In this document: positions 1 to 64,000 of the stretch, in pieces
How positions within the stretch are numbered: the first letter of the stretch is position 1
How the letters are laid out: each line of letters opens with the position of its first letter
DNA from: Acidimicrobiia bacterium
GTDB taxonomy: Bacteria; Actinomycetota; Acidimicrobiia; Acidimicrobiales; Bin134
Reading direction: 5' to 3'
DNA length: 64,000 bases
Assembly (NCBI GenBank): GCA_009842675.1
Contig: VYEX01000021.1
Span: 11,572 to 75,571, forward strand
Position numbers and translations under genes: made by a program
The notes under the pieces: generated by a model
What the model was told of the DNA's origin: nothing
The model's input: only the letters and a program-made list of their open reading frames with translations
Databases searched by the model: none

Positions 1-211
1 CTCGCACCATGCCCTGGAACTCGGCCTCGGCCTCGGGATCGTCGGGCCGAGCAGTGGGGAACAATCGAGTAAGTACCTCGTCTGCGGGGTCGTCGGCCAG
101 CAGCCCCCGCAGATCGGGGACGATGGCGGCGATGAGTGCCCTCTCCTCGTCCCGCAGGTCCAGGCGGTAGGTCCCGTCCCCGTTGGGCTCAATCGGCCGC
201 CGCGGAGCCAT
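1..211 (-). CDS. DUF2017-like conserved protein, N-terminal part (gene runs off the left window edge)
   Basis: Minus-strand ATG at 211..209 shares one base with the clpS stop (TAATG). Translation is MAPRRPIEPNGDGTYRLDLRDEERALIAAIVPDLRGLLADDPADEVLTRLFPTARPDDPEAEAEF... It resembles the conserved actinobacterial protein usually found just downstream of clpS. Absent from the ORF track because it is open at the edge. Confidence 0.55.
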   Translation of the reverse strand, partial: MAPRRPIEPNGDGTYRLDLRDEERALIAAIVPDLRGLLADDPADEVLTRLFPTARPDDPEAEAEFQGMVR

Positions 212-519
212 TAGTCGTCGTGCTCCATGGTGGCCCACAAGCCGTGCTCGTGCAGGCGAAAGACATCCATCTCCGCCTTCTCCTTGGGGCCGTCCGACAC
301 CACGGCGCGGCCCTTGTAGTGAACATCCAGCATCAACTGGGTGGCCTTCTCTTTGCTGTAGCCGAACAGCTTCTGGAAGACGAAGGTCACGTACGACATC
401 AGGTTGATGGGGTCATTCCACACGATCACCTTCCAGGGCCGGTCGGGCCGCACGTCCGTTTCACCGGTGGTTTCTCTCACCTCCGAGGGCGCAATTTCGA
501 CGGGCGCGGCGGGGGTCAT
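211..519 (-). CDS. clpS: ATP-dependent Clp protease adaptor ClpS
   Basis: C-terminal 80 aa read WKVIVWNDPINLMSYVTFVFQKLFGYSKEKATQLMLDVHYKGRAVV..., a typical ClpS core. I chose the internal ATG at 519 (MTPAAPVEI...), which forms an ATGA-type overlap with the ctaA stop. The ORF stays open up to 762. Confidence 0.88.
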   Translation of the reverse strand: MTPAAPVEIAPSEVRETTGETDVRPDRPWKVIVWNDPINLMSYVTFVFQKLFGYSKEKATQLMLDVHYKGRAVVSDGPKEKAEMDVFRLHEHGLWATMEHDD

Positions 520-1427
520 GCCGGCACGGCCTGGGCGACGTCGGCCTCTGCCCGCACGAGCGGGCCTCTCACATTGAGCCAGAAGAACACGGTGGCTATC
601 CACAGTAGGGCGGCCCCGGCGATGTGCGCCCCCACCAGCAGCACCGGCACACCGGTGAAATACTGCACGTACCCGATGAGCCCTTGGGCCAGAGCCACCC
701 CAAACACGGTCCGACCCCAGAGCTGAGCCCGCTCGGGTGCGCCCCGGTGACGAAGCCACCACACCAGCCCGGCCAACACCACCAGCAGCACCACCACTGT
801 GGTCCCGTGAATCTGGGCCACATCTCTCACGGCCACGTCGATGCGCTCGGCGTCCTCATCGCCGCTGTGCGGCCCGGCGCCGGTGACGATGGTGCCGGTA
901 ACGATCACCACTGAGGTGATGGCCACGACCGCATTTCCCACCCAATGGGGCCGGGGTCGGGGCTCGCTTTGGCGTTCGTAATCCTCCGATGACCGCCAGA
1001 GCAGAACCACCGCATTCCACAAAAGCACCATCGACAAGAGGAAGTGGCCGATCACCAGCGCCGGAGGCAGCTCGTAGAGCACGACCAATCCACCCAGCAC
1101 TATCTGGGCCAGCACGCCGGCCACCAAGCCCCACGACAGCCACACCAGATCAGACCGCCGCGGCGCTCGCCAGTGGGAACCCAAAACGGCGGCGATCACG
1201 ATGGCCGAAACCAGTCCGGTGATGAGCCGGTTGATGAATTCGATCATGGCGTGGGTCTCCAGCGGAGCCACCAGCTGGTCGTTGTCGCACGCTGGCCAAT
1301 CGGGGCAGCCCAGCCCGGACCCAGTGAGCCGGACCGCGCCCCCGCTTACGATGATCAATGCCAAAAGAGCCAGCGCCCAAATGGTGATCTTGCGGTAGGT
1401 AGCGGGAGAAACCCGGCGTTGGATCAC
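516..1427 (-). CDS. ctaA: heme A synthase (COX15/CtaA family)
   Basis: Polytopic membrane protein with N-terminal GGAVRLTGSGLGCPDWPAC and conserved His in TM segments (THAMIEFINR, GHFLL, AQIHG, GAHIAG). Divergent from ctaB, as in many Gram-positives. Confidence 0.85.
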   Translation of the reverse strand: MIQRRVSPATYRKITIWALALLALIIVSGGAVRLTGSGLGCPDWPACDNDQLVAPLETHAMIEFINRLITGLVSAIVIAAVLGSHWRAPRRSDLVWLSWGLVAGVLAQIVLGGLVVLYELPPALVIGHFLLSMVLLWNAVVLLWRSSEDYERQSEPRPRPHWVGNAVVAITSVVIVTGTIVTGAGPHSGDEDAERIDVAVRDVAQIHGTTVVVLLVVLAGLVWWLRHRGAPERAQLWGRTVFGVALAQGLIGYVQYFTGVPVLLVGAHIAGAALLWIATVFFWLNVRGPLVRAEADVAQAVPA

Positions 1428-1667
1428 GCCCCGAATTGTACGGGTCGCCTGTGACAGTCGGTCATCCCAAGCTGGGGGTTTTCAGGTCGATTATCGCGGG
1501 CAGAGGCCATGCCGGATACCTTGGCCTGCCCTGCGCCGAAACCGTACTCTGGGCTGGTCATGGGTGTCACCCGCTTGTCTGCTCGCAGCCGCACGCGCGT
1601 TGCCGAACCGAACACAAGCCCCGGTATCAGCCCTGGTCGCCTTTCCTCTCGCAACCCCCTGCGCTCA

Positions 1668-2528
1668 ATGCGGGCCTATGTTGCCCTGACAAAGCCCCGC
1701 ATTATCGAACTGCTGCTGGTAACCACCGTGCCCACCATGGTGGTAGCCGACCGGGGCATTCCCTCGGTGTGGCTGATGGTCGCCACCGTTGTCGGTGGGA
1801 CGCTGGCCGCCGGCGGTGCCAATGCCATCAACATGTACGTGGATCGCGACATCGATCGGCTGATGGAACGGACCAAGAACCGGCCCCTGGTAACCGGCGA
1901 GATCGCCGCCCCACGAGCCCTGGTCTTTGCCATCGCCCTCGAGGTACTGGCCTTCGTCTGGCTGTGGGGGTTTGTAAACCTGCTCAGCGCGATACTGGCG
2001 GTGTCGGCCACCGCGTTCTATGTGTTCGTTTACACGCTGTGGCTCAAGCGCACTTCTTCTCGCAACATAATCATCGGTGGGGCCGCCGGGGCCGTGCCCG
2101 TGCTGGTGGGCTGGGCGGCGGTCACCAACAGCCTCGACTGGGCGCCGCTGGTGCTGTTCGGCGTCATCTTCTACTGGACGCCCCCTCATTTCTGGGCCCT
2201 GGCCATCCGCTATCGCGACGACTATCGGGCGGCCAGCGTTCCCATGCTGCCCGCAGTCGCCAGCACTCGCACCACCGCGGTGCGGATGATTGGCTACACC
2301 GTGGTTCTGTGGGGGCTGTCGCTGCTGTTCAGCGCGATAGGCGAGATGGGCCTGGTGTACTTGGTGAGCGCCGTGGTGTTGGGAGCCGTCTTCTTGTACT
2401 ACGCCGTCCAAGTGCTGCGCACCCAAGCAACCGCGTCGGCAATGCGGCTGTTTTCTTACTCCATTACCTACATAACGCTGCTGTTCGCAGCGATGGTTGT
2501 CGACCAGGTGGTTCGCACCGGTGTTTAG
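1668..2528 (+). CDS. ctaB: protoheme IX farnesyltransferase (heme O synthase)
   Basis: MRAYVALTKPRIIELLLVTT..., GGANAINMYVDRDIDRLMERTKNRPL and YWTPPHFWALA are UbiA-family CtaB/CyoE motifs. The ORF is open from 1509. The ATG at 1668 was chosen to match the family N-terminus. Confidence 0.9.
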   Translation: MRAYVALTKPRIIELLLVTTVPTMVVADRGIPSVWLMVATVVGGTLAAGGANAINMYVDRDIDRLMERTKNRPLVTGEIAAPRALVFAIALEVLAFVWLWGFVNLLSAILAVSATAFYVFVYTLWLKRTSSRNIIIGGAAGAVPVLVGWAAVTNSLDWAPLVLFGVIFYWTPPHFWALAIRYRDDYRAASVPMLPAVASTRTTAVRMIGYTVVLWGLSLLFSAIGEMGLVYLVSAVVLGAVFLYYAVQVLRTQATASAMRLFSYSITYITLLFAAMVVDQVVRTGV

Positions 2529-2633
2529 CGAAAAAACCCGACCCGACAGGCTCGGTCAGCAAAGCTGTCTGATGCGAGATACAGCCAGGTCGCTGTATAA
2601 AGTTCCGACCCACACCCGCCTTCGTGGAACACG

Positions 2634-4277
2634 ATGACTCTTACTGAAACGAGGCCAGAAGCAGAAGCGGTCGCGGCAGGCGACGACTCGAGGCCGGCGA
2701 CCCAGTCGTCGGCCCCCCAGTGGACCCCTCCGACCGGCTTGGCTCGATTCCTGAGCACCGGCGACCACATGACCATCGGCCAGATGTATGTGGTCTTCTC
2801 GCTTGTCCTGGCGGGGTTGGCCCTGACCCTGGGCATGCTGATGGGCATCGAGCAGGCCGACATCGACGGAGGCTTCGGCGTCTTCAGCAACGCCAACGAG
2901 GTTTTCCAGGTATTCGGCCTCTACCGGACCACGCTGATTCTGTGCGGTTTGGTGCCTTTGTTCTTGGGCCTGGCCACCGCATTGGTTCCCCGCCAACTTG
3001 ATGCCTCTTCAATGGCATTCCCACGCGCCGCGGCCGCGGCGTTCTGGACTTGGCTGGTGGGCGCCATTACCCACATCGTGGCCACCTTTGCCTACGGCGG
3101 GCTGGGCTCGGTGCAAGCCGGCGCGGCCCGCGAGCAGTCGGTGGAACTGACCGTGCTTTCGCTGGGCCTGATCAGCTTGGGCCTTCTGGTCGGTTCTGGG
3201 GTGGTGTTCACCACCTTGGTCACCCAGCGCCCGTCGGGGATGGACCTTCTCCAGATGCCCGCCTTCTCGTGGTCGATGCTGGTGGCCACCGGTGTGTGGC
3301 TGTTCTCGTTGCCGGTGCTGCTGGCCAACTTGATTATTTCTTGGGTGGACATGAGGGGGGCCGACGCCCTGGCCTTCGGCGGGGGAGGCGCCCCCTTCGA
3401 TCAGGTTGCCTGGGCGTTTGACGCTCCTCAGGTGTTCGCCTGGACGATCCCACTGCTCGGCATCACCGCCGAGGTGTTCACCTCCGCCCACCGCAGCAGC
3501 CCCAAGATGTTCGAGCCCATGGCCTTCATCGTGGGGGCCTTCGGCTTCTTCTCTTTCGGCGCCTGGGCCCAGAGCTTCTTCGACAGCGCCGACCCCACCG
3601 CCACAGATGCCCACGTCGTGACCAGCGAGGTGCTGTTCACCGCGTTCGCCCTGGCTATCGCCCTGATGGTGGTGGCCTACGGGGGTTGGCTGGCGTTCAA
3701 CGCCTACTCGGCCGGACAGCGCCCGCAGATCACCCCGCAGTTCGCCCTGGTCACCGTGTCCGGCGCCCTGCTGACCGCCGCGGCGGTGACCGGTGTGTTG
3801 CGGGTGGCCGAACCCGCGCTGGGCGTGCTGCGAGAGGCCGACGGCGACATCTGGCGGGGTTTCTTCGACGCCATGGACGACCTCGAAACCTCCAGCCTGG
3901 TCAACGGGTTGATGAATTTCGCGGTACTGGCCGGGCTGCTGGCCGCAGTGGCCGGGCTCTTCCACTGGGCCCCCAAAATGCTGGGCCGCTCTCTCAACGC
4001 ACCCCTGGGGTTCTTGGCCGTGCTGCCGCTGGCCGGGGGCGCAATCCTCATCGGGGCCACCGATGTGCTGAGCGGATTCTTCGACCAACCGGACCGGCCC
4101 TTCGAAACCGGCAGCATCGGCGACATCGACGCGCTCGGCTTCGTGGAAGCCCTGAATGTGATCGGGCTGATTGGCTACGTCGCCGTGCTGGGCGGTTTGG
4201 CGCTAGTGGCGCTGAACGTGGCCCGCAGCCTCGCCACAGCACCGACGGCCGAGGCCGAGAGTGAAGGGGCGACCTGA
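2634..4277 (+). CDS. heme-copper oxidase subunit I-like membrane protein lacking the canonical His ligands (degenerate CoxI paralog)
   Basis: Collinear by eye with the CtaD in this window: DHMTIGQMY/DHKRIGIMY, MAFPRAAAAAFW/VAFPRLNAFSFW, LQMPAFSW/FRMPVLTW, HWAPKMLG/YWWPKAFG. All ligand motifs are substituted (see findings). Intact 547-aa ORF, GC3-rich, and its stop overlaps the next start (TGATG). Confidence 0.8.
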   Translation: MTLTETRPEAEAVAAGDDSRPATQSSAPQWTPPTGLARFLSTGDHMTIGQMYVVFSLVLAGLALTLGMLMGIEQADIDGGFGVFSNANEVFQVFGLYRTTLILCGLVPLFLGLATALVPRQLDASSMAFPRAAAAAFWTWLVGAITHIVATFAYGGLGSVQAGAAREQSVELTVLSLGLISLGLLVGSGVVFTTLVTQRPSGMDLLQMPAFSWSMLVATGVWLFSLPVLLANLIISWVDMRGADALAFGGGGAPFDQVAWAFDAPQVFAWTIPLLGITAEVFTSAHRSSPKMFEPMAFIVGAFGFFSFGAWAQSFFDSADPTATDAHVVTSEVLFTAFALAIALMVVAYGGWLAFNAYSAGQRPQITPQFALVTVSGALLTAAAVTGVLRVAEPALGVLREADGDIWRGFFDAMDDLETSSLVNGLMNFAVLAGLLAAVAGLFHWAPKMLGRSLNAPLGFLAVLPLAGGAILIGATDVLSGFFDQPDRPFETGSIGDIDALGFVEALNVIGLIGYVAVLGGLALVALNVARSLATAPTAEAESEGAT

Positions 4278-4873
4278 TGGCTGACATCCCCGTCGGAACT
4301 CCCCTGGCCGCTCCGCTGCCCCGCCAGCGCACCCTGCTGGTGGGCACCGTCTTCGGCACCGCCGCCACGCTCATGTACTTCGCCGGCCTGCTGGGCGTGT
4401 ACTTGCGGGAGCGGTCCGATGCCCTATCCGGTGGCGGGGAGTGGATCCCCTCTGGCGCAAACATCCAGTTGGCCCCGCCCACCGTTGCGGCGTGGACCAT
4501 GCTCATGTCGGTGGTCACCATGCAGTGGGCGGTGTATTCCATTGCCCGCGACGACCGCGCCCACGCCATCATGGCCACCGCGCTGACCACCCTGTTCGGC
4601 CTCTCCGTGGTGGTCACAACCTCATTCCAATACACCGAGATGGGCTTGGTGGCCGACGAGTCGATCGCGGCCGTGTTGATCTACACCATTTCGGCGTCGC
4701 ATCTGGTCATGATCGCTGTCGGCTTGGTGTTCCTGCTCCTGATGGCCTTTCGGGCCTTGGCCGGCCAGTACAGCAGCCGCCAGACCGACGGCTTCGTGGC
4801 CGCGTCCATCTATTGGTACGCCGTTGTATTCGTCTATGTCGTCATCTGGACGGCGATCTTCGTGCTGAAGTAG
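4277..4873 (+). CDS. cytochrome c oxidase subunit III-like membrane protein (paralog of CtaE)
   Basis: About five TM segments, collinear with the CtaE in this window: TMLMSVVTMQWAVYSIARDD vs FVLLMSSLTMVFAVSSIARGD, and ASIYWYAVVFVYVVIWTAIFVL vs IIGLYWHFVDIVWIVIFTIVYL. Start overlaps the upstream stop by 1 nt. Confidence 0.7.
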   Translation: MADIPVGTPLAAPLPRQRTLLVGTVFGTAATLMYFAGLLGVYLRERSDALSGGGEWIPSGANIQLAPPTVAAWTMLMSVVTMQWAVYSIARDDRAHAIMATALTTLFGLSVVVTTSFQYTEMGLVADESIAAVLIYTISASHLVMIAVGLVFLLLMAFRALAGQYSSRQTDGFVAASIYWYAVVFVYVVIWTAIFVLK

Positions 4874-4880
4874 GCGCTCC

Positions 4881-5714
4881 GTGTTCACCCCCGGCTTCCG
4901 TTTGTTCTTCGGTTTCACCCTCGCCGCGGTGGCCGCGGCCGCCGTCTATGGCGTGGCCAGCGGCAGCGCGGGCGAAATCGAGTACTTCGCGGTGCTCAAC
5001 GTGGAGACCTGGGTGGGCGTGCTCAGCCTGGGCTACAAGGGCGGCATCGGCGACCACGTTGGTTATGTGGTGCTGATGGGCTTCGCCGTCCTGTCCGCAT
5101 TGGTGGCCCTGTTCTTGGTGGCCTTCCGCGACGCCGACGCCGAGTCGGTGGGCGAGCTGATGGATGACGGCCGGACCCCTGAGACCCAAGCCAATCTGGA
5201 GGCCAACTACTGGCCGGCTGTGGCCGCCTTCGGAGCGGGGGCCATGATCGTAGGGCTGGTCACCCACGCCACCATCTTCGTGATCGGACTGGTGATCGTG
5301 GGAGCGGCGTTGTTCGAGTGGATGTTGGCGGCGTGGGCCGATCGGGCCACCGCCGACCCAGAGGTCAACCGCAATCTCCGAAACCGCATCATGCGCCCGG
5401 TGGAGTATCCGGTGACTGCCGCGCTGGGTGTTGCGGTACTGGTGCTGGCCCTGTCCCGCGTGTTCTTGACCGTGTCGCAGTTCAGCGCGGTGATGGTGGC
5501 TGGTTCGGTGGCCACCGTGATCTTCTTTATCGCGGTGGTGTTCGCCATTGGCCCCAAGATCAGCCGGTCGGTAATCGCCGGAACGGTGGCCCTGGTGTGT
5601 GTGGGTGTTTTGGTCGCTGGCGTGGTAACCGCGGCGATGGGCTCGCGCGACTTCCACCACAAGGCGCCGGCAGGCGAACACGGTGAACCCGCGACCGAGG
5701 ACGGAGGCCACTAG
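4881..5714 (+). CDS. polytopic membrane protein of unknown function with a subunit-IV-like two-helix hairpin
   Basis: GTG start 8 nt after the previous stop. Multiple hydrophobic helices. The segment NYWPAVAAFGAGAMIVGLVTHATIFVIGLVIVGAALFEWML aligns without gaps to the CtaD C-terminal extension SYWPIVLGGGILLVGYGIIYNLWLAAAGLVLLVAAIYGWIL. His/acid-rich tail ...HHKAPAGEHGEPATEDGGH. Confidence 0.6.
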   Translation: MFTPGFRLFFGFTLAAVAAAAVYGVASGSAGEIEYFAVLNVETWVGVLSLGYKGGIGDHVGYVVLMGFAVLSALVALFLVAFRDADAESVGELMDDGRTPETQANLEANYWPAVAAFGAGAMIVGLVTHATIFVIGLVIVGAALFEWMLAAWADRATADPEVNRNLRNRIMRPVEYPVTAALGVAVLVLALSRVFLTVSQFSAVMVAGSVATVIFFIAVVFAIGPKISRSVIAGTVALVCVGVLVAGVVTAAMGSRDFHHKAPAGEHGEPATEDGGH

Positions 5715-5748
5715 TCATGGCGCCGAAGTCCATTAGGGGCAGTGTCCG

Positions 5749-7011
5749 ATGAGCAAGCGAGCCAGGGGCCTGGTCTGGCTGTCAAGCCTGTTGGTGATCT
5801 TCGGCGCCATTGCCTTGATCGTGGTCGCCATCGTGGTCGACAAAGACCACCCGTTATCCACCCTGTCGCCGGTCGGCCGTCAAGGACGCGACATCGCCGA
5901 GCTCATCAACCCCATCTTCATCGTGGCCGGCGTGGTCTTCTTCCTGGTTCAGGGGGCGGTTCTGGCGCTGTGGTGGCGCTTCCGGGTAGCGGGCTCCGAC
6001 TCCGGTGACGGTGAATTCGGGTACTACGAAGACGACGAGTTCCCCGACCAGACCCACGGCAACAACCGCCTTGAGATCGCTTGGACCATTGTGCCCACCG
6101 TGCTGTTGGCCGTTATCTCGGTGTTCACCCTGGTGGCGCTGTTCGCCCTCGACGATGTGAAGGCATCTGACGAGGATCTTGTTGTAACTGTTATCGGCCA
6201 GCAGTGGTGGTGGGAGTACCAGTACCACCTGGACGGCGACACCGACACCGCACCTGATTTTGTGACCGCCAACGAACTGGTTATCCCGGTCGGGGTTGAT
6301 GTGGCCCTAGACATCAAATCGCGCGACGTGATCCACTCCTTCTGGATTCCCAAGCTGAACGGCAAGCGGGACGCCGTGCCCGGTCGCAGCCACGACTGGG
6401 TGATCCAAGCCGAAGAGCCCGGTCGCTTTCGGGGGCAGTGCACCGAGTTCTGCGGCCTGTCCCACGGCTACATGAAGATGGTGGCGGTGGCGCTGCCGCG
6501 TGCAGAATTCGCCCAGTGGAGAGACAATCAGATCACCCCGGCCGACATGCCCGAAGAGGGCACGCAGGCGGGCGAGGGGTGGGCCACCTTTAGCCAGCAG
6601 TGCGCCAATTGCCACGTGATCAACGGGGTCACTTCAGCGGCCAACCGCGGCGGCGACCCTGAATCGGCCCCCGACACCTGGGACATCTACGGCGAGTTCA
6701 ATGGCCCACACGCCGGCACTTACACCGACGAACTGGTGGCCGGCGCGGCCCCCAACCTGACCCACCTGATGACCCGGACCACGTTTGCCGGGTCGGCGTT
6801 CGATCTCTATCTCGACGCCGGCGACGACATCCCGTATCTGGTCTTGTCCGACAAAGGCACGCTCAACCGGGGCGAACTTGAGGCCTGGATATTCAACGCC
6901 CCCGAGCGCAAGCCGGCCGACGCCGACGACCTCCGGGGCATGCCCGCCCGCACCGGACTGAGTCCGGACGACATCGACAATGTCGTTGCCTTCCTGTCCA
7001 CCCTCGACTGA
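5749..7011 (+). CDS. ctaC: cytochrome c oxidase subunit II with fused C-terminal cytochrome c domain (caa3-type)
   Basis: CuA site DVIHSFWIPKLNGKRD...CTEFCGLSHGYMKM. C-terminal heme-binding CANCH with a downstream GMPA Met-ligand region. Two N-terminal TM helices. Confidence 0.93.
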   Translation: MSKRARGLVWLSSLLVIFGAIALIVVAIVVDKDHPLSTLSPVGRQGRDIAELINPIFIVAGVVFFLVQGAVLALWWRFRVAGSDSGDGEFGYYEDDEFPDQTHGNNRLEIAWTIVPTVLLAVISVFTLVALFALDDVKASDEDLVVTVIGQQWWWEYQYHLDGDTDTAPDFVTANELVIPVGVDVALDIKSRDVIHSFWIPKLNGKRDAVPGRSHDWVIQAEEPGRFRGQCTEFCGLSHGYMKMVAVALPRAEFAQWRDNQITPADMPEEGTQAGEGWATFSQQCANCHVINGVTSAANRGGDPESAPDTWDIYGEFNGPHAGTYTDELVAGAAPNLTHLMTRTTFAGSAFDLYLDAGDDIPYLVLSDKGTLNRGELEAWIFNAPERKPADADDLRGMPARTGLSPDDIDNVVAFLSTLD

Positions 7012-7030
7012 TTGTGATTGCGAAGAGCCG

Positions 7031-9136
7031 ATGACCATCACCGATCGCACTATCACCGCCCCCGAGGAAACTCTGGCGCTGCCAGCGGGCCCGACCATTG
7101 CCCATCGCCCCCTCGGTGTCTTCACCCGACCCCAGGGCAGCGAGGGCTGGACGAGTTGGCTTTTCACCGTCGACCACAAGCGCATCGGCATTATGTACGG
7201 CGCGGCCGCTCTGTTCTTCTTCCTCGTGGGCGGCGCCGAGGCCCTGTTCATCCGCCTCCAGCTGGCCACCCCCAACGGCTCGGTCATAGGGGCCGGTACC
7301 TACAACGGCGTGTTCACAATGCACGGCGTGACCATGGTGTTCCTGGTGATCATGCCCATGGCCGCAGCCTTCGCCAACTACCTGCTCCCGCTGCAAGTGG
7401 GCGCCCGGGACGTTGCTTTCCCGCGGCTGAACGCGTTCAGCTTCTGGTGTTTCTTGGCCGGTGGCCTCTTGCTCACCTCGTCGGTCCTGATCGGCGGCTG
7501 GTTCCAAAACGCCCCTGACGGCGGCTGGTTCGCCTACGCCCCCAACACCGGCCTGCTCTTCTCACCCTCCAAGGGGATCGACTTCTACGCCGTCGGCTTG
7601 CAGATCCTGGGCGTTGCCTCGCTGGTCAGCGCCATCAATCTGATCGTGACCGTGTTGAATATGCGAACTAAGGGGATGAGTTTCTTCCGGATGCCGGTTC
7701 TCACCTGGATGTTGCTCATCACCCAGTTCCTGCTGCTGTTCGCCCTCCCGGTGATCACCGTGGCCCTATTCCTGTTGATGTTCGACCGACTGTGGGACGC
7801 CAACTTCTTCAATGTGGAGGCCGGGGCCGACCCGCTGCTGTGGCAGCACCTGTTCTGGATATTCGGCCACCCCGAGGTGTACATCCTGATATTGCCCGCC
7901 TTCGGGATCGTGTCGGAGATCATCCCCACGTTCGCTCGCAAGCCGCTGTTCGGCTACCACTTCATGGTTGCCTCCGGCATCGCCATCGGCTTTATGGGAT
8001 GGGGCGTGTGGGCCCACCACATGTTCACCTCTGGTGTCGGGCCGCTTTCGGTGGCCGCGTTCTCGGTATCCACCATGTTCATTGCTGTGCCCACCGGGGT
8101 GAAGATCCTCAACTGGCTGGCCACCATGTATCGGGGACGGCTGCGATTTACCACCCCCATGCTCTACGCCGTGGGCGTGGTGTCGATGTTCACCATCGGT
8201 GGCTTGTCCGGGGTGACCCACGCCATCGCACCCTCCGACACCCAGCAGACCGACACCTATTACATCGTGGCCCACTTCCACTATGTGATCTTCGGCGGGG
8301 CGCTGCTCGGGTTGTTCGGCGGCTTTTACTACTGGTGGCCCAAGGCATTCGGCTACAAGCTCAACGAGGGATGGGGCAAGGCCAGCTTCTGGGTGATGCT
8401 CATCGGGTTCAACTTCACCTTCGGACCCATGCACATCCTCGGTTTGCAGGGGATGTCGCGTCGCATAGCCACCTACCGGGCCGATGAGGGCTTTGCGCTG
8501 TGGAATATGGTGGCCACCATCAGCTCGTTCGTGATCGCGCTGGGCGTGGCCATGTTCTTCTGGAACGTGTTCGTGAGCACCCGGAACTGGCGGCGGGCCG
8601 GCCGACCCGATGTGGGCCCCGACCCCTGGGATGCCCGCGGCTTGGAGTGGATGACCGCCTCTCCGGTGCCCGAGCACAATTTCGACTCCGAGATCGAGGT
8701 GGAACGCCTCGACGAGTTCTGGCACCGCAAATACGGCAAGGACGAGAGCGGCCGGATAGTAAGGGCCGCTCCCACCTCTGAGGTGGCCCACGACGGCAGC
8801 AACACCAACGTGCACTTGCCGTCTCCGTCGTACTGGCCCATCGTCTTGGGCGGGGGCATCCTGCTGGTGGGCTACGGCATCATCTACAACCTGTGGCTGG
8901 CTGCCGCTGGCCTCGTGCTGTTGGTTGCAGCCATCTACGGCTGGATACTGGAGCCGGCCGACGACCCCGACGCCGCCGGCCACCACGACGACCACTCCGA
9001 CGATGGCGATGACCATGGAGACCCCGGCAGCAACGGCGGTCCCAGCGGCAACGGCGATTCGGCAGAAACCGAGGGTCCGGAGGATCGGGGTGGCGATTCG
9101 GCAGAAACCGAGGAGGAGGCTGCGACCGTTGGCTGA
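7031..9136 (+). CDS. ctaD: cytochrome c oxidase subunit I with C-terminal two-helix extension and acidic tail
   Basis: All canonical motifs are present: FTMHGVTMVF, WQHLFWIFGHPEVYILILP, WAHHMFTSG, VAHFHYVIFGG. The ATG at 7031 follows the ctaC stop (the ORF is open from 6980). The extension ...PSPSYWPIVLGGG... is followed by a D/H/G-rich tail. Confidence 0.95.
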   Translation: MTITDRTITAPEETLALPAGPTIAHRPLGVFTRPQGSEGWTSWLFTVDHKRIGIMYGAAALFFFLVGGAEALFIRLQLATPNGSVIGAGTYNGVFTMHGVTMVFLVIMPMAAAFANYLLPLQVGARDVAFPRLNAFSFWCFLAGGLLLTSSVLIGGWFQNAPDGGWFAYAPNTGLLFSPSKGIDFYAVGLQILGVASLVSAINLIVTVLNMRTKGMSFFRMPVLTWMLLITQFLLLFALPVITVALFLLMFDRLWDANFFNVEAGADPLLWQHLFWIFGHPEVYILILPAFGIVSEIIPTFARKPLFGYHFMVASGIAIGFMGWGVWAHHMFTSGVGPLSVAAFSVSTMFIAVPTGVKILNWLATMYRGRLRFTTPMLYAVGVVSMFTIGGLSGVTHAIAPSDTQQTDTYYIVAHFHYVIFGGALLGLFGGFYYWWPKAFGYKLNEGWGKASFWVMLIGFNFTFGPMHILGLQGMSRRIATYRADEGFALWNMVATISSFVIALGVAMFFWNVFVSTRNWRRAGRPDVGPDPWDARGLEWMTASPVPEHNFDSEIEVERLDEFWHRKYGKDESGRIVRAAPTSEVAHDGSNTNVHLPSPSYWPIVLGGGILLVGYGIIYNLWLAAAGLVLLVAAIYGWILEPADDPDAAGHHDDHSDDGDDHGDPGSNGGPSGNGDSAETEGPEDRGGDSAETEEEAATVG

Positions 9137-9140
9137 CGTA

Positions 9141-9767
9141 ATGACCTCCGAAACAGGGGCCGCTGAGGCCGCCACCCAATCTGCTCACGCCGAGGAGCAC
9201 CACACCAGCACCGGTATCTCCAACGAGAAGCTGGCCATGTGGGTGTTCCTGGGTTCGGAGTGCCTGCTATTTGGCGGACTCATCTCCGTCTACATGTTCA
9301 ACAAGGGGCGCATCGGCCCCAACGACGTCGGCCCCAACGACGTGTTCGACATCCCCTTCACCTCGGTCAGCTCGTTCGTGCTTTTGATGAGCTCACTGAC
9401 AATGGTGTTCGCAGTGTCGTCCATCGCCCGGGGCGATCTGCGGGGCAACCGCATCTGGCTAACCACCACCGCCGCGTTGGGAGCCACATTCGTGGCCGGG
9501 CAGGTGTACGAGTTCACCGCCTTCTACAGCGAGGGCCTCGGATTCACCACCAACCTGTTCGGATCGGCCTTCTACGCCCTGACCGGCTTCCACGGGGCCC
9601 ACGTCACCATCGGCATCATCATGCTGATGTCGCTGCTCGTGATGTCGCTGCGGGGCAACCTCACCCAAGAGCGGGCCGAGACCGTGGAGATCATCGGCTT
9701 GTACTGGCACTTTGTCGACATCGTATGGATCGTGATCTTCACGATCGTGTACCTCTTCCCGCAGTAG
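9141..9767 (+). CDS. ctaE: cytochrome c oxidase subunit III
   Basis: MTSETGAAEA...KLAMWVFLGSECLLFGGLI..., FYALTGFHGAHVTIG and LYWHFVDIVWIVIF are classic subunit III motifs. The ATG at 9141 sits just after the ctaD stop. Confidence 0.9.
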   Translation: MTSETGAAEAATQSAHAEEHHTSTGISNEKLAMWVFLGSECLLFGGLISVYMFNKGRIGPNDVGPNDVFDIPFTSVSSFVLLMSSLTMVFAVSSIARGDLRGNRIWLTTTAALGATFVAGQVYEFTAFYSEGLGFTTNLFGSAFYALTGFHGAHVTIGIIMLMSLLVMSLRGNLTQERAETVEIIGLYWHFVDIVWIVIFTIVYLFPQ

Positions 9768-9775
9768 GATCCGCT

Positions 9776-10165
9776 ATGGCCACCGTCACCCCTGAATCCC
9801 CTGACACGGGCCACACCCCCGACGAACACGCGTCGGACGGCGGTCAAATGGCCGAGCACGCCCAATCCACTGGTAAGCAGAATCACGCCCACCCCACCGA
9901 TTGGCTCTATGTCAAGGTGGCCATCGCCCTCGGGCTGCTCACCGCATTCGAGGTGTTCACCTACTTCGAGTCGCTCCACGGGTGGGGCGACACCGCAATA
10001 ATCATCATGCTCATCCTCATGATGTTGGTGAAGTTCTTCTTGGTGGTGGCCTTCTTCATGCACCTGAAGTTCGACTCTCCGATCTTCTGGCGATTATTCG
10101 TATTCGGCCTGATCTTGGCCATGGCGGTGTACATGGTCATGCTGACGGCGTTTCGCATCTGGTAG
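9776..10165 (+). CDS. ctaF: cytochrome c oxidase subunit IV (prokaryotic CtaF/QoxD-type small subunit)
   Basis: 129 aa with three TM helices. LMMLVKFFLVVAFFMHLKFD resembles the bacterial COX4_pro family. Located directly after ctaE. The ORF frame is open from 9239, but the ATG at 9776 fits the gene order. Confidence 0.75.
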   Translation: MATVTPESPDTGHTPDEHASDGGQMAEHAQSTGKQNHAHPTDWLYVKVAIALGLLTAFEVFTYFESLHGWGDTAIIIMLILMMLVKFFLVVAFFMHLKFDSPIFWRLFVFGLILAMAVYMVMLTAFRIW

Positions 10166-10172
10166 TTGGCCG

Positions 10173-11084
10173 ATGGCCTTCGCGGCTGACACCGATATCT
10201 GGCGGTACCAGCCCCACGCCGAAGTCTGGATAATCCTGCTGGCCGCGATAGCCATGGCCTGGTACGCGGCCCGGATCATCGCCCCCAAAGCGGCGCCCGT
10301 CGGTGAGTCCCCCTTTGCCCGCCACCACAAGCTGGCCTTCGTCGGGGCGATGGTACTGCTGTGGGTGGCCAGCGACTGGCCGATGCACGACATCTCAGAG
10401 GAGTACCTGTATTCGGTCCACATGATCCAGCACCTGCTCATCACGCTGGTGGTGCCGCCGCTGATATGGGCGGCCATTCCCGAATGGCTGGCCCGGCTGG
10501 CGCTCAGCGGCGATGGCAGCGTGGGGGTTTGGGTGCGGCGGCTGGCCCGGCCGGTGGCCGCCGGGTTGCTGTTCAACTTCATGGTGGCGGTGAGCCACAT
10601 TCCCTGGGTGGTCAACACGTCGGTGGAAAGCGGCGCACTGCATTACTTCGTACATCTGCTGCTGTTCGCCTCGGCTATGGCGATGTGGCTGCCGGTGTGC
10701 GGCCCGATTCCTGAGCTGCACATGCGGGAGCCGGGCAAGATGGTCTACTTGTTCTTGATGTCGGTGGTGCCGACCGTGCCCGGCGGATTCTTGACCTTTG
10801 CCCAGGGAGCGGTTTACAGCGCCTACGACCACGACGTCCGCTTGTGGGGCATCGGCCTCCAGGCCGACCAGCAAGCCGCTGGGCTGATAATGAAATTGGT
10901 GGGCGGCATGTATTTGTGGACGTGGATCGGGGTGCTGTTTTTCCGCTGGGCCGGCGCCCAGCAGCGGGTCAACACCCAGATGCGGGTGGTGACCACCGTT
11001 CCGTCCGGCCCCATCGCCGCTGACACCCGGGTCCCGGCCACTTCGGGTTCCAACGGCTCTAACTCCACCAACGGTTCTCGATGA
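10173..11084 (+). CDS. ctaG: cytochrome c oxidase assembly factor CtaG (Bacillus/actinobacterial caa3_CtaG type)
   Basis: Polytopic membrane protein with SVHMIQHLLITLVVPPLI and HYFVHLLLFASAMAMWLPV motifs. Positioned at the end of the cta operon. Its stop overlaps the serS start (ATGA). Confidence 0.8.
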   Translation: MAFAADTDIWRYQPHAEVWIILLAAIAMAWYAARIIAPKAAPVGESPFARHHKLAFVGAMVLLWVASDWPMHDISEEYLYSVHMIQHLLITLVVPPLIWAAIPEWLARLALSGDGSVGVWVRRLARPVAAGLLFNFMVAVSHIPWVVNTSVESGALHYFVHLLLFASAMAMWLPVCGPIPELHMREPGKMVYLFLMSVVPTVPGGFLTFAQGAVYSAYDHDVRLWGIGLQADQQAAGLIMKLVGGMYLWTWIGVLFFRWAGAQQRVNTQMRVVTTVPSGPIAADTRVPATSGSNGSNSTNGSR

Positions 11085-12355
11085 TCGACCTGCGCCTGGT
11101 GCGCACCGACTACGACGCGGTTGCGGCTGCGATGGCCCGTCGGCGGATCGACCTGTCGGAGCTGGAGCAGGTGGCGGCCCTGGATGAGCGCCACCGCCAT
11201 CTCACCACCGAGCGCGATGCGATGCGCCATGGGGTCAAGGAGCTGTCCCAGCAAGTAGGCCAACTCAAGCGCGACGGGCGCGACGCCGAAGCCGATACAG
11301 CCGCAGCCGAGAGCCGCAAACGGGGCGACCAGGCCAAGGCCCTGGCTGCCGAGGCCGACGCAGTGGCGGCCGAGATTCACGACCTGCTGCTGCACATCCC
11401 CAATCTGCCCGCCCCCGATGCCCCCGACGGAGCCGATGAAGGCGACAATCCGGTATTGAGGGTGCAGAACTTCGACCCCGATTCCTACGGCGAGCACCAG
11501 CGGGTGCCCCACTGGGAGTTCGCGGTGGAGGCGGGCTGGCTGGATATGGAGCGGGCGGCCAAGCTGTCGGGGTCCATGTTCGCCATGCTCCGGGGTCCGG
11601 GAGCGTCTTTGGCCCGGGCCATGGTCCAGTTCGGGCTAGACCGCAACGCCGACCGCTACGAGGAGATCCGCCCGCCCACCCTGGTCCACAGCCAGGTCAT
11701 GGTGAGCACCGGCCAGCTCCCCAAGTTCGCCGACGACGCCTATTGGCTGGAGCGTGACGACCTGTGGGCGATACCCACCGCCGAGGTTCCGCTCACCTCG
11801 CTGGCCTCTGGCGAGATCCTCGACGAGGCCGACCTGCCGATGAGGATGATGGCCTACACCCCCTGCTACCGCCGGGAGGCCGGGGCCGCCGGCCGTGACA
11901 CTCGAGGACTGCTAAGGGTTCACGAGTTCGACAAGGTGGAGATCTTGGCCTACGCCACTCCCGAGCAGGCCCCCGCGGCACACGCCGAAATCTTGGAGCG
12001 GGCCGAAGCCGCGGTGGCTGAGTTGGGCTTGGCCTACCGCATCGTGGACATCTGCACCGGCGATTTGGGCCAGGCCCACCATCGGTCGTGGGATGTGGAG
12101 GTATACGCCCCTGGTGCCGACCAGTGGCTGGAGGTGTCGTCGGTCTCCTGGTATTCCGACTATCAGGCCCGTCGGGCCAATCTGCGCTACCGGCCCGAGG
12201 GGGAAAAGGGCACCCGCATCCTCCACACCCTCAACGGCTCGGCCCTGGCCGTGCCCCGAGTGTGGGCCGCCCTGGTCGAAACCCACCGCCAGCCCGACGG
12301 GTCCGTGGTCATTCCCGAGGCGCTGCGCCCTTACCTCGGCCGCGACGTCCTGTAG
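11081..12355 (+). CDS. serS: seryl-tRNA synthetase
   Basis: MIDLRLVRTDYDAV... N-terminal coiled-coil arm. Class II core motifs: TAEVPLTSL, YTPCYRREAGAAGRDTRGLLRVHEFDKVE, LNGSALAVPR. Confidence 0.95.
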   Translation: MIDLRLVRTDYDAVAAAMARRRIDLSELEQVAALDERHRHLTTERDAMRHGVKELSQQVGQLKRDGRDAEADTAAAESRKRGDQAKALAAEADAVAAEIHDLLLHIPNLPAPDAPDGADEGDNPVLRVQNFDPDSYGEHQRVPHWEFAVEAGWLDMERAAKLSGSMFAMLRGPGASLARAMVQFGLDRNADRYEEIRPPTLVHSQVMVSTGQLPKFADDAYWLERDDLWAIPTAEVPLTSLASGEILDEADLPMRMMAYTPCYRREAGAAGRDTRGLLRVHEFDKVEILAYATPEQAPAAHAEILERAEAAVAELGLAYRIVDICTGDLGQAHHRSWDVEVYAPGADQWLEVSSVSWYSDYQARRANLRYRPEGEKGTRILHTLNGSALAVPRVWAALVETHRQPDGSVVIPEALRPYLGRDVL

Positions 12356-12396
12356 CTGTCGGTCTGCGAACAGATCGACAACTAGGGTCGCGGGGA

Positions 12397-13104
12397 GTGC
12401 GACGCGAGAGCGAAGAATCAATTCTAGATAGCCAGCAGACCTATTACCGGGCTCGTGCTGATGAGTACGACGAGTGGTGGGAGCGGCGGGGCCGCTATGC
12501 CCAAGACCCAGAGGCAAACGATCAGTGGAGACAGGAGATCAGCGAGCTTCGAGAGCTCTTCGATTCACTATCGCTCGACGGAGACGTCATCGAATTGGCC
12601 CCGGGTACAGGGTATTGGACTGAGCTTCTGGCCGAGCGGGCTCGATCAGTGACCGCCATCGATGGTGCACCAGAGATGATTGCGTGCAATCGCGCTCGCT
12701 TAGGGCGCAAGGCCGAGGTAGTCACGTATCTTCAACAGGACATCTTCGACTGGGTCCCTCCGCGGCGATTCGACGCCATGGTGTTCTGCTTTTGGATCTC
12801 CCATGTGCCTCGTCGCAGACTGCCTAAGTTTCTTGCCACGTGCCGGGCCGCTCTCAACACTGGGGCGCACCTGTTCTTCGTGGACAACCTGCGCGAGCAA
12901 CCTGGCTTTTCCGTTGATGAAGTCCGGTCCGACAGTCGTTCAGAACTCACCCAGCGGCGGCTCAACGACGGCCGGGAGTTCACGATCGTCAAGAATTTCT
13001 ACGATCCCGAGGAGCTTCGGGATGCCGCCCTCTCCGCAGAAATTCAACTTGAGGTAGGGCATACCTCGACGTACTTCCAGTACGGCATCGGGCAGGCCAT
13101 CTGA
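12397..13104 (+). CDS. class I SAM-dependent methyltransferase
   Basis: The VIELAPGTGYWTELLA motif I region is followed by AIDGAPEMI and FDAMVFCFWISHVP. GTG start chosen after the serS stop; the ORF track frame opens inside serS at 12088. Codon usage looks less GC3-biased than the neighbours (by eye). Confidence 0.72.
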   Translation: MRRESEESILDSQQTYYRARADEYDEWWERRGRYAQDPEANDQWRQEISELRELFDSLSLDGDVIELAPGTGYWTELLAERARSVTAIDGAPEMIACNRARLGRKAEVVTYLQQDIFDWVPPRRFDAMVFCFWISHVPRRRLPKFLATCRAALNTGAHLFFVDNLREQPGFSVDEVRSDSRSELTQRRLNDGREFTIVKNFYDPEELRDAALSAEIQLEVGHTSTYFQYGIGQAI

Positions 13105-13108
13105 TTGC

Positions 13109-13432
13109 TTACCCGGAGATGATCAGGCCAGCGGTGGCGGCGGCGAGGCCGAGGGTGAGGCTGGCGGCGGCGTAGGCGATGGCCCGGGTGCGGCCTAAGG
13201 ATGTCAGCTCTACTGCGAGAGTCGAGAGCGTGGTCAGCGAACCCAGGCCCCCGACGCCCACTGCGGTCAACACCGGGTTGTCAGCCCCGACCAATAGCCC
13301 CAGCGCGAAGCTGCCGAGCACGTTCACTCCCAGGGTGCCCCAGGGCCAGGCTGGTGTGTTGAAGCGATGAGCGGTGGCGGCTCGAAGCAGGGTTCCGGCC
13401 ACGGCCAGCACCACGAAGCCGAGGGCGGTCAC
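13109..13432 (-). CDS. crcB: fluoride ion channel CrcB/FluC (second of a pair)
   Basis: 107 aa, four TM. WGTLGVNVLGSFALGLL and GGLGSLTTLSTLAVE are typical CrcB motifs. GTGA overlap with the upstream crcB. Confidence 0.9.
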   Translation of the reverse strand: MTALGFVVLAVAGTLLRAATAHRFNTPAWPWGTLGVNVLGSFALGLLVGADNPVLTAVGVGGLGSLTTLSTLAVELTSLGRTRAIAYAAASLTLGLAAATAGLIISG

Positions 13433-13821
13433 TGGGCTTCCTTCAACTGGACTGTCCGCAGTGCAGCGCCAACCAACGCCAGCGCCACCCCGCCTGCTAC
13501 CGAGACGGCCAGATAGCTGGCCGCGTATCCCCAGTCACCGTCGCGGGCCATCTCCGCCACATCAACGGTCAGGGCTGAGAACGTGGTCAAACTGCCGCAG
13601 AAGCCGGTCCCCATTCCGAGGCTCAGCGGCAATTGGGCCCGGGCCGACCACGCTGCCGCCGCCAGATAGCCGAGCACGACACAGCCAGCCAGGTTGACGG
13701 CCAGAACTCCCCACGGCCAGGCATCGGTAGAGGGCAGAGTCTCAACCAGCCCCCAGCGCGCCCCGGCTCCAGCCAGCCCGCCTATCCCGACAGCCGCTGC
13801 GGCTTTCGGTGTCAACGACAA
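13429..13821 (-). CDS. crcB: fluoride ion channel CrcB/FluC (first of a pair)
   Basis: 130 aa with WGVLAVNLAGCVVLGYL and GFCGSLTTFSALTVD. Putative TTG start 2 nt after the ccdA stop. Paired crcB genes are typical of actinobacteria. Confidence 0.88.
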   Translation of the reverse strand: MSLTPKAAAAVGIGGLAGAGARWGLVETLPSTDAWPWGVLAVNLAGCVVLGYLAAAAWSARAQLPLSLGMGTGFCGSLTTFSALTVDVAEMARDGDWGYAASYLAVSVAGGVALALVGAALRTVQLKEAQ

Positions 13822-13822
13822 G

Positions 13823-14950
13823 CTATGGGCTCACGCTTTCGGGCACCGGGTCTTCGGCGCGGCGCCCAGACCGCAATCGCACCCACAGCACCAGCGCCAC
13901 CAGCAGCCCAGCCAGCACCTCCCAGAGCACGGGCCACCGAGCGGGATCGGCGAACCAGTTGCCCACCCGCTCGGGTATATCAGCAATGGTTCGCAGAATC
14001 GGCAGTACTAGGAGATCGCCCTGATATTGGAACGCTTCCGACATCACGTAGCCCACCGCCACGATGGCGGAAGCGACAAAAAGTTGGGGTTGGGGGATGC
14101 GGCGGCGGAACGCCCACAGCAGCACGGCCAGCACTAGGAAGGCGGTGGCCAGGCCGAAACGGTTGCCGCCCACGTCGATGATCCAGTTCTCCAGTCGGAC
14201 CGATACCCGGTTGGAGGCCTCCACGAAGGGGTTGTTGGCTTCGAAGTCGTCGTGCAGCAGAACTTGGACCTCCCACCAGCCGTAGAACCCGAGCACCACG
14301 CCGGCCACCACCAAGAAACCACCGGAGATCTTGTTTATGTGGGGCAGCAGGCGCCGCATGTGAGCGGTAACCCCGGAGCGTCCCATGGCCACGGCCAGAG
14401 TTAGGAAGGTGATCACCAGCCCCATTCCCAGGGCGTAGGCCAAGAATCTCAGGGTTCCCTCCCACACCCCGTCGGTACTGAATGAGCCGCTCACGCTGCC
14501 GAAGAACACCGGGCTGGCGCAGCCCAGCGACACCACCGCATACGACACCCCAAACAGGAACATAGAGATCAGGCCCTGGCTGTCTCCGCCTTTCGACAAT
14601 CGGGGCACAGAGATCTTGGGTTCGAAGCCGGCCAGCATGGCGATGCCCAGCACCACCATGAGTCCGCTGATCACCAGCGTGATCCACGGACCTCGGTCAG
14701 CAATGGTGGAGGTGGAAATGAGCGACGAGGTAAGCGCGCCGATGATGCCGAAGAAGGCCACGAATCCGGCGGTTAGGGTGAGCCCCACCAGCAACCCCCG
14801 GAGGACGTTTCGCCCGGTGTCGGTGGACTGGTCTTGGTTGCCGATGCCTAGGAAGTAGGCCAGGTACGCCGGCAGCATGGCGAACCCGCACGGGTTGACT
14901 GCGGCGACCAGGCCGGCTCCGAATGGAACCGCCAAATCGAGGTCGAACAC
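13823..14950 (-). CDS. ccdA: cytochrome c biogenesis thiol-reductant transporter CcdA/DsbD family, with extra C-terminal TM region
   Basis: N-terminal GLVAAVNPCGFAMLPAYL and the later YAVVSLGCASPVF are the two conserved Cys-containing CcdA motifs. About 130 additional C-terminal residues contain further TM helices. Confidence 0.85.
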   Translation of the reverse strand: MFDLDLAVPFGAGLVAAVNPCGFAMLPAYLAYFLGIGNQDQSTDTGRNVLRGLLVGLTLTAGFVAFFGIIGALTSSLISTSTIADRGPWITLVISGLMVVLGIAMLAGFEPKISVPRLSKGGDSQGLISMFLFGVSYAVVSLGCASPVFFGSVSGSFSTDGVWEGTLRFLAYALGMGLVITFLTLAVAMGRSGVTAHMRRLLPHINKISGGFLVVAGVVLGFYGWWEVQVLLHDDFEANNPFVEASNRVSVRLENWIIDVGGNRFGLATAFLVLAVLLWAFRRRIPQPQLFVASAIVAVGYVMSEAFQYQGDLLVLPILRTIADIPERVGNWFADPARWPVLWEVLAGLLVALVLWVRLRSGRRAEDPVPESVSP

Positions 14951-15008
14951 AACCCCAGCCTATTGAGGAATCGCTCGAAAGAGGGTGCTAATGACTCCGG
15001 GCGGCGGG

Positions 15009-15548
15009 TTATGGAATGAAATGCCTATTCAGGTGGTCGGCGATCTGGTCGAAGGTCAGGCCACCGGTGTGCTGGTAGACCACTTCCCCATCGGGGGCGA
15101 TGAACAACGTGGTCGGCATGCCCAGAATCTCATAGGCGTTTCCGATGGTCGAGTCCGGATCCACGCCGGTGGCGTAGGTCACCCCGGTGTCGGCCACGAT
15201 CTCTCGGGCTCTGGTGGGAGTGTCGTTGACGGCGAGGCCGACAAATGCGATGTCGGGGCGCTGTTGGTGGACGGATTCCAGGGCCGGCATCTCCGTTACG
15301 CACGGCGTACACCACGATGCGAAAAAGTTGAGCACCACCGGACGGTCCAGGAAGGCGCCCACTGTGGCGTTGCCCCCGTCCAGCAGCTCGAACTCGATGT
15401 CGGTGGCTTGGACGTCGTCGCCGGCTCCCGATCCACAGGAGCCGGCGACGACGGCGATCAGCGCCGAAGCGACGATCAATGCGGCCGTGGCCAGCGGGCG
15501 GCACCGCCCGGTCATCAGGCCAATCCGGCTATTGGCCGAATCAGCCAT
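15009..15548 (-). CDS. TlpA/ResA-family thiol-disulfide oxidoreductase (secreted or lipoprotein thioredoxin)
   Basis: The FFASWCTPCVTEMP motif is a thioredoxin-type CxxC. Signal or lipobox-like N-terminus ...LIAVVAGSCGSG. ATG at 15548 (TTG at 15551 is also possible). Lies upstream of ccdA. Confidence 0.85.
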   Translation of the reverse strand: MADSANSRIGLMTGRCRPLATAALIVASALIAVVAGSCGSGAGDDVQATDIEFELLDGGNATVGAFLDRPVVLNFFASWCTPCVTEMPALESVHQQRPDIAFVGLAVNDTPTRAREIVADTGVTYATGVDPDSTIGNAYEILGMPTTLFIAPDGEVVYQHTGGLTFDQIADHLNRHFIP

Positions 15549-15566
15549 CAAACCGGGGTCCGGCCA

Positions 15567-15905
15567 TCAGGCCGAGCGGAGCCGCTCACGCAGGTGTACG
15601 GGTACCGGCACCTGGACGAACTCGTCCTCGGGACGGGGCACCTTGGCCGGACGACCCCGACGACGCTTGCTGGTCAGCACCCTGCCATTGCGGAACAACT
15701 GGCCGCCCCACACTCCCCACGGCTCGCGGCGAGCGATGGCGCCCTCAAGGCACTCGGCCATTACCGGGCACTCGGCGCAGATGGCCTTGGCCCGGGAGAT
15801 GTTCTGGAGCTCGTCGGAGAAGAAGATCTCCCCAAGCGAGGCGTCGATGGTGCGGCACGCGGCCTCCAAGCGCCACGGTGCGTTTTCAAAGAGCAGGGCC
15901 TCCAT
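15567..15905 (-). CDS. whiB7: WhiB-family Fe-S transcription factor, WhiB7/WblC-like (C-terminal AT-hook)
   Basis: Cys pattern C-x(n)-CAECPVMAEC. REPWGVWGGQLF turn motif followed by the KRRRGRPAKVPRP AT-hook, closely matching the WhiB7 signature (EPWGVWGG ... RGRP). Strong SD (AAGGAGAG) upstream of the ATG. Confidence 0.78.
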   Translation of the reverse strand: MEALLFENAPWRLEAACRTIDASLGEIFFSDELQNISRAKAICAECPVMAECLEGAIARREPWGVWGGQLFRNGRVLTSKRRRGRPAKVPRPEDEFVQVPVPVHLRERLRSA

Positions 15906-15968
15906 TGTTCTCTCCTTTCGGGGGTCTTCGGTTAGGTGCTTCCTGATGGTTGGTTGAGTGGTGGTTAC

Positions 15969-16002
15969 AAACTGAAAAGGCCGCCGGATTTTTCCGGCGG
16001 CC
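15969..16002 (-). terminator. rho-independent terminator / attenuator hairpin in the whiB7-like leader
   Basis: Perfect 10-bp stem GGCCGCCGGA/TCCGGCGGCC (15979..16002) with a 4-nt loop. On the minus strand it is followed by TTTTCAGTTT. Located 64 nt upstream of the whiB start and about 250 nt downstream of the MBL gene stop. Confidence 0.65.
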
Positions 16003-16194
16003 TCGGCAGATATTTGATCCTTGTAGGTGCTCTACGTGGACCCTCCCCGAGGCCTTCCGGTGGCGGTCTTGTGACCAAACACGCATGGTGTCGGCCAATA
16101 GCCCTGGTTAATCCGGGCAGTTTCGGCCATCGCTACGCGCGCGGCACGGCCTGGATGGCCGAATGCGAGATAGCTCTGGGCGAACATGACCACT

Positions 16195-16230
16195 ACTCAA
16201 CAGTGTATTGAGTGCGATGTCAATTTATTT
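16195..16230 (-). promoter_or_regulatory. candidate promoter for the whiB7-like leader (AT-rich tract, then TTGACA, 17 nt, TTGAGT)
   Basis: The minus strand reads GGGAAATAAA-TTGACA-(17 nt)-TTGAGT-(7 nt)-ATG. An AT-rich tract directly abuts the -35 element, as described for autoregulated whiB7 promoters. The -10 is weak (3/6 to TATAAT). Confidence 0.3.
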
Positions 16231-16254
16231 CCCGATCATTTTGGACGGGGACCG

Positions 16255-17331
16255 CTAGAGCCCGGGCTTGATCTCAAAGGTCACCAGGCCATCGGATGTG
16301 ACGTCTTGGTGGGCTTCGCCGATCACCTTGAGGTGTATGAGGTGGGCAAAGGTCTCACTGGCGGCCATGTCGCCCCAGGCGCGCTCGCTGAACAGCACCC
16401 GCATGAAGTCCTCCACGGTGGCGCAGCCCAGCCTTCCGCTGGCGTGCCGCAAAACGTTCAGCCGCTCATGGTGGTGATCGCAGATGTCGTCGGCTCGGGC
16501 TCCGATGTCGGAGAACGGGTGACCGTGAGCCGGTAAGGCCAAGGTGGCGCCCTCCAGAGTCTTCATGCGCTCTAGCGAGTCGAAGAACTCGGCCAGCGAA
16601 TCATCGGTATCGCTGCGGCCGGCGATGTGGGGAGTGATGGTGGGCAGCACGTGGTCGCCCGAGAACACTGCGCCGTGCTCGGGATCGTAGAGACACAGGT
16701 GGTCGCCGGTGTGGCCGGGGGTGTGAAGCGCCACCCAGTCCCGTCGGGCGAAGCGGACGATTTGGCTGTCCACCACCTTCACCGACGGCTTGGGAGTCTG
16801 GAACCAGCGGGCATGGAAGTTGTCCCTGGCCCGGAACCGCTGGATGTATTCCCGGCTAGGGGGAGTTCGCTCGGTTCCCCACGGGGTTAGAGCGCGGAAG
16901 CTGTTCTCGATTCGCTCCAGAACCTCCTCCTCGGAGGCGTTTCCCTCGGCGTCGTGATCTTCCCTCGTCTCGTTGCGTTCCCAGATTGGGCGAAAGCTCT
17001 CGTGGGTCAAAATGTCGGCTCCGGCCTCCTCTCGCAGCCGTTCGGCTCCGCCGAAGTGGTCGAAGTGGGAGTGGGTGATGATGGCGGTGTGAACGTCGCC
17101 CACCTTGTACCCGGCCCGGTCGAGCCGGTCGACTAGGGCGTTCCAAGAATCGGGGCCGGGCAGGCCGGGGTCGACCACCGCCACCCCTCGCTCATCCTCC
17201 ATCACGTAGCAATTCACATGGCCGAGTCCGGGCAGGTTCACTGGCAGCATTGTGCGCAGCACCCCGGGGACCACCTCAGTTATCTCGGTAGTGGCCTCTT
17301 CCTGCTCCTGCTTGCGGGGCCGCTCAGTCAT
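16255..17331 (-). CDS. MBL-fold metallo-hydrolase
   Basis: HTAIITHSHFDHFGG (HxHxDH motif), later HTPGHTGDH and LPAHG. ATGA overlap with the orn stop. Confidence 0.85.
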   Translation of the reverse strand: MTERPRKQEQEEATTEITEVVPGVLRTMLPVNLPGLGHVNCYVMEDERGVAVVDPGLPGPDSWNALVDRLDRAGYKVGDVHTAIITHSHFDHFGGAERLREEAGADILTHESFRPIWERNETREDHDAEGNASEEEVLERIENSFRALTPWGTERTPPSREYIQRFRARDNFHARWFQTPKPSVKVVDSQIVRFARRDWVALHTPGHTGDHLCLYDPEHGAVFSGDHVLPTITPHIAGRSDTDDSLAEFFDSLERMKTLEGATLALPAHGHPFSDIGARADDICDHHHERLNVLRHASGRLGCATVEDFMRVLFSERAWGDMAASETFAHLIHLKVIGEAHQDVTSDGLVTFEIKPGL

Positions 17332-17975
17332 TCGCCAGCCTCCGTGGGAACGGAAGATCCAGCCTCAGTGGGAACGGAAGATCCAGCCTCAGTGGGAACG
17401 GAAGATCCTGCCTCCGTGGGAACGGAAGATCCAGCCTCCGTGGGAACCGAAAAAAACGTATCCCGGTAGTGGCGCAATTCGTTGAGGCTCTCGCGGATGT
17501 CGTCAAGGGCCCGATGGCCCTTGGCCTTTTGAGGCGCTTTGCGAAAAACACTGTGGTTCCACCGCCGGGCCAGTTCCTTGACGGTGGAGACGTCGATAGA
17601 GCGGTAGTGCAGAAAGTTCTCCACTTCGGGGAGTTGAGCGGCCAGAAAACGTCGGTCCACACCGATGGAGTTGCCGCACAGCGGCACGGTGCCGGGCTTG
17701 TCAATGTGCTCCTTGAGAAACGCCAGGGTCATTTCGCCCGCGGCCTCCAAGCTCAGGGTGGACGCCCTTATCTCGTCCAGCAGCCCGCTTTTGGTGTGCA
17801 TTTCAACCACCACGTCTTGCATGGAAGCCAATGCCTCTGGTGGTGCTGAAACCACCAGGTCAGGGCCTTCTGCCACCAAATCCAGCTTGTCATCGGTGAT
17901 GAGGGTGGCGATTTCCACGATCACATCGGTGGCCGGGTCCAACCCAGTCATCTCCAAGTCCATCCAAGCCAGCAT
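17328..17975 (-). CDS. orn: oligoribonuclease with C-terminal (SVPTEAGS)n repeat extension
   Basis: [23 protein letters not shown]..., [12 protein letters not shown] and [19 protein letters not shown] are DEDDh Orn motifs. ATG at 17975 (the ORF is open to a GTG at 18014). The last ~40 aa are five copies of VPTEAGSS. Confidence 0.9.
17335..17449. repeat. 24-nt tandem repeat, about 4.8 copies, inside the 3' end of orn
   Basis: The unit CCAGCCTCCGTGGGAACGGAAGAT occurs at 17335, 17359, 17383 and 17407, with a partial copy at 17431. Copies differ by 1-2 nt. The repeat is in frame (8 aa). On the coding strand each unit contains GGAGG or TGAGG. Confidence 0.95.
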
Positions 17976-18076
17976 GCTGGTTTGACCATAGAGCTTTGGG
18001 AGGGACAAACCCACACCGGCCGATAATCGGAACAGATCAGAAGAAGTATCCGTTCAGGCCAGGTAGTGTCACCGCC

Positions 18077-18514
18077 GTGTTGGAGATCCCCATTGTTCGC
18101 AGCCGCCCTGACCTGCCATTTCCCCGATACGCCACCGAGGGCGATGCCGGCGCCGACCTAGTGGCCAGCGAGGACATCGAGTTGGCCCCTGGCGGCGGGC
18201 GGGGCCTTGTGCCCACCGGCACGTTCATTGCCATCCCCGAGGGCTATGCCGGATTCGTCCAGCCCCGCAGCGGGTTGGCGCTGCGCCACGGCGTCACCTG
18301 TTTGAACACACCGGGGCTGATCGATTCCGGCTATCGGGGAGAGCTAAAGGTGTTGCTAGTGAATACCGACCCGGCCGAGCCGTTCACCGTACGCCGAGGG
18401 GACCGGATCGCCCAACTAGTGCTGCAAAAGGTTGAGCAGGCCGACTTCGTGGAGGTAGAAGAGCTGCCCCCGTCGTCCCGGGGATCAGGAGGATTCGGCT
18501 CTACTGGGGCCTAG
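18077..18514 (+). CDS. dut: dUTP diphosphatase
   Basis: [41 protein letters not shown] and C-terminal [10 protein letters not shown] are the five dUTPase motifs. GTG at 18077 chosen to avoid overlapping orn; the ORF is open from 17996. Confidence 0.9.
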
Positions 18515-18885
18515 CGCACGCCCTTGGCTGACTTTTGCAGCCACAGGCGACACTCGTCGGGATCGAGCTTCCACGAGTCGACCAGCTTCCCAGCAGTGGT
18601 CTCGAACTGGTCGATCCGACTATGGGGAATGGGCTTGCATTCCCGGCCATTCAGCTGGGCCTCGATGGTCACGATTCCCGCCTTGCTCTGAAAGTCGACC
18701 GAGATTGAACCGTCGGGCAGCTCTGGATCCAATAGCAGCAGCAGTGCTTCCTTGATGGCTTGGCTTAGCTCGGCGACTTCTTCGGAGGGGAAACCCTGGT
18801 GGGTTGCGGCGTGGACAGCGGCGAGCTCTGCCATGCGACCGTACCGCTTGAGCGCTGGCACCTTGACTCTCACGTCGCCGCCCAC
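18511..18885 (-). CDS. hypothetical protein
   Basis: The ORF is open to 19017, but that would overlap the nadX start. An internal GTG at 18885 is preceded by GGAAGG. No family recognised. Start and function uncertain. Confidence 0.4.
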
Positions 18886-18982
18886 GGTTTTCAGCCTTCC
18901 ATGACCGCCGGTTCCATATGTTGAGGGTACCAACAAGAGCAACAGAACATTGAAAAAGGAGTGCAGCCGGTATTCTTGCTCG

Positions 18983-19762
18983 ATGCTTCGAGTCGGCTTG
19001 ATCGGTTGCGGGGCCATCGGTTCAGTGGTGGCCCGCGAACTGTCGAACGGAGCAGTGGAGGGGGCTGAGCTGACCGCGGTCTTCGATCTTGTGGCTGATC
19101 ACCCTCTTCAGATTGACAACCTGGATTCGCTGTTATCCCGATCAGATGCGGTGGTGGAGGCGGCCGGACATGGAGCACTCCACGAGCACGGCGTTGCCGT
19201 CAGGGAGTCGGGGACCGATTTGTTGGTGGTGAGTATTGGCGCCTTGGCTGACGATGATCTTGAGGCCCGATTGCGACAGGCCGAGGGCGGGCGACTCTAT
19301 CTGTGTACCGGTGCCATCGGCGGATTCGACATACTGCGGGCGGCCATGCTCTTCGGACCATTGGAAGAGGTGGCCATCACTAGCACCAAGCCGGCGGTAG
19401 CTCTGAGCCGCCCTTGGATGGAGCAGGCGGTGCAGGATGCTCTGGCTGGCGGATCCGAGCCGGTGAGAGTATTCGATGGTCCGGCTCGAGAAGCATGTGC
19501 CTTGTTCCCAGAATCGGCCAACGTGACCGCCACCTTGTCGCTGGCCACCGTCGGGTTCGACCGGGTGCGGGTACAGATGGTGGGCGACCCGGAAGTCACT
19601 AGGGTGCGGCACGTGGTGACCGCTTCGGGAGTGGCGGGCACCTACAAGCTGTCATTCGAGAATGCGGCCTCCCCTGACAACCCCCGCACCAGTGCGGTCA
19701 CCGCCTATTCGGTGCTTCGGGCTATCGGTGACATCTGTCGACCCCCGGTTTCTTTTCTTTAG
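18983..19762 (+). CDS. nadX: L-aspartate dehydrogenase-like NAD(P)-binding protein
   Basis: MLRVGLIGCGAIGSVVA Rossmann start. Central GAIGGFDILRAA and the overall ~260 aa length fit the aspartate dehydrogenase family. Confidence 0.75.
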   Translation: MLRVGLIGCGAIGSVVARELSNGAVEGAELTAVFDLVADHPLQIDNLDSLLSRSDAVVEAAGHGALHEHGVAVRESGTDLLVVSIGALADDDLEARLRQAEGGRLYLCTGAIGGFDILRAAMLFGPLEEVAITSTKPAVALSRPWMEQAVQDALAGGSEPVRVFDGPAREACALFPESANVTATLSLATVGFDRVRVQMVGDPEVTRVRHVVTASGVAGTYKLSFENAASPDNPRTSAVTAYSVLRAIGDICRPPVSFL

Positions 19763-19858
19763 GCCAGAAACCCTTGATGGATTTGGTGTCTGTATGTAGC
19801 TTGACGTTGTAGGAGCCGCCTGTCTGAGCCGAGGCAAGCGGGGCGACAGGGGGATGTC

Positions 19859-21133
19859 ATGGTCGAGTTGCCAGACCAGTTTATTTTCAACACATTTGCC
19901 TTCCTGATCTGGGGTGCATTGGTGATGTGGATGTGCGCCGGCTTCACGATGTTGGAGTCCGGGGCGGTCCGCACCAAGAACGCCTCCATGATCTGCCTCA
20001 AGAACATCGGCATCTACTCCATCGCTGGTCTGGCCTATTTCATCATCGGCTACAACATCATGTACATCGATGTCGGTGACCTGATTGGCTCCTTCGAGTT
20101 CCTCTACGGGCCGTCGGGGGCCGAGAAAGCCCTGCTTGATGGGGACATGAGCGCGGTCGGCGACGTGGTGGACAACGGATACGCAGTGATGTCCGACTGG
20201 TTCTTCCAGATGGTGTTCGTGGCCACCGCCGCATCCATCGTGTCAGGGGCCATCGCAGAGCGGATCAAGCTGTGGGCGTTCTTCGCCTTCACCCTCATCT
20301 TGACCGCATTCATCTACCCCATCGTGGGTTCTTGGACCTGGGGTGGCGGTTGGCTGGCCCAAGAGGGCTTCCAGGACTTCGCCGGCTCCACCATCGTCCA
20401 CGGAACCGGCGGCTGGGCCGCCCTGGCCGGAGTTCTGGTGGTGGGCCCTCGTTTGGGCAAGTTCAAGAAGGACGGCAGCGTGAGGTCGACGCCGCCCTCC
20501 AACGTGTTGGTGGTGACGTTGGGCGTGTTCATCTTGTGGCTCGGCTGGTTCGGATTCAACGGAGGATCCCAGCTCGCGTTAGGCACCCCGACTGATGCGG
20601 TGGCGATGACCATTGTGCTGGTCAACACCAATCTGGCCGCCGCGGCCGGCGTGCTTGCCGCCTTGGCCGTCTCCCGTTCCATTCTGGGAAGGATCGACCT
20701 ATTCGCCGGTCTGAACGGCGCAATCGCCGGACTCGTTGCCATCACTGCCGGTCCCACCATGGTGGACCACTGGTGGGCGATGGTCATTGGTGCCATTGGA
20801 GGTCTGCTCTGCACGCTGGGCATAAAGGTGCTGGAGATGGTCAAGATCGACGATGTGGTCGGCGCCATTCCCGCCCACCTCATCGCCGGCATCTGGGGCA
20901 CTCTGGCCGTGACCATTGCCGCGGGGGGCCGATTCCACATTCAACTGCTGGGCATCGTCTCCATCGGCGCCTTCGTGTTCATCGTGTCGCTGGTGGTTTG
21001 GAAGGTGCTGAACCTGTTGATGGGATTGCGGGTGTCAGCCGAAGTCGAGCGCATGGGCCAAGACGTCGGCGAACTCGGACTCGAGGCGTACCCCGAGTTT
21101 GTGTTGATGCCCGAGCCGAACGACTTGGACTAA
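19859..21133 (+). CDS. amt: ammonium transporter (Amt family)
   Basis: FTMLESGAVRTKN, SGAIAERIK, AGSTIVHGTGGWAALAG, GWFGFNGGS and VGAIPAHLIAGIWGTL are Amt/Mep motifs. 424 aa, about 11 TM. Confidence 0.93.
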   Translation: MVELPDQFIFNTFAFLIWGALVMWMCAGFTMLESGAVRTKNASMICLKNIGIYSIAGLAYFIIGYNIMYIDVGDLIGSFEFLYGPSGAEKALLDGDMSAVGDVVDNGYAVMSDWFFQMVFVATAASIVSGAIAERIKLWAFFAFTLILTAFIYPIVGSWTWGGGWLAQEGFQDFAGSTIVHGTGGWAALAGVLVVGPRLGKFKKDGSVRSTPPSNVLVVTLGVFILWLGWFGFNGGSQLALGTPTDAVAMTIVLVNTNLAAAAGVLAALAVSRSILGRIDLFAGLNGAIAGLVAITAGPTMVDHWWAMVIGAIGGLLCTLGIKVLEMVKIDDVVGAIPAHLIAGIWGTLAVTIAAGGRFHIQLLGIVSIGAFVFIVSLVVWKVLNLLMGLRVSAEVERMGQDVGELGLEAYPEFVLMPEPNDLD

Positions 21134-21198
21134 GGGTCCGAACTCCGACACCCCACTGGGGTGGCAGGACTTTCCCGAGTTGGACTAGCTCTGGTGGA

Positions 21199-21948
21199 TT
21201 AGGTGCAGGGTTCCCCTGGGGCGACCGCGGGGAGCCGTCCGGCCCTCATCGAGGTGACCGACGTACCGTCGGTCTCCCAGATCACCCGGTAGTCGACGTC
21301 GGCCTCGTCAACTGGGACGTATTGAATGGAGTTGCCGCTGCCGTCGGCGTAAGGGGACACCACGAGTCGCTCCCCGAACAGCTCATGAAGCTGGGCTTCG
21401 GTGCTGCCCACGCTGGCTCCCGAGCGGGTGGTGATGCTCGGGTTGGTGATATCGATCCGCTCGATGCTGCTGTTGTAAATCGTGAGCACTACACCCGACG
21501 GCCCGCCCGCCGGGGCTAGCAGATAGCACCGGGGGGTGCCTTCTCCGGGGCCGCCGGTCCACAGGGTGGTGACCGCGTCGCCTGCCTCATCCGGGGTCAT
21601 GCCGAAGTAGACCGAGCCGAGTCCCACCGTGCTGAGCTTGTCGTCGCTGGTGAAGGCCGGATCGTCAAAGTTCTCTGGCTCAGGCCGCTCCACAGGCTCA
21701 GATGTCAGCACGGGCACCGGGGTGGTCTCCTCGACCGGGGCGGGCGTGGGCTCAACCTCTGGTGCCGGATCGGGCTCCTCTTCGACAGGCTCCTCCTCGA
21801 CGGGCTCCTCGATGGGCGCCGGCGTGGAGATGGGCGCCGGCTCTTCGGCAGCTGGTTCCGGCGTGGCCTCGTCGGCGGAATCGTCATCGTTCCCGCAGGC
21901 CGCGAAGAGCAGAGCCAAGATGGCGATCAATGCTATAGAGCGTCGCAT
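21199..21948 (-). CDS. secreted lipoprotein with Pro/Glu-rich linker, function unknown
   Basis: Lipobox ALLFAACGNDDD. A long PEPAAEEPAP.../EEPVEEEPVEEEP low-complexity linker is followed by a globular C-terminal domain. Confidence 0.65.
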   Translation of the reverse strand: MRRSIALIAILALLFAACGNDDDSADEATPEPAAEEPAPISTPAPIEEPVEEEPVEEEPDPAPEVEPTPAPVEETTPVPVLTSEPVERPEPENFDDPAFTSDDKLSTVGLGSVYFGMTPDEAGDAVTTLWTGGPGEGTPRCYLLAPAGGPSGVVLTIYNSSIERIDITNPSITTRSGASVGSTEAQLHELFGERLVVSPYADGSGNSIQYVPVDEADVDYRVIWETDGTSVTSMRAGRLPAVAPGEPCT

Positions 21949-21985
21949 GGCCCTCAGCGTAGTAGGAAGATCGGTTCGAGTCTTG

Positions 21986-22058
21986 TAGGCCGCCTGGGAC
22001 TCGAACCCAGCACCTTGAGATTAAAAGTCTCCTGCTCTACCTGATGAGCTAGCGGCCC
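21986..22058 (-). tRNA. tRNA-Lys (anticodon TTT)
   Basis: The reverse complement GGGCCGCTAGCTCATCAGGTAGAGCAGGAGACTTTTAATCTCAAGGTGCTGGGTTCGAGTCCCAGGCGGCCTA folds as a cloverleaf. It has a 7-bp acceptor stem, a GCTC/GAGC D stem, a CTTTTAA anticodon loop and a GGTTCGAGTCC T-arm. CCA is not encoded. Confidence 0.9.
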
Positions 22059-22083
22059 GCCGTCACTGTATCGCCCAGACCCT

Positions 22084-22290
22084 TTGGTGTGGTCGGTAAT
22101 ATGCCCCACGGTGGAAGCCTGGGAAGCCCTGCTGGGCGACGTGGAGAGCGAGTTGATCGACGTGGAGGCCGTGCTGGCCGAACTCGAAGATATCGATGCG
22201 CTGCGCCTACGGATCCAAGCGGCCGAGGCCGACGGCAGCATCGAACAGCGCCCGGTGCTCCAGCGTTGCGCCGAGCTGATTCGCAGCTAG
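22084..22290 (+). CDS. small acidic hypothetical protein
   Basis: 68-aa ORF with GC3-rich codons (...EAWEALLGDVESELIDVEAVLAELEDIDALRLRIQAAEADG...), predicted helical. No family recognised. Confidence 0.35.
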   Translation: MVWSVICPTVEAWEALLGDVESELIDVEAVLAELEDIDALRLRIQAAEADGSIEQRPVLQRCAELIRS

Positions 22291-22955
22291 AGCAGGTCCG
22301 CCACGGGGATCTGAATGTCCACCCCTTCGAGGGGGTGGACTCGCTCGCCGGGGACAATCTGGCCGTTGGATATCGTTACCCACCGGCCGCTCATGTTGGT
22401 GACCCGGTCGGGCGGGCAGCCCAGGTGGTCTTCCAGGGTGTAGATCACCCCGCCATGGGTGACCACCAACGCGGTCCGGTCGCCGACGATGTGGGCCAAC
22501 CGGTTGAGTCCAGCCAAGATCCGAGTCAACAGGGCGTCGTCGTCCTCCCAACCCGACGGTCGTCGGCCGTCTTGCAAGAATCCCGGGAACTGCTCCTCGA
22601 TTTGTTTTCGAGTCAGCCCCGAAAACTCCCTCACGTCCCGCTCGATGAGCTCGGGAACCAGTATCGGGGACTCGCAGCCCATGAATTCCGCGATGATCTC
22701 CGCGCTGACTCGGGATCGTTGCAGCGTGGAGGCCGCTACCACGTCCACCGGGTCGAGCCGGGCGGCCGCCGCTCCCGCCTGCTGGCGACCGAGCTCCGAC
22801 AGCGGGGGATCAGCCTGGCCCTGCCAGCGCCGAAGGGCGTTCCATTCCGACTGCCCATGGCGGAGCAGCAGTAGACGAGCCACGGCGTTCACGGTAATTG
22901 CTGCACCCTTTGGGACTGCGGCAGTGGCGGGTGATTCCCGTAGAATTCTGCACAT
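22287..22955 (-). CDS. histidine phosphatase family protein (phosphoglycerate mutase-like)
   Basis: LLLLRHGQSEWNALRRWQGQADPPLSELGRQQA contains the RHG catalytic motif; later LVVTHGGVI. Start uncertain: ATG at 22955, a downstream GTG, or the ORF start at 23027. Confidence 0.8.
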   Translation of the reverse strand: MCRILRESPATAAVPKGAAITVNAVARLLLLRHGQSEWNALRRWQGQADPPLSELGRQQAGAAAARLDPVDVVAASTLQRSRVSAEIIAEFMGCESPILVPELIERDVREFSGLTRKQIEEQFPGFLQDGRRPSGWEDDDALLTRILAGLNRLAHIVGDRTALVVTHGGVIYTLEDHLGCPPDRVTNMSGRWVTISNGQIVPGERVHPLEGVDIQIPVADLL

Positions 22956-23190
22956 GGCCACGTTGCGCCTCTTCGCGCATGTCAGGGAGGCGGCTGGTAC
23001 TGGAAGGGACGAAGTACCCGGCGACACCGTCGAACAGGTTCTGGCTGCGGCGGCCGATCGCTATGGGACGGCGTTTGCCGAGCAACTCCAGATTTGCCGG
23101 GTGTGGTTGAACGGCGAGCCGGTCACCGGGGCTGAACCAGTGACCGACGGTGACGAGGTGGCCGTGCTGCCGCCCGTCTCCGGGGGATAG
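22954..23190 (+). CDS. MoaD/ThiS-family sulfur-carrier protein
   Basis: 78 aa. MATLRLFAHVREAAGT...DGDEVAVLPPVSGG ends in the diagnostic Gly-Gly. Ubiquitin-like length. Lies at the end of a long spurious upstream ORF frame (22459..). Confidence 0.75.
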   Translation: MATLRLFAHVREAAGTGRDEVPGDTVEQVLAAAADRYGTAFAEQLQICRVWLNGEPVTGAEPVTDGDEVAVLPPVSGG

Positions 23191-23255
23191 CCTTTTTTGG
23201 CGATGTCCAGCTCCCGGTTGCCCATCTATCACGCCGTGGTTCGGAGCGTGAGGCC

Positions 23256-24470
23256 ATGACCCAGAACGTGGCCGTGCTGTCGCTGCACACGTCACCGCTG
23301 ACACAGCCGGGCGTGGGCGACAGTGGGGGCATGAACGTCTATGTGAGGGAGATGGCTGCCGCGCTGTCTCACGCCGGCAGTGAGTGCCGGGTGTACGTGC
23401 GCCGGGCCCATCACGGACTACCCGATGAAGTGTCCATCGAACCCGGTGTAACTGTGGTCCATATCGACGCCGGTCCTGTCGACCTGGAGAAGGAAGACCT
23501 GTACGGGGTGGTGGGCGAATTCGCCGACGGCGTGTTGGCTGACTTCAACCGGAACGGACCGCCCGACGTGATCCACGCCAATTATTGGCTGTCTGGTGTT
23601 GCCGGTCACCGGGTCAAACATGCGGTGGGGGTGCCGTTGGCGGTGACCTTTCACACGCTGGCCCGGGTAAAGGCAGCCACCGGCGACCCCGAATCGGAGC
23701 AGCGGGCCGGAGCCGAGTCCGAAGTGATCGGCTGCGCCGACGTGGTTATTGCCTCTTGTGAGCCCGAGGCCCAACAGCTTCAGAGCTTCTACGATGCACC
23801 GCCTGAGCGGATAGAGCTGGCTCCGCCGGGGGTCGAGCACGCGCTGTTCTCTCCCGGCGACCGGGAAGGCGCTCGGGCCGCCCTTGGCCTTGGTTCCGGG
23901 CCGATTCTGTTATTTGTGGGTCGGATCCAGCCGCTCAAGCGACCCTTGGTGGCGGTGGAGACATTGTCCCTTCTGGATCGCGAAGACGCTCGCCTGATGG
24001 TGGTAGGCGGCCCCAGCGGAGTCGAAGGCGAGGCAGAGTATCGACGCCTGCAAGACCGCATTCAGTCCCTGGGGTTGGCCGATCGGGTCGCGCTGATTCC
24101 GCCCCGTCCCCACCACTGGCTGTCGACGTACTATCGGGCCGCCGACGTCGTGCTGGTTCCCAGCCGCAGCGAGTCCTTTGGGTTGGTGGCCCTCGAAGCA
24201 GCCGCGAGTGGAACCCCGGTGGTGGCCGCCCCAGTGGGCGGCCTGCGCTCGGTGGTGGATCACGGCCGCACCGGATTTCTGGTAGACGATGCCACCCCGG
24301 AGGCAATCGCCGCCCAGGTGGCCGCGCTGATCGACAAGCCGCTGCTTGCCGCCGAAATGGCCATGAATGCTGCCGAAAGGGCTCGGTTGTTCTCCTGGAC
24401 TGCCATGGCCCGATCCCTACAAGCCACCTATCGCCGGGCTCAGTCCCGAGTGCCTGTCGATTGCACCTGA
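23256..24470 (+). CDS. mshA: D-inositol-3-phosphate glycosyltransferase (mycothiol biosynthesis, GT4)
   Basis: The N-terminal LSLHTSPLTQPGVGDSGGMNVYVREMA matches the MshA signature. C-terminal GT4 motif PSRSESFGLVALEAAASGTPVVA. Followed by a YbjN-like gene, as in mycobacteria. Confidence 0.85.
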   Translation: MTQNVAVLSLHTSPLTQPGVGDSGGMNVYVREMAAALSHAGSECRVYVRRAHHGLPDEVSIEPGVTVVHIDAGPVDLEKEDLYGVVGEFADGVLADFNRNGPPDVIHANYWLSGVAGHRVKHAVGVPLAVTFHTLARVKAATGDPESEQRAGAESEVIGCADVVIASCEPEAQQLQSFYDAPPERIELAPPGVEHALFSPGDREGARAALGLGSGPILLFVGRIQPLKRPLVAVETLSLLDREDARLMVVGGPSGVEGEAEYRRLQDRIQSLGLADRVALIPPRPHHWLSTYYRAADVVLVPSRSESFGLVALEAAASGTPVVAAPVGGLRSVVDHGRTGFLVDDATPEAIAAQVAALIDKPLLAAEMAMNAAERARLFSWTAMARSLQATYRRAQSRVPVDCT

Positions 24471-24480
24471 TCGATAACCC

Positions 24481-24936
24481 ATGATTCTGGGGGCCGAAGA
24501 GTTAGCCGCTTTGGAATCAGACATAGATGCGTGGTTGGAGGATCAGCTTCACACCAACCCGACCGTGCTCACCGTGGACAGGGGGGAGCCCGGCCAGCGC
24601 CGCTGGTATGTGCGGATGGTGGGGGAGGAAAAGACGGTCTCCACCGTTTGGTTCACCCTCGGCCAGCGCCAGTTGCACTGCGAATGCCACTTCATGCCTG
24701 CACCCGAGGAGAACGAGGCTCGGCTGTACGAATACCTGTTGCGGCGCAACCGAGATCTGGTCGGGTTGCGTTTCGCCATCGGGGTGGAGGACGCCGTGTT
24801 CTTGGTTGCCGAACTGCCGGCTCACACGGTTACCGAAGCGGAGATCGATCGGCTCTTGGGCTCGTTCTACGCCTACTCGGAGCGGTGGTTTCGCTCTTGC
24901 ATGCGTATCGGCTATGCCACTCGATTCAACAATTAG
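24481..24936 (+). CDS. YbjN-domain protein
   Basis: 151 aa. WYVRMVGEEKTVSTVWFTLGQRQLHCECHFMPAPEENEARLYEYLLRRN resembles the YbjN family protein conserved downstream of mshA in actinobacteria. Confidence 0.65.
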   Translation: MILGAEELAALESDIDAWLEDQLHTNPTVLTVDRGEPGQRRWYVRMVGEEKTVSTVWFTLGQRQLHCECHFMPAPEENEARLYEYLLRRNRDLVGLRFAIGVEDAVFLVAELPAHTVTEAEIDRLLGSFYAYSERWFRSCMRIGYATRFNN

Positions 24937-25002
24937 CCATCGTTAGTATATTTCGATTGATTTCAATGTAGGTGGGATGTAAGTTCCTCGTTCAGTGCTC
25001 TT

Positions 25003-25050
25003 GGTCGGTGGGGGTGATCGGGGAAGTCCTCCCACCGGCCAGAGTTTTTT
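25003..25050 (+). terminator. candidate terminator after the mshA/ybjN unit
   Basis: 12-bp stem (two G-U pairs) GGTCGGTGGGGG / CCTCCCACCGGCC with a 14-nt loop, then AGAG plus a T6 run at 25045..25050. The 4-nt spacer before the T-run weakens the call. Confidence 0.4.
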
Positions 25051-25088
25051 GACCGATGAGACCGCCTCAGGCCTGCTATAGCAGTGAG

Positions 25089-25883
25089 GTGGCACTTCGA
25101 CTGCAACTCATAGGCGGGGGTCGCATGGGTGAGGCCTTGCTCGGCGGCCTTCTGGCCGGCGGATGGGCTCAGCCAGGCGAACTCGCTGTCGTGGAAATGA
25201 TCGCTGATCGGCGAGCAGAGTTGTCCGATCGCTTCCGGGGCGTGACGGTGACCGATCATCCTTTAGAGCAGGCTGATGCGGTATTGGCGGTAAAACCCGA
25301 CGACGCCGCCTCCGCCGGCAACAGCCTCAACGAGGCCGGCGTTACCCGGGTCCTCAGCATTGCCGCCGGGGTCACCACTGCGTCCTTGGAGGCTGTTCTG
25401 GGCGACGACGCCCGGGTGGTACGAGCCATGCCCAACACCCCCGCACTTGTTGGGGCAGGGGCGGCGGCTATCGCCCCGGGCCGTCATGCCGCCGAGGAGG
25501 ATCTCGTGTGGGCTACGGGAATCCTCGAGGCGGTGGGCACGGTCGTGGTGTGCGAAGAGCCAATGCTTGACGCGGTCACGGGGCTCTCCGGCTCCGGGCC
25601 TGCCTACGTGTTCTGGCTGGCGGAGACACTGACGGCCGCGGGGATTGAGGTTGGCCTTTCCCCCGACATGGCTGATGCCCTCACCCGACAGACTCTTCTC
25701 GGGGCGGCCCGGCTGTTGACCGAGTCGGGGGAGCCTCCCCACGATCTGCGGGCCGCGGTTACGTCACCGGGGGGCACCACTGCCCGGGGGATCGCCGAGT
25801 TGGAAGACCGTGGGGCGGCAGCCGCGTTTATTGCCGCAGTGGCCGCTGCCACCGAGCGCAGCCGCGAACTAGGCGCTTCCTAA
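25089..25883 (+). CDS. proC: pyrroline-5-carboxylate reductase
   Basis: LQLIGGGRMGEALLGGL Rossmann motif; RAMPNTPALVGAG, GSGPAYVFWLAETL and VTSPGGTTARGI are ProC motifs. GTG at 25089 preferred; the ORF opens at 25056. Confidence 0.9.
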   Translation: MALRLQLIGGGRMGEALLGGLLAGGWAQPGELAVVEMIADRRAELSDRFRGVTVTDHPLEQADAVLAVKPDDAASAGNSLNEAGVTRVLSIAAGVTTASLEAVLGDDARVVRAMPNTPALVGAGAAAIAPGRHAAEEDLVWATGILEAVGTVVVCEEPMLDAVTGLSGSGPAYVFWLAETLTAAGIEVGLSPDMADALTRQTLLGAARLLTESGEPPHDLRAAVTSPGGTTARGIAELEDRGAAAAFIAAVAAATERSRELGAS

Positions 25884-26021
25884 GCGCGCGAGAAGCACAC
25901 CCGGGTCTGGTTACGACTGGGTGAAACCACGTTTTCCTTGGTCTTTCGAAAGCGGGGTGGCACTCGACGGGCAGTGCCGCGTAAGGTGAGCGGCGCACAG
26001 CGGAGTGAGGGGTGTGTTGGC

Positions 26022-26216
26022 ATGGCAAAGCCAGAAGGGCGGGACAAACTCATGACCGTGGCAGAGGTTGCTGCCCTCATGAGAGTCTCAACGATGACGG
26101 TGTATCGGCTGATCAAGGCCCGAGACCTTCCTGCTGTGAGGATCGGCAAGTCGTACCGATTGCGCGAGGGAGACGTCGACAGCTACTTGGCCAGTCGCTA
26201 TACCCAGGCAGGCTGA
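26022..26216 (+). CDS. small excisionase/MerR-like helix-turn-helix DNA-binding protein (BldC / Rv0500A-like)
   Basis: LMTVAEVAALMRVSTMTVYRLIKARDLPAVRIGKSYRLREGDVDSYL is the HTH_17-type motif. The position just after proC mirrors the mycobacterial proC/Rv0500A arrangement. Confidence 0.8.
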   Translation: MAKPEGRDKLMTVAEVAALMRVSTMTVYRLIKARDLPAVRIGKSYRLREGDVDSYLASRYTQAG

Positions 26217-26259
26217 CGCTGCCGCTCCCCCTTGGCCCTAACAGAATGTTGGCCAAGCA

Positions 26260-27123
26260 ATGACAATGCGATACGACACCATCTCGTTCCTTTCCGACTA
26301 CGGGTTAGGCGATGAATTCGTCGGCGTGGTGAAGTCGGTGATCCGCTCAATCGCTCCGGAGGTTGCGGTGGTGGACATCACTCACGACATCGCCCCCCAT
26401 GATGTGCGGGCGGGAGGCCTGGCTCTGGCCCGCAGTGCCCAGTACCTCGTCCCCGGCGTAGTGCTCGCGGTGGTCGACCCCGGCGTAGGCGGCACTCGGC
26501 GAGCGGTGGCGGTTGAGGTGGGCGAGGGGACCTCGGTGCTGGTCGGTCCCGACAACGGACTGCTGGCCCCGGCGGTGGCCATGGTGGGAGGGGCCTCTCG
26601 TGCGGTAGAGCTCACCGCCGAGCGATTCCACCTTGCTTCTGCCGGTCCCACCTTTGCCGGGCGGGATGTGTTTGCTCCCACCGCAGCCCACCTGTGTCTG
26701 GGCGCCGACCTCGAAGATGTGGGGACCCCGATCCCGGTGCATTCCCTGGTGCCCGGGGTGGTGCCGGTAAGCCGGACCGACGGCGACCAGATCCACGCCG
26801 AGGTGCTGTGGATCGACCGGTTTGGCAACTTGCAGCTCAATCTGGATCCCAATGAGCTGGAGCCGCTGGGGGCCGCCCTCCGGCTCACCGCCGGCGATAT
26901 CGGGCGCAACGCGATTCGAGTCAACAGTTACAGCGACCTGGAGAGTGGGGAATTGGGGGTGCTGGTAGACTCGTATGGCTTGGTGGCCATCGCTGTCAAC
27001 CGGGGATCAGCGGCAATGGAGTTGAGCTGCGTAGAGGGAGACTCCATCACCGTTGAGTCTGGTGGGCCTGCCCCGGCCACCCCGGTCCAACTGCAACCCA
27101 AACGATCGGACGAACTGGCATGA
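26260..27123 (+). CDS. SAM hydroxide adenosyltransferase family protein (DUF62)
   Basis: ISFLSDYGLGDEFVGVVKSVI, VVDPGVGGTRRAVAV, VGPDNGLL and FAGRDVFAP are characteristic of the DUF62 family (chlorinase/fluorinase-related). Confidence 0.85.
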   Translation: MTMRYDTISFLSDYGLGDEFVGVVKSVIRSIAPEVAVVDITHDIAPHDVRAGGLALARSAQYLVPGVVLAVVDPGVGGTRRAVAVEVGEGTSVLVGPDNGLLAPAVAMVGGASRAVELTAERFHLASAGPTFAGRDVFAPTAAHLCLGADLEDVGTPIPVHSLVPGVVPVSRTDGDQIHAEVLWIDRFGNLQLNLDPNELEPLGAALRLTAGDIGRNAIRVNSYSDLESGELGVLVDSYGLVAIAVNRGSAAMELSCVEGDSITVESGGPAPATPVQLQPKRSDELA

Positions 27124-27209
27124 GACCCGGAACAACCATCGCCATCGCCATCTTGTTGTTGGCCATTCTCATCGCTGCGGTCATTCAGCTGTTCGTGTTG
27201 GCCCGATAG
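27120..27209 (+). CDS. candidate 29-aa single-TM micro-protein
   Basis: The ATG overlaps the upstream stop (ATGA). Translation MRPGTTIAIAILLLAILIAAVIQLFVLAR has a positive N-terminus, a 20-residue hydrophobic helix and a C-terminal Arg. Too short for the ORF track. Confidence 0.35.
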   Translation: MRPGTTIAIAILLLAILIAAVIQLFVLAR

Positions 27210-27221
27210 CAGAACGCGGCC

Positions 27222-27857
27222 ATGCCCATCGATGAGGTCCTCTATCCGGTGAACCTGCGGGTTCGCGGGCACCGCTGCCTGGTGGTGGGCGGTGGACAGG
27301 TGGCGTTGGTCAAGGTCGACGGACTGCTGGAAGCGGGGGCGGTGGTGGAGGTGATCGCCCCTGACGTGATTCCCGAGTTGGACGCCCGCCCCGGCGTTAC
27401 CGTGCATCGCAGGGTCTACCAGTCTGGCGACGTCGAGGGCTACCGGCTGGTGGTGGCGGCTACGGGACGAGCCGAGGTCGATGCCGAGGTCTACCGCGAC
27501 GGCGAAGCCACCGGCGTGTGGGTCAACAGTGCCGATGATCCCGACAACTGCTCCTTCACCCTTCCCAGCAGATTGCGTCGAGGACCGCTGCTGGTGACTT
27601 GCTCTACCGGGGGGCACAGTCCGGCCTTGTCACGCTGGCTCCGGCAACGATTGGAACAAGAGATCGGTCCCGAATATCAGACCCTGTTGTGCCTGCTCAG
27701 CGAGGCGCGAGAGAGGATTCGGTCAACGGGGGTGCACACCGAGGGCCTGGCTTGGCAAGATGTACTGGATTCGGGGATGCTGGAGTTGATTCGCTCCGGA
27801 GAAACCGGACAAGCGCAAGCAAAGATCGACCGCTTGGTCGACAACACCTTGATGTAG
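27222..27857 (+). CDS. precorrin-2 dehydrogenase / sirohydrochlorin ferrochelatase (SirC/Met8, CysG N-domain-like)
   Basis: YPVNLRVRGHRCLVVGGGQVALVKVDGLLEAGAVVEVIAP (NAD-binding), VNSADDPDNCSF and STGGHSPALSRWLRQRLE are family motifs. Heads the hem gene block. Confidence 0.8.
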   Translation: MPIDEVLYPVNLRVRGHRCLVVGGGQVALVKVDGLLEAGAVVEVIAPDVIPELDARPGVTVHRRVYQSGDVEGYRLVVAATGRAEVDAEVYRDGEATGVWVNSADDPDNCSFTLPSRLRRGPLLVTCSTGGHSPALSRWLRQRLEQEIGPEYQTLLCLLSEARERIRSTGVHTEGLAWQDVLDSGMLELIRSGETGQAQAKIDRLVDNTLM

Positions 27858-27875
27858 GCGAAAGTCTGGCAAAAC

Positions 27876-29126
27876 GTGTCTGTACTGGCGATAGGCATAA
27901 ATCACCGATCAGCACCGCTCGGCCTGTTGGAGCGGATGACCATCGATGAGTCCGACCTGCCCAAGGCACTGGCCGATCTGATCGGTCGAGAGAACGTTTC
28001 CGAAGCGGTGGTGCTGTCCACCTGCAACCGCATTGAGGTCTACGTCTTCGCTGAGACCTTCCACGGGGCCTTCCAGAATGTGAGGGATTTCCTCTCCGAG
28101 ACCGCCCATGTGGCCCCCGAGCAGTTCAGCGATGCGCTATATGCCCACTACGAGGCCGATGCGGTATCGCACCTGTTCTCGGTGGCCTGCGGATTGGACT
28201 CAGCCGTGCTCGGCGAGAACGAGATCCAAGGCCAGGTGAAGAGCGCGTGGGAGGCGGCTCGGTTAGAGGGCACCTGCGGTTCGTCGCTCAACAATCTTTT
28301 CCGCCACGCCACGGAGGTGGGCAAGCGGGCCCGCACCGAGACCGGTATTTCCCGCCATATCACCTCGGTGTCTCAGGCGGCGGTAGCCCTGGCCACCGAG
28401 CGCCTGAGCGGTTTGGCCGGCCGACGGCTGATGGTGCTGGGTGCCGGGGACATGGGCGAGGGTATGGCGGCCAGCCTGGCCAAGAGCGAGGCCGCCGAAG
28501 TTGTGGTGGCCAATCGCACCACCGGACGAGCTGAGGAATTGGCCCAGCGGATCGGAGGCCGTGCGGTGGGTCTTCACGAGATGTCCGCCGAGCTGGCTGT
28601 GGTGGACGTTCTTCTTACATCCACCGGTGCTTCGTCAATGATTCTGGAGCATTGTGACGTGGCCGAGATCATGGCGGCGCGGGCCAACCGCCCGCTATTG
28701 ATCGTGGATGTGGCCGTGCCCCGCGACGTGGACCCCGCGGCGGGCGATCTGGATGGGGTGACCCTGCTGGACATGGACGATCTGCGGGCTTTCGCCGATC
28801 GGGGCCTGCGAGAGCGCCGCGCCGAGTTGGACCGGGTGCGGAGCATCATCGATGACGAACTGAACCGCTATCTGGACCTCAGCTCGGCCCGTGAGGCGGC
28901 ACCCTTGATTGCCGCCTTCCGGACACGGGCCGAGGTCTTGCGCAAAGAAGAGTTGGATCGCCATGCGGGCGGGCTGTCTCCGGCCGAGCGGGAAGCGGTG
29001 GAAGCGGCTACTCGCGGCTTGGTGGGCAAGCTCTTGCACGAGCCCACTGTCAGGCTGAAGGACGCGGCCGGATCGCCGCGGGGCGATCGCCTGGCCGAAG
29101 CGCTCCGGGATCTGTTCGATCTCTAG
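27876..29126 (+). CDS. hemA: glutamyl-tRNA reductase
   Basis: VLAIGINHRSAPLGLLERM, VLSTCNRIEVY (catalytic Cys), GENEIQGQVK and VLGAGDMGE. GTG start. Confidence 0.93.
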   Translation: MSVLAIGINHRSAPLGLLERMTIDESDLPKALADLIGRENVSEAVVLSTCNRIEVYVFAETFHGAFQNVRDFLSETAHVAPEQFSDALYAHYEADAVSHLFSVACGLDSAVLGENEIQGQVKSAWEAARLEGTCGSSLNNLFRHATEVGKRARTETGISRHITSVSQAAVALATERLSGLAGRRLMVLGAGDMGEGMAASLAKSEAAEVVVANRTTGRAEELAQRIGGRAVGLHEMSAELAVVDVLLTSTGASSMILEHCDVAEIMAARANRPLLIVDVAVPRDVDPAAGDLDGVTLLDMDDLRAFADRGLRERRAELDRVRSIIDDELNRYLDLSSAREAAPLIAAFRTRAEVLRKEELDRHAGGLSPAEREAVEAATRGLVGKLLHEPTVRLKDAAGSPRGDRLAEALRDLFDL

Positions 29127-29130
29127 AGCC

Positions 29131-29991
29131 GTGCTGCGCGCCGCCACCCGGGGCAGCGCCTTGGCCCGCTGGCAAACCGCCCACATCGCTGAATTGCTGG
29201 GATCCACCGCCGACGTCGAACCGATTTTGGTGACCACCACCGGCGACCGGTTGGGCGACGAGCCCATCTCGGCCATCGGCGGCAAGGGCGTGTTCGTCAA
29301 GGAGGTACAAGCTGCGGTGCTCGACAGTCGAGCCGACATCGCCGTTCACTCGGCCAAGGATCTGCCCGCAGCCACCCCCGACGGTCTCGTGATTGCCGCG
29401 GTGTCCCGCCGGGCTGACCCTCGAGATGCACTAGTGGGCAGTCGCTTGTCCGATCTTGTCCAAGGCGCCCTGGTGGCCACCGGTTCGGCCCGCCGCCGAG
29501 TGCAGCTTCGGGAGCTTCGCCCCGACCTGCGATTCGCCGAGCTGCGGGGCAACATCGGCACCCGGCTGAAAAAGGCCTCCGACTACGACGCGGTGGTGAT
29601 GGCCAAGGCCGCTTTGGACCGCCTGGGCGAGCACCCGACGGTGGTCGATGTGTTGGGCTGTGAGGTCATGGTGCCCCAAGTGGGCCAGGGTGCCCTGGCG
29701 GTGGAGTGCCGAGAAGACAACCACCGGACCCGCGCTTTGCTGGCGGCCATTGAAGACCCCGTTACCCGCCGGGAGGTGGATGCTGAGCGAGCCTTCCTGA
29801 CTACCCTGGGCGGCGATTGCACCCTGCCCGCCGGCGCCCACGCCCACGTTCGAGGTGACACATTGGTAATGCGGGCCGTATTGGCCGACAGCCCCGACGG
29901 GCGGTGCCACTCTGTGGTCGGCGAAGGCGACGATGGGGAGGCCTTAGGGCGGGACTTAGCCCGCCAGCTTCTCGACTTGGTGGCCCGATGA
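29131..29991 (+). CDS. hemC: hydroxymethylbilane synthase (porphobilinogen deaminase)
   Basis: RAATRGSALARWQT, GGKGVFVKEVQ, AVHSAKDLP, LRGNIGTRLKK and the cofactor Cys in GGDCTLP. Confidence 0.93.
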   Translation: MLRAATRGSALARWQTAHIAELLGSTADVEPILVTTTGDRLGDEPISAIGGKGVFVKEVQAAVLDSRADIAVHSAKDLPAATPDGLVIAAVSRRADPRDALVGSRLSDLVQGALVATGSARRRVQLRELRPDLRFAELRGNIGTRLKKASDYDAVVMAKAALDRLGEHPTVVDVLGCEVMVPQVGQGALAVECREDNHRTRALLAAIEDPVTRREVDAERAFLTTLGGDCTLPAGAHAHVRGDTLVMRAVLADSPDGRCHSVVGEGDDGEALGRDLARQLLDLVAR

Positions 29992-30036
29992 CTGTGTATC
30001 TCATGCCGGCGTGGGTGGCCCGATGACCGTATATCT
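29979..30036. repeat. 35-nt-offset direct duplication of the hemC-stop / cobA-start junction
   Basis: GGTGGCCCGATGACTGTGTATCT (29979..30001) and GGTGGCCCGATGACCGTATATCT (30014..30036) match at 21 of 23 positions. Copy 1 holds the hemC TGA, copy 2 the cobA-hemD ATG. Confidence 0.9.
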
Positions 30037-31486
30037 GGTCGGCGCGGGGCCGGGCGATCCCGATCTCTTGACCCTGAGGGGGGCTGAGGTTCTGGCCGGT
30101 GCTGATGTGGTTGTCTATGACCGCCTGTCGGTGACCTCGCTCCTCGACTTGGCCCCGCCCCACGCCGAGCTCATTTCGGTGGGCAAACAGCCTGGAGGGC
30201 CCCGGACTTCCCAAGATGACATCAATGCCCTGCTAGTGGCCCGAGGCCGGGCCGGTCAGCAGGTGGTGCGCCTCAAGGGCGGCGATCCCTTCGTGTTCGC
30301 CCGGGGCGGTGAAGAGGCCGCTGCGCTGGCCGCCGCTGGCGTGGCCTTCGAGGTCGTGCCCGGCATCACCTCAGCGGTGGCTGTCCCCGCCTACGCGGGA
30401 ATTCCCGTGACCATGCGGTATTCCTCCACCTCGTTCACCGTGGTCACCGGGCACGAAGATCCGACCAAGGGTGAGGGGTCGGTCAACTGGGAGGCGGTTG
30501 CCTCCTTGGGTGGCACGGTGGTGGTGCTTATGGGCGCGGCTCGCTGTCGCCCGATCTGCGAGCGGCTGATTGCCGCGGGCTTGGCCCCCGACACCCCGGC
30601 GGCGGCCGTGCAGTGGGGCACTCGACCCCACCAGCGCACTCTGCGGGCCTCCCTGTCCACCCTGGCCGATCTGGAGCCCCAACCGCCCGCCACCATCGTG
30701 ATAGGCGAGGTGGCTGCCGCTGATCTGGCTTGGTTTGAGAACCGGCCCCTGTTCGGCCGCCGCATCGTGGTGACCCGGGCTCAGCCCCAAGCCTCGGCTT
30801 TGGCCGCCGATCTCCGCCGCCGGGGAGCGGAGGCCATCGAGTTGCCGGCCATCGCTTTCGAACCCCCTGAGGACCTCGACCGCCTGGCCCGAGCCGCGGC
30901 CGAGGTCGGCCGCTACGACTGGGTGGTGTTCACCTCGCCCACCGGAGTGGCCCGGTTCTTCGAGCACCTGCGGGACGCCCGCAGCCTCGGAGAAGCGCGG
31001 GTGGCCGCCATCGGTCCGGGTACCGCCGCCGAGCTGGCCGAGCGCAACGTGGTGGCCGACCTGATTCCCGAGCAGTACGTGGCCGAGGCGCTGCTGGAAG
31101 CTCTGGCTGATGAGGTTGGCTCCGACTGGCCCGGCCGGGTGCTCATTCCCCGAGCCGAGACTGCCCGCGACGTGCTGCCTGACGGTCTGGCTGCCGCCGG
31201 CTGGGACGTCGATGTGGTTCCCGCCTACCGCACCGTCGCTCCGGCCCCCGACCCCGTCGCGGCGGCCCTGCTGGCCGACGCCGAGGTCATCACCTTCACG
31301 TCGTCGTCCACCGTGACCAACTTCGTGGACACCTACGGCATCAACACGGTGCCCAAGGTGGTGGCCACCATCGGCCCCATCACCTCTGCCACTGCCCGCA
31401 GCCGGGGCTTGGAGGTGACCATCGAAGCCGCCGAGCACACCGTGCCCGGACTGGTTGCCGCCCTCGAAGACTTCTTTGCCCGCTGA
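30023..31486 (+). CDS. bifunctional uroporphyrinogen-III C-methyltransferase / uroporphyrinogen-III synthase
   Basis: The N-terminal half, MTVYLVGAGPGDPDLLTLRG...RLKGGDPFVFARGGEE, is SUMT (CobA). The C-terminal half, RIVVTRAQPQA...VVFTSPTGV...ITFTSSSTV, is HemD. ATG at 30023 (the GTG at 30011 is also in frame). Confidence 0.9.
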   Translation: MTVYLVGAGPGDPDLLTLRGAEVLAGADVVVYDRLSVTSLLDLAPPHAELISVGKQPGGPRTSQDDINALLVARGRAGQQVVRLKGGDPFVFARGGEEAAALAAAGVAFEVVPGITSAVAVPAYAGIPVTMRYSSTSFTVVTGHEDPTKGEGSVNWEAVASLGGTVVVLMGAARCRPICERLIAAGLAPDTPAAAVQWGTRPHQRTLRASLSTLADLEPQPPATIVIGEVAAADLAWFENRPLFGRRIVVTRAQPQASALAADLRRRGAEAIELPAIAFEPPEDLDRLARAAAEVGRYDWVVFTSPTGVARFFEHLRDARSLGEARVAAIGPGTAAELAERNVVADLIPEQYVAEALLEALADEVGSDWPGRVLIPRAETARDVLPDGLAAAGWDVDVVPAYRTVAPAPDPVAAALLADAEVITFTSSSTVTNFVDTYGINTVPKVVATIGPITSATARSRGLEVTIEAAEHTVPGLVAALEDFFAR

Positions 31487-31533
31487 GCTTCTCGCTGGTT
31501 GAGCGGCGGGATCCAGACCCTAGGATCGCAGGG

Positions 31534-32787
31534 ATGGTCACCAATCGGGGGTTGTTCGAGCGGGCGCAGCGGGTGATTCCCGGGGGGGTCAACTCGCCGG
31601 TGCGCTCCTTTCGCTCGGTGGGGGGCACCCCTTATTTCGTGGCTCGGGCCGAGGGGCCCTACGTGTGGGATGTGGAGGGGCGTCGCTACATCGACTACGT
31701 GCAGAGCTACGGCCCCGGCATTTTGGGCCATGCCCATCCGGCGGTGACCGAGGCAGTGGTCAAAGCGGCGGCCGACGGCACCAGCTACGGAGCGCCCACC
31801 GAGCGCGAGGTACTTCTGGCCGAAACGCTGTGCGACCGGGTGCCCGGCATGGACTGGACCCGGCTCACTTCCAGCGGCACCGAAGCTGCCATGGCCGCCA
31901 TCCGCCTGGCCCGAGGGGCCACTGACCGCACCAAGATCATCAAGTTCGCCGGCTGCTACCACGGCCACAGCGACGGCTTGCTGGCCGCGGGGGGCAGCGG
32001 GGTGGCCAACCAGGGGCTGGCCGACTCGGCCGGCGTCACCCCCGGAGCGGTGGCCGACACCGTGGTGGCCCCCTATAACCAGGTCCCTGTGGTGGACGAT
32101 GAGGTGGCCGCGGTGGTGGTTGAGCCGGTGGCGGCCAACATGGGGGTGGTCGCACCGATTTCCGGTTTCCTGGAGGGGCTGCGAGCCGCCTGCGACGAAG
32201 CCGGTGCCCTGCTGGTGTTCGACGAGGTCATCACCGGCTTCCGCCTGGCTCCCGGCGGGGCCACCGAGTGGTTCGGGGTGGTCCCCGACCTGTGGTGCTT
32301 CGGCAAAGTGGTGGGTGGAGGCTTGCCCATCGGCGTTTTCGGAGGCCGGGACAACCATATGGAGCACCTAGCCCCTCTGGGCGGCGTGTACCAGGCCGGC
32401 ACCCTTTCGGGGAACCCGCTAGCCACCGCGGCTGGCTTAGCCACGCTCGAGCAGCTCACCCCCGACGCTTACCGCAGCCTGGCCGACACCGCGGCCCGAT
32501 TGGCCAACGGCATGACCGAGGCGGCCGCCGCCGCTTCGGCACCCTGCACCGTGCCCCGGTTGGGGTCGCTGCTGGGAGTCTTCTTTTGCGATGAGGCACC
32601 GATCGATTTCGACCAGGCCAAGGCTGCCGCGGAAAACGGGGTCTATCCCCGGGTGTTCCACGCCCTCCTTGAAGGGGGGGTGGCGTTCGCACCCGGCCCC
32701 TACGAGGCGCTGTTTCCCAGCCTGTCCCACACCGACGACCACATCGACACCACAGTGGAGGCCTTCGCCGCGGCCCTAGAGAAATAG
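31534..32787 (+). CDS. hemL: glutamate-1-semialdehyde 2,1-aminomutase
   Basis: RVIPGGVNSPVRSF, SGTEAAMAAIRLARG, VFDEVITGFR and the PLP lysine region FGKVVGGGLP. Confidence 0.93.
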   Translation: MVTNRGLFERAQRVIPGGVNSPVRSFRSVGGTPYFVARAEGPYVWDVEGRRYIDYVQSYGPGILGHAHPAVTEAVVKAAADGTSYGAPTEREVLLAETLCDRVPGMDWTRLTSSGTEAAMAAIRLARGATDRTKIIKFAGCYHGHSDGLLAAGGSGVANQGLADSAGVTPGAVADTVVAPYNQVPVVDDEVAAVVVEPVAANMGVVAPISGFLEGLRAACDEAGALLVFDEVITGFRLAPGGATEWFGVVPDLWCFGKVVGGGLPIGVFGGRDNHMEHLAPLGGVYQAGTLSGNPLATAAGLATLEQLTPDAYRSLADTAARLANGMTEAAAAASAPCTVPRLGSLLGVFFCDEAPIDFDQAKAAAENGVYPRVFHALLEGGVAFAPGPYEALFPSLSHTDDHIDTTVEAFAAALEK

Positions 32788-32816
32788 ACGCCGGGGCTCG
32801 CAGGCCCGCGGTGTCT

Positions 32817-34061
32817 CTAAGGCGACGCGGCCATGGTGGCCCGGGCGGCCGCCTTGTAGATGTACTCGGCCGGCCCGGGATCGTCGGGGTCCATGAGGTT
32901 GGCCATGATCCGCAGGGCCCATTCCATGGCCGGGCGAGACTGCATGCCGACCCGGGTGAGCTCCCGCAACAAGGCGGGCTTGCCGATCAGCCGAGCGAAT
33001 ATCCGGGCCACCCGGAAGTAAGTCCCGTAGTTGTCTTCCAGCAGCCTCGGGTACTGCCAAATCACCCCGCCGTCGCCGGTGGCTACGGCCTCGGCCACCA
33101 GATCGGCGGCCATCTTTCCGGTCTCGTAGGCGTAGTCGATGCCTTCGCCGTTAAACGGGTTCACCGACCCGGCCGCGTCCCCCACCACCAGATAGTTGGG
33201 CCCCACCTTGGGGTTGACCGATCCGGCCATGGGCAAGCGCCCTCCTACCGGTTCCATGAGGGGGCGGTCGGGATCGATTTCCCAGTAAGCGGGCAGCGTG
33301 GCCGCGAACTCCCGCATCAGATGCGAAGTGTTCACCGAGGTGTAGTCGCGGAAGGTGGACAACAGCCCGACGCCCACGTTTACGCAGCCGTCGCCCAGCG
33401 GGAAGATCCAGCCGTAGCCCGGCAGCGAGTTGCCGTTGCGGTCCCGCATGTCCAGCGCGCTCTCGATCCACGGGGTGTCGTGCAGAGGACTCTCGAAATA
33501 TGTGCGGATGGCCATGCCTTGGGGATAGGCCCGGTCTCGGGCTGTTCCCAGGGCGCGGCCGAACCGGGAGTTGGCCCCGTCGGCGACCGCTACATAGCGG
33601 GCCTGGATCTGACCGGTGCGGCCGGTTGACTTGTCCACCACCTCGGCCCCGTCGAGCAATCCGTTGACCAGCATCGGCTGGGTGGCCTCGGTGGCCAGCA
33701 ACATCTCGGCGCCAGCGGCCACGGCATGGTCGGCCACCATCTGGTCGAGTTCCCTCCGCCGCACCACATAGCCGTAGTCGGGAAACACCGGGTGCTGGGG
33801 CCAGTCCATCTCCATCGTGCGCTTATGGGCCACCGCTCGCAGGCCCCGGTAGCGGTGGTAGCGGGTGAGCTCATCGCCCAGGCCCATGTCGCACAGCGAC
33901 TTGACCGCCCGGGGGGTCAGCCCGTCGCCGCAGGTCTTGTCTCGGGGGAACTCCTTGCGCTCAACCACCACCACGTTGAGGCCGTGGCGAGCAGCCCAAT
34001 AGGCGGTGGCTGCTCCCGCCGGACCGCCGCCGACGACCAGCAGGTCGCGGCGCGGGCTCAT
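32817..34061 (-). CDS. geranylgeranyl reductase family FAD-dependent oxidoreductase (MenJ-like candidate)
   Basis: DLLVVGGGPAGAATAYWAARHGLNVVVVERKEFPRDKTCGDGLTPR is the GGR-family N-terminus; later VVGDAAGSVNPFNGEGI. Lies 47 nt downstream of the cytochrome c gene on the same strand. The MenJ role is inferred from the respiratory context only. Confidence 0.8.
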   Translation of the reverse strand: MSPRRDLLVVGGGPAGAATAYWAARHGLNVVVVERKEFPRDKTCGDGLTPRAVKSLCDMGLGDELTRYHRYRGLRAVAHKRTMEMDWPQHPVFPDYGYVVRRRELDQMVADHAVAAGAEMLLATEATQPMLVNGLLDGAEVVDKSTGRTGQIQARYVAVADGANSRFGRALGTARDRAYPQGMAIRTYFESPLHDTPWIESALDMRDRNGNSLPGYGWIFPLGDGCVNVGVGLLSTFRDYTSVNTSHLMREFAATLPAYWEIDPDRPLMEPVGGRLPMAGSVNPKVGPNYLVVGDAAGSVNPFNGEGIDYAYETGKMAADLVAEAVATGDGGVIWQYPRLLEDNYGTYFRVARIFARLIGKPALLRELTRVGMQSRPAMEWALRIMANLMDPDDPGPAEYIYKAAARATMAASP

Positions 34062-34108
34062 GGACAAGATTCGCGGCTGCTCATACCGCTGGTCCGGCTG
34101 ACGAGGCG

Positions 34109-34885
34109 TCAGCCCGCTGCGATCCCGGCGCTCGCCATCAGACCGTTCAATGTGCTGGGGAAGGTCTGTCCGATGTCGAACTGATTTGGTACCACTCCCT
34201 CGGCCTCGAACAGCTCTTCGAGGTCGTGCAGATCGGCTTCGGCGGCCCCGCCCAACTCCACTCGCTCGAAATAGACCACGGCCAAGATTTCCCGAGCGGA
34301 GAGCTTGTCGCCGTTGGAGGGCATGCCGGCTGTGGAGATCTCGCCTTGGTCGTTATACACCTGTCCTGCGGGGGGCGAGCCGTTGACCACCCAGATCACA
34401 TGATTCCGCCAGTCGTTGAAAGCGGCCAAGACTTCGCCGTCAACCAGCGCCGGGCCGATTCCGCCGCCGCCCTCGGCGCCGTGGCAGCCGGCGCAACCAC
34501 CGCTGCCGTCATAGACCTCTCGGCCCAAGGCGATGATCTCGGTGTCCCGCTCGGGAGACTCCAGAGTGCCGGCGAAGATGATGGCCCAGAACGGCAGGAA
34601 TATGAGCACCGGCACGGCCCACACGGGAATCTTCTTGCGGGTCATTGCGGCATGAACCCATGGCTTGACCGGCTCGGGTTGAGGTTCGGGCTCCGGTTCC
34701 AGGTCGGGGAGATCGGGCAGAGACGGTGCTGCCGCAGCCTCAGGCGCCTGAGTTTGAGCCACCGCAGGCGCGGCGGCGGTCTCCGATGGCGGAACGTCTG
34801 CTGCGGGTTCGTCGCCGGTGGTCGCGCCGAGGTCCTTGCGACGATCTTGCGATCGCTTCAGCAGATGCTCGGGTACTTCTACCAA
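34109..34885 (-). CDS. membrane-anchored monoheme class I cytochrome c with cytoplasmic N-terminal VPEHLLKR tail
   Basis: Single CAGCH heme motif with a downstream AGMPS Met-ligand region. One TM (IPVWAVPVLIFLPFWAIIFAG). TTG start with GGAGG 4 nt upstream. The N-terminus reads (M)VEVPEHLLKRSQDRRKDLG. Confidence 0.8.
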   Translation of the reverse strand: MVEVPEHLLKRSQDRRKDLGATTGDEPAADVPPSETAAAPAVAQTQAPEAAAAPSLPDLPDLEPEPEPQPEPVKPWVHAAMTRKKIPVWAVPVLIFLPFWAIIFAGTLESPERDTEIIALGREVYDGSGGCAGCHGAEGGGGIGPALVDGEVLAAFNDWRNHVIWVVNGSPPAGQVYNDQGEISTAGMPSNGDKLSAREILAVVYFERVELGGAAEADLHDLEELFEAEGVVPNQFDIGQTFPSTLNGLMASAGIAAG

Positions 34886-34906
34886 CGCTCCTCCGGCGTG
34901 ATTCCC

Positions 34907-34926
34907 GGCTGGCTCGTCAGCCAGCC
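34907..34926. promoter_or_regulatory. perfect 8-bp palindrome/hairpin in the divergent cyt c / bc-operon control region
   Basis: GGCTGGCT-CGTC-AGCCAGCC lies about 20 nt upstream of the cytochrome c SD. The same 200-nt intergenic region also has the direct repeat ACTTTGATG at 34979..34987 and 35016..35024. Confidence 0.35.
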
Positions 34927-35086
34927 CCGTGTCACATTACGTCCGCCCAACGCTAACGGCCTAACCAGCGGGAGCAGTGACTTTGATGCCTCGACAAGAG
35001 GGGGTGACCAGCGGCCACTTTGATGTGTAGGAATACGGGGTGGGGCTACTACTATCAATCGCGACCGGACCCATAAAGGGAGGACC

Positions 35087-35671
35087 GTGGCCGCGAACAG
35101 GCCCATAGACATCGCCGTCACCAAGTTCTACAAGGCCCTCGGAGGATGCTTCGTCCTCTATCTGGCACTGTGGGCTTTCGTTGCCGTCCACCAGTACGAC
35201 GAGGGATTGGGTGCGCCGTACTTCAACGTGGCCTTAACCGCCTCCCTGGTGATCACCGTGCTGGGCATCGTCGCCTTTTTGGAATACGCCCGTCGCCGTC
35301 CAGTGGGCAAGTACCACACATGGGGCGAGGCCATGTTTGGCGCCGCATTGGTCTTTTTCCTGCTTTTCTGGATCTACGGCGTGGTACCCCATCAGTGGCT
35401 GGTGTACGCCGACAGCGAACTAGGCTGGCGCAAAGACCGTTTGATCGAGGGCTACTACGTGGGCAATCAGGGCATCATTGCTTGGGCCCTGCCCTTTGAC
35501 CTTCCCTATCTGGTATTGCGCGATGTAGTGGCGGTGTTGATCTACGGTTTGGCCTTGGCCGGGAATATCGCCGGCTGGATGGTGTGGCAGAACCGGGGCA
35601 AGACCGCCCCGGTCGAGGTGGAGAAGTCCGAGTATGGGCGTCCGATCGTGAGAGAGGGGAGCACAGTCTGA
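35087..35671 (+). CDS. four-TM membrane protein of unknown function, first gene of the Rieske/cyt b operon
   Basis: GTG start with GGGAGG 3 nt upstream. About four hydrophobic helices. The stop overlaps the ferredoxin ATG (TGATG). No family recognised. Confidence 0.6.
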   Translation: MAANRPIDIAVTKFYKALGGCFVLYLALWAFVAVHQYDEGLGAPYFNVALTASLVITVLGIVAFLEYARRRPVGKYHTWGEAMFGAALVFFLLFWIYGVVPHQWLVYADSELGWRKDRLIEGYYVGNQGIIAWALPFDLPYLVLRDVVAVLIYGLALAGNIAGWMVWQNRGKTAPVEVEKSEYGRPIVREGSTV

Positions 35672-36087
35672 TGGCTAGCAGCGATGCCAACCCCCCCATG
35701 CCGGAGTTCCGCGACGACTACGTGCTCGTCGAGGTGGACAACGACTACCTCCAGAGCAAGGTCAAGCCCAAGCAGTTCATCCACATCGATCAGTCCGAGT
35801 GCATCATGTGCGAGGGTTGCGTGGACATCTGCCCGTGGAAGTGCATCCACATGGTTGCACCAGATGCGGTCGACCTGGCGGTGGGCGCTGAACAGCCCGG
35901 CGTAGATCCCAGCGACCATGTGATTTTCACCATCGACGAGGATGCCTGCACCCGTTGCGCCCTGTGCGTGGACCGGTGCCCTACGGGCGTGATCACATTG
36001 GGCCGACTGGGCGACCCCGGAGGCGATGGCGATCCGCATACGCGTATGACCAGCTACGGCTACGGCTACGGCATGCGGTTGACCTAG
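35671..36087 (+). CDS. 2x[4Fe-4S] dicluster ferredoxin-domain protein
   Basis: Two complete CxxCxxCxxxCP motifs: CIMCEGCVDICP and CTRCALCVDRCP. 138 aa. The ATG shares one base with the upstream stop. Confidence 0.8.
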   Translation: MASSDANPPMPEFRDDYVLVEVDNDYLQSKVKPKQFIHIDQSECIMCEGCVDICPWKCIHMVAPDAVDLAVGAEQPGVDPSDHVIFTIDEDACTRCALCVDRCPTGVITLGRLGDPGGDGDPHTRMTSYGYGYGMRLT

Positions 36088-36125
36088 AACTAAGGCCCGG
36101 AACGGACAGAGGACTCAGGAGCAAC

Positions 36126-36911
36126 GTGGCAAAGCAGCCCAGACCACCGGCAAGCGAGCGAGCCAAGCAGGCCGCGAGCCAGATGATGAGCGACATGCAG
36201 GGGTCGCAGGCTTGGTCATCGATCTTCCGCCCGGGGTCTATCTTCCGCAAGGGATACAGCGACAGCCCTAGGAACCGCAGCTACGTGATCATGAACAGCG
36301 TGCTGTACCACCTTCACCCGGTGAAGGTGAAGCGCCACGCGGTGAAGGTCAGCTACACCCTCTGCCTGGGCGGTCTCAGCTTTTTCTTGTTCATCCTCCT
36401 TACCGTGACCGGTATCTTCTTGATGTTTTTCTACCGCCCCACTGCGGCACAGGCCTGGGACGACATCTATACCCTCCAAACGTCAGTCGCATTCGGGCTG
36501 CTGGTGCGCAACATGCACCGATGGGCCGCGCACCTCATGGTCATCACCGTGTTCTTGCACATGGCCAGGGTCTTCTACCACGGGGCCTACAAGCCACCCC
36601 GGGAGTTCAATTGGGTCATCGGCGTCATCTTGTTGACCCTCACCCTGCTGCTGTCGTTCACCGGCTACCTGCTCCCCTGGGACCAGTTGGCCCTATGGGC
36701 GGTGACGGTGGGTACCAACATGATGGGGTTCACCCCGGTATTCGGTGATCAAGTGCGCTTCGTTCTCCTGGGGAGCGTGGAGATCGGCACCGACACGCTG
36801 CTGCGATGGTATGTGCTGCACGTGCTGATGCTGCCCTTTGTGATTGTCATATTCATGGCCATCCACTTCTGGCGAGTAAGAAAGGACGGAGGTATTTCCG
36901 GGCCGCTCTAG
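36126..36911 (+). CDS. cytochrome b6-type subunit (N-terminal four-helix cytochrome b, split form)
   Basis: Collinear with cyanobacterial/plastid cytochrome b6. It has four heme-ligand His (NMHRWAAHLM, RWYVLHVLM...MAIHFW), LPWDQLALWAV, the CLGG Cys equivalent to the heme-ci Cys, and it ends ...RKDGGISGPL like b6. GTG start with AGGAG 5 nt upstream. Confidence 0.9.
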   Translation: MAKQPRPPASERAKQAASQMMSDMQGSQAWSSIFRPGSIFRKGYSDSPRNRSYVIMNSVLYHLHPVKVKRHAVKVSYTLCLGGLSFFLFILLTVTGIFLMFFYRPTAAQAWDDIYTLQTSVAFGLLVRNMHRWAAHLMVITVFLHMARVFYHGAYKPPREFNWVIGVILLTLTLLLSFTGYLLPWDQLALWAVTVGTNMMGFTPVFGDQVRFVLLGSVEIGTDTLLRWYVLHVLMLPFVIVIFMAIHFWRVRKDGGISGPL

Positions 36912-36953
36912 AAGCGACGTTGCAACGACGTTTCCGGCCCGATCTGAAAGCCC

Positions 36954-37742
36954 ATGGCTGAAGTCCCCGAACACCTCCTGAAGCGAGCCCAAGAGGCCCG
37001 TGAGCGCGCCCAAGCCCAACAGGGCGGCGGCGGTGAGGCCGCGCCTGAATCCTCGGGTGCGGAATCGTCCGATGCCGCCCCCGACGAGGGCTCGAGCAGT
37101 CCCAAGATCCCCGACCACTTGCTTGATCGGTCCAAGTCGGCCCGCGATCAGGCCACGTCCGGCGGAGCTGCCCCGGCGGCGGCTGCCGCGGTGGCCACGG
37201 CCCCGATGCCAGCCGGACCGGCTCAGCCTGAGCCCACCGGTCCCGGCGGAGGCACCCAACGGCTGCTCACCGTGGTCAAGTCGGGCTCCATCCAGGATGT
37301 CAAGGCCACCCCCACCGACAAGGTCCACGTCTGGCCCCACTTGCTGGTGGTGGAGTTTGTGGCCGCGCTGATCTTCACCGCCTTCACCCTGATCTTCTCG
37401 ATCTTCGTGAACGCCCCGCTGCTGGAGCTGGCCAACTTCAACGAGACGCCCAACCCGTCCAAGGCCCCGTGGTACTTCCTCGGCCTTCAGGAGCTGCTCA
37501 CCATGTTCCACCCGATGGTGGCGGGCGTGACCATTCCCGGCATTGCGCTGTTCCTGCTGATCCTGGCGCCGTATGTCGACCGCAATCCCAACAAGAAGCC
37601 AGAGGATCGCAAGTTCGCGATCTCGCTCATGACCATCCACCTGATGTTCTGGGCGATCCTGGTTCTTATCGGCTCCTTCTTCAGGGGTCCCGGCTTCAAC
37701 TTCGTCTTCCCGTGGGAAGCCGGGCTCTTCTTCGATCTATAG
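36954..37742 (+). CDS. cytochrome b C-terminal domain / subunit IV (PetD-like) with long disordered N-terminal extension
   Basis: The C-terminal ~150 aa have three TM helices and NPSKAPWYFLGLQELL (the PEWY-motif region). The N-terminal ~110 aa are low complexity and carry MAEVPEHLLKRAQ and PKIPDHLLDRSKS motifs. Confidence 0.85.
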   Translation: MAEVPEHLLKRAQEARERAQAQQGGGGEAAPESSGAESSDAAPDEGSSSPKIPDHLLDRSKSARDQATSGGAAPAAAAAVATAPMPAGPAQPEPTGPGGGTQRLLTVVKSGSIQDVKATPTDKVHVWPHLLVVEFVAALIFTAFTLIFSIFVNAPLLELANFNETPNPSKAPWYFLGLQELLTMFHPMVAGVTIPGIALFLLILAPYVDRNPNKKPEDRKFAISLMTIHLMFWAILVLIGSFFRGPGFNFVFPWEAGLFFDL

Positions 37743-37751
37743 GAACTGACG

Positions 37752-38624
37752 ATGGGCGTCGCACTCTCCATAGCCATACCAATCATCGTGGTTGCCGCGG
37801 TGATCGTTTTGATCGGCGCAACGCGGCGTCGGGAGACCATGGCCGCCGAAGGTCGGCTCACCCGGGAGACCCGTCGCCGCGACCGGGGCCGGGTGGGCAT
37901 CGACGATCCTGCCGGAGCGCCCGACGCTCCCACCGGTCGAGAAGTGGAGCGGGCTGCGGTACTGGCTCGCCAGACTGCGGGCACCGAGTTGGTGGAGGCT
38001 GCCGATGCGTCGGTGGAGGAGTGGACCCCGCCCGATCCCGACGCCGTTGGGGTGAGTCGCCGCCAGTTCTTGAACCGCAGCACCGTGGCCATGATGGGCT
38101 TCAGCCTCACCGGCTTCGGTGCCGCCTGCGTGGCCTTTCTGTGGCCGCCGTTCGTCACCGGTTTCGGCGCCGATGTGAACGCCGGTTTGGTCGACGACGT
38201 GAAGGCCAGGATCAGAGACGAGAATGGTTTCCTGTACCTTCCCGAGGGACGGGCTTGGGTTACCGAGTACCCCGCGGCGGCCCTGCCCAAAGCGCAAGCC
38301 ACCTACAGCGCCCCGGAGCTAACTGGAATGGAGGCCGGCCTAATTGCCCTGTTCCAGAAGTGCCCTCACTTGGGCTGTCGGGTGCCGAATTGTTTGACCT
38401 CGCAGTGGTTCGAGTGCCCCTGCCACGGTTCCCGCTACAACCAGGTGGGCGAGAAGCGGGGCGGACCCGCCCCCCGGGGAATGGACCGGTTCGCTATGTC
38501 GGTGAATTCCAAAGGCGAATTCATCATCAGCACCGGCACCGTGATCCAGGGGCCAGCCATCGGGGTGAACACCACTGGACAGGAGCCTGAAGGTCCGAGC
38601 TGTCTCGGGGGGGCATCGCACTGA
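37752..38624 (+). CDS. Rieske [2Fe-2S] subunit
   Basis: CPHLGCRV...CPCHGSRYN cluster-binding boxes. Tat-like SRRQFLNRS precedes a TM helix, and there is an additional N-terminal TM helix. Confidence 0.9.
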   Translation: MGVALSIAIPIIVVAAVIVLIGATRRRETMAAEGRLTRETRRRDRGRVGIDDPAGAPDAPTGREVERAAVLARQTAGTELVEAADASVEEWTPPDPDAVGVSRRQFLNRSTVAMMGFSLTGFGAACVAFLWPPFVTGFGADVNAGLVDDVKARIRDENGFLYLPEGRAWVTEYPAAALPKAQATYSAPELTGMEAGLIALFQKCPHLGCRVPNCLTSQWFECPCHGSRYNQVGEKRGGPAPRGMDRFAMSVNSKGEFIISTGTVIQGPAIGVNTTGQEPEGPSCLGGASH

Positions 38625-39955
38625 TGCACCTGTTTGCCGCCTCAACCCAGCGCAATCTGGGCATGGCCATTGCGGTGGTGGCCATCGTGGGCTTCGCCAT
38701 CTATCTCATCTACAACGTGTTGTGGGCCGGCCGCGGCGAAAAGGGCTCAGAGGTAGAGCTGGCCCCCAACCGCAAGCCCTACCTCAGCGACGAGGAGTTG
38801 GAGACCAAGAAGCTCGATCTCGCTTTGGTCAGCGGCTTGGTCACCTTGGTCATCATCGGCGTGGCCTTGCCGCTGTACTGGCTGGGCGAGCCCGGACGCC
38901 AGCAGGGCTACCTGGAGTACTCACGAGATCAGTTCACCAGCCGGGGGGCGGGTCTATTTGAGGAGTCGTGCTCCAGCTGCCATGGCGGCGGCGGCCTCGG
39001 CGGCACCACCGACCACACCGTCACCGACGACAACGGGAACTTTGTGGCCGCCATCAAGTGGGAGGTTCCCGCGCTGACCACCACTTTGTACCGCTTCTCA
39101 GAAGAAGAGGTGCGCCACATCCTCAACTACGGCCGCCCGCCCACCCCCATGCAGCCCTGGGGGGCGCCCGGCGGCGGCCCGATGACCACCCAGCAGGTGG
39201 AGGAGCTGATCCAGTACATCCAGAGCATCCAGCTCTCCCCTGACGAGTTGGAGGGCGAGGTACTAGCCGGCCTCATCGCCCAAGTGCGCGACGACGTCTT
39301 GGCGGCCAACACCACACTGAGCGAGCAGCTGGATGAGGCCAACGCCTCAGTGGCCAACGCAGGCGGAGACGACGCCGCTGCGGAAGCTGCCGCCCGCCAG
39401 CTGGCTACGGTCGAGACAACTATTACTGAAATAAGCGAGCAGTACATTCGCGACCTGGCATCGGCTGATCGGGGAGAGCTGCTGTTCAACAACGGGGTCT
39501 ACGGCTGCGCTCGCTGCCACACCCCGAGAGACTCGTGGCGATTCACCGGTCCCGAGGAAGAACCCGGCGCCGGTCCAGTGGTTTTGACCAAGGGATCCGA
39601 TGCCGAGGCTGCGATGGTAGCCCAGCTTGGCAATCTGATTCCCGCTGACATCCCCGGTGGCGGCGGATTTGGACCCAATCTCACCAACGGCGCCACCCTC
39701 CGGCAGTTCGACAGCGCCGAGGGCCACGAGGGCTTTGTCACAATCGGCTCTCAGGAAGGCGTGGGTTACGGCAACTTCGGCCAGGGCGACGGCGGGGGCC
39801 AGATGCCGGCCTTCGGCGCTTGTGTGGGCGACCGGGACTCGGGTGACCGCAGCCCCATATTCGGCTTCTGCACGCTGGAGGACGGCAGCACCCGGCCGGG
39901 CACGCTGACTGCTGCGCAGATTGCCGACATCGTGGCCTACGAGAGGGGATTGTGA
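38624..39955 (+). CDS. membrane-anchored diheme cytochrome c
   Basis: Two heme motifs, CSSCH and CARCH, with Met-ligand regions PMQPWG and GGQMPAFG. Two N-terminal TM helices. The ATG overlaps the Rieske stop (TGATG). Confidence 0.85.
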   Translation: MHLFAASTQRNLGMAIAVVAIVGFAIYLIYNVLWAGRGEKGSEVELAPNRKPYLSDEELETKKLDLALVSGLVTLVIIGVALPLYWLGEPGRQQGYLEYSRDQFTSRGAGLFEESCSSCHGGGGLGGTTDHTVTDDNGNFVAAIKWEVPALTTTLYRFSEEEVRHILNYGRPPTPMQPWGAPGGGPMTTQQVEELIQYIQSIQLSPDELEGEVLAGLIAQVRDDVLAANTTLSEQLDEANASVANAGGDDAAAEAAARQLATVETTITEISEQYIRDLASADRGELLFNNGVYGCARCHTPRDSWRFTGPEEEPGAGPVVLTKGSDAEAAMVAQLGNLIPADIPGGGGFGPNLTNGATLRQFDSAEGHEGFVTIGSQEGVGYGNFGQGDGGGQMPAFGACVGDRDSGDRSPIFGFCTLEDGSTRPGTLTAAQIADIVAYERGL

Positions 39956-41094
39956 GCATGGGCTCGATTCTCTCCGCAGTGAGCACCCTGGGGGCCATCT
40001 CATTCGACAACGAGATCCGCGGCCTGCTGACCGTGCTGTTGGGCTCGGCCATCCTCATGGGATCGGTGTGGCTCATCATTTCCACCAACACCGGCTTCCG
40101 CCTCGGCTCCCTCATAGCCATCTCGGCCATCTTCGGGTGGACGGTGATGATGGCGTTCATCTGGTCGCTGTACGGAATCGGGCTGCAAGGGGCTCGGCCC
40201 ACCTGGGAGGTGCAGGCCATCCACATCGGCAACCCGTCGATCACCGACAACGAGGCCAATCCGCCCCCCGAGATCCTCGACGATCTCCCCAACCCGGTGA
40301 CCTGTGCCACCTTGGGCGACCGAGACTGCCTTCCCAAGGCCATTCAGGTGGTCCGCGTTCTGGGTGACAGCGGCCAAAAGATGGAACTGGACTCCATCAA
40401 TGCCAGTGCTATCCGCGCCGAACTGACCGCATTCAACGACGCGCTGGCCGACGACGACCCCCGCAAGCTTTCGAGCGAGGGGATCGAGAACGAAGTGCAG
40501 CGGCTGGCCGAGGAGCAGCGCATCCGCAACGAAGACCTGACTTTGAGCGAGCTGAAGGGCGTCGCCCCCGATCTCACCGAAGAGGCTGAGCACCGAGGGT
40601 GGTTGGAGCTGGGTAACTGGAATCTGGAGACCACCCAGGCTGCCGGCGAGGCCATCACCGCGGCCAGCGACTATCTGGCTCAGGCCGATCTGGGCTTTGG
40701 CGAAACCGACGCGCAGAGCAACTCATTCGTGGTGCTGGATGCCTTCCAGCAGGGGGGCAAGCCCGAGCGGCTCAACAACGGGGTGTGGGAGCGGGTTAGC
40801 AACAAGGTCATCACCAGTGCCATGCCCCGCCACCCCACCAACTACACGGTGGTGCAGGTCCAGCGGTCGATCTACAAGGAGCCAGTGGCCGGCCAGGCGC
40901 CGCCTCCCACAGAGGTCGATCCCAACGAGCCTGTCATTTCGGTACTCATGGAGCGCAACCTGGGCCGGTTCCGCTTGCCCAGTATTCTGGTCACCATCGG
41001 CTCGGGACTGTTGTTCTTGGCGTCGCTGCTGATGCTCCACACCCGCGACCTGGAAGTCCGCCGTCGCCTGGAGGGCGAAGGCGCGGCCCCATGA
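39952..41094 (+). CDS. membrane protein of unknown function, last gene of the Rieske/cyt b operon
   Basis: GTGA overlap with the cytochrome c stop. About three N-terminal TM helices, a ~220-aa acidic soluble domain and one C-terminal TM helix (ILVTIGSGLLFLASLLML). No family recognised. Confidence 0.6.
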   Translation: MSMGSILSAVSTLGAISFDNEIRGLLTVLLGSAILMGSVWLIISTNTGFRLGSLIAISAIFGWTVMMAFIWSLYGIGLQGARPTWEVQAIHIGNPSITDNEANPPPEILDDLPNPVTCATLGDRDCLPKAIQVVRVLGDSGQKMELDSINASAIRAELTAFNDALADDDPRKLSSEGIENEVQRLAEEQRIRNEDLTLSELKGVAPDLTEEAEHRGWLELGNWNLETTQAAGEAITAASDYLAQADLGFGETDAQSNSFVVLDAFQQGGKPERLNNGVWERVSNKVITSAMPRHPTNYTVVQVQRSIYKEPVAGQAPPPTEVDPNEPVISVLMERNLGRFRLPSILVTIGSGLLFLASLLMLHTRDLEVRRRLEGEGAAP

Positions 41095-41117
41095 TCGTCT
41101 TGGGGGGGTAGACCGCG

Positions 41118-41585
41118 ATGACCGGCCAGTACCTGCCGATCCTCGCCCTCGGAGTCTTGGCCGTGCTGTTCGCCGCTTTGAGCTTCGGTGCCTCCCGTCT
41201 GCTGGCCCCCCGACGCCAGACCAAGGCCAAACTGGCCCCCTACGAGTGCGGGGTGGAGGAGAGCACCGACGCCCCGGAGCGATTTGGGGTCCGGTTCTTC
41301 CTCATCGCCATGATCTTCATCGTCTTCGACATCGAGATCATCTTCTTGTACCCCTGGGCGGTGTCCTACCGGGGATTGGGGTTGTTCGGACTGGTAGCCA
41401 TGGGGATTTTTGCCTTGGCGGTGTTCGAGTCGTTCGTCTACCTCATCGGCAACGGTGCCCTGGACTGGGGTCCCTCTCGACCAATTTTGCGGCGTGACCC
41501 CCGGGTTTCGGCCCGCCGCACCAGCGACACCACCATCCGCCGGGTGGGCTTGGACGGTAGAGGAGCACCGGGGGAGGCGGCATGA
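41118..41585 (+). CDS. nuoA: NADH-quinone oxidoreductase subunit A
   Basis: LAPYECGVE...[22 protein letters not shown]. It has a longer than usual C-terminal tail. Confidence 0.9.
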
Positions 41586-41622
41586 GACTTCGGCGGTGCC
41601 AGCAACGACAGTGGGCCGACAA

Positions 41623-42219
41623 ATGAAGCTGCCGCTCGTAGGTGATCCCAAGGCCATCGTCGACCAAGGGCTCGAAGGAGTTGACCACAACTTCGTGACC
41701 GGCAAGCTCGAAGACCTGGTCAAGTGGTCTCGGGCTCGGAGTTGCTGGCCGGCCACCTTCGGTCTCGCCTGCTGCGCCATCGAGATGATGGCCACCGGCG
41801 GCGCCCATTACGACTTGGCCCGCTACGGCATGGAGGTGTTCCGGGCTTCACCCCGCCAAGCCGACCTGATGATCGTGGCCGGCCGGGTCTCCCAGAAGAT
41901 GGCACCCATTCTGCGCCGAATCTACGACCAGATGATGGAGCCCAAATGGGTGATTTCCATGGGCGTGTGCGCTTCCAGCGGTGGCATGTTCAACAACTAC
42001 GCCATCGTGCAGGGGGTGGACCAGATCGTGCCGGTGGATGTGTACGCCCCCGGCTGCCCGCCCGGCCCAGAGACCCTCATGCACGCCATCTTGACCCTCC
42101 ACGACAAGATCACCAGCGGGGAGATCACCCGCCGCCGAGATGAGACCGGGGCCGGTGCCAACCTCACCGTCGACCAACGCGACGGTCAATCCTCAACGGG
42201 CGTGGTAATTCGTACATGA
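41623..42219 (+). CDS. nuoB: NADH-quinone oxidoreductase subunit B
   Basis: [25 protein letters not shown] and [10 protein letters not shown] are the N2 cluster Cys motifs. An alternative GTG start lies at 41611. Confidence 0.93.
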
Positions 42220-42650
42220 ACGACTCGGTGCTGCACGTGCCCCGCGACCAGCTCACCGAGACGGTGGCTGGCTTGCGCGACGAGGGCTATGTGTCGGTCC
42301 TCGACGTGACCGCGGTGGACTATCTGGAGCACCCCGGCCGCACCGATCTGCCCCCCGAGGTGTCACCCGAGCGGTTCGAGCTGGTGGTCACCCTCATCTC
42401 CCACGCTGCGCCGGGCCGCGTCAGGCTGCGGGTTCAAGTGCCGGCCGACGATCCCACCGTCGCCACCCTGTTCGACCTGTACCCCGGCACCGAGGCCCTA
42501 GAACGGGAGGTGGCAGACATGTTCGGCATCGTCTTCGAGGGCCATCCCGACCCCAGCCGCATCCTCATGCCCCCAGACTGGGAAGGCCACCCATTGCGTA
42601 AAGACTTCTCAGTGGGGCAAATCCCCGTTCAATTCAAGGCCACCCAGTGA
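42216..42650 (+). CDS. nuoC: NADH-quinone oxidoreductase subunit C (short form)
   Basis: [42 protein letters not shown]. Confidence 0.88.
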
Positions 42651-43912
42651 CCGCCACTGACGCAGCCGTTCGCCGGCGGGACGACAGCGCCGTGCTTCGC
42701 ATCAGCGAGGACGACGGAGAGCGGTTGGAGGCTGAATCCAACGCCAGCGACACCAGCATGATCATGAACATGGGGCCCCAGCACCCCAGCACTCACGGCG
42801 TGCTGCGGCTCATGCTGGAGATGGAGGGGGAGACGGTGATGCGCTCCAAGCCGGTAATCGGCTACCTCCACACCGGCATGGAGAAGACCGCCGAGACCCT
42901 CACCTATCTGCAAGGCCCCACCAACGTCACCCGCATGGACTACGCCTCCCCGCTGTTTAGCGAGCTGGCTTTCTCGATGGCCACCGAAGCGCTATTGGGC
43001 CTGGAGGTTCCTCCTCGAGCAGTCTGGATCAGGATGCTGATGTGCGAGCTGAACCGCATCAGCTCCCATCTGCTGTTCCAGGCCACCAACGGTATGGACA
43101 TCGGCGCGGTGTCGATGATGATCTACGGCTGGCGGGAGCGAGAAGAGGCCCTTCGCCTGCTGGAGACCATCACCGGCTTGCGGATGAACCACAATTTCAT
43201 ACGGCCCGGGGGCGTGGCCGCCGACCTCCCCGACGGCTGGCGCGACGAGGTTCTCACCCTCATCGACGCTCTGCCCGCCCGGCTCAACGAGTTTGACACC
43301 CTGCTCACCGGCCAGCCCATCTACCGGGAGCGATTGCAGGGTGTGGGGGTCATCAACACCGCCGAATGCCTGGCCTTGGGGGTGACCGGGCCCATTTTGC
43401 GCTCCACCGGCTATGCCTGGGACCTGCGCCGGGACATGCCCTATCTGGCCTACGACCAGATGGACTTCGACGTGGTGGTGGGAACCTACGGCGATTGCTT
43501 CGACCGCTACGCCATCCGGCTGAACGAGATCAGGGAGTCGATCCGCATCTTGGCCCAGATCCTCGACCAGATGCCCACCGGCGACTACCGGGTGCAAGAC
43601 AAGAAGGTCACCCCGCCGCCCCGGGCCCGCATCGACGAATCGATGGAGGCGTTGATCCACCACTTCAAGATCTTCACCGAGGGGTTCAAGGTGCCCGCCG
43701 GCGAGGTGTACGCCGCAGTGGAGTCCCCCCGGGGCGAGCTGGGCTGCTACATGGTGTCGGACGGCTCGGCGGTGCCCTACCGCATGCACATCCGCGGCCC
43801 CAGCTTTGTGAACCTGCAAACCCTGCCCCACATGATGCAGGGCGGCATGGTGGCTGACGCAGTGGCCATCATCTCTTCGGTCGACCCGATAATGGGGGAG
43901 GTGGACCGCTAG
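42647..43912 (+). CDS. nuoD: NADH-quinone oxidoreductase subunit D
   Basis: NMGPQHPSTHGVLRL, GYLHTGMEK, ESPRGELG, and ends ...IMGEVDR. Confidence 0.95.
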   Translation: MTATDAAVRRRDDSAVLRISEDDGERLEAESNASDTSMIMNMGPQHPSTHGVLRLMLEMEGETVMRSKPVIGYLHTGMEKTAETLTYLQGPTNVTRMDYASPLFSELAFSMATEALLGLEVPPRAVWIRMLMCELNRISSHLLFQATNGMDIGAVSMMIYGWREREEALRLLETITGLRMNHNFIRPGGVAADLPDGWRDEVLTLIDALPARLNEFDTLLTGQPIYRERLQGVGVINTAECLALGVTGPILRSTGYAWDLRRDMPYLAYDQMDFDVVVGTYGDCFDRYAIRLNEIRESIRILAQILDQMPTGDYRVQDKKVTPPPRARIDESMEALIHHFKIFTEGFKVPAGEVYAAVESPRGELGCYMVSDGSAVPYRMHIRGPSFVNLQTLPHMMQGGMVADAVAIISSVDPIMGEVDR

Positions 43913-43914
43913 CC

Positions 43915-44535
43915 ATGGCCCGCCTCAACGCCAACAACCTCACGGTGGCCCAGGACATCTTGAGCCGGTATCCGGTTCCCCGCTCCGCGCTCATCCCCCT
44001 GCTGCACTTGGCTCAAGAACAAGACGGTTACGTGGCCGAGGACGCCATGGCCCACATCGCCGAGCTGGTAGGGGTCACACCGGCTGAGGTGATGGGCACG
44101 TGCAGCTTCTATGAGATGCTCAAGCGGGAGCCGGTGGGCGACTACATGGTCAATATCTGCAACGGCATCTCATGTCATCTGCTGGGCTCGTCAGAGTTGA
44201 TCCACCACGCCGAGGCCACCTTGGGGGTGAGGCCCGGTGGGACCACCGACGACGGCAAGATCACCCTGGAGGCGGTGGAGTGCATTGCCGCCTGCACTGA
44301 GGCCCCCTGCCTCCAGATCAATTACCGCTACCGCAACCAGGTCACCACCGAAGACTTCGACCAGCTGGTCGAAGACCTGAGGGACGGGACCGCCGGAGTG
44401 GCACCCCACGGCCAGTTGGCTAAGGTACGCCAGCACATCGGCGACGACCGCCGGGCCGGGGTGTCGCCCCCCGACGGCCAAGGCGAGCCCGCCTGGATGG
44501 CCCGCAACCCCTCCGACAACGGAGATGGCTCGTGA
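43915..44535 (+). CDS. nuoE: NADH-quinone oxidoreductase subunit E
   Basis: The thioredoxin-like [2Fe-2S] Cys pattern is CSFYEM...CNGISCHL...ECIAACTEAP. Confidence 0.92.
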   Translation: MARLNANNLTVAQDILSRYPVPRSALIPLLHLAQEQDGYVAEDAMAHIAELVGVTPAEVMGTCSFYEMLKREPVGDYMVNICNGISCHLLGSSELIHHAEATLGVRPGGTTDDGKITLEAVECIAACTEAPCLQINYRYRNQVTTEDFDQLVEDLRDGTAGVAPHGQLAKVRQHIGDDRRAGVSPPDGQGEPAWMARNPSDNGDGS

Positions 44536-45869
44536 GCGCGCCCGCCCCCCAAGACCTGCGGATTATCACCTCCCGCTTCGACGTCGAAGACGGTCACACC
44601 TTGGCAGGATATGAGCGCACCGGGGGCTATGCCGGGTTGCGCCGAGCCATGGAAATGGCCCCAGCCGACGTCCACGGCGAGGTTCGCACCGCCAGCCTGC
44701 TGGGCCGGGGCGGTGCCGGATTTCCCGCCGGGGTCAAATGGGGGTTCTGCCCGCCCGGAGTGTGGCCCCGCTACCTGGTGGTGAACGGCGACGAGTCTGA
44801 GCCAGGCACCTACAAAGACCGCCTCCTCATGGAGCGCGATCCCCACCAGCTCATCGAGGGCTGTTTGATCGCCTGCTACGCCCTCGGTCTCTCCCAGTGC
44901 TTCTTGTACGTGCGCGGCGAGATGGCCCACGCCCAGGAGCGGCTGGCTGCCGCCCTCAACGAGGCCTACGAGGCGGGTTATGTGGGCGCCAACGTGTTAG
45001 GCGCCGAGGACTTCTCGGTGGACATCACCCTGCACTGGGGGGCCGGGGCCTACATCGTGGGAGAAGAGACCGCGCTCATCGAGAGCCTGGAAGGCGACCG
45101 GGGAATGCCCCGGCTCAAGCCCCCCTATTTCCCGGCGTCCATCGGCCTCTACGGCAAGCCCACCATTGTCAACAACGTGGAGACCCTGGCCAACCTGCCG
45201 TGGATCGTCTCCAATGGCGGGGAGGCCTTTGCCGCCATGGGGGCGGAAAACTCCACCGGCACCCGGGTGTTTGCGGTGTCGGGCCACGTGGCCACCCCCG
45301 GGGTGTTCGAGGTGCCATTCGGCACCACCACCTTCCGTGACATCATCTTCGACCCCCTCTACGCCGGGGGGATGCGACCGGGCCGGACCCTTAAGACGTT
45401 CATTCCCGGTGGCGCGTCGGCTCCGTGGTTCTTCGAGGAGCACCTCGACCTGCCTTTGGAGAAGACCACGGTGGATCAGGCCGGCTCCATGCTGGGCTCG
45501 GGGGCCATCGTGGTCATGGACGACACCACCGACGTGGTGAAGGCCTGCCACAACGTGGTCCGGTTCTTCGCCCGGGAGTCCTGCGGCAAGTGCACCCCGT
45601 GTCGGGAAGGCACCTCCTGGCTGGAGAAGATCCTCAGCCGCATCCTGGCCGGCCAGGGCCGCTCCCAAGATCTAGACCTCCTCATGGACGTGTGCGACAA
45701 CATCAGCCCCGGAATCAATTGGCCGCCCCGCCAGACCACCATCTGCCCGCTGGGCCCGTCGGCCGTGTCGCCCATCGCCTCGGCCCTGGAACGGTTCCGC
45801 AGCGAGTTCGAGGCCTATCTGCCCGCCACCGCAGTCGCGGTCACCACGAGCGCAGGAGCCGTGTCGTGA
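44532..45869 (+). CDS. nuoF: NADH-quinone oxidoreductase subunit F
   Basis: GRGGAGFPAGVKW (FMN site), GAGAYIVGEETALIESLEG, ESCGKCTPCREG (N3 cluster). Confidence 0.95.
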   Translation: MSAPAPQDLRIITSRFDVEDGHTLAGYERTGGYAGLRRAMEMAPADVHGEVRTASLLGRGGAGFPAGVKWGFCPPGVWPRYLVVNGDESEPGTYKDRLLMERDPHQLIEGCLIACYALGLSQCFLYVRGEMAHAQERLAAALNEAYEAGYVGANVLGAEDFSVDITLHWGAGAYIVGEETALIESLEGDRGMPRLKPPYFPASIGLYGKPTIVNNVETLANLPWIVSNGGEAFAAMGAENSTGTRVFAVSGHVATPGVFEVPFGTTTFRDIIFDPLYAGGMRPGRTLKTFIPGGASAPWFFEEHLDLPLEKTTVDQAGSMLGSGAIVVMDDTTDVVKACHNVVRFFARESCGKCTPCREGTSWLEKILSRILAGQGRSQDLDLLMDVCDNISPGINWPPRQTTICPLGPSAVSPIASALERFRSEFEAYLPATAVAVTTSAGAVS

Positions 45870-48409
45870 GCGAGCAAGAGACAGTGGTCAACATCACCGT
45901 CAACGGCCAGCCGGTGGAGGCCCAGCCTGGCGAGTGGGTCATTGCCGCTGCCGAGCGGGCCGGGGTGTACATCCCCCACTTCTGCTACCACCCCCGCATG
46001 AATTCGGTGGGCATGTGCCGGATGTGCATCGTGGACATCGACACCGGACGAGGCCCCGCCCTGCAACCTTCCTGCATGGTCGCAGTGACCGAAGGAATGG
46101 TGGTGGACACCACCTCCGATCAAACCCGCAAAGCCCAAGACGGGGTGCTGGAATTTCTGCTGCTGAACCACCCGCTCGACTGCCCGGTGTGCGACAAGGG
46201 CGGCGAGTGCCCCCTCCAAGACCAGACCATGGCCTACGGCCCCGGCGAAAGCCGGTTTGTGGAGGAGAAGCGCCACTTCGAGAAGCCCATCCCGGTGAAC
46301 GACCTGGTTTATCTCGACCGGGAGCGCTGCATCCTGTGCGACCGCTGCACCCGGTTTGCCGACGAAGTGGCCGGCGACCCGCTGATCACCTTCCAAGACC
46401 GGGGCGACCAAACCCAGGTCAACACCTTCCCCGACCTGCCCTTCTCCTCCTATTTCAGCGGCAACACCGTGCAGATCTGCCCGGTGGGCGCCCTCACCGC
46501 GGTGCCCTATCGGTTCAAGGCCCGCCCCTGGGATCTCACCGAGGTGGAGTCCACCTATCCCAACCCGATGGGCGACCGGGTGGTGGTCCAGGCCTCCCGC
46601 GATCAGGTGCTGCGCTATCAGGGGGTGGACAGCGACGCGGTCAACTGGGGGTGGCTGACCGACAAGGACCGCTTCTCATTTGAAGCAGCTGCCAGCGACC
46701 TTCGGCTTCAGACCCCGCTGCTTCGGGGCACGCCCTTGGGCCGACCCGACCCCGGCGGCAGCGAGCTGGTGGAAACCACCTGGCGCCAAGCCCTTAGCCA
46801 GGCCGCTGACGCCATCAAGGGGGCAATCGCCTGCAATGGCCCTCAATCGGTGGCGGTGCTGGGCGGCGCCCGGCTGACCAACGAAGACCAATACGTTTGG
46901 GCCCGGCTGGCCAAAGGCGTCATCGGAACCGACAACGTCGATGCTCAGCTCGACGATGGCCTGCCGGCCGATGCTGTGCTCGGCCTGCCCCGGGCCACCA
47001 TCAACCGGGCCTGCACTCCAGGCGGCACCGTCATCCTGCTGGCCCCCGATCCCAAAGAGGAACAGGGCACCCTGTACCTGCGCCTGCGCCACGCCGTGGT
47101 CAACGACGGTGTGCAGCTCATTGAGATCACCCCTCGCTCCACCGGGTTGAGCCACCTGGCTGCCCACCGGCTGCACCACCGCCCCGGCGAGGCCGCCGCG
47201 GTGGCCACCGCGCTGGTAGGCGGCGACATCGACCCCGGACCCGACGGAGATATCGGCGGCGCTCCCGCAGCCGACGTGGCTGCTGCGGCGACGGCGCTGG
47301 CCGACCGGGCTGACCAGCCGATTACCGTCATATTGGGCCGCCCCTCGCTGGCCGAATCGGCCGATTTCACCTTGGACGCGGCGGCCGAACTGGCGCGGTT
47401 CGCCAATCTTCTCAATGCCGGTGGCCGACCGGGCATCGCGTTTCTGCCCGCGCTGCACCGGGGCAACGTGTTGGGAGCCCTCGACATGGGATTGGCCCCT
47501 GGCCTGCTGCCCGGGCGAACAACCCTGGCCGATGGCGGCTCGGCGCTCGCCGAGTCGTGGGGCTCGGTGCCCTCCGCACCGGGTCAGGATGCCCGAGGCA
47601 TCCTGAAGGCCGCCGCCGAAGGCCGCATCGACGTGTTGATATTGCTGGGCGCCGATCCGCTGGGCGACTACCCCAACGCTGAGCAGGCCGAAGAAGCCCT
47701 CAATCGGGTGGGCACGATCATCGCTTCAGATCTGTTCCTCAACCCGTCAGCGGCCCGGGCCCACATTGTTTTCCCCGCTGCCGGTTTCGCCGAACGCCGG
47801 GGCACCCACACCAACCTGGAGGGGCGGATCACCAGCCAGCGCCAGATCATTACCCCTCCGGGCACTGCCCGGGCCGACTGGGCCATCGCCACCGAACTGG
47901 CCCGACAACTCGGCGCCGACTTCGGTTTCGGCTCCCCCGAAGACGTGTGGGAGGAGATCGCCCGGGTGGCCCCGTCGCACCGGAACCTCTCCTCCCAAGC
48001 CATCGAGGCCGCCGACGACGGCGTGGTGGTCGCCGACAGCTCAATCGAATTCGCCCCACCTGATGCCCCCACCTCGGCGCCGCATATCGATGCCTACAGC
48101 CTGCGGCTGGTGTCGGCTCGGCGGATGTACGACCGGGGCACCCTGGTTCAGCACGCCGGTTCGCTGGCCGGCCTGGCGCCGACCGCGGTCCTATCGGTCA
48201 ATCCCTACGACTTCGACCGGGTAGGCGTGGAGCCGGGCACCGACGTACAGGTGATTTCCCACGTGGGTGAGATGGACATGCCAGTGGTGGCCGACCCCGG
48301 CGTGCCTCGGGGGACCGCAGCGTTCGGCTACAACTACCCCGACTTGGATGTGCGGGATCTGGTAGATCCCGAGGCCGCGGTCACCGACTTGAGGATCCAA
48401 ACCCGATGA
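45866..48409 (+). CDS. nuoG: NADH-quinone oxidoreductase subunit G
   Basis: GTGA overlap with nuoF. CYHPRMNSVGMCRMC, HPLDCPVCDKGGECPLQD and CILCDRCTRF, followed by a molybdopterin-oxidoreductase-like domain. The track ORF (45425..) has a spurious 5' extension inside nuoF. Confidence 0.93.
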   Translation: MSEQETVVNITVNGQPVEAQPGEWVIAAAERAGVYIPHFCYHPRMNSVGMCRMCIVDIDTGRGPALQPSCMVAVTEGMVVDTTSDQTRKAQDGVLEFLLLNHPLDCPVCDKGGECPLQDQTMAYGPGESRFVEEKRHFEKPIPVNDLVYLDRERCILCDRCTRFADEVAGDPLITFQDRGDQTQVNTFPDLPFSSYFSGNTVQICPVGALTAVPYRFKARPWDLTEVESTYPNPMGDRVVVQASRDQVLRYQGVDSDAVNWGWLTDKDRFSFEAAASDLRLQTPLLRGTPLGRPDPGGSELVETTWRQALSQAADAIKGAIACNGPQSVAVLGGARLTNEDQYVWARLAKGVIGTDNVDAQLDDGLPADAVLGLPRATINRACTPGGTVILLAPDPKEEQGTLYLRLRHAVVNDGVQLIEITPRSTGLSHLAAHRLHHRPGEAAAVATALVGGDIDPGPDGDIGGAPAADVAAAATALADRADQPITVILGRPSLAESADFTLDAAAELARFANLLNAGGRPGIAFLPALHRGNVLGALDMGLAPGLLPGRTTLADGGSALAESWGSVPSAPGQDARGILKAAAEGRIDVLILLGADPLGDYPNAEQAEEALNRVGTIIASDLFLNPSAARAHIVFPAAGFAERRGTHTNLEGRITSQRQIITPPGTARADWAIATELARQLGADFGFGSPEDVWEEIARVAPSHRNLSSQAIEAADDGVVVADSSIEFAPPDAPTSAPHIDAYSLRLVSARRMYDRGTLVQHAGSLAGLAPTAVLSVNPYDFDRVGVEPGTDVQVISHVGEMDMPVVADPGVPRGTAAFGYNYPDLDVRDLVDPEAAVTDLRIQTR

Positions 48410-48443
48410 CCGCGGAGATGCCGTTCCAGGGGGTTCGTACCCG

Positions 48444-49661
48444 ATGACCGCGGTTCTGGGTCCCTCCGTGTTTGGCCTCGACCCCCTTTATGTCGGCGGG
48501 GTGGGCTTGGCCGAAGTGCTCATCACCCTGCTCAAGGTGGGGGTGGCCTTCGCCATCCTCTTGGTGGCCGTGATGCTGATGATCTGGTTCGAGCGCAAGC
48601 TCATCAGCGACATGCAGAACCGCATCGGCCCCAACCTGGCCGGTCCGTTTGGCATCTTCCAGACGCTGGCCGACGGCATCAAACTGTTCTTCAAGGAGGA
48701 CCTCGTCCCTGAGCAGTCCGACCGCTTGGTGTTCAAGCTGGCCCCCTACCTGTCGCTGGTGCCCGCCTTCTTGGTGTTCGCCGTGGTCCCAGTGGGGGGA
48801 GACTTCAGCGGGGGCAATGGCCGAGTGTCCTTGTTCGGCCACGAGACCTTCCTCCAGGTGTCCGACCCGCCGGTGGGAATCCTGCTGGTGCTGGCCATGT
48901 CGTCAGTGGCCGTCTACGGAGTCATGCTGGCCGGCTGGTCGTCGGGCTCCAAGTACCCGCTGCTGGCGTCGGTGCGAGCCTCGGCCCAGATGGTTTCCTA
49001 TGAGGCTGCTCTGGGCTTGTCTTTGGCCGCAGTGCTGCTGAAGTCGGGCAGCCTGTCCACCCACAACATTGTGGCCGAACAGTCGGTGTGGAACTGGAAC
49101 TTGTGGGTCACCTGGGTGGTGCCCATGGTCATCTTCTTGATTGCAGCCACCGCTGAGCTGAACCGGCCCCCGTTCGACTTGGTGGAGGCCGAGCAAGAGC
49201 TGGTCGGCGGATTCCACACCGAGTACAGCTCCCTCCGGTTCGCCTTGTTCTTCCTGGCCGAGTTCATGAACACCATCACAATGTCGGCCATCATCGTGAC
49301 GCTGTTTTTGGGCGGGCCCAACGGCCCCGACTTCACCACGGTGGGCTGGCTGTCGGGCCTGCTGTGGTTCTTCATCAAGCTGATGTTGTTCCTGTTCGCT
49401 TTCGTATGGCTGCGGGCCACCCTGCCCCGCTTTCGCTACGACCAGCTCATGGACTTGGGCTGGAAGCTGCTCATCCCCCTGTCGCTGGGCTGGCTGCTGG
49501 TGCTGGCCTCCTATGACGTGGCCGGCGATCGGGGCTGGAACCGGGCCGCCGCGGTGATCGTGATGCTGGCCATCATGGCCGCGTTGGCCGGGCTGCTGGC
49601 CCTAGCCCTGCGGGCCGCCCGCCAACGCCGAGAGCTCGACCCCCAAGGAGGATTTGCCTAA
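48444..49661 (+). CDS. nuoH: NADH-quinone oxidoreductase subunit H
   Basis: ERKLISDMQNRIGPN, GIFQTLADGIKLF, NRPPFDLVEAEQELVGGFHTEYS. Confidence 0.95.
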   Translation: MTAVLGPSVFGLDPLYVGGVGLAEVLITLLKVGVAFAILLVAVMLMIWFERKLISDMQNRIGPNLAGPFGIFQTLADGIKLFFKEDLVPEQSDRLVFKLAPYLSLVPAFLVFAVVPVGGDFSGGNGRVSLFGHETFLQVSDPPVGILLVLAMSSVAVYGVMLAGWSSGSKYPLLASVRASAQMVSYEAALGLSLAAVLLKSGSLSTHNIVAEQSVWNWNLWVTWVVPMVIFLIAATAELNRPPFDLVEAEQELVGGFHTEYSSLRFALFFLAEFMNTITMSAIIVTLFLGGPNGPDFTTVGWLSGLLWFFIKLMLFLFAFVWLRATLPRFRYDQLMDLGWKLLIPLSLGWLLVLASYDVAGDRGWNRAAAVIVMLAIMAALAGLLALALRAARQRRELDPQGGFA

Positions 49662-50317
49662 TGGGATACCTCCAAGGATTTGCCATCACCCTGCGCAAGC
49701 TGTTGAAGGGCACCGAGTCGGGCCGGGTGGTCACCACCCAGTACCCCGATGAGAAGCGCCCCAAGCCTGAGCGCTTCCACGGCCGCCATGTGCTCAACCG
49801 CTACGAGGACGGCATGGAGAAGTGCATCGGCTGCGAGCTGTGCGCCGGGGTGTGTCCGGCCCGCTGCATATATGTGCGGGGCGCCGACAATCCGCCCGAC
49901 GATCCGGTGTCGCCCGGGGAGCGCTTCGGCTACGTGTACGAGATCAACTACCTGCGGTGCATTCACTGCGACCTGTGCGTGGAGGCCTGTCCCACCGAGG
50001 CCATCACCGAGTCGAAGCTGTTCGAGTTCTCGTTCACCAACCGGTCCGACGCCATTTACACCAAAGACGAGCTGGTGGTGGGCGACGACGGCCGGCCCCA
50101 GCAGCTTCCCTGGGAGCACTGGGAACCCGGCGACGACGAGCACACCTCGGCTTGGGTGCGGGCCACATCGCCTTCGGGACAAGCCGCCTACGAGGGCCAG
50201 GTGGCCTGGTCGGGGGAGCTGGGCTACGGCATCCGCTCACCCGAACGGGGCCAGACGGCTGACGAAGAGCCTGAGGAAGCTGACGCCACAGATGACGACC
50301 ATGGGGGTCACCACTGA
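49661..50317 (+). CDS. nuoI: NADH-quinone oxidoreductase subunit I
   Basis: CIGCELCAGVCP and CIHCDLCVEACP. It has a long acidic/His C-terminal tail ending ...DDDHGGHH. Confidence 0.93.
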   Translation: MGYLQGFAITLRKLLKGTESGRVVTTQYPDEKRPKPERFHGRHVLNRYEDGMEKCIGCELCAGVCPARCIYVRGADNPPDDPVSPGERFGYVYEINYLRCIHCDLCVEACPTEAITESKLFEFSFTNRSDAIYTKDELVVGDDGRPQQLPWEHWEPGDDEHTSAWVRATSPSGQAAYEGQVAWSGELGYGIRSPERGQTADEEPEEADATDDDHGGHH

Positions 50318-50886
50318 TGGAGACCGCGGTCTTCATAGTGTGCGCGGCCATTGTGTTGGCCGGTGCTTTGGGCGTAGTTCTGGCCCGCAACCCGGTTCAC
50401 GCCGCGTTGAGCCTGGTGGGGACGCTGTTCGGCATGGCCGTCTTGTTCCTCAACCTAGAGGCCCACTTCCTGGCCGCGGTGCAGATCATCGTCTACGCCG
50501 GCGCCATCGTGGTGCTGTTCTTGTTCGTGATCATGCTGTTGGGCGTCGACCGGCTCGAAGATCTGTCGGTGGAGCCCATCACTGGGCAGCGAGTTCTGGC
50601 CGGTATCGTGGGCTTGGGCACCTTCGGGCTGGCGGTGGCCTTTCTGGTCACCAGTGACATCGGCTTGCCGGGCCAAGAGGCCCTCACGGGGCCCATCACC
50701 GATCAGTACTCCAACTTGCGCCAGATCGCCGACGTCTTGTTCACCGACTACGTGTACGCCTTTGAGGCCACCGCCGCCCTGCTGACCATTTCGGTGGTGG
50801 GCGCAGTGGTCATGTCTCGCCGCATAGCCCGCGCCGACCAGGCCCAGGAAGCCCCCGAATCCCAGGAAGCCGCAAGGGACGACTGA
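50317..50886 (+). CDS. nuoJ: NADH-quinone oxidoreductase subunit J
   Basis: [51 protein letters not shown]. Confidence 0.9.
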
Positions 50887-51188
50887 TGGTCACCGCTTCC
50901 TGGTATCTGATCCTGGCCGCCGGGCTGTTCACCATCGGCGCGGTGGGCCTATTGGTGCGGCGCAACCCGCTGATCATGTTCATGTGCGTGGAGCTGATGC
51001 TCAACGCCGTCAACCTCACCTTCATCACCTTCGGGCGAGAGTTGGGCGACATTGGCGGGCAGGTGTCGGTGTTCTTTGTACTGGTGGTGGCGGCCGCCGA
51101 GGTGGTGGTGGGCTTGGCCATCGTGGTGGCCATCAACCGCCGTCGCCCCCAGGCCACCGCCGACGACCTATCGGCGCTGAGGGGATAG
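50886..51188 (+). CDS. nuoK: NADH-quinone oxidoreductase subunit K
   Basis: 100 aa, three [22 protein letters not shown]...[12 protein letters not shown]. Confidence 0.93.
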
Positions 51189-51195
51189 CGGAGTC

Positions 51196-53163
51196 ATGGG
51201 CACGCTCGTCGATCTGGTCTGGTTGATCCCCGCTTTCCCGCTGGCCGGGGTGCTGATGTTGATGGCTTTGGGCCGCCGTCTGGGCGAGCCCCGGGCCGGC
51301 TGGCTGGCCACCGCCATGATGGGCGGATCATTCGTGGCCACCCTGTTGGTGTTCATCGGGCTGGTGGGCCACGAGGGCGACGAGCGGGAGACGGTGCTCA
51401 CCTTGTTCGAGTGGGTGCCGGCCGGGAAGCTGGCGGTGGACATCGGTTTTCTGGCCGACCCGCTGTCCATCACCATGGCCCTGTTCGTGACCGGGGTCGG
51501 GGCGCTCATCCACCTGTACTCCATCGGCTACATGCATGGAGACGCCGATTTCTCCCGGTTCTTCATCTACCTCAACCTGTTCGCCTTCTCCATGCTCATG
51601 CTGGTGCTGGGCGACAATCTGCTACTCACCTTCCTGGGTTGGGAGGGAGTGGGGGCCTGTTCCTACCTGCTGATCTCGTTCTGGTTCACCGACGAGGCCA
51701 ACGCCTCAGCGGGCAAGAAGGCGTTCGTCACCAACCGGGTGGGGGACTGGGGCTTTCTGGTGGCCATGCTCCTGGCGTTTTTGACCTTCGGGTCGCTCCA
51801 GTACGGGGAGATCTTCTTCGAAGTCGAGTCACACGGTGTGGCGGCGGGCACGGCGTCGGCCATCGTGGTGCTATTGCTGGTGGGCGCGGCGGGCAAGTCG
51901 GCCCAGTTCCCGCTGCACATCTGGCTGCCCGATGCTATGGCCGGTCCCACCCCAGTGTCAGCCCTCATCCACGCTGCCACCATGGTCACTGCCGGGGTGT
52001 ACCTGCTCACCCGGATGAACCCCATCATCGCCGAGGCCCACGGCTGGGTCCCCGACCTCATCATGTGGGTGGGCCTGGGCACCGCGCTGATGGCCGCCAC
52101 CATCGCGGTGGCCCAAAACGACATCAAGAAGGTGCTGGCCTACTCCACCGTCAGCCAGCTGGGGTTCATGTTCGTGGCCGTGGGGTCGGGGGCCTATGTG
52201 GCCGCCATCTTCCACATGGTCACCCACGCATTCTTCAAGGCGCTGTTGTTCTTGGGGGCCGGGTCGGTGATCCACGGCATGGACGGCGACCAGGACATCC
52301 GCCGCTACGGGGGGTTGGCCCGGCTGCTGCCCATCACCTCGATGACCTTTGTGGCCGGCTGGCTGGCCATCGCCGGGGTGCCCCCGTTCTCGGGCTTCTG
52401 GTCGAAGGACGAGATCCTGGCCTACGCCTACGGCGAGAACAAGGTGCTGTGGGTGCTGTTGCTAGCCACTGCGATCCTCACCGCCTTCTACATGACCCGG
52501 CTGGTGCTGATGACCTTCTTCGGCCCACCCCGCTGGGTGTCCGGCGACGAACACGTCAATGCAGAAGACTCGGCCGACGCTGACGAGCCCGAAGCCCATT
52601 CCGAGACGGCCCCACCTCACCGCCACCCCCACGAGTCGCCGTGGACCATGACCATTCCGCTGGTGGTGCTGGCCGGATTGGCCATGGTGGCCGGGGTGTT
52701 CAACCTGCCGTTCACCTCCGATGTCCACTTCTTGGGCAACTGGCTGAAGCCCTCCCTGTTCGGCAACGCCGGCCATTTGCCCTTCGGCGGGGGCACCCAG
52801 TGGGTGCTGGCCTTAGTAGCCATCGTCGGCAGCCTCGGGGGTGTGTCGGCTGGGGCCGCGGTGTACATCCGCCGCCGGATCGACCCGGCCCGCATCGAGC
52901 ACCCCTTCTTGGCCCGGGCGTGGCGCATCGACGAGATCGTCACCAATTTCATGGGCGGTCCCGGCCGCCGGGCCTTCGAGCGCACCACCCAATTCGATGA
53001 ACAGGTGGTGGACGGCGCGGTAAACGCCACCGGCACCATGATCCGCCGGGGTGGGACCAAGCTGCGGGTGTCGCAATCCGGCTTGGTCCGTAGCTATGCC
53101 TTGGGCATCGCCATCGGCGCGGTGGCGCTGCTGGCCTGGTTCATCTCAAGGGCGGGAATCTAA
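51196..53163 (+). CDS. nuoL: NADH-quinone oxidoreductase subunit L
   Basis: Antiporter-like subunit: FLGWEGVGACSYLLISFW, GKSAQFPLHIWLPDAMAGPTPVSALIHAATMVTAG. 655 aa including the lateral-helix region. Confidence 0.93.
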   Translation: MGTLVDLVWLIPAFPLAGVLMLMALGRRLGEPRAGWLATAMMGGSFVATLLVFIGLVGHEGDERETVLTLFEWVPAGKLAVDIGFLADPLSITMALFVTGVGALIHLYSIGYMHGDADFSRFFIYLNLFAFSMLMLVLGDNLLLTFLGWEGVGACSYLLISFWFTDEANASAGKKAFVTNRVGDWGFLVAMLLAFLTFGSLQYGEIFFEVESHGVAAGTASAIVVLLLVGAAGKSAQFPLHIWLPDAMAGPTPVSALIHAATMVTAGVYLLTRMNPIIAEAHGWVPDLIMWVGLGTALMAATIAVAQNDIKKVLAYSTVSQLGFMFVAVGSGAYVAAIFHMVTHAFFKALLFLGAGSVIHGMDGDQDIRRYGGLARLLPITSMTFVAGWLAIAGVPPFSGFWSKDEILAYAYGENKVLWVLLLATAILTAFYMTRLVLMTFFGPPRWVSGDEHVNAEDSADADEPEAHSETAPPHRHPHESPWTMTIPLVVLAGLAMVAGVFNLPFTSDVHFLGNWLKPSLFGNAGHLPFGGGTQWVLALVAIVGSLGGVSAGAAVYIRRRIDPARIEHPFLARAWRIDEIVTNFMGGPGRRAFERTTQFDEQVVDGAVNATGTMIRRGGTKLRVSQSGLVRSYALGIAIGAVALLAWFISRAGI

Positions 53164-54749
53164 TGGGCAGCTCATTGGTCTTGCCGGTCATCATCTTCCT
53201 GCCCCTGGTGGGCGCAGCGGCCATCGCGATGATCGCCCCTTCCCGCTCGACGGTGCTCAAGCCAATAGCGGTTGCCACCTCAGCGGCCACCGGGGCGCTC
53301 ACCCTGTGGCTGATGGCCGCCTTCGACAAGAACGACGGCGGCTTCCAGTTCACCCAGCTCACTGAGTGGATCGAATCAGCCGGCATCTCCTGGCACGTCG
53401 GGGTGGATGGCATCTCGCTGTTCTTGGTGGTGCTCACCGGGCTGCTGTTCCCCATCGCCATCGTGGCCTGCGATCCGCCCCACGACGCCAAGGCCTACTA
53501 CATCTGGATGCTGGTGCTGGAAACCGGCTGTCTCGGGGTGTTCCTGGCGCTGGATCTGGTGCTGTTCTTCCTGTTCTTCGAGATCGTGCTGATCCCGATG
53601 TATTTCCTTATCGGCTCGTGGGGTCACGAGAACCGCAAGTACGCGGCCACCAAGTTCTTCTTGTTCACGATGTTGGGTTCGGCCCTCATGCTGGTGGGGA
53701 TGCTGGTGCTGGCCCTGCTCACCGCCCGGGAGACCGGCAACGCCGTCACGTTCAACGTCTTGGAACTGGCGCAGAGTGCGGGCGAACTGCCCACCATCAC
53801 CGCCCGCTGGATCTTCTTGTCGTTCGTGCTGGCCTTCGCGGTGAAGGTGCCCTTGTTCCCGGTGCACACTTGGCTGCCTGACGCCCACACCGAGGCTCCC
53901 ACCGCCGGTTCGGTGATCCTGGCCGGAGTGTTGCTCAAGCTGGGCACCTACGGGCTGGTCCGCTTCGGCCTGTATCTGTTCCCCGAAGCGTCCCGCTACT
54001 TCGCCCCGCTGCTGTTCACCCTGGGGGTGATCGGCATTCTCTACGGCGCGGTGGTGGCCACCATGCAGCGCGACCTGAAACGCCTGGTGGCCTACTCCTC
54101 GGTGGCCCACCTCGGGTTCATCGTGTTGGGCATCTTCTCCATCAACACCGAAGGCATCGAGGGCGGGCTGCTCCAGATGGTGAACCACGGCCTGTCCACC
54201 GGGGCGCTGTTCTTGCTGGTGGGATTCATTTACGAGCGCCGCCACACCCGCCAGATCTCCGAGATGATCGGACTCCAGAAGGCCGCCCCAGCGCTGGCCG
54301 CGGTGTTCACCGTGGTGATGCTGTCGTCGGTGGGCCTGCCCGGCCTCAACGGCTTCGTGGGCGAGTTCTTGATCTTGGCCGGCGCCTTCGTGGCCCACCG
54401 CTGGTGGGCGGTGGTGGCCGCCGCCGGGGTCATTTTGGCCGCGCTGTATCTGTTGTGGGCCTACCAGCGGGTGTTTCACGGCACCCCCGACGACGCCAAC
54501 CGGTCTATGCCCGATCTCAACTGGCAGGAGAAGTTGGTGATGGTACCGCTGGTGGGGCTCATTGTGTTCTTGGGGGTGTACCCCAAGCCGGTGATCGAGC
54601 GCATGGAGCCCGCCGTCAACGAGCTGATCTCTCATATGGAAGAAGTCGAGGGGTTCGAGTCACCCACCGTGGATGACCGGCCCGAGGGCAGCTTTGAGGA
54701 GCTCCGCACCCTCATAGATGACTACGGCGACGAGGGGGAGGGTCACTGA
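53163..54749 (+). CDS. nuoM: NADH-quinone oxidoreductase subunit M
   Basis: FAVKVPLFPVHTWLPDAHTEAPTAGSVILAGVLLKLG. Acidic C-terminal tail ending ...DDYGDEGEGH. Confidence 0.93.
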   Translation: MGSSLVLPVIIFLPLVGAAAIAMIAPSRSTVLKPIAVATSAATGALTLWLMAAFDKNDGGFQFTQLTEWIESAGISWHVGVDGISLFLVVLTGLLFPIAIVACDPPHDAKAYYIWMLVLETGCLGVFLALDLVLFFLFFEIVLIPMYFLIGSWGHENRKYAATKFFLFTMLGSALMLVGMLVLALLTARETGNAVTFNVLELAQSAGELPTITARWIFLSFVLAFAVKVPLFPVHTWLPDAHTEAPTAGSVILAGVLLKLGTYGLVRFGLYLFPEASRYFAPLLFTLGVIGILYGAVVATMQRDLKRLVAYSSVAHLGFIVLGIFSINTEGIEGGLLQMVNHGLSTGALFLLVGFIYERRHTRQISEMIGLQKAAPALAAVFTVVMLSSVGLPGLNGFVGEFLILAGAFVAHRWWAVVAAAGVILAALYLLWAYQRVFHGTPDDANRSMPDLNWQEKLVMVPLVGLIVFLGVYPKPVIERMEPAVNELISHMEEVEGFESPTVDDRPEGSFEELRTLIDDYGDEGEGH

Positions 54750-56251
54750 TGCTCTCCGTATTCGCCCAAGCCGAAATCCCTGATATCCAGTGGCTGCCCC
54801 TCATTCCCCATCTGGTGATGGCGGGGGCCGCGGTGGTGCTGTTGACCATCGTGTCCCTGGCCGGCAGCCGACTACCAGGGTGGTTTGCATCGGTTTTCAC
54901 CATGGCCGCCGGGCTGGGGGTGCTGGCCACTGCCATCCCGGTGTGGATACGGGTATCGCAGTGGGGCCCTCACTCGGCCGTTGCAGATTCGATTGGGGTG
55001 GACCAGTTCTCGGTGTTCATCATCGTGGTGCTGGCCTGCACGGTGATCTTGACCGCCCTGGTGGCCGACGGATTCTTGCACCGGGAGAGCCTCGACGGCC
55101 CGGCCTTCTACGTGTTGTTGATGCTGTCGGCCGCTGGCGGCATCACCATGGCCTCGGCCAACAACCTCATCGTGCTGTTCTTGGGCCTGGAGATCCTCTC
55201 GCTGGCGGTGTATGTGCTGGTGGCCATGCACCTGCGCCGGGCCGAGTCGCAGGAGGCGGGCATCAAGTATTTCGTGCTGGGGGCGTTCGCGTCGGCATTC
55301 CTGCTCTACGGCATCGCCCTGGTGTACGGGGCAACCGGATCGCTCAACTTGATTGAAATCGAGGGCATTCTCCAAAACAGTGATCTGAGCGACAACGGAT
55401 TGCTCTTGGCCGGTATGGGCATGCTGCTGGTGGGGTTCGGCTTCAAGGTGGCCGCGGTGCCGTTCCACGCTTGGACTCCTGATGTGTACCAGGGGGCGCC
55501 CTCGCCGGTGGTTTCGTACATGGCCGCTGGAGTGAAGGCCGCCGGATTTGCCGCCATGCTCCGGGTGTTCTTTGGCGGCTTCGGGGGACTTGCCGACGAC
55601 TGGCAGCCGGTGGTTTTCGGCTTGGCCATCGCCAGCTTGGCGGTGGGCTCGATGCTGGCCATCGTCCAGACCGACGTGAAGCGGATCCTGGCCTACTCCT
55701 CGATCAGCCACGCCGGGTTCATCCTTGTCGGCGTGCAGGCCGCCACTGACGACGGCGTGGCCAGCGTGCTGTTCTACCTGGCCGCCTACGCGGCCATGGC
55801 TATCGGCAGCTTCGCGGTGATCACCTTGGTGAGCGGCCCCGGCGACGAGGGCACCGGCCTCGACAGCCTGCGGGGATTGGCTGCCCGCCACCCGCTGCTT
55901 GCCGCCGCCTTCACGGTGCTGTTGCTGTCGCAGGCTGGAATCCCTTTCACCGTCGGGTTCTGGGCCAAGTTCGAGGTGATCACCGCCGCAGTTGACGCCC
56001 GGTCCTTCTGGCTGGCCGTCATCGCCATGCTGGCCGCGGTGGTGGCCGCCTTCTTGTACCTGCGGATCGTGGTGGCCATGTTCCTCGATGCCCCCGATCC
56101 CGACGCCCCCCGCCTGCGAATCCCAAGAGGTCCTGCTTTGGCCATCACCATCGTGGTGCTGTTCACCCTGGCCTTCGGCATCTACCCCGAACCCATTCTT
56201 GACCTCGCCGACCACGCCCAATTGACACTCCAGCACTTCTCCGCCCGATAG
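54749..56251 (+). CDS. nuoN: NADH-quinone oxidoreductase subunit N
   Basis: GFKVAAVPFHAWTPDVYQGAPSPVVSYMAAGVKAAG. Last gene of the contiguous nuoA-N series, most junctions being overlapping stop/start pairs. Confidence 0.93.
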   Translation: MLSVFAQAEIPDIQWLPLIPHLVMAGAAVVLLTIVSLAGSRLPGWFASVFTMAAGLGVLATAIPVWIRVSQWGPHSAVADSIGVDQFSVFIIVVLACTVILTALVADGFLHRESLDGPAFYVLLMLSAAGGITMASANNLIVLFLGLEILSLAVYVLVAMHLRRAESQEAGIKYFVLGAFASAFLLYGIALVYGATGSLNLIEIEGILQNSDLSDNGLLLAGMGMLLVGFGFKVAAVPFHAWTPDVYQGAPSPVVSYMAAGVKAAGFAAMLRVFFGGFGGLADDWQPVVFGLAIASLAVGSMLAIVQTDVKRILAYSSISHAGFILVGVQAATDDGVASVLFYLAAYAAMAIGSFAVITLVSGPGDEGTGLDSLRGLAARHPLLAAAFTVLLLSQAGIPFTVGFWAKFEVITAAVDARSFWLAVIAMLAAVVAAFLYLRIVVAMFLDAPDPDAPRLRIPRGPALAITIVVLFTLAFGIYPEPILDLADHAQLTLQHFSAR

Positions 56252-56331
56252 CTTGCCGCCTCATTCCTGCCAGTTTCGGCGAAGGCGTTGGTAGGCTGAA
56301 CCCTTTGTAGGTGGAACAGGATGGTGACTTG

Positions 56332-57249
56332 ATGCGGGCAAGTCGATGCCGATTGATTGTCGCTGCGCTAGCAGCGGCGGCCGTGTTGTTGCTCGGCCTA
56401 GCCGCGTGTGGAAACGATGACGATGGGGCGGGCGCGCCACCGCCCCCCAAGACCGAACGGGATGCCTACACCAAGTGGTATGTGCAGCAGGCCGTGGATC
56501 GATACGAAGAGACCGGCCGACAGGCCACCCTCGACTACTACAACAATGAGGCCAGCACCGACGACCAGTGGTACATATTCATCTCCGACATCGACACGGG
56601 CACCATCGTGGCCCACGCCATTCCCTCTCGGGTGGGCACCTACTCAGCCGACAATGTGGACATAACCGGCCATGCTTACGGTGAGCTGCTGTTTGCTTCG
56701 CCCGAGTCGGGCCACTGGGTGGACTACGTGTTCTACAACCCGCAAACGGGCACCGGCGGCACCAAGCACTCCTGGGCCGTCAGTCGGGACAACTTGATCA
56801 TTGGCTCTGGCTGGTACGAGGACTCCTATCCCGTTCCCCGACCCACGAAATCTGAGCCCGGCTCTTACACCAGGGCATTCGTCGAAGACACGGTGTGGTT
56901 CTATGAGAGCAACGGTCAGGCCGCACTGATCGACCATCTGAATTCCCCCGACAGCACTGATCCCCTAAGCGTGGACGGGCAGTGGTACGGATTCGCCTTC
57001 GATCTCGACGGCGTGGTTCTGGCCCATCCCACGGTCCCCGAGAATGTGGGCATGACCCTCCATGAGATTCTCGGCGCCACTCCCGAGGGCCTGGCTGCCG
57101 CCGATGAGATGGTGACCGCCACCGAGGCGGGCAAATGGGTGGACTACACCTACATCAATCCCCAAAGCGGGGTGTGGGAGACCAAGCACACCTGGATCGT
57201 CAAGCGAGACGAAATTCACATCGCCTCCGGCTGGTACGAGTCTGGTTAG
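56332..57249 (+). CDS. lipoprotein with two Cache-like (sCache_2-type) repeats
   Basis: Lipobox LLGLAACGNDDD. Two internally similar halves: DDQWYIFISDIDTGTIVAHA...GHWVDYVFYNPQTGTGGTKHSWAV...IGSGWYE and DGQWYGFAFDLDGVVLAHP...GKWVDYTYINPQSGVWETKHTWIV...IASGWYE. Confidence 0.6.
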   Translation: MRASRCRLIVAALAAAAVLLLGLAACGNDDDGAGAPPPPKTERDAYTKWYVQQAVDRYEETGRQATLDYYNNEASTDDQWYIFISDIDTGTIVAHAIPSRVGTYSADNVDITGHAYGELLFASPESGHWVDYVFYNPQTGTGGTKHSWAVSRDNLIIGSGWYEDSYPVPRPTKSEPGSYTRAFVEDTVWFYESNGQAALIDHLNSPDSTDPLSVDGQWYGFAFDLDGVVLAHPTVPENVGMTLHEILGATPEGLAAADEMVTATEAGKWVDYTYINPQSGVWETKHTWIVKRDEIHIASGWYESG

Positions 57250-57271
57250 GAGGCGGCGAAGCTCGCCGCGG

Positions 57272-58957
57272 CTAAGGCGAGATCAGCCCGTCTTGGGGGT
57301 GGGCCCAGGGCAGCTTGGGCACATGTTCGATCTGCTTGGGCCGTTCAAGGGCAATATGGCCGATGGGGACGTCGATGATCACCGGTGTCGGCTGCTCCAG
57401 GGCGGTCGGAATCAAGGTGTCAAGATCCATGGGGTCGTCGGCTCTCATGCCGATGGCGCCGAACGACTCGGCGTACTTCACGAAGTCTGGGTTGACGAGG
57501 TCGGTTTCGTGCGTGCCGCCGAACAAGTCGTCCAGATCGCGGGCAACATTTCCGAAAGAGTCGTCTCTGAAGATGACGGTTGTGACATTGATTCCGTACT
57601 TCACAGCAGTTGACAACTCCGATGAGTTGAACAGGAAGCCCCCGTCCCCGGCGACGCACACCACGGGGCGATCTGGTTGGGCCACCTTTGCTCCCAGCGC
57701 AGTCGGCAAGGCGTATCCCAAATTGAACGAATAGCCGGAGTCGATGAAAGTCCTCGGCTGGTTCACTTGCCAGTGGGTGCGAGCATAGAAACCGAACTGG
57801 GTGACGTCCCAGATTGTGAAGGCGTCTTCGGGTGTTCCCCGCTGAAGCGCCTCCAAGATTGGGTACTGCGGCTCTTTGAATCGGATGTCGTAGTAGGCGA
57901 TGAGACGGCGGGCGGCGGTCACCGCATCAGCCGGTGACGGACGGTCTTGGCATCCGGCATCAATGAGCGGCGGCAAGAGCGCCTTGATCGTCGCTTTGGC
58001 GTCACCGTGCAGGGGAATGGTGTTGGCTTGAATCCGAGTGAGGTCGAAGTCGTCGATGTTGATGTTGACGAGCGTCGACGACTCTCCCGCCGGATTGCCC
58101 AGAGAAAAGCGTGTTCCAATCCCGATGACCACATCGGCGGTCTTCATCACATCCAGCAGCTGGTTCAATTCGTGCCGCTCACCGCCAGGGCTGACACATG
58201 ATCCATAGCACAACCGATGGGAATCGGGGATGGCGCCCTTTCCGCCGCCCGAAGTCACCACCGGGATGTTGGTGGCTTCGACCAGCTCGAGGAGCGCCTG
58301 CTCTGCGCCGGAGAGAGCCACTCCACCTCCGGCGACGATCAGTGGAAGGCGGGATTGCGAAATGGCCGCCGCCGCGCCTTGCAGATGCTCGCGGCTAGGC
58401 ACAACTGGCGATATCGGAACGGGATCCCGTAGCTCGACTTCATCTCGTTCCACCAGGGCATCCGGTGGGCATTCGATGTAAGTCGGACGGGGGCGGCCGG
58501 TGCGCATTTGCCGAAAAGCCTCGGATACGGCCGCGGGTATCTCTCTGGGCGTCAGGGCTTGTTGGCGCCATTTGGTGAGGGATCGAACGATGTCCATCTG
58601 GTCGTCGATCTCATGGACGCCTCCCAGGTCTTTCCCCATCTGCCCTCGGGGAATCTGTCCGGCGAGGAGCAAGATTGGCGATGAGCGGGAGTAGGCGGTG
58701 GCCAAACCCCCTGATGCGTTGCATACCCCCACCCCGGGAACCACCAAGGCCACTCCCGGCTTGCCTGACGCTCGGGCGTATCCGTAGGCCATGAAGGTCG
58801 AGGCCTGCTCGTGTCGATTGGTGATCATCTTGATACCGGGCTCGTCTCGCAGCGCGGCCACGATTCCGTAGAGCTGGATGCCGGGAATGCCAAAGACAAC
58901 CTCGACACCCTCTCGGACCAGCGCCTTGACCAGCGCTTCGCCTCCGCTCAACTTCAC
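57272..58957 (-). CDS. thiamine pyrophosphate-dependent enzyme (acetolactate synthase large-subunit-like)
   Basis: N-terminal GGEALVKALVREGVEVVFGIPG and C-terminal TPP motif GDGGFLFNSSELSTAVKYGINVTTVIFRDDSFGNV. The substrate cannot be assigned. Confidence 0.85.
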   Translation of the reverse strand: MKLSGGEALVKALVREGVEVVFGIPGIQLYGIVAALRDEPGIKMITNRHEQASTFMAYGYARASGKPGVALVVPGVGVCNASGGLATAYSRSSPILLLAGQIPRGQMGKDLGGVHEIDDQMDIVRSLTKWRQQALTPREIPAAVSEAFRQMRTGRPRPTYIECPPDALVERDEVELRDPVPISPVVPSREHLQGAAAAISQSRLPLIVAGGGVALSGAEQALLELVEATNIPVVTSGGGKGAIPDSHRLCYGSCVSPGGERHELNQLLDVMKTADVVIGIGTRFSLGNPAGESSTLVNINIDDFDLTRIQANTIPLHGDAKATIKALLPPLIDAGCQDRPSPADAVTAARRLIAYYDIRFKEPQYPILEALQRGTPEDAFTIWDVTQFGFYARTHWQVNQPRTFIDSGYSFNLGYALPTALGAKVAQPDRPVVCVAGDGGFLFNSSELSTAVKYGINVTTVIFRDDSFGNVARDLDDLFGGTHETDLVNPDFVKYAESFGAIGMRADDPMDLDTLIPTALEQPTPVIIDVPIGHIALERPKQIEHVPKLPWAHPQDGLISP

Positions 58958-58991
58958 GGCATCATTCTTGCACCCGTTGAATCGAGTGCGG

Positions 58992-60332
58992 TTACCGGGA
59001 CGGTACGAGGCGGTACACGGTGTCGTCGAAGCTCAGGACATAGAGTTCACCGGCTGCGTCCTCTCCGAACGACACCAGGGTTCCCTGGGGGACAGAGAGG
59101 CCCAGCTCTACCCGGGTGGCCGCGCCCTGATCGTCGATGGTCAGACCCCAGATGCGGCCCTGACAGAAGTCGCCAAACACGTAGGTGCCCACTAGGTGGG
59201 GGATGGCCGTTCCCCGGTACACATGGCCCCCGGTGATCGAGCAGCCGTCGTCGTGGTGGTAGACGTAAGCCGGAAAGTCCAGGTCGTCGGGGGTGGCCGT
59301 CCCGGAGAATCGCTCATCGCCCTCGAACAGCGGCCAGCCCAAGTTGGCCCCCGGCTTCCAGTCGTCGGCCGCTCTCAGCACGTGGATCTCTTCCCAGGTG
59401 TTCTGGCCAACGTCGGCGATCCACAAATCGCCGGTGGCCCGGTCGAACGAGAACCGCCACGGGTTGCGGGCCCCGTAGTGCCATATCTCGGCTCGCCCCC
59501 CGCCATCGGCAAACGGGTTGTCGGCGGGGATGGAGTAGGCCGAACCGCCGTCGGACTTGGGGTCTATGCGGACCATGGTGGCGAGCAGGGTGTCCAGATC
59601 CTGGCCCTGGTTGAACATGTCATCGCGGCCGCCGCCGTCGCCGAACCCGATCCACAGGTAGCCGTCGGGACCGACGACGATGTGGCCGCCGTTGTGGTTG
59701 CAAGCTGGCTCGTCCACGCTCAGCACCGTCCGCCCCTGGTCGCCCTCAACCCATTGCCCGCTCATGGGGTACTCCACGATCTGGTTGTCGCCCCGCAGAT
59801 CGGTGTAGTGGAGGTAGAGTTTCGATCCGTCCAGGGAAAAGGCGATGCCCAGCAGTCCTTCCTCGCAGTCGGTGGTGGTGAGGTCGCCGATGTCCAGCAC
59901 CGCCTCCGGGGGCTCATCGCCATCGGCGGCCATGAGCCACACTCGCCCGTCTCGAGTGGCCACGTACAAGTCACCCGTGCCGCTGCCGGTACCCGGTCGA
60001 TAGATCAGGGCAATGGGATCGGGCAGTGAGACCACCGGGACAAGCTCCAGCGATGGCTCGTCTGGCTGAATGGCTGGTGCCGGCTGGCCGTCTTCGGCTT
60101 GTTCGGGGCCAGGGTCGACGGCGAGGGAGGAGGTGACCCCTGGCTCTGGAGTCTGGTCGGCCGCGGGCACAGCAGCTTCGACCGTGGGGGTGGCGGCCCC
60201 CGGGGCGTCGGCGGTCGTAGTGCTTTGACCCCCACTGCCAGATCGCCCGTCATCGTCGTTGTTTCCCCCGCAGGCACTGGCCAGCAGGCCAACGGCAGCG
60301 ATTACCGCCAGCAGCCTCAGTCCGAGGCTCAC
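58992..60332 (-). CDS. PQQ-dependent sugar dehydrogenase family lipoprotein (glucose/sorbosone dehydrogenase beta-propeller)
   Basis: Lipobox GLLASACGGNNDD, a Pro/Ala-rich linker, then HNGGHIVVGPDGYLWIGFGDGGG, YGARNPWRFSFD and GWPLFEG motifs. Confidence 0.78.
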   Translation of the reverse strand: MSLGLRLLAVIAAVGLLASACGGNNDDDGRSGSGGQSTTTADAPGAATPTVEAAVPAADQTPEPGVTSSLAVDPGPEQAEDGQPAPAIQPDEPSLELVPVVSLPDPIALIYRPGTGSGTGDLYVATRDGRVWLMAADGDEPPEAVLDIGDLTTTDCEEGLLGIAFSLDGSKLYLHYTDLRGDNQIVEYPMSGQWVEGDQGRTVLSVDEPACNHNGGHIVVGPDGYLWIGFGDGGGRDDMFNQGQDLDTLLATMVRIDPKSDGGSAYSIPADNPFADGGGRAEIWHYGARNPWRFSFDRATGDLWIADVGQNTWEEIHVLRAADDWKPGANLGWPLFEGDERFSGTATPDDLDFPAYVYHHDDGCSITGGHVYRGTAIPHLVGTYVFGDFCQGRIWGLTIDDQGAATRVELGLSVPQGTLVSFGEDAAGELYVLSFDDTVYRLVPSR

Positions 60333-61174
60333 GACTGCTTTCGCAACGGTCGGATCAAGCCCTCCTGCACGACCGAGGCCACCAGCTCACCGGTGCGGTT
60401 CCACGCCGTGCCCCACGCTAGGCCCCGAGCGTTGGACGCCGAGTTGGACACCTGATCCAAGAAGATCCAGTCGTCCATGCGCAGCGGTCGGTGGAACCAC
60501 ATGGCGTGGTCCAGGCTGGCTGCCTGAATGTCGATCTCGTTGCCCCGCACCGGCAGGGCCTTGGTGGCGGTGTCCAGAACCGTCATGTCGCTGGCGTAGG
60601 TGAACATGCAGGTGTGCAGCACCGGATTCTCGGGCAACGTGCCGGTAGCCCGCAGCCACACCTGCAAGCGGGGCTCACGGTTCTGGCCTCGCTCTGCGGG
60701 TGAGCCGGTCACGTAGCGCAGCTCAATGGGGCGGATCATCCGTCCTTGGTCGTCAACCGGAAAACCGTCCCACACAAACGGCTCCAGTTCTTCGGGGTCG
60801 GGAATCCCCGTGGGCAAGTCGGTCTGGTGCTCGAAGCCCTCTTCTTGCTTGTGAAACGAGGCCGACATGGCGAAGATGGGCTGGCCGTGCTGGATGGCGG
60901 TCACCCGCCGGGTGGCGAACGAGCGGCCGTCGCGCACCCGCTCCACCAGATACACCAGGGGGGCCGATACGTCGCCGGGGCGGATGAAGTAGGCCTGGAG
61001 GCTGTGGACCGAGCGGTTCTCCACCGTGCGGGTGGCGGCCACCAACGCCTGGCCGGCCACCTGACCGCCGAACACCCGCTGGCGATCCTCTTGGGGGCTG
61101 ACCCCCCGGAAGATGTCCTCTTCGATGGGCTCCAGATCCAGCAGCTCGATCAGCGCATCTACCTCAGCCTGCAT
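60329..61174 (-). CDS. tesB: acyl-CoA thioesterase II
   Basis: LLDLEPIEEDIFRGVSPQEDRQRVFGGQVAGQALVAA..., a double hot-dog fold length, and C-terminal SLDHAMWFHRPLRMDDW. Confidence 0.9.
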   Translation of the reverse strand: MQAEVDALIELLDLEPIEEDIFRGVSPQEDRQRVFGGQVAGQALVAATRTVENRSVHSLQAYFIRPGDVSAPLVYLVERVRDGRSFATRRVTAIQHGQPIFAMSASFHKQEEGFEHQTDLPTGIPDPEELEPFVWDGFPVDDQGRMIRPIELRYVTGSPAERGQNREPRLQVWLRATGTLPENPVLHTCMFTYASDMTVLDTATKALPVRGNEIDIQAASLDHAMWFHRPLRMDDWIFLDQVSNSASNARGLAWGTAWNRTGELVASVVQEGLIRPLRKQS

Positions 61175-61304
61175 GACCGATTGATCCTACCGTTTGCCCC
61201 AACGATTCCCTGTTGCCCAATCGCCGGTTCCCTCCTGCTGTGCTCCCGCTGTGGCCTTGCCGTAGTCGATATTGCAGGGTGCTGGGGTACGCTTATTGCT
61301 CCCC

Positions 61305-61802
61305 ATGTCGCTTCTTGTGTCCGCCCGCGCTCATGTCACCGACAACTGGCAGCGCCTGTTGCGCTACTGCGGCACGTCCGCGGTGGGGGTGGTTTTGGGC
61401 CAGACCATTCTGCGGGTGTGCTACGACCTGCTGGGCTGGTCGGGGCTGGTGTCCAACCTGGTGGCGTTCATCATTGCCAACATCCCCGTGTACTTCCTGT
61501 ACCGGGGTTGGGTGTGGAGCAGCGATGGCCCTACCCAGTGGGGCCGAGTGGTGCTGCCCTTCTGGCTGGTCTCTCTGGCCGGGCTGGCCGTGTCTTCGCT
61601 GGCCGTGGGCTTGGTGGACGCCGCTACCGACAATGGCTGGTACATCACCGCGGCGTCGGTGGCCGCCTTCGGAACGGTGTGGCTGGTGAAGTACGCGGTG
61701 TGCGACCGATACCTGTTCGGCACTCTGCTGGAAAACAACGGCTCTTCCGAGCGGACCCCCGAATTGGCTGGCGATGGAACCCAGTCGACGGGCGTTCGCT
61801 GA
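61305..61802 (+). CDS. GtrA-family membrane protein
   Basis: LLRYCGTSAVGVVLGQTIL...NLVAFIIANIPVYFLYRGWVW...VWLVKYAVCDRYLF. Four TM helices, typical GtrA-like pattern. Start uncertain (the ORF opens at 61272). Confidence 0.7.
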   Translation: MSLLVSARAHVTDNWQRLLRYCGTSAVGVVLGQTILRVCYDLLGWSGLVSNLVAFIIANIPVYFLYRGWVWSSDGPTQWGRVVLPFWLVSLAGLAVSSLAVGLVDAATDNGWYITAASVAAFGTVWLVKYAVCDRYLFGTLLENNGSSERTPELAGDGTQSTGVR

Positions 61803-62403
61803 GGCCGCCCGGGGGTTCATGCCTCCAAACGAGGGGCTGGCCCTGCACTACGCGGCCTGCAATTTGGACGTGGCTGGGCCGCTGCTCGAGGTGGGCAGCT
61901 ACTGCGGCAAGTCGTCGGTGTATCTGGGCGACGCTGCCCAAGCCCAAGGCCGGGTGCTGTTCGCCCTCGACCACCACCGGGGATCAGAGGAGAACCAGCC
62001 CGGCTGGGAGTGGCACGAGCCCGACCTCGTCGATCCCGAAGTAGGCCTGATCGACACCCTGCCCCACTTCCGCCGCACGATCCACCAGGCCGGGTTGGAG
62101 CAGAACGTGGTGGCGTTGGTGGGCGACTCGGTGGCCATCGCCCAGAACTGGTCCACCCCGCTGGCCTTTCTGTTCATCGACGGTGGCCACGGCACCGAGC
62201 CGGCTCACGCCGACTATGAGAACTGGGTGCCCCACGTGGCTATCGGGGGCCGCCTCGCCATCCACGACGTGTTCCCCGACCCCGCCGACGGCGGCCGTCC
62301 GCCCTATGAGATCTACTGCCGGGCTATGGAATCCGGTGCCTTCGCCGAGTCGCCCGCCACCGGCTCCCTGCGAGTCCTCACCCGCCACGCCTCCGGCATC
62401 TGA
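61774..62403 (+). CDS. class I SAM-dependent methyltransferase (Methyltransf_24-like)
   Basis: LLEVGSYCGKSSVYLG, LAFLFIDGGHGTEPAHADY, GGRLAIHDVF. An alternative ATG at 61819 would avoid overlap with the gtrA-like gene. Confidence 0.7.
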   Translation: MEPSRRAFAEAARGFMPPNEGLALHYAACNLDVAGPLLEVGSYCGKSSVYLGDAAQAQGRVLFALDHHRGSEENQPGWEWHEPDLVDPEVGLIDTLPHFRRTIHQAGLEQNVVALVGDSVAIAQNWSTPLAFLFIDGGHGTEPAHADYENWVPHVAIGGRLAIHDVFPDPADGGRPPYEIYCRAMESGAFAESPATGSLRVLTRHASGI

Positions 62404-62429
62404 TAAGGCACGCCACTAGCTTCTGAGGC

Positions 62430-63611
62430 GTGAACAACGACCAGAAGTTGGCAACCGGCGAAGTGTGGCGAGAGTTCTGCCATCGACTGAAGGCCGCGGG
62501 CGACCGTCTGCTGGAAGACGACTTTCCTTCGGGGGCGGCTGATCGGGCCGAGGGCTACCGGCATCTAGGCCGACTGCTGATGCAGGGGTGGATAGAGCAG
62601 GTGGAATTTGCCGATCGGGAGTTTCCGGTGATGTACCGCCACAACGACGACGTCATGCGCTGGGGTGGTCCTAACGTGGACAACACCTACTGGCGGGCCC
62701 ACGTGAGCGCTGAACACACCTATCGGGTAAGCGGATGGCTGCCGCCGGGGGCGATGTTTGTGATCCAAAGCGCCCACGGGGAGATGCACCAGAACCGTTT
62801 GGGCATCACCGCTGAGCGCTCCAGCGACGACTTCGCCGTCGAGCCCGACGGCAGCTTCACGTTCATCGCCAGCGCCACTGCCCACGACGGCAACTGGCTG
62901 CCCATCGATGAGCACACCGACCACATCTCGGTGCGGGAATACAACGTGGACTGGGGCGTCGACCAGCCGGGACGGTTCTCCATCGAGCGGGTGGGCAGCG
63001 AAGGCGAGACCCCTGCGCTCCTTGATCCTAGTGATCTGGCCGAAGGGCTGGACCGGGCCATGGCCTGGGCCGAGGACGCTTTGGTGTTTTGGAATCAATG
63101 GATGGAGCGCAGCCGCCGGGCTGCGCCGCCCAACGTGTTCTACGGCCCCCGTTCGGTGCCCGGCGGGGCTGACGCCATTGGCTACGGCGGTTGCTCCTAT
63201 GAGCTGGGGCCCGACGAGGCTCTGGTGGTGACCTGCGAAGTGCCCGAAGCCCAGTACTGGTCGTTCATGCTCTACAGCTACGCCTGGTTCGAGTCACTCG
63301 ACTTCGCCAACCGCACCGTAAGCCTCAACAACGCGCAGATCGCCACCGACCCTGACGGCCGCTTCCGGATCGTGGTCGCCCACGACGACCCCGGGGTGCA
63401 GAACTGGCTCGACACCGAAGGCCGCCCCGAAGCCCTTATCACCTTCCGCTGGGTGCTGAGCACCACCATGCCCACCCCCGAGGGCATCGTGGTCCCCTTC
63501 GCTGAAATCGACAATCACCTCCCCGAGTTCGTCACCCGCCTCACCCCCGACCAGCGGGCCGCCCAAATCGCACTACGTCGCCAATCCCGGGCCCACCGCT
63601 TCCGCTGCTAA
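62430..63611 (+). CDS. conserved hypothetical protein, possibly DUF1214-domain family
   Basis: GTG start. YWSFMLYSYAWFESL...DPDGRFRIVVAHDDPGVQNWLDTEG resembles the DUF1214 pattern from memory. Not verified. Confidence 0.45.
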   Translation: MNNDQKLATGEVWREFCHRLKAAGDRLLEDDFPSGAADRAEGYRHLGRLLMQGWIEQVEFADREFPVMYRHNDDVMRWGGPNVDNTYWRAHVSAEHTYRVSGWLPPGAMFVIQSAHGEMHQNRLGITAERSSDDFAVEPDGSFTFIASATAHDGNWLPIDEHTDHISVREYNVDWGVDQPGRFSIERVGSEGETPALLDPSDLAEGLDRAMAWAEDALVFWNQWMERSRRAAPPNVFYGPRSVPGGADAIGYGGCSYELGPDEALVVTCEVPEAQYWSFMLYSYAWFESLDFANRTVSLNNAQIATDPDGRFRIVVAHDDPGVQNWLDTEGRPEALITFRWVLSTTMPTPEGIVVPFAEIDNHLPEFVTRLTPDQRAAQIALRRQSRAHRFRC

Positions 63612-64000
63612 TTATCCAATCGGGCCTGTTTCAGAGCAGCTCGGACCGATTGCTCAACCGCGTCGGCGACGACGTCGGGATTCTCGTGCTCCCAGAAGCG
63701 CAGGACAGTCCAGCCGGCTTCGGCGAGATGGGCATCGGTGTCTTGGTCGCGGGCGACGTTGCCAGTGATCTTGTTCGACCAGTATTCGGGGTTGGTGGAG
63801 GGCTGGGTGTGGTGCTCAGGGCAGCCATGCCAGTAGCAGCCGTCCACAAACACCGCGATCTTGGCTTTGCGGAACACAAGATCGGCCGTTCGGCGCAGCT
63901 CCGGTAGCGGACGAGTGGCCACCCGATATCGCAACCCCCGACGATGCACCGCCGAGCGAACCGCCAGCTCGGGCTTGGTGTCGCGGCTGCGGTTGCCCTG
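63608..64000 (-). CDS. vsr: very-short-patch repair endonuclease (Vsr), N-terminus cut by the right window edge
   Basis: ...QGNRSRDTKPELAVRSAVHRRGLRYRV...ADLVFRKAKIAVFVDGCYWHGCPEH...EYWSNKITGNVARDQ...GWTVLRFWEHE. The frame stays open upstream of the track start (63949) to position 64000. Confidence 0.88.
   Translation of the reverse strand, partial: QGNRSRDTKPELAVRSAVHRRGLRYRVATRPLPELRRTADLVFRKAKIAVFVDGCYWHGCPEHHTQPSTNPEYWSNKITGNVARDQDTDAHLAEAGWTVLRFWEHENPDVVADAVEQSVRAALKQARLDN

Follow-up and report, generated by a model that had tools for sequence, protein, structure and literature searches.

Heme-copper oxidase subunit I is defined by six histidines, and surveys of the superfamily normally take these residues as their inclusion criterion, with the result that homologues lacking them tend to be discarded or mis-annotated. 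The nitric oxide reductases (NORs) keep all six histidines, two hemes, and a non-heme metal. Catalytically dead paralogues are known as structural subunits of respiratory complexes, as in the core 1/2 proteins of mitochondrial bc1, which are inactive MPP-like proteins, and the gamma-carbonic-anhydrase subunits of plant complex I. The protein described here, termed I', is encoded at 2634..4277 on the + strand of a 64,000 nucleotide stretch of an Acidimicrobiia bacterium (assembly GCA_009842675.1, contig VYEX01000021.1; hereafter the window), and is a cofactor-less, 547 aa, 12-TM paralogue of A-family heme-copper oxidase subunit I. I' shares with A-family subunit I (CtaD/CoxA) the 12-TM fold, a collinear sequence, and the motifs DH, P..G, AFPR, FW, MP.F.W, the W before helix VI, and W.PK, but lacks the six ligand histidines, the cross-linked Tyr, the D- and K-channels, the gating Glu, and the propionate arginines. 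Like NorB and other divergent families (cNOR, qNOR), I' is a divergent member of the superfamily without canonical proton channels, yet in contrast to the NORs it keeps none of the six histidines, the hemes, or the non-heme metal. Its situation resembles that of the bc1 core 1/2 and gamma-carbonic-anhydrase proteins in that a duplicated enzyme without catalytic residues is selected alongside an active respiratory complex; however, those are peripheral soluble-domain proteins, whereas I' is a dead copy of the catalytic membrane core, a putative rather than established physical partner of the active enzyme. No description of ligand-less subunit I homologues, or of the I' locus in Acidimicrobiia, was found in the searchable literature, including the review PMC9145763.

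The I' reading frame is full-length from an ATG start, and its GC3 of 0.85 is similar to that of the neighbouring genes, consistent with the GC3-rich, uninterrupted frame reported by a first-pass annotation of the letters alone. I' matches Pfam COX1 (PF00115) with an E-value of 7.5e-33 and 114.5 bits (cut-off 34.8), the match ending at profile position 328, and aligns with the genuine CtaD of the window (6980-9136) at 25% identity over 486 columns (BLASTP, E 1e-23). All four conserved blocks from which the first-pass annotation had argued collinearity with CtaD are found in this alignment. The AlphaFold (AF2) model of I' has 12 long helices (pLDDT 82.7, pTM 0.86) and superposes on solved A-type subunit I chains with TM scores of 0.73-0.81 over ~520 columns (Foldseek), so that both the PF00115 homology and the 12-TM subunit I fold are present, as expected of the intact paralogue originally proposed. 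Against the CtaD_CoxA equivalog TIGR02891, I' scores 138.4 bits, far under the cut-off of 670.75. All sequence and fold matches belong to the A-family (aa3, caa3, bo3, aa3-600), with no C-family entry among them. A quinol-binding site of the bo3/aa3-600 type was considered and rejected by inspection, with the helix I Arg/Asp positions that we take to form this site in those enzymes being hydrophobic in I' when aligned to QoxB.

The ligand columns of I' were read from four agreeing alignments (BLASTP, phmmer to B. subtilis QoxB, and two MAFFT runs, on 117 and on 218 homologues). The helix II heme a His column is occupied by Y97, the CuB His240 column by A264, the cross-linked Tyr244 column by F, the CuB His290/291 columns by Q313/S314, and the helix X His376/378 columns by L/N; the six columns that are invariantly His in functional HCO/NOR subunit I thus read Y, A, Q, S, L, N. 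The whole protein contains five histidines, of which only H45 is conserved in the family; this residue belongs to the N-terminal DH motif common with CtaD and lies outside the membrane core, leaving no 'migrated' His ligand available. Profile and structural alignments support the register that had been drawn by eye, and with no His in any ligand column, and no substitute His, the earlier claims that every canonical ligand of this protein is gone and that it can bind neither heme a, heme a3, nor CuB both hold.

The losses extend to the proton pathways (bovine numbering), with the D-channel residues N80, D91, and N98 replaced by T, S, and A respectively, E242 by Q, and the K-channel Lys319 by A or Y, depending on the alignment, in the window I', and mostly by F/L/Y/V across the family. 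The propionate-binding R438/R439 are both replaced. None of the marks of an A-family proton pump (D-channel, E242, Lys319, His-Tyr cross-link, equivalog score) is therefore found, and the loss of the D- and K-channel residues weakens the case for the proton-conducting module once listed among the candidate roles of I'. Having lost the ligands, the cross-linked Tyr, the channel residues, and the propionate arginines, I' is incapable of the O2 reduction, electron transfer, and proton pumping of known oxidases, and is not an oxidase.

The two genes that follow encode proteins of the same module. III' (4277..4873, +; 198 aa) is a 5-TM paralogue of oxidase subunit III whose start overlaps the I' stop. 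It matches Pfam COX3 (PF00510) at E 5.7e-12 and 46.5 bits (cut-off 23.8), has aa3_CtaE_Actin as its best NCBIfam model (E 8e-17, under the equivalog cut-offs), is 25% identical to the real CtaE (E 1e-12), and matches the solved chains of human COX3 (residues 73-256, E 2.6e-14) and M. smegmatis CtaE. III' exceeds the Pfam threshold and aligns collinearly, over its 5 TM helices, with solved COX3, which makes it a genuine homologue of subunit III. On inspection, the alignments show substitutions at the conserved Glu of SE..FF and at the His/Asp of YWHFVD.

F' (4881..5714, +; 277 aa) is a conserved 7-TM membrane protein consisting of four N-terminal TM helices resembling CtaF (actinobacterial subunit IV), an invariant cytoplasmic loop (EW..AW.DRATGDP..N..LRNRIM.P.E.P), three more TM helices, and a His/acid-rich tail, in place of which F' relatives carry a periplasmic cupredoxin domain resembling type-1 cupredoxins. 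The window F' itself has no Pfam match and no cupredoxin domain, and its AF2 model is poor (pLDDT 53). The probable CtaF relationship emerges from profiles, with the broader F' family profile A3 matching C. glutamicum CtaF (7q21_F) over positions 4-121 and four TM helices at E 2.2e-6, whilst the narrower profile A2 gave no match to the PDB. Furthermore, residues 105-152 of F' match the C-terminal hairpin of the window CtaD (hhalign probability 88%, E 3e-6), the F' relative P0407 scores 31.1 bits against PF12270 (cut-off 26.9) in addition to Cupredoxin_1, and weak PF12270 matches occur in 4 of 27 F' family members. Two other affiliations of F' were considered. A relationship to the cytochrome b C-terminal region was rejected, having a weak NCBIfam E-value of 0.0019 but an hhalign probability of 0.5% against the window's own cytochrome b C-terminal protein. 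The idea that, in F' relatives, TM6-7 and the cupredoxin together represent a degenerate subunit II is not supported, with a probability of 0.2% against the window CtaC (hhalign).

Since the highest score of the I' family profile is to mycobacterial CtaD (307 bits; 263 against B. subtilis QoxB), the best NCBIfam model for III' is the actinobacterial CtaE, and the N-terminal 4 TM helices of F' are probably homologous to CtaF, the I'-III'-F' trio appears to mirror the CtaD, 5-TM CtaE, and CtaF set of the actinobacterial bcc-aa3 supercomplex (M. smegmatis 6ADQ/6HWH, C. glutamicum 7Q21). The real CtaD instead scores higher against QoxB (548 bits) than against mycobacterial CtaD (492). Unlike the actinobacterial aa3 core, the trio has neither a partner subunit II nor cofactors, and F' has three additional TM helices and, in its relatives, the type-1 cupredoxin.

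The trio lies within a working caa3-type locus ordered ctaA(-), ctaB, I', III', F', ctaC-cyt c, ctaD, ctaE, coxIV, ctaG, which has a Bacillus-like ctaA/ctaBCDEFG layout. The divergent ctaA (516..1427, -) encodes heme A synthase (Pfam COX15-CtaA, E 2e-25), and ctaB (1509..2528, +), the first gene of the + strand cluster, encodes heme O synthase (Pfam UbiA, E 2.9e-63; NCBIfam heme o synthase, 405 bits, cut-off 246). Downstream of the trio, the product of ctaC (5749..7011, +) is the genuine, caa3-type subunit II, to which a mono-heme cytochrome c is fused (Pfam COX2, COX2_TM, and cytochrome c); it has 181.8 bits against TIGR02866 CoxB (cut-off 147.7), the CuA motif CTEFCGLSHGYM, and one CXXCH. 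The genuine subunit I gene ctaD (6980..9136, +; Pfam COX1, E 1e-153; TIGR02891, 679.5 bits, cut-off 670.75) may truly start at 7031; its ligand string NDNHHEYHHKDHHRR is complete, and its C-terminus carries a CtaF-like 2-TM hairpin, matching C. glutamicum CtaF (E 8e-4) and PF12270 (residues 611-658), and then a His/Asp-rich tail. The genuine 5-TM subunit III is encoded by ctaE (9141..9767, +), in the frame of ORF 8925-9767, with 135-143 bits against the NCBIfam models CyoC, QoxC, and aa3_CtaE_Actin. It is followed by coxIV (9773..10165, +), a Bacillus/Thermus-type caa3 subunit IV (COX4_pro, E 5.4e-9; TIGR02229, E 9.4e-5, under its cut-off), and by ctaG (10173..11084, +), the caa3-type assembly factor (Pfam Caa3_CtaG, E 4.4e-40). 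ORF 9239-10165 (308 aa) was rejected as a single gene, with COX4_pro falling on its C-terminal part and its upstream part an out-of-frame artefact. Pfam detects no Surf1-like gene in the cluster.

The I'/III' junction reads TGATG (stop 4275-4277, ATG 4277-4279) with GAAGGGG upstream, in agreement with the earlier suggestion that I' is translationally coupled to the next gene; because of this coupling, and because no promoter or terminator signal inside the cluster rises above shuffled controls, the genes appear to form a single operon. The first-pass annotation had proposed examining orthologues for conserved synteny, and the same order was found in every locus long enough among 80 species loci, three distant members, and ~45 metagenome loci of at least 4 kb, with the divergent ctaA at the same position in loci whose flank reaches that far.

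These 80 loci were kept for analysis from 442 species loci of the I' family found in a genome scan, and are all labelled Acidimicrobiia, Actinomycetota, or unclassified. Orthologues had also been proposed as a test for frameshifts and purifying selection, and the I' reading frame is intact in 80 of 80 species with a median dN/dS of 0.186 over 586 pairs, as compared with 0.139 for ctaB, 0.138 for III', 0.132 for F', 0.187 for ctaC, 0.122 for ctaD, and 0.134 for ctaG, so that I' is about as constrained as the real subunit II (0.19 for both). Neither frameshifts and stops nor a dN/dS near 1, as expected of a pseudogene, are observed; I', III', and F' are all under purifying selection, and the claim that I' is maintained rather than decaying is borne out (0.19, against 0.12-0.19 for the neighbouring oxidase genes). 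Disruption flags raised for neighbour genes, probably artefacts of start and extent rules, were left unused. At long range, I' proteins share 33-41% identity compared with 68-75% for real CtaD, and thus evolve ~2 times faster. The family is found in sponge, marine, freshwater, and soil samples, with its genomes labelled Acidimicrobiia wherever a class is given, and is a class-wide family of Acidimicrobiia rather than a one-genome oddity. I' is, with near certainty, a selected, non-catalytic subunit I paralogue.

Whilst the binuclear centre is kept in no sampled member of the I' family, the bis-His low-spin heme pair is kept in 100 of 219 members, including 95 of 104 in one neighbour-joining clade, and these other lineages probably bind low-spin heme. 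The window's clade has lost this pair too, as have several freshwater lineages. The statement that every ligand is replaced therefore stands for the window's clade but not for the whole family, about half of which keeps the low-spin heme histidines. The formyl-binding Arg38 and the propionate arginines 438/439 are absent even from members with the heme pair. The cupredoxin copper site of F' decays in parallel with the heme pair of I', being kept in some lineages and lost in others, and the family forms a series of cofactor loss from heme plus blue copper, through heme only, to neither, with both sites lost in the window's lineage.

Directly after the helix II ligand, 98 of 100 heme-pair members share with real CtaD a Gly, Ser, or Ala, whereas 99 of 119 heme-less members have Arg at this position; a helix I Glu is conserved in both groups. 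The Arg beside the lost ligand, together with the conserved Glu, suggests a compensatory change and points to a putative stabilised empty pocket rather than decay. The ligand columns themselves vary among heme-less members, with Y, S, G, F, L, N, or Q in helix II and N, E, S, Q, A, or V in helix X; within the Poriferisocius clade, the helix II position is uniformly Tyr. Conservation within I' is highest in helices II-III, V, and VII, which may form the side that faces subunit III in oxidases. Polar residues conserved specifically in this family occur within or close to the membrane (E73, R98, T115, N232, Q313), and a family-specific conserved insertion in the helix IX-X loop carries G397 and W407. 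The most invariant element of the module is not in I' but is the cytoplasmic loop of F'.

The function of I' has survived the loss of every redox cofactor and its role is thus most likely structural; that it persists whether or not a lineage has retained the heme or copper sites likewise argues for a cofactor-independent role. We tentatively favour a reading, quite possible though still somewhat doubtful, in which I'-III'-F' would be a cofactor-free membrane module that supports the active caa3 oxidase, or its supercomplex, as a structural partner. I', III', and F' may assemble like the CtaD-CtaE-CtaF core, as suggested by the absence from I' of the CtaF-like hairpin that is fused to the real CtaD and is supplied here by F', and by the strong conservation of the I' helices that may face subunit III. 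Such a 'ghost' oxidase core would be a stoichiometric partner of the caa3 enzyme in the membrane, serving as a pseudo-protomer or else as an adaptor to the bc complex that the window also encodes (35955-39955), and would stabilise or organise the respiratory assembly. The roles initially put forward (scaffold, assembly chaperone, supercomplex spacer) still include the most likely ones. Certain observations count against a structural partner: a location beside ctaB and ctaA would be just as natural for an assembly factor, the invariance of the F' loop exceeds that of I', and I' diverges at about twice the long-range rate of real CtaD. Additionally, the bis-His pair in 100 of 219 members indicates a heme-dependent role in those lineages, and the ancestral function may therefore not have been purely structural. 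A further, unlikely proposal is that the trio is a vestige of an ancestral actinobacterial aa3 core which would have lost its O2 centre first, and its heme and blue-copper entry domain later in several lineages, and which would be kept as a 'ghost complex IV' pseudo-protomer docking the Bacillus-type caa3 oxidase to the bc complex or pairing with caa3.

The main rival to the structural partner is a transient assembly scaffold or chaperone that mimics the oxidase core and holds heme A (from CtaA/CtaB), subunit II, or copper before hand-over to CtaD, remaining outside the mature enzyme. The trio directly follows ctaB and is next to the divergent ctaA, the last gene of the operon encodes the assembly factor CtaG, and the cluster lacks a Surf1-like gene; about half of the family retains exactly the low-spin bis-His site, where heme A could be held, and the His/acid-rich periplasmic tails of F' and the cupredoxin of its relatives would suit the same task. 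I' thereby resembles assembly factors such as Surf1/Shy1 and CtaG in that its gene belongs to an oxidase operon and that it might help to deliver heme or copper, yet has no sequence or fold relation to them, being a homologue of the client and not of a chaperone. We judge this scaffold rather unlikely, as the heme site is dispensable, with the window's clade and several freshwater lineages under the same selection without it, and Arg38 and Args 438/439 are missing even where the heme pair is present; translational coupling and placement among structural genes also suggest, weakly, a structural stoichiometry. The conserved polar residues and the helix IX-X insertion would suit a membrane protein neofunctionalised for an ion or solute pathway, or for lipid handling through the emptied pores, whose co-transcription with the oxidase is historical only. 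This is improbable given that the proton-pathway residues have become Thr, Ser, Ala, Gln, non-polar, or aromatic, that the Arg/Glu pair co-varies with heme loss and resembles pocket filling, and that linkage to the oxidase in every locus long enough would be unexpected for an unrelated function.

Residual redox activity, with I' of the window's clade using non-His ligands such as Y97 to bind heme or another cofactor and transferring electrons, draws on the Tyr of the Poriferisocius clade and on the lineages in which I' probably binds a low-spin heme and F' has an intact blue-copper domain. It is very improbable, however, considering the variable helix II and helix X columns of heme-less members, the Arg beside the lost ligand, the missing propionate-binding arginines, and the absence of any cupredoxin domain from the window F'. 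That I' is a decaying pseudogene, or that a wrong alignment register hides a functional oxidase, might be thought from the low identity to CtaD and the Pfam match ending at position 328, but this can hardly be credited: the tests put forward with the first-pass annotation (alignment columns, orthologue intactness, and selection) refute it, with 80 of 80 frames intact, a dN/dS of 0.19, and a GC3 of 0.85, agreement on the register between the four alignments and the full-length structural match, and a single conserved His among five, outside the membrane core.

A ligand-less subunit I with matching subunit III and CtaF-like partners is thus a conserved, selected part of the main oxidase locus, and the series of cofactor loss offers a way to explore functions of the oxidase scaffold besides catalysis, with supercomplex architecture, assembly, and lipid organisation as candidates. 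The ghost complex IV, if true, would be the first example of a catalytic core subunit that is dead yet has an architectural role in a respiratory chain. In public annotation, I' proteins carry the name 'cbb3-type cytochrome c oxidase subunit I', a C-family identity that is wrong, given that their closest matches are all A-family; where they are counted as oxidases in metagenome annotation, the inferred respiratory capacity is inflated.

The gene under study, hereafter I' (2634-4277, + strand; ATG start, 547 aa), encodes a paralogue of heme-copper oxidase subunit I, with a GC3 of 0.85 that is similar to all adjacent genes. Its product matches Pfam COX1 (PF00115; E = 7.5e-33, scoring 114.5 bits where the gathering threshold is 34.8) and shares 25% identity over 486 columns with the genuine CtaD (6980-9136) of the neighbouring caa3 oxidase (BLASTP, E = 1e-23), with all of the conserved blocks on which the first-pass annotation had based the collinearity of the two proteins falling inside this alignment. 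An AlphaFold model made from a 27-sequence family alignment (pLDDT 82.7, pTM 0.86) contains twelve long helices, and superposes in Foldseek on the solved A-family subunit I chains of bovine, Paracoccus, Rhodobacter, Mycobacterium, E. coli bo3, and B. subtilis aa3-600 oxidases with TM-scores of 0.73-0.81 over ~520 columns. Judged by homology, I' is a member of the A family within the superfamily of heme-copper oxidases.

The register of the ligand columns was taken from BLASTP, phmmer against B. subtilis QoxB, and MAFFT alignments with 117 and with 218 homologues, all of which give one common register. With canonical positions in bovine numbering, the helix II heme a His is replaced by Y97 in I', the CuB ligand His240 by A264, the cross-linked Tyr244 by Phe, the CuB ligands His290 and His291 by Q313 and S314, the heme a3 ligand His376 by Leu, and the heme a ligand His378 by Asn. 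Only five His residues are present, with H45 alone conserved family-wide and posed in an N-terminal DH motif common to the genuine CtaD, and no displaced ligand set was found among the five. The loss of every canonical ligand His, read by eye in the first-pass annotation, is therefore fully confirmed, with the absence of His from the ligand columns of these concordant alignments excluding an error of register. The D-channel residues N80, D91, and N98 are replaced by Thr, Ser, and Ala, the gating Glu242 by Gln, and the K-channel Lys by Ala or Tyr depending on the alignment, that is, by a non-polar or aromatic residue (mostly Phe, Leu, Tyr, or Val across the family), whilst the propionate-binding residues R438 and R439 are both substituted. 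Because the ligands are replaced and no displaced set is found, I' can belong to no known type of oxidase, and offers no route of a known type for electrons, O2, or protons. As it departs from a functional oxidase on every count considered (ligands, Tyr, channels, and equivalog score), it should not carry an oxidase name. The NCBI label of its relatives, 'cbb3-type cytochrome c oxidase subunit I' (P0017, P0026, P0035, P0036, P0049, and others), is wrong on both parts, the family being derived from the A family, not the C family, and its labelled members lacking all ligands and not being oxidases; with genes mislabelled in this way, automated metabolic inference will count too many oxidases in the genomes of Acidimicrobiia.

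Scanning each GTDB species through a single genome gave 442 loci encoding an I' relative, and the labels of the 80 kept for analysis are Acidimicrobiia, Acidimicrobiales, Acidimicrobiaceae, Ca. Poriferisocius, Ca. Microthrix, 'marine group Sva0996', Actinomycetota/Actinobacteria, or 'bacterium'. The window is 95-96% identical to genomes of Ca. Poriferisocius, which bear sponge-associated ('Porifer-') names. The I' reading frame is uninterrupted in 80/80 loci, and its pairwise dN/dS has a median of 0.186 in the Poriferisocius clade, compared with 0.187 for ctaC, 0.139 for ctaB, 0.138 for III', 0.134 for ctaG, 0.132 for F', and 0.122 for ctaD, bearing out the earlier view that the gene is maintained and not decaying.

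In the window, ctaA (516-1427, - strand) is followed on the + strand by ctaB (1509-2528), I', the COX3-like subunit III paralogue III' (4277-4873), the 277-aa CtaF-like membrane protein F' (4881-5714), ctaC with a fused cytochrome c (5749-7011; CuA motif, one CXXCH), the genuine ctaD with its full ligand set, ctaE (9141-9767), the COX4_pro subunit IV gene coxIV (9773-10165), and ctaG (Caa3_CtaG; 10173-11084). The proposed translational coupling of I' and III' holds, with the stop codon of I' overlapping the start of III' in a TGATG junction preceded by the Shine-Dalgarno-like sequence GAAGGGG, and no terminator- or promoter-like signals inside the cluster rise above shuffled controls. The layout resembles the B. 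subtilis cta locus, where ctaA is divergent from ctaBCDEFG, with an insertion of three genes after ctaB and before ctaC. The order from ctaB to ctaG (ctaB, I', III', F', ctaC, ctaD, ctaE, coxIV, ctaG) is kept wherever the flanks extend far enough, being preserved among the 80 species loci even at identities of 33-41% for I' versus 68-75% for CtaD, in three distant members inspected singly, and in ~45 longer loci of metagenomic origin (soil, desert, lake, and marine samples). The 308-aa ORF at 9239-10165 (+) is a frame artefact, with its Arg-rich N-terminal two thirds being ctaE (~9141-9767) misread out of the frame of ORF 8925-9767 (+), and its C-terminal portion only (~9773-10165) being genuine COX4_pro. 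Directly after ctaG lies serS (11081-12355, +). In the window's clade it shares 4 nt with the end of ctaG, so that a housekeeping tRNA synthetase appears to be coupled to this operon; many of the more distant loci have their serS match further downstream or on the other strand, or have none within the stretch retrieved.

III' (198 aa, 5 TM) is a genuine subunit III homologue, with a Pfam COX3 match of 46.5 bits (cut-off 23.8), actinobacterial CtaE as its top NCBIfam model, 25% identity to the genuine CtaE, and matches to solved COX3 chains; alignments inspected by eye show that it lacks the conserved Glu of SE..FF and the His/Asp of YWHFVD. The window F' has no Pfam match on its own and its predicted model is poor, with residues 105-152 aligning to the two helices that extend CtaD at its C-terminus (hhalign probability 88%, E = 3e-6), an extension itself CtaF-like (PF12270 match; C. 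glutamicum CtaF, 7q21_F, E = 8e-4). A profile search of 1.84 billion representatives returned 925 F' relatives, many of 340-410 aa with a C-terminal cupredoxin domain, whose N-terminal 4 TM reach PF12270 (P0407, 31.1 bits; cut-off 26.9). The profile including these long relatives matches C. glutamicum CtaF across all four helices (E = 2.2e-6), as well as mycobacterial CtaF and blue-copper proteins. F' comprises a CtaF-like subunit, an invariant cytoplasmic loop (EW..AW.DRATGDP..N..LRNRIM.P.E.P), three further helices, and in many lineages a periplasmic cupredoxin, with the window F' having a His/acid-rich tail only; hhalign comparison with the window ctaC detects no homology to subunit II. I' ends directly past helix XII, and because CtaD carries its own CtaF-like hairpin and I' does not, F' would pair with I' and III', the three probably forming a second CtaD-CtaE-CtaF-like core without subunit II. 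At the C-terminus of ctaD (8747-9136), the fused two-helix extension shares homology with the hairpin that ends actinobacterial CtaF, and a His/Asp-rich acidic tail (GHHDDHSDDGDDHGD...) comes after it.

The I' profile scores mycobacterial CtaD at 307 bits, corynebacterial CtaD at 267, and B. subtilis QoxB at 263, with the genuine CtaD favouring QoxB (548 vs 492 bits). III' favours the actinobacterial CtaE model, for the genuine CtaE the CyoC, QoxC, and actinobacterial models give equal scores, and F' is related to actinobacterial CtaF. These score ratios, on a long branch, loosely fit an origin of I'-III'-F' as the remnant of an actinobacterial-type aa3 core, and not as a recent duplicate of the caa3 genes beside it.

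Among 219 sampled I' members, none keeps the CuB triad, alone or with the heme a3 His, and the channel residues are missing in all, with both low-spin heme His (helices II and X) kept in 100. In a rough NJ tree rooted on genuine CtaDs, the family stem is long (0.97) and the basal branches retain the His pair, which is found in 95/104 members of one large clade and 1/110 of the other, which includes the window. From the family counts and this tree, it seems that the binuclear centre was lost ancestrally and the remaining heme site secondarily, with the latter loss seen in additional freshwater lineages (L-R, N-R, Q-R, and S-R patterns). In a striking covariation, the position after the helix II ligand is Gly, Ser, or Ala in 98/100 heme-pair members, as in the genuine CtaD, and Arg in 99/119 heme-less members (Y97-R98 in the window, codons 2922-2927). 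Both groups conserve a Glu in helix I (E73), which may form with this Arg a charged pair or salt bridge filling the emptied heme a pocket.

The F' cupredoxin follows a gradient parallel to that of the heme site. The type-1 copper site (H..C..H..M) is intact in the F' relatives P0391, P0407, and P0437 and in loci L088, L091, L105, and L145, degenerate in most lineages (e.g. L116, L123), and the cupredoxin domain is wholly missing in the window's clade. P0458 is a further relative with a C-terminal periplasmic cupredoxin domain. L105, which alone combines an intact copper site with a known state of I', encodes a heme-pair I', and the F' of heme-less loci has a copper-less domain in 14 and no domain in 15. 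These counts, with few loci behind them, suggest an ancestral copper-to-heme electron-transfer module that decayed stepwise, with the window's lineage as its fully cofactor-free end state.

I' is under selection, co-encoded and coupled with III' and F', and lies amid an active caa3 oxidase's structural genes, with the position and selection of I'-III'-F' unchanged across lineages with heme, heme and copper, or neither. Because the three genes persist with or without these cofactors, their common function should not need them, and the most economical reading is of a structural membrane module accompanying the active oxidase. Such a module might act as a pseudo-protomer of the caa3 oxidase or, alternatively, as an adaptor towards the bc complex. 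The best-conserved regions of I' (the end of helix II to helix III, the IV-V loop and helix V, and helix VII) form what we take to be the side facing subunit III in oxidase structures, and would fit a retained I'-III' interface.

The main rival to a structural module is a scaffold for heme A or copper that would act transiently during assembly. It is favoured by the adjoining ctaB and ctaA and by the heme site that half of the I' family retains, and weakened by the dispensability of this site. Less likely than a scaffold is a new role of I' in transport, and residual redox function is less likely again, with a pseudogene the least likely, its decay being excluded by the intact reading frames and low dN/dS.

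We know of no described cofactor-less subunit I, and none appears in the full-text literature searched or in an oxidase assembly-factor review, coverage that is incomplete and could miss an earlier mention. We regard I' as the oxidase core in pseudo-enzyme form, with partner subunits of its own and a function proposed from genomics. The findings from sequence are firm, and the family, large and broad in its ecological range, offers an unusual natural series of cofactor losses.

The window is a respiratory gene island. Genes of a b6f-like bc complex (35955-41094, +) encode a split cytochrome b (N-terminal part 35955-36911, C-terminal part 36954-37742), a Rieske protein (37752-38624), a 443-aa di-heme cytochrome c (38624-39955; two CXXCH motifs), and a 380-aa product (39952-41094) that lacks a Pfam match and has hydrophobic stretches near both ends. 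Immediately 3' lies a Complex I (nuo) operon (41410-56251, +), including NuoB-like (41410-42219), NuoD (42647-43912), NuoF (44532-45869), NuoG (45425-48409; 994 aa, molybdopterin domain), NuoL (51196-53163), and, by position and size only, the presumed NuoM (53163-54749) and NuoN (54749-56251). Heme biosynthesis genes are found near the oxidase locus (27876-32787, +), namely hemA (27876-29126), a fused uroporphyrinogen-III methyltransferase/synthase (30011-31486), and a hemL-like aminotransferase (31534-32787), and a DsbD_TM/CcdA-like cytochrome c biogenesis membrane protein (13823-14950, - strand) carries a long C-terminal extension without a Pfam match.
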